Assembly (NCBI GenBank): GCA_964291285.2
Contig: OZ219786.1
Location: 1,184,001-1,248,000 of the forward strand
Length of the DNA stretch: 64,000 nucleotides
From: Alphaproteobacteria bacterium
GTDB lineage: Bacteria > Pseudomonadota > Alphaproteobacteria > Bin95
Direction: 5' to 3'
This document shows, piece after piece, positions 1 to 64,000 of the stretch (position 1 is the first letter of the stretch; the number at the start of each line of letters is the position of its first letter). A program made the translations under genes and the position numbers. The notes under the pieces are model-generated. The model saw nothing but the letters and a program-made list of their open reading frames with translations. It was not told where the DNA came from and did no database searches.

Positions 1-1060
1 CGTAGAGCTCGCCATCCTCGACCAGAAGCTTGACAGTCACGGACTGGCGCACCTCCTGCCAGGGCAGGCCCAGGAACACCTTCTCGAGCCGCGTCAGCCG
101 GCCCTTGGGCGTGCCCACCAGGTAGCGCACCGGCGCCTCGCCCTCGCGCATCGCGGCCAGCGTCTCCTCGGTGGGGATGCCGCGGTCCATGATCCACACC
201 CGCTCGGAGCGGCCATACTGATCCTCGATCTTCTTGAGGAACGCCGCCAGCGTGGTGTCGTCGGAGGTGTTGCCCGGCATCACCTCATAGGCCAGCGGAA
301 AGCCCTGCGGCGTAACGATCAGGGCGATCACCACCTGCACGCAGTCGGGCCGCTTGTCCCGGCTGTAGCCGAAGCGGCGCTTGTCATCGAACGGCGGATC
401 GCTCTCGAAGTAGGTCGAGGTCAGGTCGTAGAGCAGCACGTCGAAGCGCGCCTCGAACAGCGTCGCCCAGCGGTCGCGCAGAAACGAGAAGAAGCCCTGC
501 TTGTGCGCCAGCAGCTTGTCGAGACAGCGATAGAGTGTGTCGTCGGCGATCGCCCGCTCGCCACCCAGAAGATCGCGAAGCGCGCTGTGCTCATACCAGT
601 GACGGTGAAGGCGCCACTCGCTGCCCGGGTCGATCAGCCGGTAGCAGACCTGGATCTTCAGGATGTCCAGCCACCGCGTGCCTTGCCGGCTCGCCGGCAG
701 CCGCTCTTCCCAGAAGCGGTCCAGGTCCAGGCGGTCCCACAAGGACAGCGCCAGCCAGCACGCCCCCCACTGGCGCGGGTCGTGAAGCGCCACCTGCGAG
801 AGGTCGATCTTCACCACTTCGCAAGTCAGCGCCGGCGCCTCCCGGTCCTCGGGAAACAGCGCCATCTGCCGTGATCGCGACTTGCCCTCCACCACCTCGA
901 TCGAGCGGCACCACGCCGCTCGCTGGCTGTCGTTGATCTCCCCGAGATAGAGCACCTGACGCTGAACAACCCGACCGCCGTGGACCCGGACGTTCTCCAC
1001 AACGCTCCAGTAGCGGTGCTCCTTGCCGTCCTTGAAGCGTCTCTTGCAGCGCACGAACAT
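1..1060 (-). CDS. IS1634-family transposase (runs off window start)
   Basis: Manual minus-strand translation from ATG at 1060: MFVRCKRRFKDGKEHRYWSVVENVRVHGGRVVQRQVLYLGEIN...LYDLTSTYFE...FGYSRDKRPDC...MDRGIP; typical IS1634 motifs. Not in ORF track because the stop lies outside the window. Confidence 0.9.
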   Translation of the reverse strand, partial: MFVRCKRRFKDGKEHRYWSVVENVRVHGGRVVQRQVLYLGEINDSQRAAWCRSIEVVEGKSRSRQMALFPEDREAPALTCEVVKIDLSQVALHDPRQWGACWLALSLWDRLDLDRFWEERLPASRQGTRWLDILKIQVCYRLIDPGSEWRLHRHWYEHSALRDLLGGERAIADDTLYRCLDKLLAHKQGFFSFLRDRWATLFEARFDVLLYDLTSTYFESDPPFDDKRRFGYSRDKRPDCVQVVIALIVTPQGFPLAYEVMPGNTSDDTTLAAFLKKIEDQYGRSERVWIMDRGIPTEETLAAMREGEAPVRYLVGTPKGRLTRLEKVFLGLPWQEVRQSVTVKLLVEDGELY

Positions 1061-1212
1061 CAGCGCAGCGTCCGGATCTTCGCCAGCCCGATCAAGGGGG
1101 TAGGTCGGCACTACAAGCCGGTCCCGAGAGGTACTGCACCGAAATCCGACACTTCTCGCGCCGGAAAACCGTCAAATCAGTCGATTCTCAAGCCGAGTTG
1201 CGGAAGTCGGGC
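1..1212 (-). mobile_element. IS1634-family element, left end near 1212
   Basis: Transposase plus a likely terminus CCCGACTTCCGCAACTCGG (minus strand, ~1193-1212); the other end is not in the window. Confidence 0.65.
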
Positions 1213-1458
1213 TACCCGGGATGAGTTCCGTCCGGGCCGCCATCCCCATCCCTTGTATCTCGCTGCATAGCGATGGTTGCTATGGTTTCTGTGGCGGAAG
1301 CGGACGGACGGCAGACGCCGCGCCCGCCACACCACCGTGCGCACCTGTCGGTGCTAACCTGTTGATACAGCGATTGTTTTTCCTCGTGCAACAGCGGGTC
1401 GGGGGTGCAACTGCAACCGCAATGTGCCCCGCCTGCAAATGGATGCAGGAGGAAATCC

Positions 1459-2580
1459 ATGCCCAATGTCCGCCTCAAGGAAAGCCGGATCGAGGCCCTT
1501 GAACCCCGGAAGGCGCCCTACGATATCCGCGATACCGAACTGAAGGGCTTCGGTATCCGCGTCCTGCCTTCGGGCAGCAAGCGCTATTTCATTCACAGCC
1601 AGCATCAGGGCCGGCGCCTCTGGAAGACCGTCGGCGACGCTGGCAGCATGGACTTGGGCGAGGCCCGCCGGCGCGCAACGGAACTGCTTGCCGCCATCCG
1701 CCGCGACGAAACCCCCACCCTGCCGGAAGAGAGGCTCTTCGAAGCCGTGGCCGGGGAAGTCCTCTTCCGCTACGGGCGGAACTGGAAGCCCGGAACCATG
1801 AAGGTCAACCGGGACTATCTGCGCAGCACGATCCTTCCCCGGTTCGGCGGGATGAACATCGCCGACATCACCCGGCAGGATGTGCAGAACTGGTTCGCCT
1901 CCCTTCGCGCGACGCCGGTGGCGGCCGACCGGTCCGCGCCGATCCTGTCCGTCATCATGCGCCAGGCCGAGGTTTACGGCTACCGCCCGGAGGGCAGCAA
2001 TCCCTGCATCGGCATCCGCCGCTACCGGCGCAAGGGAAGGGAGCGGTTCCTGTCGGAGGCGGAGTTGCACCGTCTCGCACGAGTGCTGGACAGTAATGAA
2101 GCGCGGCATTCGCGCGAAGTGGCGTTCGTGCGCCTGCTGCTGCTGACCGGCTGCCGCAAGAGCGAGATACTGACCCTGCAATGGTCCGACTGCCGCGAGG
2201 GGCGCCTGTTCCTGCGCGACGGCAAGACCGGGCCCCGGACCGTCTGGCTGTCTTCGCCCGCGCGCACCGTCCTGGACGGGCTTCCCCGGCAGGGCAAATG
2301 GGTCTTCCCCTCGCCGCAGAGGCAGGGGCCGGTATCCGCAACCGTCTTCGACAAGTTCTGGAGCCGGGTCCGGGAGGAGGCGGACATTGGCGATGTCCGG
2401 CTTCATGATCTCCGCCATACATATGCCAGCATCGCCATCATGGGGGGCGAGACCGTCACGGCGACGGCGCGGCTGCTCGGGCACAACGACGCGCAGACGA
2501 CACTGAAATACGCCCACCTGTCCGACCGTTCGGTCCGGGAGGCCGCCGACGCTCTCGGCTCGATTCTCGGGGAGGGCTGA
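1459..2580 (+). CDS. Tyrosine recombinase/integrase with N-terminal arm-binding domain (copy 1)
   Basis: RBS AGGAGG; DTELKGFGIRVLPSGSKRY arm domain; catalytic TGCRKSE, KTG, HDLRH, LGH, KYAH. Confidence 0.93.
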   Translation: MPNVRLKESRIEALEPRKAPYDIRDTELKGFGIRVLPSGSKRYFIHSQHQGRRLWKTVGDAGSMDLGEARRRATELLAAIRRDETPTLPEERLFEAVAGEVLFRYGRNWKPGTMKVNRDYLRSTILPRFGGMNIADITRQDVQNWFASLRATPVAADRSAPILSVIMRQAEVYGYRPEGSNPCIGIRRYRRKGRERFLSEAELHRLARVLDSNEARHSREVAFVRLLLLTGCRKSEILTLQWSDCREGRLFLRDGKTGPRTVWLSSPARTVLDGLPRQGKWVFPSPQRQGPVSATVFDKFWSRVREEADIGDVRLHDLRHTYASIAIMGGETVTATARLLGHNDAQTTLKYAHLSDRSVREAADALGSILGEG

Positions 2581-2583
2581 TCC

Positions 2584-3750
2584 ATGCCGAGGCGGAAAAG
2601 GCTCACCGACGCCGGCATCGCAAGGCTCCGGGCCGGGGCGCGAGAATATACGGTCTGGGACACCGGGGTCGCCGGGCTCGGGGTCAGGGTCCGCCCCTCC
2701 GGCAGCCGGACCTTCATCTACCACCGCAAGACGGCCGACGGGTTGCGGAAGATGTCCCTCGGCCCGGCGGCGCTGCGCAAGGTCGCGGATGTGCGCCGCG
2801 CCTGCATGGAGGCCGCATCCGGGGCTGTCGCCGCCGTCGGGATAGTCGAACGTCCTCGCGAGAGGGCGCCGCTGTTCCGGGATTTCGTGGCTGGCCCCTG
2901 GAAGGCGGCCCGTTTCGACCGCTGCAAGCCCTCCACGCAGAAGGGATTCAAGAGCAATCTGGAGCGCCGGTTGCTTCCGGCCTTCGGTTCCCGGCGCCTC
3001 GACCGCATCACGCGCCCCATGGTGCTCCGCTGGTTCGAGGACTACAGCAGAACGGCGCCCGGCAACGCCAACAAGGCACTCGCCCTGCTGCGGCAGATCC
3101 TCAACCATGCCCGCGCCTGCGGGTATATCGAAGCCAACCCGGTGCGCGGCATCCGCCGCAATCCTGGCCGGAAGATGACGCGCTTCCTGTCCCGCGAGGA
3201 AATCGCCCGGCTTCACCGCGTCCTCGACCGGTATGCCCAAGGGACGGTCTCGCAGGCGCAGCAGGCCGACATCATCCGCCTGCTGCTGCTCACAGGCTGC
3301 CGCAAGAACGAGATCGTCTGTCTCCGCCGGGAGGAAGTGAGGGACGACCGGCTCGAACTTGCAGACGCCAAGACGGGACCGAGAACGGTCCTGCTGAACG
3401 CGCCGGCACGGGAGATCGTCGCGCGCCGGATGCGGCAGGGAAACGGCCCTTGGGTCTTCCCCTCCGTCAGGGACCCGTCCCGTCCCCGGTCGCACGAGCT
3501 CCACCTCTGGTATCGGGTGCGGCGCGAAGCCGGCATCGAGGATGTGCGCCTGCACGACCTGCGCCATACCGTGGCCAGCCAGGCGGCGATGAACGGCGTT
3601 CCCCTGCCGGTCGTCGCCCGCCTGCTCGGTCACAGCAACGTGCGGATGACCATGCGCTATGCCCATGTCGGAGACCGCGAGATCGAGGCGGCGGCGGAGA
3701 GGGTCGGGCAAGCCATCGCAGCAATGTTGGGCGAGGAACGAAGCCGCTGA
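2584..3750 (+). CDS. Tyrosine recombinase/integrase with N-terminal arm-binding domain (copy 2)
   Basis: WDTGVAGLGVRVRPSGSRTF; TGCRKNE, KTG, HDLRH, LGH, RYAH; starts 3 nt after copy 1. Confidence 0.93.
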   Translation: MPRRKRLTDAGIARLRAGAREYTVWDTGVAGLGVRVRPSGSRTFIYHRKTADGLRKMSLGPAALRKVADVRRACMEAASGAVAAVGIVERPRERAPLFRDFVAGPWKAARFDRCKPSTQKGFKSNLERRLLPAFGSRRLDRITRPMVLRWFEDYSRTAPGNANKALALLRQILNHARACGYIEANPVRGIRRNPGRKMTRFLSREEIARLHRVLDRYAQGTVSQAQQADIIRLLLLTGCRKNEIVCLRREEVRDDRLELADAKTGPRTVLLNAPAREIVARRMRQGNGPWVFPSVRDPSRPRSHELHLWYRVRREAGIEDVRLHDLRHTVASQAAMNGVPLPVVARLLGHSNVRMTMRYAHVGDREIEAAAERVGQAIAAMLGEERSR

Positions 3751-3819
3751 CCCGAAGCACGGCGGTACGGTGACACCATGAATCGCCTTAAAGTCCCCGC
3801 TGAACGGAAATACACCGGT

Positions 3820-4372
3820 GCGTCGGAATTGAAGGTGAGGCGTCGCAGTCGCAATTCATCGACCTGTGCCAGCTGCTCGGTGAGTCGACGCCGACCCGGC
3901 GGGCGAGTGGTGCTGCTTCGAGCGCGGCATGCGGAAGGACAGCGGCGACGACGGTTGGGCCGATGTGTGGAAGCGCGGCTGCTTCGCTTGGGAGTACAAG
4001 GGCAAGCACGCCGACCTCGACGCGGCGTTCAACCAGCTTCGCCAGTACGCGCTTGCGCTGGATAACCCGCCGCTGCTGATCGTCTCGGACATGGCGCGGT
4101 TCGACATCCACATCCGCACCAACTGGGCAAACAGCGTGAGCGTGACGCACGAGTTCGCACTCGACAACCTCGCCGAAGGCGCGACATTCCACCTCTACCG
4201 CGTGGAAATCGAGACGGTGCTCGACTGGTCGGAGACCGCCCGGTCGATCCTCGGTGCGCTGTTCGAGCACAGCCTCGGCCCGGACAAGCGCTCGCAACTC
4301 GGGGCGCACTACACCGACCGCGACAAGATAATGGCCATTGTCGAGCCGGTGGTGGTCCGACCGCTGCTCGCG
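3820..4372 (+). pseudogene. Remnant of MmeI-like type IIG restriction-modification enzyme
   Basis: Fragments SQFIDLCQLLGESTP / GWADVWKRGCFAWEYKGKH..LDAAFNQLRQYALALDNPPLLIVSD / ILGALFEHSLGPDKRSQLGAHYTDRDKIMAIVEPVV; frameshifts, internal deletion, no methyltransferase motifs follow. Confidence 0.8.
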
Positions 4373-4373
4373 C

Positions 4374-4700
4374 ATCATCAGCGTCATGCTGCCGGTGGCC
4401 TTGGTTCTGGCGGCGATGCTGACGGCGGCAGCGCGGGCTGTTGCGGGACAACAGCCCAGGGCGCCTGTCGTCCAGGCTCGGCTACCTGTCGGTTGCGGCT
4501 TGCGCGGCCCTGCTGGTCCGGACGGTGGACCTGTTCGAGATCATCGCGCTGGCGTCGCGGGCCTTCGCGGCCTACTATTTTCTGCATACGCTGCTGGCGC
4601 TCGTCTGCACCTACAGGGGAAGGTCACCAACGGGATCCTGTTCGCCGCTGGCGGCGATCCTAGCCTGCATGGCCGTATCACGCCATCCCGGCCAGCTGAC
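4374..4700 (+). pseudogene. Fragment of a membrane transporter-like gene
   Basis: Hydrophobic pieces in shifting frames (VMLPVALVLAAMLTAA; LFEIIALASRAFAAYYFLHTLLALVC); no intact ORF. Confidence 0.45.
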
Positions 4701-4757
4701 GGCGCACTCAAGGTCGAAGGTATTGCAGAGTGGGAGCATAGGAGGGAGGAAGGAGCC

Positions 4758-7700
4758 TTGCCAAACAGCAATCCCGACATCGAAACATCGGGCGAGCATA
4801 CCGAGCCTGCGGTCGTAACGCTCCGCCATCGCGCGTTGCAGCGCGTCAACTTTGCTTCGGCACAGAACGATGTCGCGATTATAGAGGAAATCAGTATCGA
4901 TAATCCAACCGATGCAGCGCTCACCGACGTCAGGGTCACCCTTCGGGCTTCCCCTCCCATCATCCGCGAAAAGACCTGGACAATCGATCGGATCGCGCCT
5001 GAATCACAACATGCGCTGCGCGACCTTTCCACCCCGCTCGACATAGAACGGCTGCGGGGCCTCGACGAGGCGGAAATCGGCGAACTCGAATTCCGCATGG
5101 AGGCGCAGGGACTTCGGACGATTGTCGAGAAGCGCCGGGTCGAGTTGCTTGCCCGCGATGAATGGGGTGGCGTGGGAGACATGGCTCAGATCCTCGCAGC
5201 CTTCGTCTCTCCGAATGATCCTGCCGTAGCCCGTGTCCTGAAGGATGCCGCACGTCTGCTGGAGAGCGCAGGCCGCGACGGTTCAATGAACGGTTACCAG
5301 TCGGGCGACCCGCGCCGCGCTTACATGCTCGCTGGCGCGATCTGGTCGGCGGCTACTGGCCTCGCGCTGAATTATGCCGAGCCGCCGGCATCCTTCGAGA
5401 GAGAAGGCCAGAAGGTCAGGGGGCCGGAACGCGTTACCCGCGAGGGTCTCGCCACCTGTCTGGACACAACGCTCTTCCTTGCCGCGGCCTTTGAGGCGGC
5501 AGGTCTCAACCCCGTCGTTCTCTTTTCGCAGGGCCATGCGTGGGTCGGAGTCTGGATCGTCAAGAAGGATTTCGGCAATTTGACGGAGCCCGATGTGGTT
5601 GCCGTCCGCAAGGCCACGCAGGCTCGCGAGTTTGTTTCTATCGAGACGTCGCTGCTCACCGCACGCCCCTCCATTTCATTCGATCAGGCGGAGGATGAGG
5701 GCCGTCGTCGTCTCACCGAGAAACGCGATCCCGAGTTCGTGATGGCTGTGGATATCGCCCGGTGTCGTGCCGCGCGCATTCGTCCTCTCGCAAGCCACCA
5801 GGACGCGGATTCCTCCGAATCCGATGCGATCGACGAGACCGTTCCCGCAGCACTACCGCCAGAACCGAACTTCGGGTCGCTCCCGGGCGAAGTCAGTGAA
5901 GAGGAACCCGAGACGCCTCAGGGTCGCATCGAGCGGTGGCAACGCAAGCTTCTTGATCTCTCGCTCCGCAACCGTCTCCTCAACTACCGTGACAGCAAGC
6001 AAACGCTTCCCTTGCGCTGTCCGGACACGGCCGCCTTCGAAGACGAACTCGCCGCTGGAAAGAAGTTTCAGGGATTTTCCCTGCAAGACAACGACCCGAT
6101 CCGCGATCGGGCAGTCTCCCCGGAGGAAGCACAGCGAATCGAGGAAGAAGTCATACGGGATGCCTTCGAACGCGATCAGATCGTGGTGCCACTCGCCGGG
6201 CGGGAGATGGAAAACCGACTGACCACGCTCTACCGCCGCGCACGGAGCGACATGCAAGAGGGCGGTACGAATACGCTTTTTCTTGCCGCGGGGTTTCTCC
6301 GATGGAAGAAAAAGGAGGGCGATACCCGCTCCTATCGGGCGCCTCTTCTACTCATTCCTGTCAAGCTAGAGCGCCGATCTGCGCAATCTCCGGTTCGCAT
6401 CGCGCGCCACGAGGACGACGTCCGAATCAACTCGACTCTGGTCGAGTTCCTGAAATGCGACTTTGCCCTCCACATCCCGGAACTTGAGGGTGAACTGCCA
6501 CGCGATCGCAGCGGGGTCGACGTCCCGCGAATACTTGGAATCATGCGCCAGAAGGTACGTGACGTCGCGGGTTTCGAGGTGATCGAAGAACTTGCGCTTT
6601 CGACCTTTTCGTTCGCGAAGCATCTCATGTGGAAGGATCTGGTCGACCGCACAGACCAGCTTCGGCAGAATCGGCTGGCAAAACATCTTATAGACGGTGC
6701 CGCAGAGACTTACCCAGATATGGGTATGGGAGATGGTTCTTCCATTGTGCCGAAGGAGATAGATCGTCGGCTCGCGCCGCGGGATCTGCTGACCCCTTTG
6801 TCCGCGGACAGTTCGCAACTCGCAGCTGTGCTGGCTGCCAGGGAAGGCCGTGATTTTGTGCTTGTCGGTCCTCCGGGCACGGGAAAGAGCCAGACCATCA
6901 CAAACATCATCGCGCAGTGTCTGGGCGAGGGAAAAACCGTGCTTTTCGTTGCTGAAAAAGCGGCGGCGCTCGATGTAGTCCACCGCCGGCTCGAGAGAAC
7001 GGGGCTCAGCGACGCCGTGCTGGAACTGCACTCGAACAAGACGGATCGGAAGTCCGTCCTCGCACAACTCGGACGGGGATGGGATCGGGCTTCGGGCGGT
7101 TCGGGAGAAGATTGGATCGACGTGACCGAAAAGCTGAAGCTCTCCCGGGACAAGTTGAACGCCTACGTCGAGGCACTTCATGCCAAAGGAACACAGGGGT
7201 TCAGCGCGTTCGACGCGATCGCTCTGGTCGCTCAGGGTGAGCCGCCTTTCAAAATCTCCTTCGCGTCCAAGGATGCGCACGACGAGCGGAGTTACAAGCG
7301 CTTGGCGGAGCTTGCTGCTGAGCTTGGGCGGACGCACGGGGTGGTTGGGGGCGGCCCTCCTATCGGGCTGGTTGTCCGCCAGGAATTCTCCAACCTATGG
7401 CAAAGAGAATTCCTGGAAGCCACCCAGTCCCTGCGAGCGGCGCTCGCCGAACTGCAACGCGCAGAGCGTGCACTGGCTTGTGAAATTGGACTTTACGCGG
7501 ACCTCAAACTTCAAGCAGAACGCCGCGCGCGGCTCAAGGCACTCGCGTCTCGCGCAGAGAGCGAAGCACTTGATCTCTCATCCGTACCGAACATGCCGGC
7601 CGACCGCCTGTCTTCCTTAGCGGAGGAATTGACAACGAATGTCAAGGGGTTGGCTACCGAAAGCACTAAAACAATTGCCACATATCCGCTTGACGCGGTA

Positions 7701-10700
7701 CGCCGCATGCCGCTTGAGCAATTGGATTCAGGTTGGCGCGAAGCTCAAACGAAGATATGGCCGGCCTCCGCATTTGCGAAGAGAAAAATCCGGAAACTCT
7801 TGCAGACCTACGCTGAGACCGGAGCGGTTGATCCAGGTACGGACTTGAAGGCACTCTTCAAAATGCGCGAGCGCGACACAGCGATCCAGGAGAGCCCCTT
7901 GGTATCAATCGCGGAGACCGGCGGGCGAACGGATACAAACCGTTCGACCGAAGCCGTTCGTCAAGCAATTGAACTTCGTGCCGCTCTGGCGGCTCTGAGT
8001 TTGGACGTCGAAGACTCGACTCGTTTCGAGGCGGCGACCTCTGCCCTTGCTACCGGATCGGGCGAAACCGTTCTGAAAGCACTTCAAGACTATCTGAAGG
8101 CAGAGAAGGCGGCTGACGACGGCACCCACACGTTTGTGCGCAAGGACGGCATATCCCTTGATGGGGCAAGCGTTGCCGACTTCGCCGCCGGCCTTGAAAT
8201 GGTGATGGCAGAACGGACACGTCTCCAAGACTGGACCAAGTGGATAAAGCGAAGCAACGAAGGTTCGGCCGCAGGTCTCGGTTCCTTCGTCAAAGCCCTC
8301 GAAGACAGACAAATCGAGGGGGATGCCGAACACGCATTCAAACGAGCATACGCAGCCTGGTGGCTCCCCCTTGCAATGGATGCGCGTGACGAGCTTCGGG
8401 GGTTCACGCAATGGGAACACGAGCGGGTCATAGAGACCTTTCGCAAACTCGACGAAACTGCGGCAGAACTGGCACCGGTCGAGGTGATGCGGCGTATCGT
8501 GCATGGGTTGCCCGTGAAGGAGAGCGTCCCCAAGAAATCTGAACTCGGGACACTCCGCCACCAGTTGAGCCTTGAGCGCCCCTCCCTGCCAATTCGGCAG
8601 CTTCTGACGAGCCTCCCCGAAACATTCGGGAAACTCGCGCCGTGCGTTCTGATGTCTCCGCTTTCGGTGGCCCAATATCTGCCGACGCACCAAGCCAGCT
8701 TCGATATAGTCATCTTTGACGAGGCTTCGCAGATCACAACTTGGGATGCAATTGGCGCGATAGCGCGAGGTCGTCAGACGATCATCGTGGGCGACTCCAA
8801 GCAGCTGCCTCCCACGAACTTCTTTGGGCGAGCCAATGACGATGACGAAGATCTGCCGGAAGTTGAGCGCGACATGCCTTCGATTCTCGATGAAGCCGGT
8901 GCCGCTGGAATGCCCTCCCATAGTCTCAATTGGCACTATCGAAGCCGCGATGAGGCATTGATCGCCTTTTCCAACAACCGCTATTACGACGGCAGATTGG
9001 TAACCTTCCCGGCCCCGTTCTCTGGTTCAGATGCAATCAGGTTCCATAAAGTGAACGGCACATATACGCGGGGACAGGGCCGTATCAACCAAGACGAAGC
9101 GGAGGCCGTAGCCAAGGCGGTGAAGCGGCATCTCACGGATTGGCTTACAATCCCAAAAGACAAACGTCATACACTCGGGGTCATCACCTTCAATGCCGAG
9201 CAGCAGTCGCTCATTCTGGATATGCTCGACGACATCCGTCGGAACAACGAGGCGTTTGAGTGGTTCTTCGCCGATGATCGCGAGGAACCGGTCATCGTCA
9301 AGAATCTCGAGAACATCCAAGGGGACGAGCGCGACGTGATGATGCTCTCAGTGACGTTTGGGCCCGATCTCGCCGGCAAGTTTACCATGAACTTCGGACC
9401 GATCAACGGGGAGGGCGGAGAAAAGCGCCTCAATGTTGCGGTCACCCGTGCCCGGCGAGAGCTCCACGTGTTTTCCTCGATCCGGGCTGAGCAGATCGAT
9501 CTTGGACGCACCCGTGCTGCAGGAGTGCGCGACCTGAAGGCGTTTCTTGATTATGCCGAGCGTGGACCTATGGCGCTTCCTGCGAGTGACGAGGGGTCGC
9601 TCGGTCCTGCCGAGAGCCCCTTTGAGAAAGCAGTGGCGGATGCCCTCGGTGCCAAGGGGTGGGAAGTTCGAACCCAAATCGGCGTGTCCGGTTTCCGCGT
9701 AGACCTCGGCATCTTGCACCCCGACTATGCCGGCAGATACCTCGCCGGCATCGAGTGCGATGGGGCGAGATATCACTCCTCGGCAACCGCCCGCGACCGG
9801 GACAGGATTCGGCAAGCCGTGCTGGAAGACCTGGGCTGGACGATTCTCCGGGTTTGGTCGACCGACTGGTTTCATAGTCCATCGCGTGTCACGGACCGCA
9901 TTCACTGTGAACTCGTACAACGCGTTGAGGAGAACCGACAGGCTCGGGCAACGGTCGAAGTGGACGAACAAACGACAGAAGCCGAATTGAGCGAGAATTC
10001 GGGCGATAGCGCGGAGATAGTCCTGAGTGCTTTGCCCGAACCCACGCACAATCTGGTCGCGAAGGAACAGGATACGGACGGCACCCGAAAAGAAGAACCC
10101 TTACATCCCATTGGCAACCTTGATGGAAACCCAGACACGGCCCATTTATCCGCTTCGAAAGCCAGCAGCGGCGAGAACGCTATACCAATTACCGTCGCGC
10201 CAATCTTTCAGGCAGCGCCCGGTACAGCGTCAGGTCCCTCTTTTGCAGAGTCTTCCACGGGTACGCATCAGGACGATGTCATTGCGGATGCTGATCTGTT
10301 CTTCGATTCAAATTACGTTCCGGTTCTGCACCGGCTCATCCGCCGCATAGTCGATCACGAGGGACCGATCACGCTGCATCGGCTGGCCCGCCGGGTGGCG
10401 CAAGAGCACGGATGGCATCGAACCGGAAAGCGTATTCAGGAGCAGGTGCGGAAACACCTCCGATCTGTAGAGCGTCACCGCGAGTTCGGCACCGACTTTG
10501 TCTGGGTGCCCGGGAGCCACTCCGACCGAGTGCCGTTCCGGGGGCTGAATGGTCGCCCGATCCGGGAGATTTCCCGAACAGAGATCGCTGCGGTCATCGA
10601 TACACACGCGCATGATTTGGCGAACGAAGAAGATGCAATTTTAGCGCTTTCCCGTTTCCTCGGCATTCAACGGCTTAGCAAGGATGCACGCAACTATCTT

Positions 10701-10751
10701 TCGGACTGTGTACAATGGAGAGAGAAGAATATAGCGAGGAAATTATGTTAG
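4758..10751 (+). CDS. DUF4011 / SF1 helicase / Vsr-like nuclease / DUF3320 protein (Hhe-like anti-phage protein)
   Basis: TTG start after GGAGGAAGGAG; WQRKLLDLSLRNRLLN (DUF4011-type); GPPGTGKSQT, FDEASQ, WHYRS, QGDERD, RLNVAVTRAR; C-terminal ESPFE..RVDLG..IECDG..YH. Lower GC than flanks. Confidence 0.88.
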   Translation: MPNSNPDIETSGEHTEPAVVTLRHRALQRVNFASAQNDVAIIEEISIDNPTDAALTDVRVTLRASPPIIREKTWTIDRIAPESQHALRDLSTPLDIERLRGLDEAEIGELEFRMEAQGLRTIVEKRRVELLARDEWGGVGDMAQILAAFVSPNDPAVARVLKDAARLLESAGRDGSMNGYQSGDPRRAYMLAGAIWSAATGLALNYAEPPASFEREGQKVRGPERVTREGLATCLDTTLFLAAAFEAAGLNPVVLFSQGHAWVGVWIVKKDFGNLTEPDVVAVRKATQAREFVSIETSLLTARPSISFDQAEDEGRRRLTEKRDPEFVMAVDIARCRAARIRPLASHQDADSSESDAIDETVPAALPPEPNFGSLPGEVSEEEPETPQGRIERWQRKLLDLSLRNRLLNYRDSKQTLPLRCPDTAAFEDELAAGKKFQGFSLQDNDPIRDRAVSPEEAQRIEEEVIRDAFERDQIVVPLAGREMENRLTTLYRRARSDMQEGGTNTLFLAAGFLRWKKKEGDTRSYRAPLLLIPVKLERRSAQSPVRIARHEDDVRINSTLVEFLKCDFALHIPELEGELPRDRSGVDVPRILGIMRQKVRDVAGFEVIEELALSTFSFAKHLMWKDLVDRTDQLRQNRLAKHLIDGAAETYPDMGMGDGSSIVPKEIDRRLAPRDLLTPLSADSSQLAAVLAAREGRDFVLVGPPGTGKSQTITNIIAQCLGEGKTVLFVAEKAAALDVVHRRLERTGLSDAVLELHSNKTDRKSVLAQLGRGWDRASGGSGEDWIDVTEKLKLSRDKLNAYVEALHAKGTQGFSAFDAIALVAQGEPPFKISFASKDAHDERSYKRLAELAAELGRTHGVVGGGPPIGLVVRQEFSNLWQREFLEATQSLRAALAELQRAERALACEIGLYADLKLQAERRARLKALASRAESEALDLSSVPNMPADRLSSLAEELTTNVKGLATESTKTIATYPLDAVRRMPLEQLDSGWREAQTKIWPASAFAKRKIRKLLQTYAETGAVDPGTDLKALFKMRERDTAIQESPLVSIAETGGRTDTNRSTEAVRQAIELRAALAALSLDVEDSTRFEAATSALATGSGETVLKALQDYLKAEKAADDGTHTFVRKDGISLDGASVADFAAGLEMVMAERTRLQDWTKWIKRSNEGSAAGLGSFVKALEDRQIEGDAEHAFKRAYAAWWLPLAMDARDELRGFTQWEHERVIETFRKLDETAAELAPVEVMRRIVHGLPVKESVPKKSELGTLRHQLSLERPSLPIRQLLTSLPETFGKLAPCVLMSPLSVAQYLPTHQASFDIVIFDEASQITTWDAIGAIARGRQTIIVGDSKQLPPTNFFGRANDDDEDLPEVERDMPSILDEAGAAGMPSHSLNWHYRSRDEALIAFSNNRYYDGRLVTFPAPFSGSDAIRFHKVNGTYTRGQGRINQDEAEAVAKAVKRHLTDWLTIPKDKRHTLGVITFNAEQQSLILDMLDDIRRNNEAFEWFFADDREEPVIVKNLENIQGDERDVMMLSVTFGPDLAGKFTMNFGPINGEGGEKRLNVAVTRARRELHVFSSIRAEQIDLGRTRAAGVRDLKAFLDYAERGPMALPASDEGSLGPAESPFEKAVADALGAKGWEVRTQIGVSGFRVDLGILHPDYAGRYLAGIECDGARYHSSATARDRDRIRQAVLEDLGWTILRVWSTDWFHSPSRVTDRIHCELVQRVEENRQARATVEVDEQTTEAELSENSGDSAEIVLSALPEPTHNLVAKEQDTDGTRKEEPLHPIGNLDGNPDTAHLSASKASSGENAIPITVAPIFQAAPGTASGPSFAESSTGTHQDDVIADADLFFDSNYVPVLHRLIRRIVDHEGPITLHRLARRVAQEHGWHRTGKRIQEQVRKHLRSVERHREFGTDFVWVPGSHSDRVPFRGLNGRPIREISRTEIAAVIDTHAHDLANEEDAILALSRFLGIQRLSKDARNYLSDCVQWREKNIARKLC

Positions 10752-10844
10752 TTGACTGACGGACAGAACGGAGCATTTAAGTCCGGTTCGGAAGGAACAG
10801 CCTCCGCGAATCTGAGCAATCGCTTTCCTGCTTATTCCCAAGGA

Positions 10845-11355
10845 TCATCCTGCGATGAGTAGTTGATATGGGATGTGTTGTGTTCTGACGGCGCTGTGAA
10901 TGAAGCGTGGGATCATGGAGTTGAGTTGGTATCGTCGGTTGTATCGCCATGCGAAGCTGGCGAGATAGCGTTCGGCATGGTCGGGACCGAGCTTTCGGTA
11001 GGTTCCGGCGATGGCGCTCTTGATGTTGCCGAGGGTCGTGTTGACCCATTTGAAGGGGGCCATGCGGGCTGCCCGGCGGCCTGAGCCGGTGCGGATGGCC
11101 CGGTGGCTTGCGGCGATGCCGTCGAGGGCGTTCCAGCAGTGCAGGGCATCGGTGACGACCTCCGTCCCCGGGGCCAGCCAGCGTTTGGCGCCGCGCGCGA
11201 TCTCGCGCTTGCGGAAGCCCTTGACCGGGGCGAGCTTGACCTTGCGCGGAGCCCCTTCGGCGCTGGTCGAGACCGCCGCCACGAAGGGCGTCTTGCCCGG
11301 CGCGCCCCGGCCCCGCTTGCCGCCGGAGCGCGACCCGCCGAGATAGGCGTCGTCC
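10845..11355 (-). pseudogene. IS1595 transposase, 3' part
   Basis: DAYLGGSRSGGKRGRGAPGKTPFVAAV...VVTD...WVNTTLGNIK...RYLASFAWRYNRR. Confidence 0.88.
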
Positions 11356-11415
11356 TGTTAGCGACGGTTACAGAGCGCGCCTATTCGCTGACATTTTTCG
11401 GCCGGTTGCGGTTTT

Positions 11416-12288
11416 TCAGTTGATCTGTTGGTCATCGGTTTCGATTGGTTCGCCGGCTCGGTCGCGGATGAGCATGTCGTTCCAGTCCCGGTTGTCGAGT
11501 GCGGGTCGCAGCCGGACGATTCTGGTGTCGTTGCGGGCGAGGCGCCTTGCGGCGTGATCGCCGTTTGTGGTGGCGTCGTATGCACAGAAGATGAGGCGCG
11601 GGTTCCATGCCTCGATCCATTTGGGGACTTTGGTGGCGACGGCGCCGGTGGAGACGGTGGCGCATTCGGTGCGTTTTACCGGGCCGAGGTGGAGGGAGAG
11701 GATGGAGAGTGCGTCGAGGGCGTTGCCGTCCAGGATGACGGCGTGTGGCCATTCGGTCTCCCAGGACATCCAGAAGCCGCCGCCCGCGGTCGTTTTGCGG
11801 TCAGCGGTGACGGTTTCGATGCCGGTAGCCTCGCCGGCGGCGTTTCGGCGGACGAACACGGGGTTGCCGTGAGGGTCGGCATGGACCAGGCCGAGGTCGC
11901 GGCACAGGGTGACGAGCGCGTCCGCGAGGCCGCGCCGCTCGACGAGGTATCGCCGGAGGTTGGGCCAGCGGGGGTCCTTGGCCGGCGCCTGCCGGCGGCC
12001 GCCTGGGGGCATTGAGAGGTCGGACAGTTCGGCGAGGAAGTCGATGGCGTCCGGCGGGGTGCATCCGAGCGCATGGACCGCCAGTTCGATAGCCCCGGCT
12101 CCCTCCTCTGCGCGCAGATGGTCGTAGAACATGAAGCGGTTGATGGAGAGGACCGATCCTGGCCGTCTCCAGCGCACGGCATTGTCGGGATCGCTGCGGT
12201 AGCCGAGGGCTCGGGCGACGGGTTCGAGGGGATAGCCCCGCAGGCTCTCGGCCCGCACCCGCCGCTCGCGGGGGCGGGAGGGATGCAT
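11416..12288 (-). CDS. DUF3991/Toprim-like protein (IS21 cargo)
   Basis: GAGAIELAVHALG, RYLVERRGL, NALDALS, IFCAYDAT, DWNDML; ATG 2 nt after istB stop. Confidence 0.72.
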   Translation of the reverse strand: MHPSRPRERRVRAESLRGYPLEPVARALGYRSDPDNAVRWRRPGSVLSINRFMFYDHLRAEEGAGAIELAVHALGCTPPDAIDFLAELSDLSMPPGGRRQAPAKDPRWPNLRRYLVERRGLADALVTLCRDLGLVHADPHGNPVFVRRNAAGEATGIETVTADRKTTAGGGFWMSWETEWPHAVILDGNALDALSILSLHLGPVKRTECATVSTGAVATKVPKWIEAWNPRLIFCAYDATTNGDHAARRLARNDTRIVRLRPALDNRDWNDMLIRDRAGEPIETDDQQIN

Positions 12289-12290
12289 GG

Positions 12291-13085
12291 CTATGGCGAC
12301 GGGACCGGGTTCGCCTTTCCAGTGCTTTGCCCGGCTTTCGGTCCGCGCCGGCGGCGGCGTTCGGCGCTGCGCTGCTTCTGACGTTCCTCGGCTTCCTTGC
12401 GGCGCCAGGAGTCGCCGTCGATGGCGACGATCTCGGCGTTGTGGACGAGCCGGTCGACGAGGGCGACCAGGCAGGCGGCGTTTGGGAAGGCCTCGCTCCA
12501 CTCGGCGAAGGGGCGGTTCGTGGTGATTATGGTTGAGTTCTGCTGGCTGCGGCTTGAGACGATGTTGAACAGCAGGTCGGCGTGGCGGTTGGAGTAGGAG
12601 AGATATCCGACTTCGTCGATGACCAGCAGGTGCTGTCGGGCGTAGAAGCGCAGCCTGCGCTGGAGCAGGGTGTCGGAGTCGATGGCGGCGAGTTCGCCGA
12701 GCAGGCTGGCGGCGGTTGCGAAGCGCACGATGTGGCCTTCGAGGACGGCGCGGTGGGCGATATTGGCGGCGATGGTGGACTTTCCGACGCCGTTGGGTCC
12801 GACCAGTACGAGGTTTGCGGCCTCCTTGAGGAAGTCGAGGGTCATGAGGTCCTCGACGGCCATGCGGTCGCAGCGCCTTGGCCAGTCCCAGTCGAAGTCT
12901 GCGAGCGGCTTGAACTGTCCGAGGCGGGCGTCGGCGAGGCGGCGTTTGAGGCTTCGGGCGCGCTTCTCATCTTCTTCCCACGCGATCAGGGAGGCGAGCC
13001 AGTCGCGCTCCGCGACTTCGCCCCAATGGGCGAGGAGGCCGTGCAGGCCCAGCGCGCGGGCGCGGTTCATGAGGGTGTCGGTCAT
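12291..13085 (-). CDS. istB: IS21 helper ATPase
   Basis: GPNGVGKS Walker A, LLVIDEVGY, TTNRPFAEW, DRLVHNAE, GDSWR. Confidence 0.95.
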   Translation of the reverse strand: MTDTLMNRARALGLHGLLAHWGEVAERDWLASLIAWEEDEKRARSLKRRLADARLGQFKPLADFDWDWPRRCDRMAVEDLMTLDFLKEAANLVLVGPNGVGKSTIAANIAHRAVLEGHIVRFATAASLLGELAAIDSDTLLQRRLRFYARQHLLVIDEVGYLSYSNRHADLLFNIVSSRSQQNSTIITTNRPFAEWSEAFPNAACLVALVDRLVHNAEIVAIDGDSWRRKEAEERQKQRSAERRRRRGPKAGQSTGKANPVPSP

Positions 13086-14587
13086 TCTTCGCTGTCCTTT
13101 TCATGGTAGCCGGCCAGCCCGTCGTATCCGCCGAGATCGTGATCGCGCACGGCGATGTCGCGCACGCGCGGGTCCCTGGGCAGGTCGATGGGGATCGGCG
13201 GCGGCCTGTCCTGCAGTTCGCGCCGCCGTGTGAGGCTGAGGCGCACGGCATTGGGATGGGGGACGCCGCGTTCGAGGGCCTCGTCGATGGCGGCTTCGAG
13301 CTCGGCGGCGCCGTATTGGTCGAGCAGGCGCAGCAGGGCGGCGACGGTGGCGCCGATATAAGCGCCGCGGGGGGCGGCCTCGGCGATCAGGCGCTCGCTG
13401 TTGGGCGCGGCCTGGAGCAGCCGGCTCTGCCCGCGCAGGCTGCGGGCGTGACGCTTGCGCCTGACCAGCTCCTCAATGTGTTCGGGGTTCTCGATGCGGG
13501 CCGCCTTGTCGAAGCTGCGCGGATGGCGGGCGATGACCTCCATGCCGTCGAGGATGCGCACCTCTTCCAGCGTCGCGGCCACGGTGAGGGTGCGCCGGAC
13601 ATGGGTATGCGGGACGCTGTAGTCATTGAGGTCGAACCTGGCATAGGGGGTCTTGGCGATCCTGACCTCGACCCTCTCGTCGACGGGGGGACGGTCGTCG
13701 GGCAGCGCCATCAGGGAGCCGCGCTCGCGCTCGAAGGCCTCGCTCACGGTGAGGGAGCGGTCGTCCGGCCAGGGGCGGTCGGCGGCGACGCCCTCGCACC
13801 ACTCCCGGGCCTGGGCGTTGAGATCGTCGAGGTCACGCCAGGCGCGGGCGGCGAAGAAGCTGTCGCGCACATAGCGTATGGCCCGCTCGACGCGGCCCTT
13901 CTCGTTGCCTCGGGCGACCGCGACCGGCTTCGGCAGGAAGCGGTAGGCGCCTGCGAAGTCGAGAAGCCGGGGATTGAAGCGGATGGCGTCGCCGCGCCGC
14001 TCCAGCACGACGCTCTTCAGATTGTCGTACCAGAGCTCGCGGGGCACGCCCTGCCAAGCCTCGAAGGCCTCGACATGGCCGCGCAGGAAGTTGTCCATCC
14101 CGGCGTTGAGGTAGAAGCGCAGGAAGAGGCGGCGCGAGTGGCCGAGCACCATCACGAAGGCCATCAGCGGGCGCTCCGCACGCCCGATCCTCACCTTGCC
14201 GAAGTGGGCCCAGTCGACCTGGGCCTGCTCGCCGGGCAGGGCCTTGAGGCGCAGATAGGCCTCGGCCACCGGCCGCGGACGCTCGGGCGCGATCATGCGC
14301 CGGAAGTGGCTCTCGCACCCCCGGTAACCGCGCTCGACCGCCATCCGGTAGAGCCGGCTGGAGGGCAACTTCGGCCAGACCGCCAGGGTCTGGCGGACGA
14401 AGGGCAGGAACGGATCGATCATCGAAGATCTGCGCCGCTTCTCAGGCGTGGGCGCCCCGGCGGCCGCCACCGCGCGCTCGACCGTGCCGTGGTGGACGCC
14501 GAGCTGGCGCGCGATCGTGCCGATCCGCCACTTCTCGGCAAAATACAGCCGCAGGATCTCGGCCCGGGTCTGCTGGTCGATCGCCAT
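13082..14587 (-). CDS. istA: IS21 transposase
   Basis: N-terminal HTH, PGEQAQVDWA, YDNLKSVV, KGRVERAIRYVR; overlaps istB by 4 nt. Confidence 0.95.
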   Translation of the reverse strand: MAIDQQTRAEILRLYFAEKWRIGTIARQLGVHHGTVERAVAAAGAPTPEKRRRSSMIDPFLPFVRQTLAVWPKLPSSRLYRMAVERGYRGCESHFRRMIAPERPRPVAEAYLRLKALPGEQAQVDWAHFGKVRIGRAERPLMAFVMVLGHSRRLFLRFYLNAGMDNFLRGHVEAFEAWQGVPRELWYDNLKSVVLERRGDAIRFNPRLLDFAGAYRFLPKPVAVARGNEKGRVERAIRYVRDSFFAARAWRDLDDLNAQAREWCEGVAADRPWPDDRSLTVSEAFERERGSLMALPDDRPPVDERVEVRIAKTPYARFDLNDYSVPHTHVRRTLTVAATLEEVRILDGMEVIARHPRSFDKAARIENPEHIEELVRRKRHARSLRGQSRLLQAAPNSERLIAEAAPRGAYIGATVAALLRLLDQYGAAELEAAIDEALERGVPHPNAVRLSLTRRRELQDRPPPIPIDLPRDPRVRDIAVRDHDLGGYDGLAGYHEKDSEE

Positions 14588-14588
14588 C

Positions 14589-15023
14589 TCACTCCCTTCG
14601 CGCCGGGCGCAGGCCCGGATAGACCGCCCGGGCGCAGAACCGCCCGCAGTGATCGCAGCGGAACACTCCGGCGGGACGGTCGGGTCCGAAGGGCCTCCTT
14701 CCCGAGCGCCCCGCCGGCATGCCCGCCACAACAGGACGGCGCGGTGAACGGGTCAAAGGGTGATGCGTCACTTTCTGCGCACGGCGCCCCTCCTCAGGCG
14801 CACGGACGCGACGGCGCTCGCGGTAGCGCCGCTGGCGTTCGGCATGCTTGTGACGGCCCCGCCGGCTGTTCTGGTAGCGACGCCCGGCAAGGCGCAGCGA
14901 GCGCCGCCGCGCCCGGCCGCTGCACGGACGCGAGCAGTAGATGTTGCCGTGGTCGCACCGCCGGCACAGCACAACCTGGCGATGGCACGAAGCGCAGGTG
15001 AACAGGCGGGCGGCGTTCCTCAT
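14589..15023 (-). CDS. Small Cys-rich basic protein upstream of istA
   Basis: CASC..CRRCDHGNIYCSRPC plus Arg-rich helix and C-terminal CDHCG; stop 1 nt before istA start. Confidence 0.7.
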   Translation of the reverse strand: MRNAARLFTCASCHRQVVLCRRCDHGNIYCSRPCSGRARRRSLRLAGRRYQNSRRGRHKHAERQRRYRERRRVRAPEEGRRAQKVTHHPLTRSPRRPVVAGMPAGRSGRRPFGPDRPAGVFRCDHCGRFCARAVYPGLRPARRE

Positions 15024-15413
15024 CGCAATGACCGATGAGAACGGGGTGGACCCACGCCCGAACGCCTACGATACTGCGCATACGGGCCGTGCCTTGCATG
15101 GCTTGCATGGCTCGGGGGGTGCGGCGCCGGTCGTTGCCACCTAGCAAACGGGGCCGGCGCCGCATCGTTCTCAGCAGCCCCAGTCTACCCCCTCGCGCAG
15201 CCCGGCGACCCCCGCCGACAGCGCCAGGACACCCTCCCCTCGGCAGGCGAAAATATCAACGCGACGGGGGCCGGCGACTCCAGTCGGGCTACGCCCTCCT
15301 TCCGTCCCCGGCCCCCGTCACAAACACCGCCGCACCACAATCACTGCGATCATCACGCCCCGCAAAAACGCGCAACGCCAGCAAATAAGCGCCTTTTACG
15401 ACCGTCACCTACA

Positions 15414-15850
15414 GTGTCCATCTCGACCCGTCCGTCGAGCCGCGTGTCGGCTTCGCGCCGGGCCATCACCGCCATGATTTTCTGCTTCATGCTCCAGGCG
15501 GTCGGCTGCCTGACCCCGAGGCGGCGACCGAGTTCCACCGACGAAATGCCGTTCTTCGCCGTCACCACAAGGTGGATCGCCGCAAACCACAACGTCAGGG
15601 GCAGCTTGGTCGAGTGGAAGATCGTCCCCGACGTCACCGAAACCTGCTTCTTGCAGCGGTTGCACTGGTAAAGCCTGCGCCCGGCAAGAATGCAGTGCCC
15701 CCGATGCCCGCAGGAGCCGCACTCGAAACCGTTCGGCCAGCGCAATCGGGCTAGCACCGCCCGGCACTGGTCCTCCGTGCCGAACGACGCTCGGAACGCA
15801 TCGTCGCTCAAGCCACGAACACGCGATGCAACCTTGAATGCCATATCCAT
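15414..15850 (-). pseudogene. IS1595 transposase, 5' part
   Basis: LRWPNGFECGSCG...YQCNRCKKQVSVTSGTIFHSTKLPL zinc ribbon; cut at the IS21 end. Confidence 0.88.
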
Positions 15851-16024
15851 GACCTCCCGATAACAGAAACCCTTCCAAACCTACAATCTCATAAGATGAC
15901 TCTCAAGAATAAGCAGGATCGGAAATTTCAATTCACTCGCCAAAACCTTCATGGTCTCTGCGTTCTGAGCCGCCCCGTTTGATGAAACAGGGGCTTGGCG
16001 GCTTCTGCTGTGGCAGGGTGGCTG

Positions 16025-16211
16025 ACGGCGGAGGCGGGGACGCGTGAGCGTTGCTTTATCGGTGACGTAGTTCCCGACGCCAAAACTGCTTCCGGCGGTC
16101 GGATCCGCACCCCGTATTGTGCCCGGCCATTGGCCGTGGACGCGCGGCAAAACGAACCGCACCCGCATGGCGGATGCGTGTCCTTCCGACTGCTGTCCCC
16201 GCCTCCACCGT
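16025..16211 (+). ncRNA. Candidate IS110 bridge-RNA-encoding leader
   Basis: Non-coding leader of the IS110 recombinase closed by a 16/17-bp stem (16025-16041 with 16195-16211) and containing internal hairpins. Confidence 0.5.
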
Positions 16212-16271
16212 GGCGATGCCACATCGTGATCCTATGCGATCGTGGCGAGAGCGCGCAATGAGGAGAAGAGG

Positions 16272-17156
16272 ATGAAGACGGAAGGCTTGCATGTTGTCCG
16301 GGCGCGCGCGGCGGGTCTGGACGTGCACAAGATGGAGATCACCGCGACGGTTCGCCTGTGCGAGGGCGAGGGCGAGCCGGTGGTCGAGACGCGCTGCTTC
16401 GGCACGCTGCCCAGCGGTCTGGAGGAGATGGTCGCCTGGCTGAACGACCATGGCGTCGAGGCTGCGGTGATGGAAGGGACCGGCATCTACTGGCAGGCGC
16501 CCTTCGCGGCCCTGGAAGCGGCCGGGATCGAGGCGATCCTGGTGCACGCGCAGCAGGTGAAGCAGTTGAAGGGGCGCAAGACCGACGTGGCCGACAGCGT
16601 ATGGCTGGCCTGCGTGTGCCAGTTCGGGCTCTGCACGCCGTCCCATGTGCCGCCCGAGCCGTTCCGGGAGTTGCGCGCCCTGAGCCGCCAGCGGCGGGTT
16701 CTGGTCAGGCAGCGCTCCACCGTGCGCAACCGTGTGCAGAAGATCATCGACCGCGCCGGCGTGCGCATCGGCGGCATCCTCTCCGACGTCTTCGGCCTCA
16801 ACGGGCGCAGGATCCTCGACGGCCTGGCGCAGGGCGTGGAGCGCGAGGTCATTCTTGCCTCGCTCACCGGCCATGTCGCCCACAAGCTGGAAGGGCTCGG
16901 CGAGGCGCTCTCGCTCAGCCTGGGCGACAACGACCGCTTCATGCTCGGCGACCTGCTGGCGGAGCATGACGCGCTGGAGGCGCGCATCGCCTCCTACACT
17001 GACAGGATCGACGGGCAGATGACGCCGTGGGAGGAGCAGCTCCGTCTGCTGACCACCATCCCCGGGATCGACCGCACCGCCGCCTCGACCATCCTGATCG
17101 AGATCGGACCCGATATCGAGGCCTTCGCCTCCAGGGAGCAGGGGAATCGCTTTTGA
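16272..17156 (+). pseudogene. IS110-family recombinase truncated by ISAs1
   Basis: GLDVHK, MEGTGIYW, KGRKTDVADS (DEDD), LTTIPGID; C-terminal domain lost at 17138. Confidence 0.9.
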
Positions 17157-18354
17157 AGATTAGCTTTTAGGAGTTTGCGTTTTCGATTCACACTCCGGTT
17201 TCCGTATCTGGTGAGTTGGGGTGTGAGATGGAGGAGTTTTCGTCAGTATTCGAAGGAGTTACGGATCCGCGTCGCAGCAATGCGACGCGCCACTCTCTGC
17301 ACGAGATGCTGATGATCGCGCTGCTCTCGACCTTGTGCGGTGGGGAGGGATGCGCGGACATGGAGCGTTTCGGTCGGGCGAAGGAAGGGTTTCTGCGCCG
17401 TTTCATGGAGTTGAAGCACGGCATTCCGAGCCACGATGCGTTTTCGGACCTGTTCAACGCCCTCGATCCCGACAGCCTGCAGAAAGTGCTGCTGCGGCTT
17501 CTGGAGGACTGGGCGGCGGTTCTGGACGGCGATGTGATCGCGGTTGACGGCAAGTCGCTGCGGCGTTCCTTCGCCGATGCCGCGGCGCGCTCGCCGGTGC
17601 ATCTGGTGCAGGCCTTCGCCGCCGGGACCCGCCTGATGCTCGGCCAGGTGAAGGTCGATGACAAGTCCAACGAGATTGCGGCGATGCCGAAGCTGCTGGA
17701 GATGCTGGCGCTCAAGGGCCGGATCGTGACGGCGGACGCGATGCATACCCAGCGGGCGACGGCCGAGGCCGTTACCGCCAAGGGCGGGGACTATGTGCTG
17801 GCGCTCAAGGGCAATCAGGGCAGCCTGTATGAGGATGTGCGCCTGTATCTGGACGATCCCGCCCAGGCGGACAAACTCCAATCATGTCAGCATGTCGATG
17901 GCGATCACGGGCGCATCGAGACGCGCCGCGCCTCGGTCTGCCACGAGATTGCATGGCTGCGCGAGCGCCATGACTGGCCGGGGCTGGCCGCCATCGGCAA
18001 GATCCAGGCCAGGCGCGAAACCGCAAGGAGCACCAAAACCGAAACCCGCTACTACATCATGAGCGCGCCGCTCGCGCCCGAGCGCTTCCAGCACGCCGCG
18101 CGCGCCCATTGGACCATCGAAAACTGCCTGCACTGGGTGCTCGACGTGACCATGAACGAGGACCGACAGCGAAACCGCAAGGACCACGGACCCGAAAACC
18201 TCGCCCTGATCCGACGCCTCGCCCTCAACATCGCACGCCGCGAACCCACAAAAGACGCCATGCGCGGAAAACTCAAACGCGCAGCCTGGAATGACGACTT
18301 GCTCCTCAACTTGATCCGGGCCGCCGCATGACAGGCCCAAAAGCGATTGCCCTG
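17139..18354 (+). mobile_element. ISAs1-family element
   Basis: IR CAGGGGAATCGCTTTTG / CAAAAGCGATTGCCCTG. Confidence 0.9.
17228..18331 (+). CDS. ISAs1 transposase
   Basis: DPRRS, GIPSHDAF, IAVDGKSLR, KSNEI, TADAMHTQ, LKGNQ, HGRIETR, HWTIENCLHW. Confidence 0.95.
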   Translation: MEEFSSVFEGVTDPRRSNATRHSLHEMLMIALLSTLCGGEGCADMERFGRAKEGFLRRFMELKHGIPSHDAFSDLFNALDPDSLQKVLLRLLEDWAAVLDGDVIAVDGKSLRRSFADAAARSPVHLVQAFAAGTRLMLGQVKVDDKSNEIAAMPKLLEMLALKGRIVTADAMHTQRATAEAVTAKGGDYVLALKGNQGSLYEDVRLYLDDPAQADKLQSCQHVDGDHGRIETRRASVCHEIAWLRERHDWPGLAAIGKIQARRETARSTKTETRYYIMSAPLAPERFQHAARAHWTIENCLHWVLDVTMNEDRQRNRKDHGPENLALIRRLALNIARREPTKDAMRGKLKRAAWNDDLLLNLIRAAA

Positions 18355-18639
18355 GGGAATCGAGAGGCGTGTGCGCTGTTTGGAAGTGCTTTCTGAGCAA
18401 GGCATTGCGGAGGGTCTGGATTTTTCTTACCCCGTCAGGATGGCTGATTTCCGGGGTTTTTGCGGTTTGGAGGGAAAGGTTTTGTGGATTTCCACCCCAT
18501 GGCCGTGCGCGGGCTGGTTTTCGGGCGCGTCGCGTTGAGGCGCGGGACTGAGTAGAAGGTGTCGCCATCGGGCCTGCGGCCCTTGTTCCATCCACCGGCG
18601 CTGGTTGGGAGAACATGATGGCGACAGCGGAGAAGTTAG

Positions 18640-20335
18640 CCTAAATCCGGCATTTGAGGATGGCGTGGCCTTGGCGAATCCCTTGTAGTCTGCGGGTATG
18701 AGCGGCTTTTCAGGGGCCGAAGAGGCTCACCCTGTGGGTGACTGTCCTGGCGCTGTGCGGGATGTCGCCCGAGCGTTCGTGAAGGTGGACACCTTCGGCG
18801 GCGCGGTTCATGTGGAATGGGACCCTGATGCGGCGGTGACGCCGCTGGGCCATCTGGCGTTTTTCGCGGAGTATCTGAAGGTGAGCGGTCGCTTTGACGC
18901 TTTGGTTGCGGACTGCCCGCTGCGGTACACGAGCCCGAACGCGCCGTCGAAGCGGGATGTCCTGGGGACGGTTCTTCTGTCGGTTCTGGCGGGGCAGTCT
19001 CGCTATGCGCACATCACGTCGCTGCGCGGCGACGGGGTGAACCCTGCGCTGTTGGGAATGGACAAGGTTGCGAGCGAGGATTCGGTGCGGCGCGGTCTGG
19101 AGCGGATCGGTGCGGAGGCCGGCACATCGTGGCTTCAGGGCCATCTGGACGAGGTGGTCCGTCCGCTGCTGAGGGAGCCGTGGGTTCTGGACTGCGACAC
19201 GACGATCAAGGCGCTTTACGGTCGTCAGGAGGGGGCGGTTGTGAGCTACAACCCGAAGAAGCCGGGCCGCCCCTCGCATGCCTGCCATGCGTTCCTGATG
19301 GCGGGCACGCGGCTTGTTCTTGATGTCGAGGTGGCGCCGGGCAACCATCACCATTCGAGGCGCGCGGCGCCGTCCTTGTGGGCGTTGCTCGACCGTCTCG
19401 GTCGGGATCGCTGGCCGCGTCTGGTGCGGGGCGACAAGGACTGGGGCAGCGAGGCCAACATGGCGTCGTGCGAGGCTGCGGGTCTGGGCTATCTGTTCAA
19501 GCTGCGCCTGACGAAGGGGGCGCGCCGGCTTGCCGAGCGTCTGATGGCGCGGGACGGCTGGGAGGATGCGGGCCAGGGCTGGTCGGGGATCGGGGCCGAT
19601 CTGCGTCTGCAGGGCTGGAGCCGGACGCGCCGGGTTGTGGTGCTGCGCCGGCGGCTTCCTGCGACGCTGACGCTGACGCGTGGCGACAAGGCCCAGGGCG
19701 AGCTGTTCTGGACCGAGGCGCAGCCCGGCACCGGGGTGTGGGAGTTCGCGGTGCTGGCGACCTCGCTGGACCTGGAGATACGCTCGCTGGCCCAGCTCTA
19801 CCGCGACCGGGCGGACGCGGAGAACGGCTTCGACGAGTTGAAGAACCAGTGGGGCTGGGGCGGCTTCACCACGCGCGACCTGACGCGCTGCCGGCACATG
19901 GCCCGGCTGGTCGCGCTCATCTACAACTGGTGGAGCCTGTTCGTGCGCCTCGCCGACCCCGACCATCACCGCGAGGCGGTCACCAGCCGGCCGCTGCTCC
20001 TGCACGGGGTTGCCCGCCAGACCCACCACGCCGGCCAGACCCGGCTGACGGTGACCTCCCATCACGGGCGTCGCAAGACGGTGATGGCGGCGCTGCGCCG
20101 GATCGCCGGCTTCTTCCGGTCGCTGACGCAAACTGCGGAGCAGTTGAGCGCCGGGGATCGCTGGCGCCGCATCCTCGCCGAGGCGCTCAGGAAATACCTC
20201 CATGGCCGCGAACCGGGGCGTCAACCCTGGCTGCCGCCACCCAGGGCCGCGACCGCGTGCTGAAATCCACGCCCAAATCCGACCGTTCACACCGCCCCGA
20301 GACACCGATCAAGCCCGTCAAATGCCGGATTTAGG
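18640..20335 (+). mobile_element. IS1380-like element
   Basis: Perfect 18-bp IR CCTAAATCCGGCATTTGA; 5-bp target duplication GTTAG (18635-18639, 20336-20340). Confidence 0.88.
18698..20263 (+). CDS. IS1380-like DDE transposase
   Basis: LDCDTTIKALYGRQEG, VRGDKDWG, YRDRADAENGFDELKNQWG. Confidence 0.88.
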   Translation: MSGFSGAEEAHPVGDCPGAVRDVARAFVKVDTFGGAVHVEWDPDAAVTPLGHLAFFAEYLKVSGRFDALVADCPLRYTSPNAPSKRDVLGTVLLSVLAGQSRYAHITSLRGDGVNPALLGMDKVASEDSVRRGLERIGAEAGTSWLQGHLDEVVRPLLREPWVLDCDTTIKALYGRQEGAVVSYNPKKPGRPSHACHAFLMAGTRLVLDVEVAPGNHHHSRRAAPSLWALLDRLGRDRWPRLVRGDKDWGSEANMASCEAAGLGYLFKLRLTKGARRLAERLMARDGWEDAGQGWSGIGADLRLQGWSRTRRVVVLRRRLPATLTLTRGDKAQGELFWTEAQPGTGVWEFAVLATSLDLEIRSLAQLYRDRADAENGFDELKNQWGWGGFTTRDLTRCRHMARLVALIYNWWSLFVRLADPDHHREAVTSRPLLLHGVARQTHHAGQTRLTVTSHHGRRKTVMAALRRIAGFFRSLTQTAEQLSAGDRWRRILAEALRKYLHGREPGRQPWLPPPRAATAC

Positions 20336-21794
20336 GTTAGCCTTTTCGTGGTGGTCTGTGGAGGGCCTTGCGGACCTTGAGCGTCTGCGTGTGGTGCTCG
20401 ACACGCTTCCCGACGAGGAGGTTGTGGCGGCGCTTGAGGCGGGTCGCGGTCGCGGGCGGAACGACTATCCGGTACGGGCGATGTGGCGTGCGTTGATCGC
20501 GGGGATCGTGTTCCAGCATGCCTCGATGCAGTCGCTGCTGCGTGAGTTGGGCCGCAACCCGGCATTGCTTGAGATTTGCGGTTTCGAGGCGCTGCCCTTG
20601 CAGGGTGCGCCGGTGGTGGCGCTTTGCGCGGGGCGGGTGGTGAGGTATCCGGCGCCGTTGCGCTCGACGGTGCCGGGCGCCTGGAACTTCTCGCGCTTTC
20701 TGGGGCGCGTGGTGCGCCTTGAGGACGAGCGCGGCCTTGTGTCGGGGATGATCGGGCGCCTGCGCGCGTCGTTGTTCGAGGAACTGCCTGACTTCGGGCG
20801 CCATCTCGGGTATGACGGCAAGGCGGTGGCGAGCCACTCGACGGGCCGGATTGCCGGTGACAGGGGGAAGACCTCGGACCCCGATGCGGACTGGGGCAAG
20901 CACGAGACGGGCGGGGTGAACGCGAAGACCGGCGCGGTGTGGAAGAAGGTGAAGTCGTGGTTCGGCTACGGGCTTCACCTGATCGCCGACACGGACTACG
21001 AGGTTCCTGTGGCCTTCGAGGTGACGCGGGCGTCGGCGTCCGAGCCCGGGGCGCTGTCCGGGATGGTGGAGGAGTTGTTCGCCGAGGCGCCGGAGATGGC
21101 CGGGCGCTGCGCCACCTTCAGCGCCGACCGCGGTCTCGACAACGCCCGCCTGAAGGCGCGGCTGTGGGACAGGTGGCATATCCGCCCGCTGATCGACACG
21201 CGCCTGATGTGGCGGGTCGAGAAGAAGGAGCCGGGCCATGACCCGGCCCGGCCGATCACGCGACCGCTGTTCCCCGGGCGCGCCGACGTCATCGTTCATG
21301 ACGAACGCGGCCGGGTGTCCTGCGTGTGCCCGCAGACCGGCGAGGTCCGCGCCATGGCCTTCCAGGGGTTCGAGGCCGGGCGCGGCGTCTGCGGCACGCT
21401 CAAATACCGCTGCCCCGCAGCCGCCTTCGGCTTCGAGTGCAAGGGACGCCGGGCCTGCCATCGGGCGGGTGGGGTGAAGTCCGGCGAATACGGCCGCATC
21501 CTGCGCGTCGACCTCGACAGCCATGACCGGCGTATCTTCACGCCCACGCCCTGGGGCAGCCCGTCGTGGCGGCGCGGATACAACCGGCGCACCGCCATGG
21601 AGCGGATCAACGCCCGCCTCGACCGCAGCTTCAACTTCGAGACCCATTACATCCGCGGCCGCGCGAAGATGAAGACACGCCTCGGCATGGCGCTCGCGGT
21701 CATGATGGCCATGGCGCTTGCCCAGGCCCGCGCCGGACGCGTCGCACGCATGCGCTCCCTGGTCGGCCCGGCGCCATACCTCGATACCGGCTGA
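20322..21794 (+). CDS. DDE transposase (IS1182/IS5-like), original first codons displaced to 18615-18639
   Basis: GRGRNDYPVRAMW, YDGKAV, DPDADWG, FGYGLHL, ADRGLD, YNRRTAMERINARL. Confidence 0.82.
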   Translation: MPDLGLAFSWWSVEGLADLERLRVVLDTLPDEEVVAALEAGRGRGRNDYPVRAMWRALIAGIVFQHASMQSLLRELGRNPALLEICGFEALPLQGAPVVALCAGRVVRYPAPLRSTVPGAWNFSRFLGRVVRLEDERGLVSGMIGRLRASLFEELPDFGRHLGYDGKAVASHSTGRIAGDRGKTSDPDADWGKHETGGVNAKTGAVWKKVKSWFGYGLHLIADTDYEVPVAFEVTRASASEPGALSGMVEELFAEAPEMAGRCATFSADRGLDNARLKARLWDRWHIRPLIDTRLMWRVEKKEPGHDPARPITRPLFPGRADVIVHDERGRVSCVCPQTGEVRAMAFQGFEAGRGVCGTLKYRCPAAAFGFECKGRRACHRAGGVKSGEYGRILRVDLDSHDRRIFTPTPWGSPSWRRGYNRRTAMERINARLDRSFNFETHYIRGRAKMKTRLGMALAVMMAMALAQARAGRVARMRSLVGPAPYLDTG

Positions 21795-22193
21795 CCCCTC
21801 AGCCGACTGCCGACAACGCTGACCCAACCCGCCGGACCCCGGCATACGGACACCCGCGACCGAAGGCCGGCGATGCTGCCGGGCTGGGCCGCTCAAGTTC
21901 GAAAATCAACCGCGGCGACCGCCTCGAACGCCGGAACAAACAACATCAACACCCGGACCCAACGTCCCATCCGACCGGAAAAACACCACAGCGCAAATTT
22001 CTCAATCGAGGCTCAAGGACTACCATGAACCGAATCCGTGCTACAGTGTCAAATCTCCTCGAAAACCTATTCGTCGGCTCGACCCCGACAGCAAGCCGGA
22101 ACCAGGGGGTGAGCAGTTACCCCGGATTGAGGAAGCATGCAGCCTGCACATGGAAGCCGCACGAAACCGCAGCCACCCGACGGGGGTGCCCAG

Positions 22194-22463
22194 ATGCGAA
22201 AAGCTGTCATCATGGCGGTGGCTCTTGCCAGCTTACTTGCCGCCTGCCAGGAAGAGGACGAATGGACCGGCCATGTCTATCCTGATCGCCATAACTTGAT
22301 GGTCGACCGCCGATTGCCGGGAGCGTACACCAGCTTGGAAGGCTGTCGTGACGCGGCCCTTCACATGATCAAGATAAATGATTGGACGAAAGCTGACTAT
22401 GAGTGTGGCCTCAATTGTCGGCCATCAGGGAGCCTCAACATTTGTGAGGAAACGCGGCAATGA
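22194..22463 (+). CDS. Small putative lipoprotein
   Basis: MRKAVIMAVALASLLAAC lipobox followed by four further Cys. Confidence 0.7.
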   Translation: MRKAVIMAVALASLLAACQEEDEWTGHVYPDRHNLMVDRRLPGAYTSLEGCRDAALHMIKINDWTKADYECGLNCRPSGSLNICEETRQ

Positions 22464-22649
22464 CTCCCCCTCACCCGGTTCAATGCCCTCCTGACGGCGA
22501 TGGTGATCATGGGCTTGCTAACAGATCGTCGAAGATTCGCTCAGGATTCCTCCGCCGGCTGTAACTGCTCATCCCCTTTGGGGGGCTGATGGGTCGTCGT
22601 GCAACGCGATCCTGTCCGCGGCCTTTCCGGCGAGCGCGATCTGGATGGA

Positions 22650-23416
22650 TTAGGCCGTGGACTCATAAGCGCGTAGCCAGAGCCTTACAGTAGCGATCTT
22701 GATCATGGCGAGGAAGTTGGCCGCGAGCTTTTCGTATCGGGTGGCGATGCGGCGGAACTGCTTGAGTTTGTTGAAGGCGCGTTCGATCCGGTTTCGCAAT
22801 TTATACAAGGGTTTGGAGAAAGCGTGCCTGGTCTTCGCGCCTTCGCGGTCGGGGATGATCGGGACGGCATCGTGTTGCTCGATCAGGTCACGGATCCATT
22901 TGGCGTCATAGGCCTTGTCGGCGATGAGGAAACTGTCGGGCGGCAGGGTCACCAGCATGGCACCGGCGGCCGTGGTGTCGTGCGCCTGGCCGGGGCTGAG
23001 GTCATAGCGGACCGGCAGGCCGCTCACGTCCGACACGGCGTGGATCTTCGTGGTCAGTCCGCCACGGGAACGGCCCATGCAACGATCCGGACCCCCTTTT
23101 TTGATCCCGCCGCATGCTGGTGAACCCGGACGCTCGAACTGTCGATCATCTGCACATTGCCGTCGTGAGCCTCCACCACCGCATCCATCAACTGATCCCG
23201 GATGCCCTTCTTGCGCCAGCGGTTGAACCGGTTGTAGCAGGTCGTATAAGGCCCGTAGTGCTCCGGCAGGTCTCGCCACGGCGCCCCCGCGCGAAGCACC
23301 CACAGAATGCCGTTCAACACCCGCCGGTCGTCAACCCGCGGCACCCCACGGGTCTTGTTCGGCAGCAACGGCTTGATCACCCGCCATTCGAAGTCCGTCA
23401 GATCGTACCGGCCCAT
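22650..23416 (-). CDS. IS5-family transposase, two frames joined by probable -1 frameshift
   Basis: orfA RYDLTDFEW...IDSSSVRVHQHAAG; AAAAAAGGGGG slippery run near 23092-23102; orfB GRSRGGLTTKIH, ADKAYD, RNRIERAFNKLKQFRRIATRYEK. Confidence 0.9.
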
Positions 23417-23489
23417 GTCCTCGCTCCCGGAAGTTGGGAGCTTGAATCACAGCTTCGCTGAAGAAGAAACCCCTTATGGGTACACGACC
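22653..23489 (-). mobile_element. IS5-family (IS427-like) element
   Basis: IR GGCCGTGGACTCATAAG / CTTATGGGTACACGACC flanked by TA. Confidence 0.85.
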
Positions 23490-24350
23490 TAGTCACCTGG
23501 CACTGAAGTAGAGTTCATTGTAGGATGGTCTTTCGGGTCGGACAAAGGAGGTCATCTCGATGGGGCGCGGTACGGGACAGCCGCTGGCGGCCTTGGTCTT
23601 GAGCGATGAGGAACGGTCGTTTCTGGAAGCGCAGGTTCGGCGTCACCGTGTGGCGCGCTCGCTGTCGGATCGCTGCCGCATGATCCTGCGTTGCGCTGAC
23701 GGGCTGGGCAACAAGGCGGTAGCCGCAGAACTCGGCATGCACGAGCACACCGTCGGCAAGTGGCGCAGGCGTTTCGTCAAGAACCGCATCGAGGGGCTTT
23801 CGGACGAGCCCCGTCCGGGGCGCCCGCGGAGCATCGCGGACGAGAAAGTGGCGGAAGTGATCGAGCGCACGCTCACCTCGACGCCTGCGGACGCGACCCA
23901 CTGGTCGCTGCGCTCGATGGCGAAGGAGGCGGGGCTGTCACACACGTCGATCTGGCGCCTCTGGGGCGCGTTCGGCCTGCAGCCGCACCGGGCTGAGACG
24001 TTCAAGCTGTCGGCCGATCCGCACTTCGTGGACAAGGTCCGCGACATTGTCGGCCTCTACCTCTCGCCGCCGGACCGCGCGCTGGTGCTCTGCGTCGACG
24101 AAAAGAGCCGGATCCAGGCCCTCGACCGCACCCAGCCGGTCCTGCCGATGCTGCCCGGCATCCCTGAGCGGCGCACCCACGATTACAAGCGCAACGGCAC
24201 GACCTCGCTGTTCGCGGCGCTCGACATCGCCACCGGTGCGGTGATCGCCAAGTGCTATCGCCGCCACCGGGCCAGGGAGTTCCTCGACTTCCTTTGTCCG
24301 ACCCGAAAGACCATCCTACAATGAACTCTACTTCAGTGCCAGGTGACTAG
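23489..24350 (+). mobile_element. IS630 derivative with duplicated inverted left end and truncated transposase (23560-24324)
   Basis: 61-bp perfect inverted repeat 23489-23549 / 24290-24350; ORF has [28 protein letters not shown] and ends after REFLDFL. Confidence 0.88.
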
Positions 24351-24469
24351 TATCGATTCCCCGCCTTCCACCATATCCTCTATGCTGCCTGGGAGAATTG
24401 CTCCCGGTAGCGCTTGCCGTTGTGGCAAAGCCCGCCAGGCTTGACGCGTTGGGGGAAGGGGAATTGACG

Positions 24470-24700
24470 ATGGGCGAAGCAACGCTGGCGGGCTTCGATC
24501 CGGTCTGGCCGGTTCTGGCCGTATCGGTGACGATACTGATCGCAATCGTCATCGGCCTTGTGAGGTTCGACCGCCTGGCTTCACGGCAGCCGGTGCAGGC
24601 AGACAGCCCGGCGGTCCCGACCGAATTCGGCAGCAAGCTTTCGGCGACGACCCCGGCAAAGACCTCCCCTGCAACCAGGCGCGGACCACCGCCCCGGTGA
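24470..24700 (+). CDS. Small single-TM hypothetical protein
   Basis: Purine-rich RBS; VWPVLAVSVTILIAIVIGLV hydrophobic stretch. Confidence 0.45.
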   Translation: MGEATLAGFDPVWPVLAVSVTILIAIVIGLVRFDRLASRQPVQADSPAVPTEFGSKLSATTPAKTSPATRRGPPPR

Positions 24701-24869
24701 CCGCTGCGACGCTCCGGCGGCATCACCCGCGCGCGGCCCGCGCCGCCGGCCTTTCCGCCCCCGGCCCATCGCCTGTTCCATCAAGGCCCGGCAACAAGCC
24801 CCCGTTCGCGCCGGCGCGCCTGTTCACGCCGCCTGTGGGTCCCTGTCCCCGTCCGTATAGAATGGTGTC

Positions 24870-27800
24870 ATGGTCGCGACGGTGACGGACATCGGGTCGG
24901 CAAGCTCGACGGTCCACTATTTCGAGCAGGACGGCTACTACGCGAAGGGGGACCCGGAGCACCGCCGGGCGAGCTTCTGGCACGGCGAGGCGGCGCGGGC
25001 GCTGGGCCTGGGCCGGCATGTCTCGCCGAAGAAGTTCCATGCGATCCTCCAGGGCTGCGTGCCGGGCACGGATATCCGGCTGGGCCGCCTGCGCGACGGC
25101 GAGCACCAGCACCGTCCGGGGGTGGACATCACGCTTTCGGCGCCGAAGTCGGTATCGCTGGCGGCGCTGCTGCACGGCGACAGGCGGGTGGTCCGCGCGC
25201 ATGACGAGGCGGTGCGCGCGGCGCTGGACCGGGTGGAGGCGGAGCTTCTGCAGACGCGGGGCTGGGACCCGGAGACCCGCAGGCGCCCGCGTGTGAAGGC
25301 GCACGGCATGGCGGCGGCGACCTTCCGGCACCTTGCGAGCCGCAATCTGGACCCGCAGCTGCACACGCACTGCGTGGTGGCGAACATGACCCGGAACGGT
25401 GCCGGGGAGTGGCGGAGCATCGAGGCGACGGCGATCCGCCGCCACAAGAAGCTGATCGGGGCGCATTACCGCAACGAGCTGGCGCGGCGGCTGGAGGCGC
25501 TCGGCTACGGGATCGTGCCGGTGATGATCGGGCCGGTGCCGGGCTTCGAGCTGGAGGGCTACGACCGGGAGGTGCGCGAGGCGTTCTCGACCCGGCGGCG
25601 GGACATCCTGGAGGACATCAGGCGGCGGGGCGGGGCCTACAGCGCGGCGCGGGCGCAGCAGGCGGCGCTCTACACGCGCCGTCGCAAGGCAGAGCCTGCC
25701 ATGGACGAGCTGCGGCGGATATGGCGGCGCCGCGCCAGGGAGGCGGGCCTGCCGTCCCGCGAGGCGGCGGCGCGGACGAGGCGCGGGCGGCGCGCGGAGA
25801 GGCAGGCGGAGGCGCGCCCCGTCCTGCCGGTCCATGAAGCGGTCTGGCGGGCGGTGGCGCATCTTGAGGAGCGGTCTTCGGTGTTCGCGGCCGGCGACAT
25901 CGCGGCGCATGCGCTCGGCCAGGCGCCGGGGCGGTATTCGCTGCGCGAGGCCGAGGCGGCGGTGGAGGAACTGCGGCGCGACGGGCATCTCGTTGCGGCG
26001 GCGTTGCGCGGCGCTGACCGGGCGTTCGTCACCGAGCGGGCGCTCCGGGCGGAGCGCGGCAATATCGCCTGGATGAGAGAGGGCGCCGGGGCGGGGGCGC
26101 CGGCGGCGGACGGGGCGGCGGTGGAGAGGGAGCTTGCCGCCGGTCCGCTGACGGAGGGCCAGCGCGAGGCGGTGCGCACGATCCTGCTCGCGCGGGACCG
26201 GGTGGTGGGCGTGCAGGGCCATGCGGGCACGGGCAAGACGGCCATGCTGCGCGAGACGGCGCGGCTTGCCGGAGAGCGCAAGGTGGTGGGGCTGGCGCCG
26301 TCGATGGCGGCGGTGCGGGCGCTGGAGCGGGAGGCGGGCATTCCGGCGCGGACGCTGCAATGGTTCCTCGCGCGCCACCGGGACATCGGCGACCGGATCG
26401 CAAGTCCGGAGCGGCTGGCGGAGGCGCGGCTCGCGTTCGGCGGCGCGGTGCTGGCGGTGGACGAGGCTTCGATGGTGAGTTCGGCGCAGATGCGCCAGCT
26501 GATGCGGATATCGGAGCGGATCGGCATCGCGCGCCTGGCGCTGGTCGGCGACACCGGGCAGCTGCGTTCGGTGGAGGCCGGGCAGCCGTTCCGGCAGTTG
26601 CAGCGGGCGGGCATGGCGACGGCGCGCATGGACGAGGTGCTGCGCCAGCGCGACCCCGACCTGCGCGAGGCGGTAACGGCCATCCGGGAGGGCGAGCCGG
26701 CCGAGGCCGTGGAGCAGCTCGGCGGCAATGTCCACGAGGCTGAGTCGGACGAGCTCGGCGAGGCGGCGGCCCGGCTCTGGCTCTCGCTGCACCCGGAGGC
26801 GCGCGCCCGCACGGCCATCCTGGCGCCGACGCATGCGCTTCGGGAGGACATCAACGAGGCGGTGCGCGAGGGGCTGCGCGACGAAGGCCTGCTGCACGGG
26901 CGGGTGCTGGAGATCGAGCGGCTGGTCGGCCTCGGGCTGACGCGCGCACAGAAGGCGGATGTCGCCAACTACCGCCCCGGCGACGTGCTGGTGTTCCACA
27001 ACGACCTCTACCGGTTCCGGGTGAAGGCGGACGACGCCTGCACGGTGACGGGAGCGCAGGACGGCCGGGTGCTGCTGCACCATCCCGACGGGCGCCCGCG
27101 CCGGATCGATCCGTCGAAGCCGGTCCGCTACCGCTACGAGGCTTACGAGACCAGGCCGATCCGCCTCCAGGCCGGTGACCGCATCCGCTGGACGCGCAAC
27201 GACCGGAAGCGCGGCCTCGTCAATGGCAGCGAGGCGGAGGTGCTCGCCATCGGCTCCCGGCTGGTAAAGATCGGCACCGGGGACGGCCGCACCCTGTCCA
27301 TGCGCAGGGAGGACCCGCAGCTGCGCCATGTGGACCATGCCTGGAGCGCGACCCTGCATGCGGCGCAGGGCACGACCCGCGACAATGCGATCGTGGTGCT
27401 GGACTCCGGCCATGGCCTGCCCGTGGACCGGGCGGCATTCCATGTCGGGATCAGCCGGGCGCGGGACAATGCGGTGGTGCTGACCGACAACCGCGAGGAC
27501 CTTGTCGAGGCGTTGGAGGCGCATGCGGGCACGGCCATGACGGCGCTGGAGGCGGTGGGCGAGGAGATCGCCCCGCCGGCGCCCCTGCCGATCCCGGCGC
27601 GCGAGGCGCTGTGGCCGGACCTCTCGGCCTGGCGCGCGCTGGAGGAAGAGGCGCGCCGGCAGGGCACCATCCCGTTCTACGTGGAGGGATGTGCGGACGC
27701 GGTCGAACGGCTCGCGGAACTGGGCCGGACCCCCGGCGTGGCGGCGGGCGTCGCGGCCGAGGCGGAACGGGTTGCCGGGGCGCATGCGGCGGCGGGCGAG

Positions 27801-29204
27801 GCGCGCGCGGCCCTCGACCGGCTGCATGAGGCGCTGGAGGCCGGGATCGACGGGCGGGCGGGGCTGACCGGCAGGACCGGCGACCGCGCGCCCGAATACG
27901 ACGATTGGCGCAAGGCGGCCGGGCGGCTGCTGTCCGCGGCGGACGGGATCGACGCGCAGGAAGAACGCCGGCGCCCGCATCTCGACGCCCGCCCGGCGGT
28001 GCGCGACGGGATCGCGGAGGCAAGGGAGGTATTGCGGGGCATTCTCGACGCGGACGCGGCCGTCCTCCCGGTGCTGGGCGAGTGGAAGGATCTGGAACGG
28101 CGCGCGCAGGAGGCCGGCAGGCACTGGTACCGGGAGCACGGCCGCGCCCATGTGCTCGGCCGCATGGCGGATCTGCCGCAACTGCCGCACATGGACGCCG
28201 CCCTGCGCGGGGGCATGGCCACCATCGTGGCGGAGGGCCGCGGCATCGCCGCCGCCGGGGAAAGGTTCGGACCGCTCGCCGCGAAGCTGCGGGACTGCGT
28301 CGAGAAGCGCGAGCGCCTGATCGGGGAGACCGGGGAGGACAGGGCGGTCTATTCCGTGCTTCCCCGGCTGGAGGCCTGGCGGGAGGAGGCCGGCGGGCTG
28401 CTGGCGGAGGCGCGCGGCCTTCTGGAGGCGGACGGCTCGTTCGCCCATGCCGGCGCCCTGCCCGAGCTGCGCGACGGCATTGCCCGCGACCGCAAGTCGC
28501 TGGAACGCGCGGTGGCGCTCGACGGGCGCCATGCCGCCTGCCTGCTGGAGAGGCTGGAGATCGTGGAGCGCGAGACCGATACGCCCCTCTTCTACCGCGA
28601 GGGCAATGACGCGGTCGTCCAGAGCATGCGGGAGTTGGCGGCCGAGCCCGACCTCGACGCCGAGGCGCGCGCCCTGCTGGAGCAGGCGGTCGCGGAGCAT
28701 GAGGCGGCGGCGGCGGCGGAGGCGGAGATGCTGCGCCTCTTGCGGGACCTCGGCGCCTGCCTGGCCCTGCGCGCGCGGCTGTCGGAGCGGGCGGCGGCGC
28801 GGCGCGAGAGCCCGGTCGACGACGAGGCCGCCTACCGGCCCTGGTCGGAGGAGGGGGAACGGCTCTGCCGGACGGCCGACCGTATCCTCGCGGAGGAGCG
28901 GTATGCGTCCCACCTTGACCGCTTCCCGGAGGCCCGCGGCATCATCGAACGGGACAGCAGGAGGCTCGGCCAGGCGCTGGAGACCGACGCGGCCTGGACT
29001 GCGTTCGCGCCCCGGCTCGAGAACTCCCGCCTGAACGTCCCGGAGCTGAGGCAGGTGGTCGAGGAGGCGAAGCGGATGCTGGACCGGCCCGAACTCGACC
29101 CCGGCGCCCGCCGGAAGCTCGAGATCCATGTCCGCGTCCGCGACCCGTCCCGCCACCGGGGCCTCTACCATGATATCGGCCCGGGCGGCGGCATCTCGAT
29201 GTAA
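24870..29204 (+). CDS. MobF (TrwC/TraI-type) relaxase-helicase
   Basis: HYFEQDGYY tyrosines, DITLSAPKSVS, HLASRNLDPQLHTH, FSTRR; helicase QGHAGTGKT, VDEASM, GDTGQL, HAAQGTT, SRAR. Confidence 0.95.
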   Translation: MVATVTDIGSASSTVHYFEQDGYYAKGDPEHRRASFWHGEAARALGLGRHVSPKKFHAILQGCVPGTDIRLGRLRDGEHQHRPGVDITLSAPKSVSLAALLHGDRRVVRAHDEAVRAALDRVEAELLQTRGWDPETRRRPRVKAHGMAAATFRHLASRNLDPQLHTHCVVANMTRNGAGEWRSIEATAIRRHKKLIGAHYRNELARRLEALGYGIVPVMIGPVPGFELEGYDREVREAFSTRRRDILEDIRRRGGAYSAARAQQAALYTRRRKAEPAMDELRRIWRRRAREAGLPSREAAARTRRGRRAERQAEARPVLPVHEAVWRAVAHLEERSSVFAAGDIAAHALGQAPGRYSLREAEAAVEELRRDGHLVAAALRGADRAFVTERALRAERGNIAWMREGAGAGAPAADGAAVERELAAGPLTEGQREAVRTILLARDRVVGVQGHAGTGKTAMLRETARLAGERKVVGLAPSMAAVRALEREAGIPARTLQWFLARHRDIGDRIASPERLAEARLAFGGAVLAVDEASMVSSAQMRQLMRISERIGIARLALVGDTGQLRSVEAGQPFRQLQRAGMATARMDEVLRQRDPDLREAVTAIREGEPAEAVEQLGGNVHEAESDELGEAAARLWLSLHPEARARTAILAPTHALREDINEAVREGLRDEGLLHGRVLEIERLVGLGLTRAQKADVANYRPGDVLVFHNDLYRFRVKADDACTVTGAQDGRVLLHHPDGRPRRIDPSKPVRYRYEAYETRPIRLQAGDRIRWTRNDRKRGLVNGSEAEVLAIGSRLVKIGTGDGRTLSMRREDPQLRHVDHAWSATLHAAQGTTRDNAIVVLDSGHGLPVDRAAFHVGISRARDNAVVLTDNREDLVEALEAHAGTAMTALEAVGEEIAPPAPLPIPAREALWPDLSAWRALEEEARRQGTIPFYVEGCADAVERLAELGRTPGVAAGVAAEAERVAGAHAAAGEARAALDRLHEALEAGIDGRAGLTGRTGDRAPEYDDWRKAAGRLLSAADGIDAQEERRRPHLDARPAVRDGIAEAREVLRGILDADAAVLPVLGEWKDLERRAQEAGRHWYREHGRAHVLGRMADLPQLPHMDAALRGGMATIVAEGRGIAAAGERFGPLAAKLRDCVEKRERLIGETGEDRAVYSVLPRLEAWREEAGGLLAEARGLLEADGSFAHAGALPELRDGIARDRKSLERAVALDGRHAACLLERLEIVERETDTPLFYREGNDAVVQSMRELAAEPDLDAEARALLEQAVAEHEAAAAAEAEMLRLLRDLGACLALRARLSERAAARRESPVDDEAAYRPWSEEGERLCRTADRILAEERYASHLDRFPEARGIIERDSRRLGQALETDAAWTAFAPRLENSRLNVPELRQVVEEAKRMLDRPELDPGARRKLEIHVRVRDPSRHRGLYHDIGPGGGISM

Positions 29205-29512
29205 GGCGCGGTGGCGGCCCGCCTTCCCGGCACAGTGCCGGGCGGGCCCCGGGCTTCCCCGAAGGCGTCCGGCAGCAGGCGGCGCACGCGCTCTTCCCGG
29301 CCGGTCGGGGCCGGCCGCCGGCCCGCATCCGATGACGAAGGGCGAGGCGTTCATGCCCGCCCCGGCCCCGTTTCGCCGCCCTGGCGAGCGGACAGGGCAG
29401 GTCGAGCGGTAACCCGGTAACCGGATCGGCGAAGCCGACGCGGTTCTCAGCCGGCGCCGTTTCCGCCCCTCCGTCCGCGACCCCGGGGGAACGCCCGCCG
29501 GCGGTTCCCGGT

Positions 29513-29599
29513 GCGGCGGCCCGGAGCGCCGGCCGCCGGGGCAGCCGAAACGGCGGCGGCCCGGAGCGCCGGCCGCCGGGGCAGCCGAAACGGCGGCGG
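29513..29599. repeat. 40-bp tandem direct repeat (about 2.2 copies)
   Basis: CCGGAGCGCCGGCCGCCGGGGCAGCCGAAACGGCGGCGG at 29521 and 29561. Confidence 0.95.
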
Positions 29600-29812
29600 A
29601 CCGGTTTCCGGCGTCCCGGTCCCCACCCCGTCCGGACCGTCGCAATCCTCTCCCGCGCGGCCGGCCGGGCGCCGCCGCCGGCCGTTCCCGGCGAACGCCG
29701 CCGTCCGGCCTGTCCGGCCGGAAGGTCGGGAAAGGGTTGTCGGGGCGATTGCTGCGGGGGGCGTCCGTGCGACCGGCTCCCGCGCCCGTCCCGCCAGCAG
29801 GAGACGTCGCCC

Positions 29813-31117
29813 ATGTCCGGCATGCCGGCTTCCGCTCATATCCATCCGCCCGCCGAAGCAGCGGGCTTCCATTGCTGCAGGGCCAGCTCCGGCAACGCCA
29901 CCGGGGCCGCGCCCGCCCGGCGGTCCAACGCCTCGCGCGCCCGGGACCGGCTTGCGGCGCGCGGCCTCTGTTTGAACTGTGGCAAGGTTTCCCCGCCCGA
30001 CGGGGCGAAATACTGCCCGGAATGCCAGGAGCGCCGCCGCGCCAGCGACCGCAAGGCCGCCCGCAAACGCCGCCTGCTTCGGAGCAACCGCGGCCTCTGT
30101 CAGGAATGCGGCGCCACGCCCGAAAAGCCCCGCCGGCGGCTCTGCGAGGCCTGCAACGAAAAACATCTCGCGCTCAGCCGCCGGCGCCTGCAGGAGCGCA
30201 AGGATGAACGGCGCCAGGCCGGCCTCTGCGTGCAGTGCGGGAACGGGGCGCCCGCTGAAGGCAATGCGTGCTGCGACGACTGCCTCGCCGCGCGCCGGCG
30301 GATATACCGCGCCCGGATCGACCGCCGCCGCCGGCAGGCCGACCGCTCGCTCTGCATCGAGTGCGGCGAGGCCCCGCCGGTTCCCGGCAGCCGCCGCTGC
30401 CCGGACTGCCGGCCGCTTCCCGCCGAACGGGACAAGCAGGCCGCCAGACGCCGCAGGGACGCCCGACGCGCCGTCGGATTGTGCCTCGATTGCGGCCGCC
30501 ACCCCGCCGCGCCCGGGCGCCTGGCCTGCGACGCCTGTCTTGCCGTCTCGCTGGACGGGTACAACCGCAGGGTGCTCGCCCGGGCCTCCCGGGGGCTCTG
30601 CATCCGCTGCGGCAAGGCTTCTCCCGCCGAGGGCTCGACAAGGTGCCGGCCCTGCCGGGACGAGCGCCGCACCACCGAGCGCGCGAGATGGCATCGCAGG
30701 ATCGCCGAGGCCCGCGCCCGGGGCGTTTGCATCCATTGCACGAAGCGGCCTCCCGACCCCGGGTTCGACTCATGCACGGAATGCCGCGAGGCGCGCCTCG
30801 CCACCGACCGCCGCCGCTACCATGCCGTGACCCGCGAGCGCCTGTCTGCCGGCCTCTGTCCGCGCTGCGGCGTCCGCGAGCCCGAACCCCTCATGCGGGA
30901 ATGCGGCCCCTGCCGCGACCGGCAGCGCAGCTACGCGTATCGCGGCATGCCCGACCTGCCGACGCAATACACCGTGATCGGGATCGCCGACGGCGCAGAC
31001 CACGGCACCTGGGAGACTCCGATGGAGGTCGCCGCCGCGCTGGCCTTCGCCAAGCTCACGCTCGACGACGTCGAGATCGTGACCGACGCCGGCCCGGCCG
31101 TCTTTGCCGGCCGCTGA
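29813..31117 (+). CDS. Tandem C4 zinc-finger-like repeat protein (8 units)
   Basis: RBS AGGAG; eight units of (G)LCxxC-x11-CxxC joined by Arg-rich linkers of 20-24 aa. Confidence 0.85.
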   Translation: MSGMPASAHIHPPAEAAGFHCCRASSGNATGAAPARRSNASRARDRLAARGLCLNCGKVSPPDGAKYCPECQERRRASDRKAARKRRLLRSNRGLCQECGATPEKPRRRLCEACNEKHLALSRRRLQERKDERRQAGLCVQCGNGAPAEGNACCDDCLAARRRIYRARIDRRRRQADRSLCIECGEAPPVPGSRRCPDCRPLPAERDKQAARRRRDARRAVGLCLDCGRHPAAPGRLACDACLAVSLDGYNRRVLARASRGLCIRCGKASPAEGSTRCRPCRDERRTTERARWHRRIAEARARGVCIHCTKRPPDPGFDSCTECREARLATDRRRYHAVTRERLSAGLCPRCGVREPEPLMRECGPCRDRQRSYAYRGMPDLPTQYTVIGIADGADHGTWETPMEVAAALAFAKLTLDDVEIVTDAGPAVFAGR

Positions 31118-31250
31118 CGTCCGTTTCCCCTCTCCCGGCCCTGGCGGTATCGACGCCGGAAGAAGGTGGGGAAAGGGTTTTCGATGCGATCCCTGCGGGT
31201 GGCCGGGCGGCCGGCTCCCGCTCCCCTTCCTCCAACAGGAGATTATCGAC

Positions 31251-31565
31251 ATGCCCGCCACCAATGCGTCCGCCTTCCGCCCCGGTGCGAACAGCTTTCT
31301 GGTCCACGTGTTCGGACGCGGCCTGCAGGACGACCACTATGTGGTCGAGCGGTACCGCACCGGCATCGACGGTGACATCCGCCGGCTGCCGGGCGGCAAG
31401 GGCCGTCCGCTGACCCTGTCGCTGGAGACCGTCCGCGAGCTGCGCCCCGCGCGCAACGAGATCCTCATCTGCAAGGGCGAGAAGAGGGCCGACTCGGGGG
31501 TGCAATATTGGGGCAGTTCCGCAATCTGGGGCCATATGCTGGAGCGGAGCCGGTTCCCCCGCTGA
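31251..31565 (+). CDS. Hypothetical protein
   Basis: RBS CAGGAG; GC3-biased ORF MPATNASAFRPG... Confidence 0.7.
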   Translation: MPATNASAFRPGANSFLVHVFGRGLQDDHYVVERYRTGIDGDIRRLPGGKGRPLTLSLETVRELRPARNEILICKGEKRADSGVQYWGSSAIWGHMLERSRFPR

Positions 31566-31782
31566 CGGCAATGGCAGGGACCCGGGTGCGGGCGGCATCG
31601 CTCCGTCCGCGCCCCCTTCGCCCCGCCCGCCGGGTGAGTTCCGCAACGTCCTTCGCCCGGCATCCCGATCCCCGCCTACCCTGTCCCGGCCTGCGCTGGC
31701 ATCGACGCCGCAAGGTCGGGAAAGGGCTTTTCGGGGTGAGTTGCAACGACTCGCAAACAACCTCTCGCAAGGAGAAATCATC

Positions 31783-32196
31783 ATGAACGGCCTCAATCGC
31801 GTCGACCTGATCGGCAATCTGGGCGCGGACCCCGAGTTCCGCAGCCTCCCCGGCGGCGGCGAAGTCGCCAATTTCAGCATCGCCACCAACGAAGGCTACC
31901 GCGATCGCCAGTCCGGCGAATACAGGCAGCAGACCGAGTGGCACCGGGTCACCGTCTTCCAGGAGGGCCTGGTGGCCATGCTGCGCAAGCACGCCGCCAA
32001 GGGCCGCCAGGCGCACGTCACCGGCAAGCTGCGCACCCGGAAGTGGAAGGACCGCGACGGCAACGACCGCCATACCACCGAGATCCTGGTCGGCCCGCGC
32101 GGCGCAATCAACTTCCTCGACCCCAGGCCGGAGCGGGCCGACAACCGGCCGCCGGCGCCGCCCCCGGAAGCATACGAGATGGACCTCGCCGCCTGA
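31783..32196 (+). CDS. ssb: Single-stranded DNA-binding protein
   Basis: LNRVDLIGNLGADPE, NFSIATNE, TEWHRV, GKLRTRKW; RBS AAGGAG. Confidence 0.95.
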   Translation: MNGLNRVDLIGNLGADPEFRSLPGGGEVANFSIATNEGYRDRQSGEYRQQTEWHRVTVFQEGLVAMLRKHAAKGRQAHVTGKLRTRKWKDRDGNDRHTTEILVGPRGAINFLDPRPERADNRPPAPPPEAYEMDLAA

Positions 32197-32216
32197 GGCA
32201 TCGTCATCGCCACTAC

Positions 32217-32251
32217 GCCCCGGGGCCTGCGGGTTCCGGGGCTTTTCCTTT
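32217..32251 (+). terminator. Intrinsic terminator after ssb
   Basis: GCCCCGGGGCC..GGTTCCGGGGC stem followed by TTTTCCTTT. Confidence 0.75.
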
Positions 32252-32407
32252 GTACGTTCAGCACGTCGCCCCGACTCCGGTCCGGGGCGTTTATTCTTGT
32301 ACCCGGTCCCGCGCCTGTCTTCATTGCGGGGAAATCCGCGCGGGCGCCACCGGGGGCGCCGTCCCGTTTCCCGTCCGCCGCCTTCCTTTCGCATGTCCGT
32401 GCGAGGC

Positions 32408-32854
32408 TCAGCGGCGGCGCGCCTTGTCCGCATACCGGCGGGCAAGCTCCGAGCCCCGGGCCTCGCCGAAGGCATCCAGCAGCAGGCGGCGCATCCGCTC
32501 TTCATGCCCCATCTCGACCATGTCGGTCATGAGCCGTTCGAGCAGCACGCCGAGCACCGCCGGCAGGTCCGCCATGCCCGCCGGATCGGGCGCGGCCGGA
32601 CCCAGCCAGCGTTCCGCGATCCCGGCGACGCGGTCGTGCAGCCGGCGCTGTTCCTCCCGGCCGAGGGCAAGCGACGGCAACGGGCCGGCCCCGTCTTCGG
32701 CAGCGTCGAGTTCGACCGTCAGGCCGCACTCGATCACGTAGGGCGAGAGGTTCATGCCGGCCGCGGCCGCGCGCGTGGCGATCTCGTCGCGCTGCAGGTC
32801 CGTGCAGGAAAAGGACCGCACGATCTTCTTCACCCCGGAGCGCGGGCGCCTCAC
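32408..32854 (-). CDS. Ribbon-helix-helix (MobC-like) protein 3
   Basis: RSFSCTDLQRDEIATRAAAAGMNLSPYVIECGL; GTGA overlap with upstream stop. Confidence 0.72.
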   Translation of the reverse strand: MRRPRSGVKKIVRSFSCTDLQRDEIATRAAAAGMNLSPYVIECGLTVELDAAEDGAGPLPSLALGREEQRRLHDRVAGIAERWLGPAAPDPAGMADLPAVLGVLLERLMTDMVEMGHEERMRRLLLDAFGEARGSELARRYADKARRR

Positions 32855-33171
32855 GGCGCCTCTCCCGGGTCTTCGGGCGCGAACAGCCGGCAGAGCAACG
32901 CAACCGCCTCGAACGCCGCCATGTCCATGCCCGGCAGCGGCGCCAGCATGGTCCGGCTGCAAAGGTCGAGCCGCGCCACCCGGTCGAACAGCTCCCGCTG
33001 TTCCTCCGCCGTCAGCACCAGAGGCTCGCCCGCCCGCCCCCCGGCCTCGCGCTTCAGCGCGCACGCCACCAGGAACGGCGAGACCTTCATGCCCGCGGCC
33101 TTCGCCCGCGCCTGGATGCGCGACCACTGCGCCGGCGTCGGATAGAGGCAGCGCGACTTCGCCTGCTTCAT
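32851..33171 (-). CDS. Ribbon-helix-helix (MobC-like) protein 2
   Basis: RCLYPTPAQWSRIQARAKAAGMKVSPFLVACAL; RBS GGGAGG. Confidence 0.72.
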   Translation of the reverse strand: MKQAKSRCLYPTPAQWSRIQARAKAAGMKVSPFLVACALKREAGGRAGEPLVLTAEEQRELFDRVARLDLCSRTMLAPLPGMDMAAFEAVALLCRLFAPEDPGEAP

Positions 33172-33196
33172 GACAACCTCCCCCGGTATGGCGCGC

Positions 33197-33535
33197 TCAC
33201 GCCAGTTCCTCCTGCCGGGCGAGCCATGTCTCCACTTCGGCGGCGAGCGCGCCGCGCTCCTCCGAGAGGCGCGCGGCCGCCAGCCTCTCCTCCTCCAGCC
33301 GGCCGAGCAGCAGCACCTCGCGCGCCACCCGCCGCCAGACCGCCGCCGGCAGCCCGCCCGGCCCCCGGTCCGGCGGCGGACCCGGGTCCTCCTCCGCAAG
33401 CCGGTGGACGATGAAGCGCGACACCGGCATGCCCGCTTCGTCCGCCCGCGCCTTCAGCCGGCGCCACTCGCTGTCGGTCAACGTGACCGCGCGCTGGCGC
33501 CGCCGGTCCTCCCTGTCCCTCGTCATGAGCTTCAT
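33197..33535 (-). CDS. Ribbon-helix-helix (MobC-like) protein 1
   Basis: RAVTLTDSEWRRLKARADEAGMPVSRFIVHRL. Confidence 0.75.
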   Translation of the reverse strand: MKLMTRDREDRRRQRAVTLTDSEWRRLKARADEAGMPVSRFIVHRLAEEDPGPPPDRGPGGLPAAVWRRVAREVLLLGRLEEERLAAARLSEERGALAAEVETWLARQEELA

Positions 33536-33590
33536 CCTCTCCCGTCATCGCCTGTATGGTCGCGGCCGCGCCGCCGCAGGGGGACAGCCC

Positions 33591-34259
33591 GTGACCGACA
33601 GACCGCCCGAAACCGCCCTCGACCGCCTCAGGGCCGATCTGGCCCGCCGGAACGATCCGCCATCCCCCGCCCCGGCTCCCGAATCCCCTCCGGCCCCGGC
33701 CGCCGCACCGCCGCCGGTGAAGCCGACGCCCGCGAACCGGCCGGCAGCCGGGTCCGGGCAAGCGCCGCCGGCCCGCCGGCAGCCCTTGAGCGTGGACCGG
33801 GCATACCTCCTCCAGGAAACCGCCCGCCGCCGCGAACGCTCCCGGACCCGCATCAGGATCAACCTCACATGGGCGGCGGCCGTCACGCTTGCCATCGCCG
33901 TCCTCGTCACCGGCGCATACGTCTCCCCGACCCGTATGCAGGACGAGCTGTTCAGCCGCGTGTGGCCCTGGCGCGCCCATGTCTGGAACAAGTATGGCGG
34001 CGCCGTCATCTGGTGCATCAACGAGGCGCGCAAGACGAGCAGTTCCTTCACATGCCAGGTCCCGTTCCTCACCGACGGCCCCGACTGTCCCGTGCCCGAC
34101 ACGCAGGACGTCACCGCCGCATACCTCTGTCCGCCCTGGGAGAAATGGCCGACCGACCCCGCGCCGCGCCGCGCTGGAGCGCCGAGGGACCGCCGCTATG
34201 GAGCCGGTGAGGCGCGGGCGCTTCCCGTTTGGCGCCCCGGGCGCCCCCGAATTGCCTAA
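33591..34259 (+). CDS. Hypothetical single-TM protein with Pro-rich N-terminus and Cys-containing C-terminus
   Basis: GTG start; TM LTWAAAVTLAIAVLVTGAYV; four Cys in C-terminal part. Confidence 0.6.
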   Translation: MTDRPPETALDRLRADLARRNDPPSPAPAPESPPAPAAAPPPVKPTPANRPAAGSGQAPPARRQPLSVDRAYLLQETARRRERSRTRIRINLTWAAAVTLAIAVLVTGAYVSPTRMQDELFSRVWPWRAHVWNKYGGAVIWCINEARKTSSSFTCQVPFLTDGPDCPVPDTQDVTAAYLCPPWEKWPTDPAPRRAGAPRDRRYGAGEARALPVWRPGRPRIA

Positions 34260-34616
34260 CAATCATTCCGTATTTCTAGACAGAATACCCCTGGTAGACA
34301 ATAGGTATCGTCATTTGCCATGATTCGGCGGATCGCCATGCCTATCCTGGATACCTCCATGGACCAAAATGTTCCGGCAGCGATCCACGCGCGTATCCAC
34401 GGATTCTGCAATGCAGTTTCAGTTCCCCGGATTCAACCAACGGGCTCCCGCCACATCCACGATTGCTTCGTATGGCTTTCCGGCAACCCCCTTGACATGT
34501 GCTCCAAGCCCCTGTATCCGTTGCCGTACACGAGAGAAGGACGGCGCTTCCCAAAACATGAAACAATCGTGAAGATTGGTTGCTTCGTGTTACACCACCG
34601 TCACCCCCACTACACC

Positions 34617-34752
34617 ACCGTCACCCCGGACTTGATCCGGGGGCCAGCCCTGACCGTTCGCGTCCGCCGCGGCCGGTGGAGGCGGGGCCGGACCGCCTGA
34701 GGCTGCCGGGAGTGTCGGGGATAGGCCCCGGCTCGGGGGCCGGGGCGACGAC
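34617..34752. repeat. REP-like palindromic unit with degenerate inverted partner
   Basis: ACCGTCACCCCGGACTTGATCCGGGG identical to the unit at 45354; partner GGCCCCGGCTCGGGGGCCGGGGCGACG. Confidence 0.75.
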
Positions 34753-34814
34753 GGTGATGCAAGTCCGGGGCGACCCCCGCCTTCGCGGGGGCAGGAGATT
34801 TTCGTCGCCCCCGA

Positions 34815-35492
34815 TTACGGCTTCGGGGATGCGGCCGACGGCTTGTTGAGGCAGCGCAGCAATCGCGTGCAGCCGGTGCCCGCGACCGGCGGCGAGCGGT
34901 GCACGATGCCGCTGCCCGGTCCGCCGCAGCTTCCCTTGAAGACCGCCACGTCGTGGACCCGGAGCCGCTCCAGCGGTCCCTTGTACGATTTCTGCTCGCG
35001 CAGCGCCCGCCCGGCGTCGACCGGCCGGACCCACTCGGTGGCGGGGCCGCGGTATGTCGTCAGGAGGCGGGCCTCCACATAGTCGCGGTGGAACTTCCAG
35101 CAGGCATCGTGGCTGACGCGCTCCAGCCGGACATCGACGAGACCGCTTCGGGCGATCCCGGCGAACGCCGAGACGAGACCGCCGATATCCCCGAGCAGCA
35201 GGTCCCGCATGTCTCCCGGAGGCATGCCGCAGTCATCCAGATGCGGTTCCACCGCCCGCCGGAGACCGCCCGGCCGGACGAGAACCCGCAGGTCGGGAAG
35301 ACACGCCGCGTCCAGTCGTTCGAGCCAGGCCTGCAAGCGCCGGGGCAGCGCGCGGCGCCAGATCACGAGCTCCGTGCCGGGATTGGCGATGGCGCCGAGG
35401 CCTTCCGCCGCATCGCACATCCCGATGCCCGCGCCGGACGCGGCCGGCGCGCCGGCGAAACCGCCTTCCGGGGATACCGACGGACCGGTCAC
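34815..35492 (-). CDS. DUF1826-like protein
   Basis: [37 protein letters not shown]; coupled to a COG0523 gene. Confidence 0.85.
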
Positions 35493-36718
35493 GACGGCTC
35501 GGCCCGCTTCCAGGCCGGGAACGGGTCCTTCAGCTTTTTCCAGGCCGCGGTCTGCATGGCTTCGGCATCGGCGTCGCCGACGAGGCAGGCGTCGAGGCGG
35601 CGGCGGATCGCGGCCTCGTCCATATCGGTGCCGATGAAGACGATTTCCTGGCGGCGGTCCCCGTAGACGGCGTCCCAGGAGTCGGCGATGTACCGGCGCC
35701 ATTCCCGGTGGTCGGGCCACCGCTCTTTGGGCACATTCGCCCACCAGAAGCCCATGGCCTCATGGCGCACAAGGGCGCCGGCCTGGCTCAGCTCGCCGAC
35801 CCATTCCGGGCGGGTGGCCAGCCAGAAATGCCCTTTGGCGCGAATGACTCCCGGCCAGGAGGAATTGATGAAGGCGTAGAATTTTTCCGGATGGAACGGG
35901 CGGCGCTCCCGGTACACGAAGCTGCGCACGCCGTATTCTTCCGTCTCCGGCTTGTGGTCCGCAAAGCCGTACAGCTCCTTGAACCAGAGGGGATGTTCCT
36001 CGGCCCTGTCGTGGTCGAACCGCCCGGTGTTCAGGATCTTGTCCAGCGGCACGCGCGACATGCTGGTTTCGATGAGGTCCGCATCGGGATTGAGCGAGCG
36101 GATGATCTTGCGCGCGGCGTCGAGCCGTTCGGGAGTCGCGGCGTCGATCTTGTTCAGGACGATGACATCGGCGAACTCGATCTGGTCGACAAGCAGGTTG
36201 ACCAGCGTGCGGGTGTCCTCCTCGCCCAGCGCCTCGCCGCGGTCCTTGAGGAAGTCGGTCGAGGCGTAGTCGCGCAGGAGGTTCGCGGCATCGACCACCG
36301 TCACCATCGTGTCGAGGCGCGAGACGTCCTCCAGGCTCTCGCCCTCTTCCGTCCGGAAGTTGAAGGTGGCCGCCACGGGCAGCGGCTCGGAAATGCCGGT
36401 CGATTCGATGAGGAGGTAGTCGAACCGGCCGTCCTCCGCGAGGCGGCGCACCTCCTTGAGAAGGTCGTCGCGCAAGGTGCAGCAGATGCAGCCGTTGGTC
36501 ATCTCGACAAGCGTTTCTTCCGTGCGGCTCAGATCGGCCCCGCCGTCCCGGATGAGGTCGGCGTCGATGTTGACCTCGCTCATGTCGTTGACGATGACCG
36601 CGACGCGCTTGCCTTCGCGGTTGTTGAGGATGTGGTTCATCAGCGTGGTCTTGCCGGCGCCGAGGAAGCCGGAAAGCACGGTGACGGGCAGGTTCGGTCG
36701 TTCCAGGGTCCGGGTCAT
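35489..36718 (-). CDS. zigA: COG0523 zinc metallochaperone GTPase (ZigA/YciC-like)
   Basis: [49 protein letters not shown]. Confidence 0.92.
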
Positions 36719-36834
36719 GGCAGGTCTTCAGAGCGTGATTACGGGAAGTCGGGGGCGTCAGGTGCGGGCGCCGCGTAAAGCCGGGGAAAGCAGCCGGCCT
36801 CGCGCCGGAAGCACGGGAGGCGTCTTACCGTCCC

Positions 36835-37338
36835 TCAAAGCTGCGTCGGGTTCGGCGCATCGCCATAGACGGCCCCGGGATCGAAGGATTTCCGCGACTC
36901 CGTGAACACAAGCCGGGCGGGTCCGCCGGGAGGGCCGCCGAGCTCGACCGAGCGATAGAAGCAGGAACGGTATCCGACGTGGCAACTGGCGCCCGAACCG
37001 GCGACCCGGACGCGCAGCCAGACGGCGTCCTGGTCGTCGTCGATGCGCATCTCGGCAACCTCCTGGACGAGGCCGCTGGTCGCGCCCTTGCGCCAGAGGC
37101 ACCGGCGGCTTCGGCTCCAGTAGTGCGCCTCGCCGGTCGCGATCGTTCGTTGCAGAGCCTCGCCGTTCATGTAGCCCAGCATCAACGCTTCGCCCGTGTC
37201 GGCGTCGGTCGTGATGCAGGGGATCAGCCCGTCGGCGTCGAATCTGGGCGCGAGCGCGAGGCCTTCCTCGACCTGCTCGACGGTCGTGCGGGACGCGAAG
37301 GGGGCGGCTGCTGCCGGAACGGACCTGTCGGACGCCAT
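36835..37338 (-). CDS. hisI: Phosphoribosyl-AMP cyclohydrolase (Zur-linked paralog)
   Basis: [39 protein letters not shown]. Confidence 0.93.
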
Positions 37339-37403
37339 TGTCGAACTCTCTCCTGCGGCCGCGCCCGGCGTTCGGGAGCACTTGGCTGTTGTCATCGGGA
37401 GCG

Positions 37404-37421
37404 GCAACGTTATAACATTGC
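37404..37421. promoter_or_regulatory. Putative Zur box
   Basis: Near-palindrome GCAACGTTATAACATTGC between divergent hisI and zur. Confidence 0.75.
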
Positions 37422-37449
37422 GCATCCTGACGCAAGAAGGGACAAGGCC

Positions 37450-37956
37450 ATGGCGCCCCGGCCGGTCGAACCCCAGCCCTGTACCGATTCCGACTGCCGC
37501 GGACAGCATGCGCCGGCCGAGCGGGTTGCGCTGGCGGTGTCCCTCTGCAGCGCGCGCGGGGTGCGGCTTACGAAGCTGCGGCGCCAGGTGCTGGAACTGC
37601 TCTGGGAGAGCGGCCGCCCGACGGGCGCCTATGAACTGATCGCAGCCCTCAGGCTTCGGGGCTCCCGCCCGGTCGGGCCGCCCACCGTCTACCGGGCGCT
37701 TGAGTTCCTGATGTCCCAGGGGCTCGTCTCGAAGATCGAAAGCCGGAATGCCTACGTCCCCTGCGCGCATCCGGAGCGCCGGCATGATTGCCTGTTCTTC
37801 ATCTGCAACGACTGCGGGGCGGCAGCCGAACTGGAGGATTTGCGGATCGAGCGGCTGCTTGCCGAGAATGCCGCCGCCCTCGGGTACCGCGTGACGCGGC
37901 GCGTGGTCGAGGTGGAGGGCACCTGCGCGAGTTGCATCGCGGCCGGCGCGGCCTGA
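37450..37956 (+). CDS. zur: Fur-family zinc uptake regulator
   Basis: [51 protein letters not shown]. Confidence 0.9.
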
Positions 37957-37976
37957 GCGGGAAAGAGGGGCGCACC

Positions 37977-39122
37977 GTGGAAAGCCGGACTCCCGATGGA
38001 TCGCCGCGGCGTCTGCCGGTCTCGGTGCTGACCGGCTTCCTTGGCAGCGGCAAGACAACCGTGCTCAACCATCTGATCCGGCAACCCGCACTGAGACGGA
38101 CACTCGTGCTCATCAACGAATTCGGCGAGATCGGCCTCGACCACGACCTCGTGACGCACAGCAAGGATGACGTCATCATCGAGATGTCGAGCGGCTGTCT
38201 CTGCTGCACCATCCGGGGCGACCTTGCCAGGACCTTGCGCGAGGCCCCCGGGCGCTTTGCGCGCGGGGGCGAGCTATGGTTCGACCGGGTGGTCATCGAG
38301 ACCACCGGGCTCGCGGACCCGGCCCCGATCCTTCATACCCTGATGACCGAACCGGCCGTCGCGCGGCGTTACCGCCTGGACGGGGTCATCTCCACAGTCG
38401 ATGCGGTCAACGGCGGCGGCACGCTCGACCGCCAGATCGAGCCGGTCAAGCAGGCGGCAGTGGCCGACCGCCTGCTGATCACGAAAACCGATCTCGTCGG
38501 ACCCGATGCCCTGCGCAGATTGCAGGACCGTCTGCGGGGCCTGAATCCCGCCGCCCCGCAGATCATCGCGGAGAACGGTGCTGTCGATCCGGCACTGCTG
38601 TTCGATGCCGGTCTGTACGACCCGAAGACCAAGAGCCCCGACGTGCAGAACTGGCTCAAGGCGGAAGCCTATGCCGGGCCGCACGATCATGAACGCGGAG
38701 CGGCCGGTCACGGCCGCGCCTGCGGACTCAACGACAGCAATCGCCATGACGCCCGCATCAGGGCGGTCTGCCTCACAATCGATGAGCCCGTCCACAGCGG
38801 CGCTCTCGATCTCTGGCTCGAATCGCTGTTCGCGTTCCGGGGCGCGGACCTTCTGCGCATCAAGGGAATCGTCAATGTGGCCGATCTCGATGGACCGGTC
38901 GTCATTCACGGCGTCCAGCACACCTTCCATCCGGCGGTCATGCTCAAGGAGTGGCCGGGCGAAGACCGTCGCTCCCGGATCGTCTTCATCACCCGCGGCA
39001 TCGACGAGGCCGTCCTGCGCGGCACGCTGAGGGTGTTCGACGCCGCCGGGGCCCGGCCGCCGGATCTCCTTCCGGTCGACGCCGGCGACAGCGGCCCCGC
39101 CATGTCCGAGGTGCGGGAATGA
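37977..39122 (+). CDS. Second COG0523/CobW-family GTPase
   Basis: [38 protein letters not shown]. Confidence 0.92.
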
Positions 39123-40501
39123 CGCTGCGCCTCGTCAACACGCTCACCCGGGCGAAAGAGCCTTTCTCTCCGGCGAGCCCCGACCGCGTCACGATGTATG
39201 TCTGCGGGCCGACCGTCTACAACTTCGCCCATATCGGCAATGCCCGCCCGGCGGTCGTGTTCGACGTTCTCTACCGCCTGCTGAAGCGGCGCTTCGGGGG
39301 TGTCGTCTACGCGCGCAACTTCACGGATGTCGACGACAAGATCAACGCCGCTGCGAAGGAGGCCGGCCAGCCGATCGCTGCCGTCACGGAACGCTATATC
39401 GAGGCCTACCATGCCGACATGGCCGCGCTCGGGGTCCTGACGCCGGATCTTGAACCGCGCGTGACGGAGCACATTCCCGAGATCATCGGCATGGCGGAAC
39501 GGTTGATCGCGCGGGGTCATGCCTATGCGGTCGAGGGGCATGTCCTGTTCCACGTGCCCTCCTATCCGGCTTACGGAACTCTGTCCGGCCGCAATCGCGA
39601 TGAGATGATTGCCGGGGCCAGGGTCGAGGTCGCGCCCTACAAGCGGGACCCGGCGGACTTCGTCCTCTGGAAGCCCTCGACACCGGACCTGCCGGGCTGG
39701 GATAGCCCGTGGGGCCGCGGGCGGCCCGGCTGGCATATCGAATGTTCGGCCATGATCGAGCGGCGCCTCGGTGCAACGATCGATATCCATGGGGGCGGCC
39801 AGGACCTGATCTTTCCGCACCATGAGAACGAGATCGCCCAGGGCACCTGCGCCCATGACGGAGAGCTCTACTGCCGCTATTGGGTCCATAACGGCTTCGT
39901 CACCGTCGAGGGGCGGAAGATGTCGAAGTCGCTCGGCAACGTGCTTCTCGTCCGCGATCTCCTCAGGCAAGCGCCGGGCGAGGCCATCCGCTTCGCGCTT
40001 CTGGGCACGCACTATCGCCAGCCGCTCGACTGGAGTGCGGACGGGCTCGCTCAGGCGAAGCGCAGTCTCGATCGTCTCTATGGCACGCTTCGCAATCTCG
40101 GCGATGCTCCCGATGTTGCCTGTCCGCCCGGCCTGCTCGATGCGTTCGAGGCGGCCCTTGAGGACGATCTGAACTTCCCGGGAGCAACCTCTGAACTCTT
40201 CCGGATAGCGAAGGCGGCGCGCCAGGCGGCGACCGCCGCGGACCGCGCCGCCTGCAAGGCGGCCTTGCGCACCGCCGGCGGCCTGCTGGGCCTGTTGCAG
40301 GAGGAGCCGGCAGCCTGGTTCGGACAGACCGCGGGAGAAGACGAAAGCACGGCACGGGTCCGGCGTCTGGTTGAGGCGCGGGCGGCCGCCCGGTCGGCAC
40401 GGGACTACGCCACTGCGGACCGCATCCGCGCCGAACTCGCGTCGCTTGGCATCGCCGTCGAGGACCGCGCCGACGGTTCGGCCTGGCGGAGGACCGGTTA
40501 G
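39119..40501 (+). CDS. cysS: Cysteine-tRNA ligase
   Basis: [39 protein letters not shown]. Confidence 0.96.
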
Positions 40502-40975
40502 ATGGGGGTCCCTCTGCAAGCGGGGCCCGCGCCGGCGGAAACTGTGGCGGATGTCCAGCAATCCATCGTGGACAGCTTCCGGTATCTCGAAAATTGGACG
40601 GAGCGCTACCAGTATCTGGTCGAACTGGGGCGCCGGCTGCCGCCATTCCCGGAGGCGAAGCGGATCGAGGCCAACAGGCTGCAGGGCTGTCAGGCCGGAG
40701 TCTGGTTCATCGCCGAGTACCGCAACGGCAGGCTCGATTTCAAGGCGACAAGCGACTCTGCCATCGTGGCCGGGCTCATCGCCCTGCTGCTCAAGGTCTA
40801 TTCGGGGCGTCAGCCCGATCAGGTCCTGGCGGCCTCGCCGGCATTCATCGACGAGATCGGTCTCGCCGATCACCTTTCGCCGCATCGGGCCAACGGTCTC
40901 TCGCTCATGCTCGCGCGCATCCGCATGTTCGCCATGGCTTATGCCCCGGACAACCCTGCCGGGGGAGGCGCATGA
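40502..40975 (+). CDS. sufE: SufE-family sulfur acceptor
   Basis: [36 protein letters not shown]. Confidence 0.92.
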
Positions 40976-41448
40976 CGGATCGCAAGCTGTACCACGAACG
41001 GATCCTGCAGCTTGCCGCATCGATACCCCGGGTCGGCCGGCTGGCGGCTCCCGACGCGTCGGCAACCGCGCACAGCCGGCTTTGCGGCAGCCGGATCACC
41101 GTCGATCTCAAACTCGATGGCGATGTCATCACCGACTACGCCCACGAGATCAGGGCCTGTGCCATCGGGAAAGCGGTCGCCTCCGTCGTCGCCAGGGTCG
41201 TTGTCGGTCTGACCGTCGACGAGGTGGACGAGGGCGCAGGGATTCTGGGCGCCATTCTCCGGGACAAGACGCACCCGCCGCCGGGACCCTGGGCCGAACT
41301 CGAACCGTTCCTGCCGGTGGCGGACTTCCGCAGCCGCCATGGCTCGGCGTCGCTTCCCTTCCAGGCGCTGCAGCGCGCAATTGCGGAGGCAGGCCCCCGG
41401 CAGCAGCGGTCTGCCGCGGTCAGCTCCGGGCAGGAGGTACGGACATGA
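40972..41448 (+). CDS. IscU/NifU-N-like scaffold protein
   Basis: [35 protein letters not shown]. Confidence 0.85.
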
Positions 41449-41702
41449 CCAGACTCCCCTCCCTGGGCCTGATCCTGCTCATCCGCATCTATCAGTATCT
41501 GTTGTCGCCGCTGCTTGGCTCCAACTGCCGCTTCACGCCGAGCTGCTCGGCCTATGCCATCGAAGCCTTGCGGCGGCACGGCCTCGTCCGTGGCGGCTGG
41601 TTGACGGTCGGCCGCCTGTTGCGCTGCCACCCCTGGCATCCGGGCGGCCCGGACCCGGTGCCGCCTGCGAAGGCGCGGCGAGGGGGAGCGGCGTTTCGAT
41701 GA
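41445..41702 (+). CDS. yidD: Membrane protein insertion efficiency factor
   Basis: [23 protein letters not shown]...[14 protein letters not shown]. Confidence 0.95.
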
Positions 41703-42262
41703 TCCGCAGAAATCCGCGCGGCGACATGCCGGTCGTCCATGAGAGCGCGTTCGTCGACCCCACCGCCATTCTCTGCGGCCGCGTGATCGTAAACGGGAAT
41801 GTCTTCATCGGACCCTATGCGGTGATCCGTGCCGACGAGGTCGACGCAGAAGGCCATATGGAGGCCATCGTCATCGGTGCGCACTCGAACATTCAGGATG
41901 GCGTGGTCATCCACTCCAAGTCCGGCGCGGCAGTCACCATCGGCGAGCGGACTTCGATCGCGCATCGCGCGATTGTCCACGGCCCCTGCACGGTGGGCGA
42001 CGGTGTTTTCATCGGCTTCAACAGCGTGCTCTTCAACTGCGCTGTGGGTGAAGGCTGTGTCGTGGAGCACAACGCGGTGGTCGATGGCCGCGACCTGCCG
42101 CCCGGTTTCCTCGTCCCCTCGACACAGCGCATCGGACCCCGCACCGATCTCGCCGCCATCCCGAAGGTCACGGCCGACGCCTCCGAGTTCTCGGAGGATG
42201 TCGTGCGCACCAACAACTCTCTCGTCCAGGGATACAAGCGCCTTGAGGGGGAGTTCCGATGA
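41699..42262 (+). CDS. Gamma-class carbonic anhydrase
   Basis: Hexapeptide repeats, [24 protein letters not shown]. Confidence 0.9.
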
Positions 42263-42312
42263 TCCGGGTCGCGCTGCCTGACGGCGCCCGCCTTACCAGA
42301 GCGCGCGGGTAA

Positions 42313-43479
42313 TACCAGCGGGCATAGTTCAGAACCCATTGGCCCATTTTCGGGTTCCGATGGAGGCGATGCGTTCTGGTTGTGAGACGAGATTGTTCCA
42401 GGCCTGGCAGCAGTGATCGAGTATGTCGTCGTAGTTCTGGAAGACGCGGTTCGAGAGCCAATTTTCGCGCATGAACTGCCAGACATTCTCGACGGGATTG
42501 AGTTCGGGGGACCGGGGCGGGAGCGGCATCAGGGTTATGTTGTCGGGGACTTTGAGGGCCGGGGATGTGTGCCATCCGGCCCGGTCGAGCATGACGAGGG
42601 CATGGGCTCCGGGTTCAACGGTGAGGGCGACCTCGGCGAGGTGGGCGTTGAGTGCCTCCGTGTTGGCGTGGGGCATGACGAGGCCGGCGGCCTTGCCCTT
42701 CTGCGGGCATATGGCGCCGAAGATGTAGGCCGAGATGGTTCTCTGGTCCTTGGGCGCTGACGGTCGGGTGCCGCGTTTAGCCCATCGCCGGGTGATCTTG
42801 TTCTTCTGCCCGACGCGCGCCTCGTCCTGCCACCAGACTTCGACCTCGACGCCGTCGCCGAGTGCAGCGCGGATCTCCTTCAGGCGGTCGGGGAAGTTTT
42901 TTTGAACCCTGCCAGCGCGGCTTCGTCCTGGGCATAGTGGCGCGGGCGCGCAGAGAGCCTGGCGTAGCCCATCCGGCGCAACTCCCGCCCGACCGTCGTC
43001 TCCGCCAACGAGATGCCGAACTGCTCGCTGAGCCATGCCGCCAGGTCGCAGCGCCGCCACCGCACCACGCCGTGGATCGCCGGGTCCGGACCGCTCTCCA
43101 CAACCGCCGCCAGCGCCGCGCGCTGCTCCCCGTTCAACTTGCGCGGCGGACCTGAGGCCTTGCGATCCTTCAATCCCTCCGGGCCTTCCGCGTTGAAGCG
43201 AAGAACCCAGTCCCGGATGATCTGCAAGCCCACCCCCGCAAAACGCGCCGCATCCGAACGACGGTAACCGTCGTAAATCACCGCAAGCGCAAGAAGGCGA
43301 CGGTTCTGCGAACCATCCCGGCTCCGCTGCGCCAAGCCGCGCAACTGCGCCGCATCAAAATCCTCCCTCAAGGGGATTGCTGCCCTCATAACGACCCTCC
43401 AATCGCAGAATCGCTATTGAGTCAGAACTCGATAACCTTGGGAATCCCCTCAATGAGTCTCAACCCTCAACCGCTGGTA
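42313..43479 (-). mobile_element. IS630-family element
   Basis: Ends TACCAGCGG / CCGCTGGTA. Confidence 0.85.
42329..43389 (-). CDS. IS630 transposase, two frames joined at an A7 run near 42900
   Basis: orfA HTH MRAAIPLREDF...FKK; orfB WQDEARVGQK, LDRAGWH, SPELNPVENVW. Confidence 0.9.
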
Positions 43480-44194
43480 TAAGCTCGCTGAGCGACACCT
43501 TCTGCTGCCCCTCCGCGTCGAAATTCTCCGGCGCGAACCATTGGGCGTGGGCGTTGCGGACGGCGGGCCATTCCTCGTCGGTCAGGGAGAACCAGGCCGT
43601 GTCGCGGCTGCGGCCCTTGACGATCAGGTGGTTGAGGAAGAGGCCCTCATAGCGGAAGCCGAGGCGGAGCGCCGCCGCGCGCGAGCCGGCGTTCAGCGCG
43701 TTGCACTTCCATTCGAGCCGCCGGTAGCCGCGCGTCTCCAGAACATGGTGCATCATCAGCGAGAGCACCTCGGTTGCGCGGATGTCGCGCTGCCAGGCGC
43801 GGCCGAACCAGATATTGCCGATCTCGCCGACGCCGGCGGCCTGCCTGATCTCCATGAAGCTGCCCATGCCGCCCGGAACGCCCGTGGTCCGGTCGCGATA
43901 GACCATGAAGAGCGGGTCCTTCGACGCGGCGCAGCCCGTGAGCCATTCATGCACGGCCTCCGCGCCGGCGAAGGGGCCGTAGCCGAGATAGTCCCAGATG
44001 CGGTCCGGCTCCTCGCCCTCGATCCCGGCCTTGTGGAGGCCGGCGGCGTCCCGGTCCGGGTCCACCGGCTCCACGACCGTTCGGGGGCCGGTGAGGGTGC
44101 TGCCCTCGAAGCCCTCCCAGTGGCGCCGCGCCACCTCCGCATTGCCGATGGGCCGCCTCCCGGCTGCGCTTGCCCGTTCCCTCTCGCTCGCCAT
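43460..44194 (-). CDS. GNAT (RimJ/RimL-type) N-acetyltransferase
   Basis: EIGNIWFG, GYRRLEWKCNALNAGSRAAALRLGFRYEG, KGRSRDTAWFS; last codons come from the IS630 end. Confidence 0.9.
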   Translation of the reverse strand: MASERERASAAGRRPIGNAEVARRHWEGFEGSTLTGPRTVVEPVDPDRDAAGLHKAGIEGEEPDRIWDYLGYGPFAGAEAVHEWLTGCAASKDPLFMVYRDRTTGVPGGMGSFMEIRQAAGVGEIGNIWFGRAWQRDIRATEVLSLMMHHVLETRGYRRLEWKCNALNAGSRAAALRLGFRYEGLFLNHLIVKGRSRDTAWFSLTDEEWPAVRNAHAQWFAPENFDAEGQQKVSLSELIPAVEG

Positions 44195-44284
44195 GTCCGC
44201 CGTCCCCGTTCCGGATAGCCGAGGATAGCGGGGAAGACGGTTTGCCGCTAAGGTCTCCGGCGACGATTTCGGGGGAGGAAAACG

Positions 44285-45322
44285 ATGCGGCTCGGCATCA
44301 CGCTCGGCTACAGCGGCGGCGACATGGCGGACAAGGTGGCGCTCGTGCAGGAGGCCGAGCGCCTCGGCTACGAGATGTGCTGGACTTCGGAGGCCTGGGG
44401 CACGGACGCGATCACGCCCGCCGCCTGGCTGCTTGCGCAGACCTCGCGCATCAAGGTCGGCACGGCCATCATCCAGATGCAGTCGCGCTCGCCGGCGCTG
44501 GCGGCCATGACCTCCATGACGCTCCAGGAGATGTCCGGCGGGCGCTTCGTGCTCGGCATCGGCCCGTCGGGGCCGCAGGTGATCGAGGGCTGGCACGGCG
44601 TGCCGTTCGGCAAGCCGCTGGCGCGCACCCGCGAATATATCTCGATCATCCGCCAGATCCTGAAGCGCGAGGGCGTGCTGGAGCATCACGGCGAGCATTA
44701 CGACATCCCCTATCACGGGCCGGGCGCGACCGGCCTCGGCAAGCCGCTCAAGACCATCCTGCACCCCGACCCGGACCTCACGATCTACACCGCCGCGATC
44801 ACGCCGGCCGGTGTGCGCACCGCGGCCGAGGTGGCCGACGGGGTGATCCCGGTGTTCATGGACCCGCAGAGCGACGTCTTCGCGGAGCCGATCGCGGACG
44901 GCCTCGCCAGGGCGGGCAACGGCAAGACGGCGGAGGATTTCGAGGTCGTGCCCTTCGTGCCGGTCCGCGTCGGCGACGACCTGGAGGCCTGCCGGGCGCC
45001 GGTGCGCGACCATCTCGCCTTCTATGTCGGCGGCATGGGCGCGCGCGACAAGAACTTCTACAACGATTATGTCGGGCGCATGGGCTACGAGGACGAGGCC
45101 CGCAAGGTGCAGGACCTGTTCCTCTCCGGCCAGCGCAAGGAAGCGAGCGCCGCGCTGCCGGACGAGCTGGTGGACAGCGTGGCGCTGCTCGGCGACAAGG
45201 CCCGCATCCGCGACCGGCTGGGCGCGTGGAAGGACGCCATCGCCGCCGGCCGCGTCGCCGGCATCGCGCTGACGGGCGCAACGCCAGAGGCGGTCCGCAC
45301 GGTGGCCGAGGCCGCCGCGTGA
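44285..45322 (+). CDS. LLM-class (probably F420-dependent) oxidoreductase
   Basis: EAWGTDA, SGGRFVLGIGPSGPQVIEGWHG, YVGGMGARDKNFYND. Confidence 0.9.
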   Translation: MRLGITLGYSGGDMADKVALVQEAERLGYEMCWTSEAWGTDAITPAAWLLAQTSRIKVGTAIIQMQSRSPALAAMTSMTLQEMSGGRFVLGIGPSGPQVIEGWHGVPFGKPLARTREYISIIRQILKREGVLEHHGEHYDIPYHGPGATGLGKPLKTILHPDPDLTIYTAAITPAGVRTAAEVADGVIPVFMDPQSDVFAEPIADGLARAGNGKTAEDFEVVPFVPVRVGDDLEACRAPVRDHLAFYVGGMGARDKNFYNDYVGRMGYEDEARKVQDLFLSGQRKEASAALPDELVDSVALLGDKARIRDRLGAWKDAIAAGRVAGIALTGATPEAVRTVAEAAA

Positions 45323-45353
45323 GCGGATCGAAACGTGACGGGAACAGGCAAAC

Positions 45354-45486
45354 ACCGTCACCCCGGACTTGATCCGGGGTCCATCCCTGAACGTCTGTAC
45401 CCGCCGCCGATGGTGGAGGGCAAGCCAACCGCCGGGGCAGCCGCGAGAGCCGGAGCTGGACCCCGGATCAAGTCCGGGGTGACGGT
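45354..45486. repeat. REPIN-like inverted REP doublet
   Basis: 30-bp perfect inverted repeat 45354-45383 / 45457-45486, each internally palindromic. Confidence 0.9.
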
Positions 45487-45530
45487 TTGGGCCGGGCAGG
45501 GCGGCGGGCGCTGTTTGTGAGGAGGCTTAG

Positions 45531-46835
45531 ATGCCGGACGGTTCGCTGACATCCTTCATGGCCGCGCGGGCGGAGGAGATCGTCTCGGCCTGCACGGCCT
45601 GCGGCGCCTGCGTCGAGGCCTGCCCCGTGGTGCCCCATGCGGGGATTTCCGGTGCGGAGCCGGGGGCGGTTGCGGGTGGCGTGCTGCAGGTGTTGCAGGA
45701 CGGCGGCCGGCTGGAAGGCCCGGCGGCCGCCTGGGTGCACCAGTGCAACGGCTGCGGCGAGTGCATCCCGGCCTGTCCCGAGGGCGTCAACCCGCGCAGC
45801 ATGGTGATGCTCGCCGCCGCCAGGTCCTCGGAAACGCACAGCGACACGCCGCAGCTTTTCCGCAAGATGGCGCGCGCCATCCGGCTGATGGCGGCGATGC
45901 AACTTGCCCCGGCCGACCTCGCAAGGCTGTTGCAGCCGCCGAAGCCGCGGTCCGTCCCGGTCGTCTTCTATGTCGGCTGCAATGCGGTGCGCACGCCGCA
46001 CCTGCTGTTCAACGCGATGTATGTGCTCGACGCCATAGAGGTCGATTACGAGGTCCTGGGCGGTCCGGCCGCCTGCTGCGGCATCATCCACACCAAGTGG
46101 GAAGGCGAGGCCGACGCCGGCGGGCGCGTCACCGACGGGACGCTCAAGCGGTTCGGGGACTTCCAGCCGGAGCGGGTGCTGAGTTGGTGCCCCTCCTGCC
46201 AGCTTCACCTGGGCGAAACGGTGGAAGGATACGGGGAGGCGGCCTTCGCCTTCGAGCATGTGACCGGCTACCTGGTCGAGCATGAGGAGCGGCTGCGCGG
46301 CCTCTACACGACGGAAGTCCCGATGCGGGTGCTCCTCCACGCGCATGAGGGCATGGCGGACCTCGGCGAGAATGTCGCCCGGCTGCTGGGCGACGTGCCG
46401 GGACTGGACATCGCCGGCATCGCCTGGGAGTCGGGATATACCTGCGGCGGCTCCGGCCAGGACCGCTCTCCCGGCCTGAAGGCGGAGCGGCGCAAGGCGA
46501 CCTATGCGATGGCCGAAGAGACGGGCGCAGACGCGCTGGTCTCGCTCTACCACGGCTGCCACGCGCAATTGTCCGCCGCGGCCGAGACGCAGGGGCCGCC
46601 GGTCGTCAATTTCACCGACTTCCTGGTGCGCGCCCTTGGCGGCGAGCCGCGCGCGGACCTGCTCGCGGGCTGGCGGATGGCCGGCGACTGGCAGGCGCTG
46701 GCGGACAGGTCCATGCCTTCGCTGGAGCGCAACGGCGTGTCGGTCGACTCCGAATGGCTCGCCTCGCTGCTCCCGGACATGCTGGCGAGCAGGGAGTTCG
46801 CCGGCGGCCTCGACGAGCTAGCCCGGCCGCGGTGA
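45531..46835 (+). CDS. Fe-S oxidoreductase (two 4Fe-4S motifs plus CCG domain)
   Basis: CTACGACVEACP, CNGCGECIPACP, YVGC, ACCG, WCPSC. Confidence 0.88.
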   Translation: MPDGSLTSFMAARAEEIVSACTACGACVEACPVVPHAGISGAEPGAVAGGVLQVLQDGGRLEGPAAAWVHQCNGCGECIPACPEGVNPRSMVMLAAARSSETHSDTPQLFRKMARAIRLMAAMQLAPADLARLLQPPKPRSVPVVFYVGCNAVRTPHLLFNAMYVLDAIEVDYEVLGGPAACCGIIHTKWEGEADAGGRVTDGTLKRFGDFQPERVLSWCPSCQLHLGETVEGYGEAAFAFEHVTGYLVEHEERLRGLYTTEVPMRVLLHAHEGMADLGENVARLLGDVPGLDIAGIAWESGYTCGGSGQDRSPGLKAERRKATYAMAEETGADALVSLYHGCHAQLSAAAETQGPPVVNFTDFLVRALGGEPRADLLAGWRMAGDWQALADRSMPSLERNGVSVDSEWLASLLPDMLASREFAGGLDELARPR

Positions 46836-47311
46836 ACGCCCGCCGCGTCGTTCTCAACGTCAACGGCTCGGTCCGGGAGGTCGAGGCGGACCCGGCGACG
46901 CCGCTGATCTACGTGCTTCGCAACGAACTCGGCCTGGTCGGCGCGAAGCTCGGCTGCGGGCTGGAGCAGTGCGGGGCCTGCGCCGTGATGGCGGACGGCG
47001 AAAAGGTGCTGAGTTGCGTGCGGGCCGTCTTCGAATTCGAAGGGTGCGCGATCACGACGGTGGAGGGCCTTGCGGAGGGCGGGGAGCTCAACCCGGTGCA
47101 GCGCGCCTTCCTGGAGGCCGGCGCGGCCCAATGCGGCTATTGCACGAGCGGGCTGGTCGTCGCGCTGACCGCCTATCTGCAAGCGGCGGAGCACCCGGAC
47201 CGGCGGGGCGCGGTCGAGGCGCTCAGGGGCCACCTCTGCCGCTGCGGCGCGCATGCCGACGTGCTGAGGGCTGTGGACCGGCTCGTCGCGGAGGCGGCCG
47301 ATGGCGGCTAA
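46832..47311 (+). CDS. 2Fe-2S small subunit (CoxS-like)
   Basis: KLGCGLEQCGAC, QCGYCTSG, HLCRCG. Confidence 0.92.
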   Translation: MNARRVVLNVNGSVREVEADPATPLIYVLRNELGLVGAKLGCGLEQCGACAVMADGEKVLSCVRAVFEFEGCAITTVEGLAEGGELNPVQRAFLEAGAAQCGYCTSGLVVALTAYLQAAEHPDRRGAVEALRGHLCRCGAHADVLRAVDRLVAEAADGG

Positions 47312-49442
47312 CCCGAGCCTCCGGGCCAACCCGGCGCTGGACGACTGGCTGGCCTTCGGTCCGGGCGAGACCGTCACCGTGCGCAGCGGCAAGGTCGATA
47401 TCGGCCAGCGCATCTCGACCGCCGCCGCGCTGCTGGTTGCGGACGAGCTCGGCATCGACCCCGGCCGGGTGGAGGCCGCGCGGGTGGAAACCGGCCGCTC
47501 GCCGGACGAGGGCTTCACCTCGGGCAGCCAGTCGATGGCCCAGACGGGCAATGCGGTCCGGCTGGCGGCGGCGACGGCCCGGCGGCACCTGCTGGAGCGG
47601 GCCGCGCGGATGCTCGATGTCGATGTTGCGGCCCTGGAGGTCGATGACGGCGCGATCCACTCGCGCGCCACCAACCGCAAGACGAGCTATTGGGAACTCG
47701 CCGCCGGCGGGCCGTTCGGCATCGACGTCGATCCGGCCGCGCCGCTCAGGCCGCGCGAGGCCCTCGGCCATGTCGGGACCGCCGCGGCGGCGCGGGGGAT
47801 GGAGGCGCTGGTCCGGGGGCGGCCTCATTTCCTCCACGACATGAGCCTGCCCGGCATGCTGCATGCGCGCACGGTGCGGCCGCCGCATTACCATGCGCGG
47901 CTGGCGGCCCTGGACGAAGCCGTGGCCGGGCGCCTCGCTGCGGACGGCGTCGAGGTGGTGCGCGACGGCAGCTTCCTCGCGGTTGCGGCGGCGGACGAAT
48001 ATGCGGCGGTCAGGGCGGCGGAGAGGCTTGCCGCCGCCGCGTCCTGGGATTCGGGCGGCGGGCTTGAGACCCGCGACATCTACGAGAGCCTGCGCGCCAA
48101 CGAACGGGTGAGCCTCCCGGTCGTCGACGGCGCGCCGGTCGAGGCGCCGGTGCCGCCGCCGGCCGATGGCGCCGCGACGCTGGAGGCGCGCTACGAGCGG
48201 CCCTACCAGATGCACGCCTCGCTCGGCCCCTCGGCGGCGCTGGCGGCGTTCGCCGACGGCCGCCTGACGGTCACGACCCACAGCCAGGGCGTCTATGTCC
48301 TGCGCGCCGCGCTGGCGGAGGCGTTCGGCATGGAGCCCGGAGCGGTCCATGTCGTCCACGCGCCGGGGGCCGGCTGCTACGGCCATAACGGCGCCGACGA
48401 CGCCGCCTTCGATGCGGCGCTCATCGCCCGTGCGCTCCCCGGCAGGCCGGTGATGCTCAAATGGACGCGCGGGGAGGAGCACGCCTGGGAGCCTTACGGG
48501 TCCTGCGCCTCGATGGATCTGCGCGCGAGCCTCGACGGCGATGGCAGGATCGCCGCCTGGTCGCACGAGACATACAGCGACACCTATTCCATGCGGCCCC
48601 GCCCCGGCCCCGGCAGGATGGGCGCGGCCCGGCTGCTCTCCGCCCGCTTCCTCGCGGAGCCGCTGGAGCCGCCCGTCATGGGCCCGGCGATGGCGCCCCA
48701 CATGGGCATCCACCGCAATCTGGACCCGCTCTACGACCTGCCGGAGAAGCGCCTTGTGAAGCATCTGGTGCGGGACATGCCGCTCCGGGTCTCGGCGCTG
48801 CGCTCGCTCGGCGCCTACGCCAATGTCTTCGCCATCGAGTCCTTCATGGACGAGCTTGCCGGGGCGGCGGGCTGCGACCCCGTATCCTTCCGGCTCCGCC
48901 ACCTTTCGGACCCGCGCGGCCGCGCCGTCATCGAGGCGGCGGCGGCGCGCCTAGACCCCTCGGGCGCGGACTGCCCGGAAGGCCGGGGGCGCGGGCTCGG
49001 ATTCGCGCGGTACAAGAACAGCGCCGCCTATGCCGCCGTCGTCATGGAAGTCTCGGTGGACGATACCGGCAACATCCGGCTCGAACGCTGCGCCGTCGCC
49101 GCCGATGCCGGCGAGATCGCGGACTGCGCCGGCCTCGCCGCGCAGCTCGAAGGCGGGGTCGTCCAGGCGGCAAGCTGGACGCTGCATGAAGCCGTGGCGT
49201 TCGACCGGGACGGCATTGCCAGCCGCGACTGGGACTCCTACCCGATCCTCGGCTTCGACAATGCGCCCGCGTTCGAAACCGCGCTGATCGACCCCGGCCG
49301 GCATCCGTTCCTCGGCGCCGGGGAAGCCACGGCCGGCCCGACGGCGGCGGCCATCGCCAATGCCGTCTATGCCGCGACGGGGCTCAGGCTGCGGCGGATT
49401 CCCTTCACGCCCGACGAAGTGCGCGCCGCCGCCCTGGCGTAG
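47301..49442 (+). CDS. Molybdopterin oxidoreductase large subunit (xanthine dehydrogenase family)
   Basis: SGKVDIGQRI, GAGCYGHNGADD, LRSLGAYAN, QLEGG, GAGEA. Confidence 0.9.
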   Translation: MAANPSLRANPALDDWLAFGPGETVTVRSGKVDIGQRISTAAALLVADELGIDPGRVEAARVETGRSPDEGFTSGSQSMAQTGNAVRLAAATARRHLLERAARMLDVDVAALEVDDGAIHSRATNRKTSYWELAAGGPFGIDVDPAAPLRPREALGHVGTAAAARGMEALVRGRPHFLHDMSLPGMLHARTVRPPHYHARLAALDEAVAGRLAADGVEVVRDGSFLAVAAADEYAAVRAAERLAAAASWDSGGGLETRDIYESLRANERVSLPVVDGAPVEAPVPPPADGAATLEARYERPYQMHASLGPSAALAAFADGRLTVTTHSQGVYVLRAALAEAFGMEPGAVHVVHAPGAGCYGHNGADDAAFDAALIARALPGRPVMLKWTRGEEHAWEPYGSCASMDLRASLDGDGRIAAWSHETYSDTYSMRPRPGPGRMGAARLLSARFLAEPLEPPVMGPAMAPHMGIHRNLDPLYDLPEKRLVKHLVRDMPLRVSALRSLGAYANVFAIESFMDELAGAAGCDPVSFRLRHLSDPRGRAVIEAAAARLDPSGADCPEGRGRGLGFARYKNSAAYAAVVMEVSVDDTGNIRLERCAVAADAGEIADCAGLAAQLEGGVVQAASWTLHEAVAFDRDGIASRDWDSYPILGFDNAPAFETALIDPGRHPFLGAGEATAGPTAAAIANAVYAATGLRLRRIPFTPDEVRAAALA

Positions 49443-49770
49443 CCGCGCGCTCCTTCCTCCTTCCCCGCGAGCAAAACATGAACAATTTCCAATATTTTTG
49501 ACTTTTGTTCGTGTTTAGATCTTGACATCTGGCGGATTGTGGTATGATGGTCCCCGGGGAAGCGGACTCCGGAACCGCGTCCCCGGGCGCCGCGCGGCCG
49601 GCGGCGCCGCCTTCGAAAAAATACCCGCAATACCGACGGGAGGGGTGCGCCTGCCGCCTCGCGCGCGCAATCAGGCGTGCGAACCGCGCCGGCGCCGGCG
49701 CGCGGGCGCGCACACACGCGAAACGCGCGCGGCAAAGGGTCCGCCGCTCCCGGACCGGAAGGAGACATGG

Positions 49771-50427
49771 ATGACCGCAACCGACCCCCGCCCCGCACTG
49801 GCGGCGGCGCTCGCCGCAAAGCTCGCGCCCGCCGCCGAAGCCCTCGCCGCTGCCTATGCCGAAGACCTGAACCCGGAGCCCCCGCCCCCCGACGACCGCG
49901 CCCGCGCCGAATGCCACCGCGCCGCCCGCGCCCAGCTCGACCACCTGCACAAGCTCCTCGCCCTGCTCGACTGGGCCGGCGCCCACCTGCCCGAACCGCC
50001 CGCCCCGGAACCCGAAGAGGAGCCGTGGGAGCCGCCGCCCCCGGAAGAGGACGATTACGACGGCAGCGAGGACGAGTTCCACTATCGCAGCGAGGTCTAT
50101 GTCGGCAGCCAGGAGACGCCCGAGTTCCGCGCCTGGTATGCCGAGCAGGAGCGCCGCTTCGGACCGCTCGTCCCCGACGAGGCCGAGTATGACGGCAGCG
50201 AGGACGAATACCACCACGGGCGGCGCAAATATGTCGGCAAGCTCAGGACGCCCGAGTTCTACGCATGGCTCGAACGGCTGGACCGCCGCGAAGCCGAAGA
50301 GGAGCGCCAGGAGGAGGAAGCCGAAGCCCGCGCCGCACTCGCACGCACAGCCGCACACGGCGGCGGACGGGAAGACGCCGCAGCGGCGGACCATGACATG
50401 CCGCCGCCGGAACATGACAAAACATGA
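49771..50427 (+). CDS. Acidic hypothetical protein with internal duplication
   Basis: RBS AAGGAG; YDGSEDE..H....YVG...TPEF.AW occurs twice. Confidence 0.6.
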   Translation: MTATDPRPALAAALAAKLAPAAEALAAAYAEDLNPEPPPPDDRARAECHRAARAQLDHLHKLLALLDWAGAHLPEPPAPEPEEEPWEPPPPEEDDYDGSEDEFHYRSEVYVGSQETPEFRAWYAEQERRFGPLVPDEAEYDGSEDEYHHGRRKYVGKLRTPEFYAWLERLDRREAEEERQEEEAEARAALARTAAHGGGREDAAAADHDMPPPEHDKT

Positions 50428-50652
50428 CATTCCATGACACTTCCGGGGGGCCTTGGACCGGATGGTCTCATGCGCCCCTTCGGCAAGCTCGGGACAGGTT
50501 CTTTCGTCCCCCCGGACCTGCCTGCCGCCGCGCAGGCGGTTGCGGGCCGTGCTATGCAAAGCCGACGCTGGAGATATGTGAATCCGGCAGCGGGCGGGGC
50601 AGGGGCTTCCAGGCGGCCGGTGCCGTCATCGGGCCCGGGCCGCCGTTGACAG

Positions 50653-50670
50653 GCAATGTTATGTTATACA
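50653..50670. promoter_or_regulatory. Putative Zur box overlapping promoter
   Basis: GCAATGTTATGTTATACA just after TTGACA, upstream of the metal uptake operon; shares GCAATGTTAT with the reverse complement of the 37404 site. Confidence 0.7.
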
Positions 50671-50730
50671 CTATCGCCCGATGCGCGGTTGGGAGGCCTT
50701 TCGCAACGGAAGGCTGTCGGAGGAACGTCG

Positions 50731-52257
50731 ATGCGTAAAATTGCCGGATTTGTGAGAATGGCGGCCCTCGGGCTGCCGGTGCTGTTTGCCGTCTCGGCGG
50801 CCGAGGCGCAGTCGGGGCCGCCGACGGCGGAGCAACTGGCCGCGCAGATCGACGCGCTGAAGCAGGACTACGAAAAGCGCATCGCGGCGCTCGAAGCCCA
50901 GCTTGCCGGGATGAAGGACAAGCCCCCGGCCGCCGGCCAGAAAGCCGCCCCGGCCTCGAAGCCGCCCATGAAGACCGGCGACAACGCCTTCAACCCGGCG
51001 ATCGGCGTCGTCCTCAACGCCATGTTCACGGACCACTCCCTGGCCGGGGAAGAGGGGGTGGGGCTTCCCGGCTTCCAGCTCGGCCATGAGTCCGGACGCC
51101 TGCCGAAGGGCTTCTCGCTCGGCCACAGCGAATTTTCGATGTCGGGCAATATCGACGACAAGTTCCGCGGGGCTCTCGTGCTCGGCCTCGGCGCCCATGA
51201 CGGCGAGACGGAGGTGGAGCTCGAGGAGGCCTATGTCCAGACCCTGGCCGGCTCGGGCCTGCCCGACGGGACACGGATCAAGGCGGGCCGGGCGCTCTGG
51301 ACCTTCGGCTACCTGAACGAGCAGCACGCGCACAGCGACGATTTCGCCGACCGCCCGCTGCCCTACAAGGCGTTCCTGGACGGCGCCTACAACGATGACG
51401 GGCTGGAGCTTTCGGTCGTGCTTCCGGGCGACATCTACAAGGAGGTCGGCGGCGGCCTCTTCCGCGGCGACGACACGCCCTTCGGCGGCTCCGACTCCGG
51501 CCGCGAAGCCTGGTCCGCCTATGCGCGCATCGGCGGCGATGTCGGCAGCAATTCGGCGCTGCGGCTTGGCGCCTACGTCCTCGACGGCGCCGCCCACGGC
51601 CGCTCCGGCGGCGGCCATGACCATGAGCATGAGGAGGGGCACGGGCACGAAGGTGAGGGCGGTGAACCTGAAGGCGACGTGGCAGACAATGGGGGGGAGG
51701 AAGGACACGAGCATGACCATGCCGAGTTCTTCTCCGACGGCATGTTCACGGGCGACACGCGGCTCCTCGGCGTCGATTTCCGCTACACCTGGGCGCCGAC
51801 GGGCAATGCGCGGGACAGCGAGCTGATCCTCCAGGGCGAGTATTTCCGCCGCAGCGAGTCGGGCGACTACGCGCTGGAAGGGGAGCAACACTGCGACGAA
51901 GTAGTAGGACACGACGGAAACGATCCCACAGTCAAAGACCACGAACACGAATGCCACATGGACGAGGGGGAATCTGAGACCCTCAACGGCGACGCCAGCG
52001 GCTGGTATGCGCAGGCGGTGTACAAGTTCCTGCCGCAGTGGCGGGCCGGCGCCCGTTATGCGCGGCTCTCGCCGCCGAGCGATGCGGATCTGGACGGCGA
52101 CCTCTCGACCATCAGCGCCATGCTCGACTGGACCAACAGCGAGTTCGGGCGGGTCCGCTTCCAGTACAACCGCGAAACCTTCGGCGAGATGCGCGACAAC
52201 CAGTTCATCCTGCAATACATCATGAGCCTCGGCGCGCACGCCGCCCACAGCTTCTGA
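50731..52257 (+). CDS. His-rich outer-membrane beta-barrel of zinc uptake operon
   Basis: Signal peptide, coiled coil, FNPAIGVVL, LEEAYVQT, FGYLNEQHAH, C-terminal GAHAAHSF. Confidence 0.82.
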   Translation: MRKIAGFVRMAALGLPVLFAVSAAEAQSGPPTAEQLAAQIDALKQDYEKRIAALEAQLAGMKDKPPAAGQKAAPASKPPMKTGDNAFNPAIGVVLNAMFTDHSLAGEEGVGLPGFQLGHESGRLPKGFSLGHSEFSMSGNIDDKFRGALVLGLGAHDGETEVELEEAYVQTLAGSGLPDGTRIKAGRALWTFGYLNEQHAHSDDFADRPLPYKAFLDGAYNDDGLELSVVLPGDIYKEVGGGLFRGDDTPFGGSDSGREAWSAYARIGGDVGSNSALRLGAYVLDGAAHGRSGGGHDHEHEEGHGHEGEGGEPEGDVADNGGEEGHEHDHAEFFSDGMFTGDTRLLGVDFRYTWAPTGNARDSELILQGEYFRRSESGDYALEGEQHCDEVVGHDGNDPTVKDHEHECHMDEGESETLNGDASGWYAQAVYKFLPQWRAGARYARLSPPSDADLDGDLSTISAMLDWTNSEFGRVRFQYNRETFGEMRDNQFILQYIMSLGAHAAHSF

Positions 52258-52266
52258 GCCAGGGAG

Positions 52267-53184
52267 ATGAAGATGAAGCGAACGGCGCTGGCGGCCGCGC
52301 TGGCGGCCGCATTGCTGTCGCCGGCGGCGGCGGACGCGGACGTCCGGATCCTCGCCTGCGAACCGGAATGGGCGGCGCTTGCCGAGGAAATCGGCGGCGA
52401 TGACGTCACCGTCCACTCGGCCACCCACGGCCGGCAGGACGCGCACTACATACGCGCCCGCCCCAGCCTGATCGCGAAGGTGCGCAGCGCGAAGATACTG
52501 TTCTGCTCCGGCGCGGACCTAGAAGTCGGCTGGCTGCCGGTGCTGCTGGAGCGGGGCGCGGGGCGCATCGTGCAGCCCGGCCAGCCGGGGCACATCATGG
52601 CGGCGGACCATGTCGAGGTGCTGGAACGGCCCGCGGTCGTGGACCGGAGCCTCGGAGACATCCACCCGGGCGGGAACCCGCATGTCCATCTCGACCCGCG
52701 CAACATGGCCATTCTTGCCGGGGTGCTGACGGAACGGCTGGAGCGGATCGACCCGGAGCGCGCGAAGGCCTACCGGCAGCGCCTGGCGTCCTTCCAGACC
52801 CGCTGGGCCGAAGCCATGGCCGGCTGGCAGGAGCGCGCGGCGGGACTGCGCGGCATGAAGGTGGTCGTCTATCACAAGGCGTGGGTCTATCTGCTGCGCT
52901 GGGCGGAACTGGAGCGGATTGCGGTGCTGGAGCGGGTTTCGGGCGTCCCGCCGACCGCATCGCACCTCGTCGAGGTTCTCGACCAGGTGCGGGACAGCGG
53001 CGCCAGGGCCATTCTCCGCGCGCCCCACGAGCCCGACGACGCCTCGGAGTGGCTCTCGGGCAAGACCGGCATCCCGGTGGTGGACCTGCCCTTCACGGTC
53101 GGCGGCCGCCCGGAGGCGGCGGACCTCTTCTCCCTGTTCGACAGCACGCTGGCCCTGCTCGAGGAGGCCAGAGATCGATCTTGA
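52267..53184 (+). CDS. Zinc ABC transporter substrate-binding protein (ZnuA-like)
   Basis: QDAHYIRARPS, GADLEVGWLP, GDIHPGGNPHVHLDP, YHKAW. Confidence 0.9.
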   Translation: MKMKRTALAAALAAALLSPAAADADVRILACEPEWAALAEEIGGDDVTVHSATHGRQDAHYIRARPSLIAKVRSAKILFCSGADLEVGWLPVLLERGAGRIVQPGQPGHIMAADHVEVLERPAVVDRSLGDIHPGGNPHVHLDPRNMAILAGVLTERLERIDPERAKAYRQRLASFQTRWAEAMAGWQERAAGLRGMKVVVYHKAWVYLLRWAELERIAVLERVSGVPPTASHLVEVLDQVRDSGARAILRAPHEPDDASEWLSGKTGIPVVDLPFTVGGRPEAADLFSLFDSTLALLEEARDRS

Positions 53185-53944
53185 CCTGCTCGATATCCTG
53201 GCGCCCGGCCTTGTCGTCGGGCTGCTGGTCGCGGCCGCCCATGCGCCGCTGGGTATCGAGGTTCTCAAGCGCGGGATCGTGTTCATCGACCTTGCCACCG
53301 CCCAGGTCGTCGGGCTCGCCGTCATCCTGCTCGACCTCTGGCTGGAGGAACCGTCCTGGATCGTGAAGCAGGGCGCGGCGTTCGCGGCCGGCATCGCCAT
53401 CGCGCTGTTCTTTCGCTGGGTCGAGCGCAAGTCGCCGGACGAGCAGGAGGCGGTGATCGGCAGCAGCTTCATCGTCGCCGCCTCGGTGGCCCTGCTGGCG
53501 CTTGCCAACGACCCCCATGGCGGCGAGGCGCTGCGCCATGTGCTGTCCGGCCAGATCCTGTTCGCGTCCTGGCACGACATTGCGGCGTTCCTGCCGATCT
53601 ACGGCCTCTTCGCGGTTCTCTGGCTCGCCGCGCCGCGCCTGCGCGCCGGCGCCGGCTTCTTCGTGCTGTTCGCGCTTGTCGTCACGGCGTCGATGCAGCT
53701 GGTCGGCGTCTATCTGGTGTTCGCAAGCCTCATCCTGCCGGCGCTCGCGGCCCGCTCCGGCAGGGGCTACATCCATTGGCGCGCCTTTGCGAGCGGCGGC
53801 CTGGCCGTCGCCGCGGGCATCTTCATATCGGCGGCCTCCGACCTGCCCGCCGGCCCCCTCCTGGTGGTCTGCTTCGCCGTATCGGCGGCCGGAATGCGGC
53901 TGCTTTACCTGAAGGAGCCGTTGCTGCCCGCTATGCGGCAGTGA
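53181..53944 (+). CDS. Metal ABC transporter permease (ZnuB-like)
   Basis: HAPLGIEVLKRGIVFIDLA, LSGQILF, VGVYLVFASLILPA; TTG overlap start. Confidence 0.88.
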
Positions 53945-54881
53945 CGGATCGCGGCCCGCCGCTTCGCCTGCGGGCCAGTTCGCGAACGGTTTCGGCGAAG
54001 TACCGGAAGGCGGAAAAGTCCCATGCCGATATGCGGGACACCAGGCCGGCGCGGAAGCGGGCCGTCCCGAACTCGAGCGGCAGGGGCTTGAGGCGAAGTC
54101 CGGGAAGCCTGTCGAGAAAGGTGACGGGAAGCCTGGACAGATACGGCCCCGTGCCCATCAGGGCGAGGCCGGCGGGGCCGGCGCGGACGACGACGCGCAC
54201 ATGTCTGCCGGTCCTGGCGGCGATTTCGTCAAGGAGCCCGGCCAGCGGCGAGCGGCCGTCGTCGTCCCGCGTCCTGGCGGGAGCCTCGCAATCGATCCAG
54301 GGCCATTCCGTCAGGTCGCTGCAGGTCACGTCGCCGGCGTGCAGCGGATGGTCGGACCGGGCGACGATGCGTGACGTCATGTCGAGAAAGCTCTCGCGCC
54401 GGAGGATTGCCGGAAGCTGGCGGTCGATATCGATGCGCCCGCAATGGAGGTCGCTTTCGCCGTTCACGAGCAGCCGGATGCCCTCCAGGAACGTCATGGC
54501 GTGCAGCCTCAGTTCGACATCCGGAAAGGCGTCGTGAAACCGGGCGACGGCCTCGGGCAGCACGGCCTGCATCCAGGTCGGGCCGGCCGTGACCCGAAGG
54601 CCGTTCGTATGGCCTGTCAGCGCCGATCTGATCGTTCCCTCGGCGGTCTCCATCTCGCCCAGGATGTGGCGGGCCTGCTCGGCGACCGTAGCGCCGAATT
54701 CGGTGAGGCGGACGCCCGTCGGGAGCCGTTCGAAGAGCTTCCCGCCAAATGAGGCCTCGAGCCGGGCGATGGCGCGCGAGAGGGCCGGCTGCGTTATCGC
54801 AATCCGGTCCGCCGCGCCCAGAACCGTGCCGGTTTCCGCGACGGCGAGGAATTTCCTGAGGTCGCTGCGCTTTTCGAACAT
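53931..54881 (-). CDS. LysR-family transcriptional regulator
   Basis: FLAVAETG..AA..ITQPALSRAIARLE..LFERLPTGVRLT. Confidence 0.93.
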   Translation of the reverse strand: MFEKRSDLRKFLAVAETGTVLGAADRIAITQPALSRAIARLEASFGGKLFERLPTGVRLTEFGATVAEQARHILGEMETAEGTIRSALTGHTNGLRVTAGPTWMQAVLPEAVARFHDAFPDVELRLHAMTFLEGIRLLVNGESDLHCGRIDIDRQLPAILRRESFLDMTSRIVARSDHPLHAGDVTCSDLTEWPWIDCEAPARTRDDDGRSPLAGLLDEIAARTGRHVRVVVRAGPAGLALMGTGPYLSRLPVTFLDRLPGLRLKPLPLEFGTARFRAGLVSRISAWDFSAFRYFAETVRELARRRSGGPRSVTAA

Positions 54882-55399
54882 GCCGGTCGTTCTCCTTGCG
54901 GCAGCTCGGGAGTAGGTTCTGACACTAACTTAGGTATATTGATCCGGATAATTAAGGACATAGTTGCCGAAAATTCATAAATATGAATACAATTTCTTGA
55001 TCACACCTGATGTCCATAACATTAACTTTGTTGCCCGATTAGTTTTTCTTGGAATACAGGAAACCCTGTCGTTTCCGCCAGTCTTGTTGAATTCCTACCC
55101 TATGCAGCTCGTGCATGAAAATTCCTTCATCGGCATTTCCTGAAGAGAAATCCGGCTGGTGGTCTTGGGGGCCCGATTTCCCGTTTTACGGGGCCTTCTC
55201 ATGAACAAGATATCGGGCTCGCCATCTCACTGACGTTGCACCGGCGGCCGGGCCTCAAGCCGGGCCATGCCCGGGCGGATGACCGTCGAAACCCGGGCGT
55301 CGGACGCGGCGTTCCACACCGAGATACGCCGCTCGCAGGGCCTCTGGGTCCACCGCAGCTTCATCGCCCGGTAACGCAGGCCGGGCGGCAGTCGGCCCG

Positions 55400-55924
55400 C
55401 TATCCGCTGCGGATTGCCGCCAGGATCGGCGCGATGGCGCGCTCGGCGATGTCCGCCAGCTCTTCCGGTGTGCGGTTCTGGATCGGGTGGTCCACGAACA
55501 CCACGGCCGGGCGCACGCCCATGGCGTCGGCCTGCGCGGCTGCGGCGTCCCGGAACTCGACGGTCGCTATCGCGCAGCCGGGCATCCCCAGGCGGTCGAG
55601 CTCGCTCATGTCATGCAAACTGCACGACGTGCACGAGCCTCAGTCCGCAAGCCCTTCGACAACGATGTCGCAGCGCTCCACGAGGTCCTGGATGACGCCG
55701 CGGGGCGCGGGCTTGGTGTGCGTCGGCTTGGCGAAGCGCAGCACCTTCAGGCCCTGCGCCGCCAGCCGGTCCTCGACGGAGTCGAGAAACTCCACCGAGC
55801 GCTCCTTGCCGATGGAAAGCAGGCCGATGGTGAGCCCGTCGAGACTCTCCGGCGGCACGACGGGCTGGCGCATCGCCGGCTCCGTCTCCGCCGTCGGGTC
55901 CCGCATCGCATAGGGTTCCGTCAT
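55400..55924 (-). CDS. UGSC-family selenoprotein (in-frame TGA at 55640-55642)
   Basis: ...VEGLAD-TGA-GSCTSCSLHD... continues in frame to 55400; hairpin just downstream of the TGA. Confidence 0.88.
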
Positions 55925-57369
55925 GTACCGATCTCCTTTGTGACAGGATCGACTTCTCCGGTCATCCGCATTCCGGTCCACCCGCCGATGACCGCCGAGA
56001 ACAGGCCCGCCGGCCCGCCCGCGCGGGCGATCAGGAAGGTGGGCTCGCGGAACTTGTCGATGGTTTCGCTCTCCCGTCCGGGCTCCATCCCCTCGGCAAG
56101 ACCGCCGGCGCCGCGCACGACGTCGCGTCCCGGCCGTTTCAGGGCGGTCCACAGCGCCTCGTGGATTTCCGTGCGGCCCCAGCCCTCGGCCTTGTAGATG
56201 GCGTAATGCTCCGGCGAGAGCACCAGCAGAGCGCCCCCGAACTCGCAGAGCTTCGGGTGGTTCACATGCCAGAGATAGTGCGCGAGCGAGGTGGTCAGCT
56301 CCGCCGCCGTGCGGCTCTTCTGGTCCACGAACCCGCTCACCCCCTCGCCGTGGAACAGGGTGACGGCCGACGCGCCCGGCCGGATGCCGCGGGAGACCGA
56401 GAGCGGCGTCCAGTCCGGGTCGGTCTCGTCCTCGGCGAAGCAGAAGGTGTATTTGCCGGGATTGCCGAGCGCCGCGCGGTCGATCCCGCCCGGCCGGCCG
56501 CCGCCGACATTGCGGATGATGAGCTGGAAGGCCCGGCCGATGGTGGCGTTGGCGCGGTTGCCCTGGCCGAGCGCGTTCAGGCCCCAGTTCATGCCGATGC
56601 GCCGCGCAACGGGGCCGTTCACGACGATCACCGGCCCTGCGAAATGGGTCGTGCAGAGCAGGCCGTGCATGGAGAAGGCCGGTATCAGCGCGGCTTCGAC
56701 CGCCGCCAGCACGGTCGGGAAATACTCCGGCCGGCAGCCGGCCATGACGGCGTTGATGGCCGCCTTCTCCACGGTGCAGGGCGCGAGATTGGGCGGAATC
56801 TCGCCAATGATCTCGTCGGCCGCCCGCGTCGTGCCGGCCAGCATGCGGGCGACGCGCAGGTCGGTCGGCGGCACGATCGGCAGGCCGTCGGTCCAGCCCC
56901 GGTCGAACGCCGCCTCCATCGGGTCGTCATGGTCCTCCACGACGATCCGCCGCGCGGCAAGCGGGATGTCGCCGAACCGTACGGCCAGCCGTTCCGGCAT
57001 CCCGAACTCGACCGACAGCGACCCGCAACCGGGCTGGTTCTCCGGCAGGTCCCCGCCGAGAGTCCCGTTGCCGGTCAAAGCCCGCCATTCGGCCTTGTTC
57101 CAACCGATGGCGCGCGCGGCCTCCCTGCCGCCGCTGAAGCGGATCAGGGTCGGCACGGTCTCGATGTCGAGCCGGTAGGAGAGCTCCAGGTCGCCGTCAT
57201 GCCGGGGCTCCATGCCCTCGGGAAAGGCCGGGTCGTCCTGCGTGACCGCCACGGCCCCCGCGGCCGCCAGTTCCGCCAGCACCGGCGCCACCAGGACGCA
57301 GGTCGGGCAGTCCCGCTTGACCACCGCCAGCAGGCCGTCGGAAGGAAGCACATCGCGCCAGCCTGTCAC
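55921..57369 (-). CDS. Thioredoxin-like CxxC domain fused to UGSC-partner domain
   Basis: KRDCPTC, IETVPTL, PGCGS, GWTDGLPIVPPT, NAVMAGCRPEY, GNRANATIGRA. Confidence 0.82.
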   Translation of the reverse strand: MTGWRDVLPSDGLLAVVKRDCPTCVLVAPVLAELAAAGAVAVTQDDPAFPEGMEPRHDGDLELSYRLDIETVPTLIRFSGGREAARAIGWNKAEWRALTGNGTLGGDLPENQPGCGSLSVEFGMPERLAVRFGDIPLAARRIVVEDHDDPMEAAFDRGWTDGLPIVPPTDLRVARMLAGTTRAADEIIGEIPPNLAPCTVEKAAINAVMAGCRPEYFPTVLAAVEAALIPAFSMHGLLCTTHFAGPVIVVNGPVARRIGMNWGLNALGQGNRANATIGRAFQLIIRNVGGGRPGGIDRAALGNPGKYTFCFAEDETDPDWTPLSVSRGIRPGASAVTLFHGEGVSGFVDQKSRTAAELTTSLAHYLWHVNHPKLCEFGGALLVLSPEHYAIYKAEGWGRTEIHEALWTALKRPGRDVVRGAGGLAEGMEPGRESETIDKFREPTFLIARAGGPAGLFSAVIGGWTGMRMTGEVDPVTKEIGT

Positions 57370-57511
57370 TCGTCTGTCTCCATGTTCGGCGTGCGCAGTC
57401 TGCACGGAATCCGCGCCGGACTCCAATTTTCGCCGATGGCTTTGACGAAGTGCTTGCCAAGTGTATCTGTACACGGTACGCTTTGAGGCAAATTCCACAG
57501 CGTCCGGTTGC

Positions 57512-57784
57512 GTGAAGTTTCGACACAAAGGACTGCAAGCGTTTTTCGAGCGGGACGATGCTCGGCGCCTGCCCGGACCTCTCGTTTCGAGGCTTCGGCG
57601 CATCCTGTCCGATCTCGCCGACGCGCGCCAACCGGAGGATATCGACCTGCCAGGATACCGTCTCCATGCCCTGAGGGGCGACCGACGGGGCCAGTGGAGT
57701 ATCCGCGTGTCCGGTAATTGGCGCGTCACCTGCCGCTTCGTCGAAGGGGAGGCCGTCGATATCGATCTGGTCGACTACCATTAG
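57512..57784 (+). CDS. higB: HigB-type toxin (RelE/ParE family)
   Basis: FRHKGL, PGYRLHALRGD..GQWSIRVSGNWRVT, VDYH. Confidence 0.9.
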   Translation: MKFRHKGLQAFFERDDARRLPGPLVSRLRRILSDLADARQPEDIDLPGYRLHALRGDRRGQWSIRVSGNWRVTCRFVEGEAVDIDLVDYH

Positions 57785-57796
57785 GGAGAGACGCCA

Positions 57797-58069
57797 ATGA
57801 CCGACGCGATGCTGAACCCGTCCCATCCGGGAGAGACGGTCCGCGACTGCATCGAGGAAATGGGTTGGACGGTGACTTATGCCGCCGGACAGCTGGGTGT
57901 GGCGCGGCATACGCTGTCGCGCCTGCTCAACGGCCATTCGGGCATCTCGCCGTCAATGGCGATTGCCTTGGAGCGGATCGGTTGGAGCAATGCCGGTTTC
58001 TGGATGAGGCGGCAGGCCTCCTGGGACCTGGCGCAGGCAAGACTGCGCGAAAGCACAAGGGCAGCGTGA
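57797..58069 (+). CDS. higA: HigA-type antitoxin
   Basis: PSHPGE, LGVARHTLSRLLNG..GISPSMA, FWMRRQASWDL. Confidence 0.92.
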   Translation: MTDAMLNPSHPGETVRDCIEEMGWTVTYAAGQLGVARHTLSRLLNGHSGISPSMAIALERIGWSNAGFWMRRQASWDLAQARLRESTRAA

Positions 58070-58188
58070 CAAGCGGAATTTGCAGCGAGCTTCCCAATAG
58101 CGAAATTCGGTCGCCGCATCCGGGCGTGTTGAGACCGGGCCTTGCTCCGATGCTATTTTCAGCCGGTTTCTGAGCTCGACTTTGTGCA

Positions 58189-59595
58189 TTATGCTGCGAA
58201 GCAGAGGGCGTACTGCATCCGCCTTATCTTGTCGGGCGGAATTATGTTTGGTTCCCGGTGTGGCGGGGAGCGCGATAAATTGTTTCCAAGCCAGAGTTGG
58301 CATCGTATGGCCGCGATTGCATCGGAGAATGTGACGCTGGTTTTCTGGTACCAGGCGGCGGCGTAGGACAGGTGGTTTGTCGAGAGCACGTCTGTGGCCC
58401 AGAGGCAGACGAGGCTGTAGAGCCCGCAGAGGACGGGGGTGGTTCGTGCGATCGCCGCGTGTGACCACTGGCGTTGTGTTTCGAGCCCGAGATGGGCGCG
58501 CAGTTCCTGGAAGGTGACCTCGACCTGCCAGCGCCGCACGAAGGTGGCGATGATCTTGGCCGGCTCCATGTTGGTGTCGGTGCAGAAGAACGCCTGCGGG
58601 TCCCGCTCGCCTTCCGGGTCTCGCACCAGCACCCATCGGATGGCCTTGGGAGGTGTGCCGGGACGATACCAGAGCGCGGTATCGGAGATGATCTGGAGTG
58701 TCTTTTCCTTCGAACTTCCGTACCAGCGCGGAAGCGTGATGCTTGTCCAGCGGGCATCGGGGTCGTCAAGGCGGGTCTGGAGCTTGGGCAGGGGCGGCCC
58801 CTTTTGCCGGGGTCGACCGCGTTTGTTCGGGTCGCGCGGCGGCGGGGGCGCGAAGAGGTTGGCATCGAGCCTCAGCCTGCTGATGAGGGTTGCGCGCTGT
58901 CCGATGCGCCAGGCGAGTTCGTGGGTTCCGAAACTGCTGTCGGCGACGAAGACGATCGCGCGTTGCGGGACCCAGCGAAGGATTTGAAGCATGCCCTGTC
59001 GCGCCCAGTCGGTGAGTTGCTTGTGACGCCGGCCTTGCCTGGCGGCGAAGCGTTCGGACGGGGCCAGGATGGTCAGGAAGGGCAGGGCCCTGATGCCCGG
59101 CGACCAGGGCAGCGGGACAAGCAGCATGAAGCTGAGCCAGCGCAGCCCGCTGGTCTTGACGAAATGGCCATGGCTGGAACGCACCGGGTCGCGATAGATG
59201 CCGCGCGCCTTGATACGCGCGCCCCAGCGGCGCTCGATGGTGTCATCGAGCCCGATGATGATCGGTCCCTGCCCGGCAAGCCGCGCCACCAGCACGAGCA
59301 CGAGCCGGCGTGAAAGGTCACGCGGGTCCCAGCGGGCGCGATTGAGAACCTGATGGTAGGACGAGAATGTCTCGCACATCGCCCGCCCGGTCACCCGCAG
59401 GCAGGCCGACACGGTTCTCTTGCCCGGCGCCAGCAACGCTCCCATGACCAGAACCGCCACCAGCCGCCAGGTCGGGGATGAGAAGGCGCCTCGAAAGGGC
59501 TCCAGCCAGTCGATCAGGAACGGCGGAACCGGATCGCCGATGGCGCTCGAAGGGTCGTCGAAATGTGTCATGACGACCTTCGAATCCAGAAGCAT
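58189..59595 (-). CDS. IS701-family transposase
   Basis: GLDDTIERRWG, YRDPVRSS, VADSSFG, RWQVEVTFQELRAHLG. Confidence 0.9.
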   Translation of the reverse strand: MLLDSKVVMTHFDDPSSAIGDPVPPFLIDWLEPFRGAFSSPTWRLVAVLVMGALLAPGKRTVSACLRVTGRAMCETFSSYHQVLNRARWDPRDLSRRLVLVLVARLAGQGPIIIGLDDTIERRWGARIKARGIYRDPVRSSHGHFVKTSGLRWLSFMLLVPLPWSPGIRALPFLTILAPSERFAARQGRRHKQLTDWARQGMLQILRWVPQRAIVFVADSSFGTHELAWRIGQRATLISRLRLDANLFAPPPPRDPNKRGRPRQKGPPLPKLQTRLDDPDARWTSITLPRWYGSSKEKTLQIISDTALWYRPGTPPKAIRWVLVRDPEGERDPQAFFCTDTNMEPAKIIATFVRRWQVEVTFQELRAHLGLETQRQWSHAAIARTTPVLCGLYSLVCLWATDVLSTNHLSYAAAWYQKTSVTFSDAIAAIRCQLWLGNNLSRSPPHREPNIIPPDKIRRMQYALCFAA

Positions 59596-59680
59596 CCGGC
59601 ATGCAAGGGCGCCCGCATGCGACCGGGTGAATCAGCATCGCTGCAGCGACAGAAGCCATCCAATCCGATATCACTGCTTC

Positions 59681-59968
59681 ATGGCCGCATCCGACCCCTG
59701 TCTGGCGCGCATCGAAGCGTTCAACAAATCCAGGGGCGGGGGCGTGACGGTCACCAGGGTGCGCGGCGGCTACAATCTGTATCTCACGGCCACGCAGGCA
59801 CCGATCGCAAGGCTCCAGCCGAAAGGCTCAGGTGACAAGATGAGGGTGCGCTACTGGTCCTGGCGCCAGTCCTGGCAGGACGTCGGAGACATGGGGGGCA
59901 TCGTGCTCCCGCTCGAACAGGCCCTCGACGAAATCGCCAAAAACGAGATCTTCTGGACATGGACGTGA
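59681..59968 (+). CDS. Small passenger protein, DUF3024-like
   Basis: PIARLQP...RYWSWRQSW...LDEI..NEIFW; lies inside the IS701 IRs. Confidence 0.6.
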   Translation: MAASDPCLARIEAFNKSRGGGVTVTRVRGGYNLYLTATQAPIARLQPKGSGDKMRVRYWSWRQSWQDVGDMGGIVLPLEQALDEIAKNEIFWTWT

Positions 59969-59991
59969 GGTAATTTTGTACAAAGTCGAGC

Positions 59992-61233
59992 TTAGTTCCT
60001 GCGGGAAATCATCGTTTGCAGCTTCGGATGGAGCGTGCTCACCAACAGGTCGAGCCTGTCCCGCATCCACGCGACTGCATCTTCGAATTCTCCGCGCGCC
60101 GCTCCCTCTGGAGGAAACGGGAATCGCGTCGGCCGTGTAAAGCCGATTCGAGGACGCCCGCTTCGCTCCCAATGTTCCAGGTCGTCGCCGAGTTCCTCGC
60201 GAAGCTCGTCGAAGGAACGCACCACTTCCTCATAGACGCCCGCGCCAGGTTCGGTCTCCCTCCGGCGGGTCAGGTAACACCCGACAATAGAAGCGCTGCG
60301 GTCGAGAAAGCCCACGAATGACAGCCCCCAGTCGCCGAAACCCGAGCGGCGAACCTTTACATAAACTTGTGGGCCTGTCCGGCCCTCGGGAAGCTCAACA
60401 GTGACGTCGGAGAAAGCGTAGCCGTCCAGCACGGCCGTCCAGAACCGGACGTTCTCGGATACGTAGCCGTCGGGTGCATTGTCTTCACCCCCGTCTTCCG
60501 CCGCCCTTTCCTCCACGTGGCCGCCTTCGACGACGACTCGACGAACGACCTCCGTGCGTGTGAGGATGCGCGGCTGCACGATGGTGCGCCCCGCCGTGTC
60601 GCGGTAGAGCGCCGCCTCGACCAGGGCGAGGGTGAAGTGCAGGCCGCTGTGGCTCTGCACGAATTGCACGATGTTCTCGACGCCTTCGCGGATCCCGTCG
60701 CCGACGATGAGCAACAGGAACTCGCCACGCTTGAGGTGGCGGCTGACATTGTCGACGAATTCCGCTTCGTCGATGTCCGGTGCATGCTCCCGGACCAGCT
60801 CGTAGGGGACGTTGCCTGTGCGCTTCAGCGCCTTCGACACTTCGCGCTGGAGGTCCTCGTAGCTCCAGGACGCCAGTTCCTTGGCGTAGTCCAGAATCTG
60901 CCCGATCACCTCCCGGCGCGCCTGCGGATTCCGCCAGAGCTTGAATTCGGCCAAGGTCAAACGGCCGCGCTCGTTGATATAGAGAGCGTCAACGGGACCG
61001 GCCGGCGTACGCAGTTCGCGGCAAACAGGCGCCGGATCGGCGTAGGCGGCGTCGATGGCCCGGATTGGCAGCGAGCCGGGGAATCGAAACAGCAGGTCCC
61101 GGAGGGACGATTCGTCCATGCCGCCGTCGGCCTGCGCGTCTCCAAGCGGCAGGCGCTGCAGCGTCTCCTCGCCGGACGGGCTGTCCGGGTCGATCCGAAT
61201 CAAGTCGCCGTATGCCCGATTGCCGGAGTTCAC
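59992..61233 (-). CDS. PD-(D/E)XK nuclease-like protein (NucS-like N-terminus)
   Basis: ESSLRDLL, RELRTPAGPVDALY, AEFKLWRNPQARREVIGQILDY. Confidence 0.75.
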   Translation of the reverse strand: MNSGNRAYGDLIRIDPDSPSGEETLQRLPLGDAQADGGMDESSLRDLLFRFPGSLPIRAIDAAYADPAPVCRELRTPAGPVDALYINERGRLTLAEFKLWRNPQARREVIGQILDYAKELASWSYEDLQREVSKALKRTGNVPYELVREHAPDIDEAEFVDNVSRHLKRGEFLLLIVGDGIREGVENIVQFVQSHSGLHFTLALVEAALYRDTAGRTIVQPRILTRTEVVRRVVVEGGHVEERAAEDGGEDNAPDGYVSENVRFWTAVLDGYAFSDVTVELPEGRTGPQVYVKVRRSGFGDWGLSFVGFLDRSASIVGCYLTRRRETEPGAGVYEEVVRSFDELREELGDDLEHWERSGRPRIGFTRPTRFPFPPEGAARGEFEDAVAWMRDRLDLLVSTLHPKLQTMISRRN

Positions 61234-62852
61234 AGTGCCGGAGCGCCTTGCATCGAAACCGTATCCGTTTCCATGGCCTCGGCCATGCGGCGCAACTCCG
61301 CTTTCTGGATCTTGGTGCCGTTGGGGCTGTGGGTGACGGGGAAGGCGTCTATGGCGGCGGCGCGGACGGGCACCTTGTAGTTGGCCATGGTCTCGCGGCA
61401 CCAGGCGAGGAGCGCCACCTCGTCGTAGGGGCCTTCCGCCGGGCGCACGAAGGCGAAGGCGCGGGGCCCTCGCGGCGTGGCGACGCCGACGACCTGGCAG
61501 CCGGAGACCGAGGGGTGCGTCTCGATATGCGCCTCGATCTCGCTCGGAGCCGTCAGGAAGCCGGCGAGGCGGAGCGTGTCGCCCATGCGCGCCTCATAGA
61601 CGAAGCTGCCGTCGGCGCGCATCCGCCCGGCGTCGCCTGTGCGAAGGAACCCGTCTTCCGTCATGGCGGCGGCCGTTGCCTCCGGGTTGCCCTCATAGCG
61701 GAGGAACAGGCTCGGGCAGCGCATTTCGACCTCGCCCGACACGCCGGGCGGGCAGAGTTCGCCGGTCTCGACATTGCGCACCCGCACGACCGCTTCGGGC
61801 GCGACCGGATAGCCGCCGCCGGCAAGGCGGTCCTCCAGCGGCGCGTCGATCTTCTGGACGGCCATCAGCGCGCCCACCTCGCTCATGCCGTAGAGGCCGA
61901 TCAGAGGCACGCCGCGCGCGAGCGTCCGCGCCGCGAAGTCCTCCAGGGTCGGGTTGAAGAGCGCATAGCCGCAGAGGCGCAGGCTCGGGAAGGGCTCCGG
62001 CTCCTCGCGCAGGGCCAGCATCCCGGCATACATGTCGTCCGTGCCCATGAAATGGGTGACCCGGTGGCGGCGCACCGCCCCGGCGGCCTCTCCCGGCGTG
62101 AACAGCGGCGCCAGCACGTTCGGCGCGCCGGCCGCCAGCGTCGCCATCATGGTCGAGAAGCCGAACACGCCGCAGAGCGGGGTCGCCTGGTAGCTGACCG
62201 CGCCCGGCCGGTCCCAGCCGAAGGCGGACACGCAGTCGCGGGCATGGCGCGTCACCGGCTCCTGCCCGTGCAGCACGAATTTGGGCCTCGAGGTGGTGCC
62301 TGAGGTGGTGAAGATGTTGCTGGGATCCGCCGGCGCGGCCCGGTCGTCAGCCAGGGGCGGGGCCTCGAACAGCGCCGGGACCGCCGTGACCGGCTTGCCG
62401 GCCACCCGCTCCGGGGCCGGCGCCTCGCCCTCGTCATAGACCAGCACCCGCTCAAGGCCGGACAGAGCGTCCTCGCCGATCTCCGCCAGCAGGCCGGCGA
62501 AGTCGATGTCCTTGAAACCGGGCCACATGGCGAGCGCCTTCGCGCCCGAACGCGACAGGATGTCCGCGACCTCGAGCGCCCGGAAGCGGGTGTTGACCGC
62601 AACCGCCACCGCGCCGAGCCGCCCGAGCGCGAAATAGAGCGCGAGCCAGGCCGGCACGTTCGGCAGCCAGAGCGCGACCTTGTCGCCGCGGCCGACGCCG
62701 AGCGCCGCCAGTGCGGAGGCCGCCCGGCGCGAGCGGTCCAGCAGGTCGTCGTAGCTCCAGGTCCCGCCGCCATAGATGAGCGCCGGCGCATCCCCGGCTT
62801 CTTCCGTGACGCGCTCCAGCAGGGCGGACAGGGTCTCGCGCACGTCCCTCAC
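61230..62852 (-). CDS. AMP-binding acyl-CoA synthetase
   Basis: TTSGTTSRPK, YGMSE, RTGDAG, NGTKIQK. Confidence 0.93.
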   Translation of the reverse strand: MRDVRETLSALLERVTEEAGDAPALIYGGGTWSYDDLLDRSRRAASALAALGVGRGDKVALWLPNVPAWLALYFALGRLGAVAVAVNTRFRALEVADILSRSGAKALAMWPGFKDIDFAGLLAEIGEDALSGLERVLVYDEGEAPAPERVAGKPVTAVPALFEAPPLADDRAAPADPSNIFTTSGTTSRPKFVLHGQEPVTRHARDCVSAFGWDRPGAVSYQATPLCGVFGFSTMMATLAAGAPNVLAPLFTPGEAAGAVRRHRVTHFMGTDDMYAGMLALREEPEPFPSLRLCGYALFNPTLEDFAARTLARGVPLIGLYGMSEVGALMAVQKIDAPLEDRLAGGGYPVAPEAVVRVRNVETGELCPPGVSGEVEMRCPSLFLRYEGNPEATAAAMTEDGFLRTGDAGRMRADGSFVYEARMGDTLRLAGFLTAPSEIEAHIETHPSVSGCQVVGVATPRGPRAFAFVRPAEGPYDEVALLAWCRETMANYKVPVRAAAIDAFPVTHSPNGTKIQKAELRRMAEAMETDTVSMQGAPAL

Positions 62853-63877
62853 GCCTGCACGAAACGGAAAACGCCGTCGGCGCCCCGCTCGCGCTCGACG
62901 CGGCCCCCATGCCAGAGATTGTGGAGGTGCGCGATGGCCTCGCCGATGGCGAAGGATTGCTGGTGCAGGTCCAGCGGGCGGTGGAAGAAGACCGGCAGCA
63001 GGTCGATGGCGTGCCGCGGTTCGGCCAGCGCCTCGCAGCCGTCGTCGAGCCGGACCTGGTGGTGGTCGCGCAACTGCGCGAGGCGCTCATGCAGGCCGTA
63101 GAACGGCCGGTCGTGGCTGCAGAGCGTGAAGGTGTCGTCGGGCAGGTGGGCGAAGGCGCGGGTGCTGTCCAGGAAATGTTGCAGCGGGTCGCCGTCGGGT
63201 TCGACGAAATGCACGGACACGTTGGTCGTGATGCGCGGCAGCACTTGGTCGCCGGAGATCAGCAGCTTCGACTCGGGGCAGGCGAGGCAGACATGCTCCG
63301 GCGAATGGCCGGAGCCGATGATCGCCTGCCACTCGCGCCCGCCGATGCGGATGCGGTCGCCGTGCTGGATACGGCGGTAGACGATGGGCGGCCGGACCAC
63401 GTTCTGGGCGTAGAAATTGCCGCGCCCGCGCATGGCGTCCACCGTCGATGTCGCCATGCCGTTCTGCCGCCAGAAGCGCAGCATTTCCTCCATGTTGCGT
63501 TCGCGCGCGTCGAAGGCGAAATGCGACCAGAGCCACTCCGAAAGGCTCATCCAGAGTTCGGCCTCCGGGAAACGCGTCAGCAGCCATTGGGCCAAGCCCA
63601 TATGGTCGGGGTGGAAATGCGTGACGACCACCCGGCGCACCGGGCCCCCGGCAAGCAGCGTGCGGATCAGCGTCTCCCAGATGTCGCGCACGCCGTCCTT
63701 GTTCAGCCCGCAATCGACGACGGTCCAGCCGTCCCCGTCTTCCAGGAGGTAGAGATTGATGTGGTCGAGGACGAAGGGCAGCGGCATCCGCACCCACCAG
63801 ATCCCGTCGGCCACCTGCCGCGCCGCGCCCTCGGGCGGCGGCTCGTCATAGGGATATTCGACGACGATCCCGCTCAC
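62849..63877 (-). CDS. MBL-fold metallo-hydrolase
   Basis: THFHPDHMG, GHSPEH, SGDQVLPRIT. Confidence 0.93.
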   Translation of the reverse strand: MSGIVVEYPYDEPPPEGAARQVADGIWWVRMPLPFVLDHINLYLLEDGDGWTVVDCGLNKDGVRDIWETLIRTLLAGGPVRRVVVTHFHPDHMGLAQWLLTRFPEAELWMSLSEWLWSHFAFDARERNMEEMLRFWRQNGMATSTVDAMRGRGNFYAQNVVRPPIVYRRIQHGDRIRIGGREWQAIIGSGHSPEHVCLACPESKLLISGDQVLPRITTNVSVHFVEPDGDPLQHFLDSTRAFAHLPDDTFTLCSHDRPFYGLHERLAQLRDHHQVRLDDGCEALAEPRHAIDLLPVFFHRPLDLHQQSFAIGEAIAHLHNLWHGGRVERERGADGVFRFVQA

Positions 63878-64000
63878 TTGCCGGTTTCTGCCAGCCGGGC
63901 CTCCAGGGCGGCCACGCGCGCTTCGAGCCGCTCCTGCTCCATGCGCGCGTTCTGCGCCATTTCCTGCACGGCCTCGAAGTCCTCGCGCCGCACAAGGTCC
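63874..64000 (-). CDS. ubiK: UbiK/BMFP-family protein, 3' part
   Basis: Manual translation DLVRREDFEAVQEMAQNARMEQERLEARVAALEARLAETGK*. Confidence 0.8.
   Translation of the reverse strand, partial: DLVRREDFEAVQEMAQNARMEQERLEARVAALEARLAETGK

Follow-up and report, generated by a model that had tools for sequence, protein, structure and literature searches.

The gene P0001 encodes an array of eight units, in each of which a CxxC-x11-CxxC knuckle leads into an Arg-rich helix, with a conserved acidic tail, and it is carried on a mobilisable integrative island of ~33 kb that occupies about 1329-34601 of the window, the whole 64,000-nucleotide stretch of alphaproteobacterial DNA analysed here. In the family to which P0001 belongs, whole units are duplicated, deleted and exchanged between lineages, and the arrays are mosaic. 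No named family was found above cut-off in Pfam, NCBIfam or PADLOC for the array, its tail or the partner gene c1, and no description of the array family was found in the main texts searched, which came mostly from outside the subscription journals. As far as searched, the family is undescribed and represents a new variant of known parts, a judgement that family tables belonging to PMC11541004 and PMC4999995 might yet alter; the preliminary description of this DNA had left room for a match to an already characterised family, and none was found for P0001. With about equal measures of confidence and doubt, we favour the reading that P0001 is a treble-clef-like finger chain that would bind DNA with some selectivity when the island establishes itself, its tail serving as an adaptor. 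The family numbers hundreds of members, with as many as 25 copies in a single genome, a fixed partner in c1 and a natural library of unit types; it offers a direct test of whether modular DNA reading evolved in bacteria, as well as a handle on island establishment.

The array protein and its predicted fold

P0001 is counted as coding because a ribosome-binding site (AGGAG) lies 9 nt 5' of its ATG, because GC is high at the third codon position (0.71/0.64/0.87 over the three positions) and because the gene is under purifying selection: against a 90%-identical paralogue dN/dS is 0.21, with 32/32 motif cysteines kept. An RNA-library contig from a relative spans 30062-30516 with 30 differences, and could be DNA in the library. 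The eight units, which start at nt 29969, 30098, 30227, 30353, 30482, 30599, 30728 and 30857, are the sole matches to CxxC-x9..13-CxxC when the window is read in all six frames, and they far exceed chance, since among 10,000 shuffled versions of P0001 no motif occurred in 9,847, one in 152, two in 1 and more than two in none. The preliminary description was accurate on the protein's outward features, namely the eight units, linkers of 24, 24, 23, 24, 20, 24 and 24 aa that are strongly basic (residues 53-375 as a whole, knuckles included, carry a net charge of +40) and mostly closed by G-L or G-V (six of the seven, with S-L closing one), an acidic C-terminal domain (net charge -6 in the final 59 residues) and no CxxCH heme motif, which occurs in 1/224 family proteins. 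In net charge per residue P0001 ranks 52nd of the 3,589 called proteins of >200 aa in its own genome. The eight units share a mean identity of 31% (42% in the knuckle, 20% in the helix), and the Arg-rich helix extends over 18-25 residues after units 1-7 and over 8 after unit 8.

The AlphaFold2 model of P0001 (metal-free, from a 40-row alignment) has a mean pLDDT of 84.7 but a pTM of 0.40, so that the units are confident while their mutual placement and the overall shape are undefined. Each unit is modelled as a knuckle and then a long helix, which begins at the second CxxC in seven of the eight units and five residues later in unit 4. The knuckle reads CxxCG in seven units and CxxCT in one, and across 392 family units the CxxC is followed by G in 98%. 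Treble-clef fingers draw their ligands from a CxxCG knuckle and from a second pair located where a helix begins (PMC4999995). The P0001 unit fits this scheme, but DSSP assigns no strand between knuckle and helix in the metal-free model, and since no hairpin is assigned we call the unit treble-clef-like rather than treble-clef. Each CxxC-x11-CxxC would hold one metal ion, probably zinc, with iron also possible. Helical phasing of the linkers was considered and is not claimed, because over 41 linker classes (modal lengths 20, 24 and 28) the periods 4.8 and 3.8 tied as best.

P0001 scores 13.2 and 11.8 bits against Pfam DZR and DZR_2 (cut-off 27), and it lacks the features of membership in the DZR, multiheme cytochrome c or HNH families. 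Foldseek of the whole model and of the tail against the PDB found nothing at E<=0.001, and the best VIA Z-scores, 4.0 for the whole model and 3.7 for the tail, do not establish a new fold. The top match of P0001 in the ESM Atlas (0.91) is an unnamed bacterial cluster, possibly its own, with low recognition, and c1 matched nothing there.

The acidic tail, ~60 aa long in P0001, is common to all members of the array family. Its profile has 231 matches among 1.84 billion representatives; at least one finger is present in 49 of the 150 matches listed, and the remainder are mostly short, the longer ones inspected looking like frameshifted remnants or chance fusions. In VIA the tail aligns best with chains of eL20 (Z 3.7, rmsd 4.8, 49 residues aligned), and it also aligns with the C-terminal part of I-HmuI (Z 2.7, rmsd 9.4, 56 aligned) and with a U5-52kD chain that we take to be GYF (Z 2.5, rmsd 4.3, 49 aligned). 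In 43 members there is no Pfam match to eL20, GYF or NUMOD1. Against BFVD the tail finds small uncharacterised viral proteins (best E 0.008). The modelled fold of the tail is common among tiny viral proteins and has no assignable match. The protein P0311, which to our eye resembles the RepC replication initiator, ends in the tail domain and may be a remnant or a true fusion.

The island, its cassette and the spread of the family

The element is a mobilisable integrative island, with two tyrosine recombinases, direct repeats and a MOBF relaxase (Table 1) and no transfer apparatus found: neither a T4SS nor a coupling-protein family was detected among the subset of island ORFs scanned. Its genes are ordered as recombinases, transposase-rich cargo, MOBF relaxase, array, c1, ssb and three RHH genes.

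Several other features of this region deserve mention. The cargo includes a 2137-aa gene (4338-10751, + strand) with DUF4011, SF1 helicase, MTES_1575 nuclease and DUF3320 domains, which in our estimation resembles the Hhe anti-phage system. Between relaxase and array, 29243-29370 holds a degenerate partial copy (76-87% identity) of the RHH gene at 32408-32854, and 29513-29592 is a perfect 40-nt tandem duplication that is a single unit in other genomic copies. Just past the right island end lies a short repeat (34597-34795) present at several other places in the genome. Beyond the island, 35489-42262 encodes two CobW-like GTPases (one by Pfam, the second presumably, by look), a DUF1826 protein (Pfam) and what we take, also by look, to be Zur-, CysRS-, SufE- and carbonic anhydrase-type genes, which suggests a zinc-starvation cluster.

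Table 1. Coordinates in the window of the array gene, its parts and the island features
Feature	Position	Strand	Basis or remark
Zinc-finger array gene P0001	29813..31117	+	434 aa; no Pfam, NCBIfam or PADLOC family at cut-off
Eight CxxC-x11-CxxC knuckles, Arg-rich helix after each	29969..30913	+	Motif search and AlphaFold2
Conserved acidic tail domain, beta-beta-alpha-beta, family-defining	30935..31102	+	Model pLDDT 85.1
10-bp direct repeat at left end, ACACCACCGT; possible attachment core	1329..1338	+	Homology to three other integrase pairs begins at 1329-1340
Right 10-bp direct repeat, island end	34592..34601	+	Three other copies cease matching at 34596-34598
Two tandem tyrosine recombinases, left island end	1459..3750	+	PF00589 E 4e-21 and 1e-22
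MOBF (TrwC) relaxase-helicase	24870..29204	+	PF08751 E 2e-75; NF041492 above cut-off
Partner gene c1, 104-105 aa, unnamed family	31251..31565	+	Almost constant array neighbour
ssb, single-strand DNA-binding protein	31783..32196	+	PF00436 E 3.9e-28
Three ribbon-helix-helix (NikA/MobA-like) genes	32408-32854, 32851-33171, 33197-33535	-	PF21983 E 4.6e-6 and 3.1e-5; NF041264 below cut-off
Leader word AAGGTCGGGAAAGGGTT	29722..29738	+	91 nt before array ATG; partly in hairpin arm, folding z -1.4
Leader word, second copy	31163..31179	+	88 nt before c1
Leader word, third copy	31712..31728	+	71 nt before ssb

Of 8,000 candidates scored in a protein search, 141 were array relatives, and those listed (120) are unnamed and carry 4-8 motifs. 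A look for relatives of 819-2335 aa among 8,000 candidates found none, which is weak evidence against fusions. Across a redundant set of 224 proteins, 4, 5, 6, 7 and 8 units occur in 37, 85, 47, 33 and 22. The own genome holds 25 tail-bearing array copies and one cut by a contig end, and the family is present in 13/16 other genomes of the genus and in only 6/301 genomes sampled from the class (the own genome included, 20 candidates scored per genome). In a species collection 276 stretches matched the family, and the best 80, which are not independent loci, were kept; by title these are mostly from Alphaproteobacteria, with others from Gammaproteobacteria, Acidobacteriota, Nitrospinota, Binatia and Palauibacter. 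This patchy, cross-phylum spread fits a mobile element. Neither P0001 nor c1 has a match in 72,556 PLSDB plasmids.

The closest companion of the array is c1, found at most 2.6 kb from 25/25 array copies in the own genome and beside the array in 72 of the best 80 of the 276 outside loci, six of the eight misses having <140 bases upstream. The c1 family comprises 1,744 clusters, with no informative name among the 120 listed, and its invariant residues are H, R-P, E, Q and W. Identities of array and c1 correlate at 0.65 (52 loci), which kinship explains. Among the other neighbours in the best 80 of 276 loci, counted by single-linkage clusters and with several loci on short contigs, genes of DNA handling or of islands predominate: SSB (56), YAcAr SLOG (46), an integrase cluster (36), RHH (20), Toprim (18), DUF4326 (12), relaxase (11, within 8 kb), HU (9) and 2OG-Fe oxygenase (6). 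These counts refine the earlier proposal that the array serves a relaxase element. The island bounds and the MOBF relaxase support a place for the array in such an element, but service to the relaxase itself does not follow: the tight partners are c1 and ssb, and a relaxase lies within 8 kb in only 11/80 loci. The relaxase is on the strand opposite to the array in 9 of those 11 loci, whereas the two share a strand in the window.

In the window's subfamily one leader word generally precedes each of the three genes array, c1 and ssb, whose order varies (array-c1-ssb, c1-array-ssb or c1-ssb-array). In the commoner subfamily a shared, hairpin-like spacer of ~85 nt usually separates c1 from the array, and no right-end motif common to the islands of that subfamily was found. 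The leader hairpins are weak (folding z -0.8 to -2.0), and Rfam gave no match in 24000-35000. Right after the cassette in one outside locus (L001, 14176-17973) are a 949-aa and a 311-aa gene that look to us like cas9 and cas1.

Conservation and exchange of units

Six loci of other genomes and one own-genome paralogue repeat the P0001 array with every unit in its place, at 81-90% identity. Over these eight orthologous arrays dN/dS is 0.23 in the knuckle, 0.35 in the helix and 0.15 in the tail, and 44/54 helix Arg positions and 63/101 other helix positions are invariant. Single units are thus not hypervariable, given the purifying selection on the helix. The commonest architecture has five units and is represented by 62 distinct sequences. 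There, linkers at one and the same position share 65-79% identity, against 8-34% for the first 16 residues when linkers of different positions are compared, which indicates that helix sequence is kept beyond its charge. The dN/dS values of distant sister arrays (helix 0.75 and 1.17) were set aside, as these arrays lack orthologous units and their dS approaches saturation.

At the level of whole arrays the picture is one of rearrangement. Clustering at 55% identity resolves 20 selected arrays of the window's subfamily into 23 unit types and eight strings, namely ABCDEFGH (8), ABCDEFIH (2), JCDEFGH (3), KLCMNOPH (2), QDRSTUVH, QDRSVUVH, QDRTWVH (2) and RTWVH; the labels hang on the threshold, since several types merge at 50% (16 types). 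By these strings the last unit, H, is the sole constant one. One array contains a recent unit duplication (119/129 nt identical), and in a sister island the relaxase, SSB and RHH proteins are 86-96% identical, yet the array is 41% identical. Three islands (L138, L139 and L143) carry two different arrays each, flanking c1. In the commoner subfamily, two or three different array genes lie close together in L008, L017, L023 and L026. The notion of a modular protein is upheld by the range of 4-8 units and by the mosaic unit order across lineages. To call the protein possibly reprogrammable, as the preliminary description did, was an overstatement: the units are position-conserved under purifying selection, and neither a target nor a code was found. 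Since each unit is kept in position, array variation amounts to slow block exchange.

Proposed DNA binding, its alternatives and related systems

The unit is also present in phages, where small proteins from 38 IMG/VR loci contain 1-3 copies. One phage protein (L125), in which two units precede an endonuclease VII domain (PF02945, E 1.2e-9), scores 43 bits with the unit profile; two others, whose HNH-like ends fall below cut-off, score 41 and 32 bits. Of 14 phage proteins scanned only one has a nuclease domain above cut-off, and apart from these three none has a catalytic domain, most being stand-alone proteins of 1-3 units. Nucleases of the His-Me class owe their specificity to DNA-binding modules that are tethered to them, often in tandem (PMC5714182). 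The endonuclease VII fusion is the best clue to DNA binding, with few proteins behind it. The small phage proteins (L088-L125), which match Pfam DZR_2 weakly, may merit a family of their own.

Nucleic-acid binding by P0001 is plausible, given its charge, the predicted knuckle-helix structure, the phage endonuclease VII fusion and the neighbours. In the reading that we favour, the metal ion of each unit, probably zinc, would cap the next helix as in treble-clef fingers, the Arg-rich helices would lie along DNA with unit-specific conserved residues conferring some sequence or structure preference, and the chain would read a long composite site. The acidic tail would bind no DNA and would link the chain to a partner, for which c1 is the obvious candidate; a complex prediction for tail and c1 (score 0.02) gave no verdict and says nothing for or against their pairing. 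Made soon after transfer, together with SSB, the array protein would help the incoming island to establish, perhaps by coating or tagging the DNA of the island itself or by taking up sites in the host or in competitors, and unit-block exchange between islands would slowly shift what it binds. Establishment regions typically contain SSB and genes preceded by a repeated leader (PMC11541004, PMC6294495), and the product of one establishment-region gene, HerB, can bind the host chromosome (PMC13370423). Some observations weigh on the other side. The Arg enrichment is partly expected from a GC content of 75%, which counts against the DNA-binding reading, and, with the relaxase orientation mixed and oriT not located, early expression from the transferred strand is a supposition. 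No DNA target of the array was found; islands that differ in their unit strings have almost identical leader words, so that the word does not track the variable units.

Conservation of the commonest array in hosts of different phyla would equally suit a ligand that is universal or non-specific. It is possible that the chain simply uses its charge to wrap the incoming DNA, single- or double-stranded, beside SSB, as a coat or chaperone in which unit identity serves folding and spacing only. The charge of +40, the presence of SSB in 56/80 loci (best 80 of 276), the tolerance of 4-8 units and the frequency of frameshifted-looking array remnants all accord with such a role. However, non-basic helix residues are conserved unit by unit, and two different arrays in one island (L138, L139, L143) are more easily explained by different ligands, and we regard a pure coat as unlikely, if worth real weight. 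Were binding non-specific, the array would still be a new establishment protein family, of modest interest. A bolder version of selective binding, in which each unit reads a few bp fairly independently and block recombination builds new long specificities, strikes us as rather doubtful. If true, it would be a bacterial counterpart of eukaryotic zinc-finger arrays, engineerable from the natural unit types; to our knowledge, it is mainly in eukaryotes that long finger arrays with turnover of entire units have been described.

We consider it improbable that P0001 instead binds RNA or the transcription machinery and reprograms the recipient, in the manner of TraR/Orf73 or of a ribosomal-type finger. 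The only PHROGs match is a weak one to PHROG 54, DksA-like zinc finger (E 4.6e-4), weak profile matches to solved nucleic-acid binders include, besides an HNH protein (E 0.01), RNA binders (eL37, with the same 11-residue spacer, E 0.009), and eL20 heads the structural rows of the tail, but the PHROG 54, eL37 and eL20 scores are at or near noise. TraR moreover requires DxxDxA and has a 17-residue spacer (PMC9239242), whereas P0001 has neither, and an assignment to TraR/DksA was rejected on these grounds, all eight spacers being 11 rather than that of CxxC-x17-CxxC; the DxxDxA pattern occurs somewhere in 19/224 family proteins. A little less probable again is a protein-binding anti-defence scaffold, whose units would bind acidic host defence proteins and whose arrays would vary with the defences met. 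Single-gene cassettes with a shared leader beside ssb do resemble anti-defence arrays (PMC11541004, PMC6294495), and arrays are exchanged between sister islands, but the helices of alignable orthologues give no sign of positive selection and the sole comparable unit with an identified partner domain is nuclease-fused; in the accessible text of PMC13551039 zinc fingers are raised merely as possible anti-CRISPR regulators. An effector exported to an animal host, with the basic helices as nuclear-import and chromatin-binding elements, is scarcely credible, since the context is one of ssb, primase and relaxase rather than secretion genes, the C-terminus is acidic and phage cousins exist, even if some host names (Poriferihabitaceae, Palauibacter poriticola) presumably point to sponge associates.

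Eukaryotic C2H2 arrays and TALE repeats are likewise tandem modules that change in number and order, but the array has a different fold and linkers, and its units are only ~30% alike. Treble-clef fingers share the CxxCG knuckle and the two cysteines at the helix start, and tandem pairs exist among them (LIM, nuclear receptors; PMC4999995), whereas P0001 has a very short spacer, long basic helices, eight units in a row and an unnamed tail. The C4 fingers of TraR, lambda Orf73 and DksA (PMC9239242) share a helix-C4 finger-helix layout and a place on mobile elements, besides the PHROG 54 match; P0001 differs from them in spacer and motif as described, and also in being basic rather than acidic and in being repeated. 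The island resembles integrative mobilisable elements with a tyrosine recombinase duo in its tandem recombinases at one end, short direct repeats and canonical relaxase, while the accessible part of PMC5704250 mentions no array or c1 cassette. Conjugative-plasmid establishment genes (pKM101 CUP units, p576 RHH-controlled genes and F HerB; PMC6294495, PMC11541004 and PMC13370423) are similarly separate genes with a repeated leader, beside ssb and with RHH nearby, but no sequence relation to the array was found, and array and c1 are absent from PLSDB. The accessory repeats of HNH/endonuclease VII nucleases (NUMOD-type, PMC5714182) are small tandem modules beside a nuclease, as is the array unit in L125, whereas the array family is without a nuclease domain (no Pfam or NCBIfam match to a His-Me catalytic domain in P0001) and its unit is not NUMOD. 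By analogy, the array would work as such tandem accessory modules do in binding DNA, but released from the nuclease.
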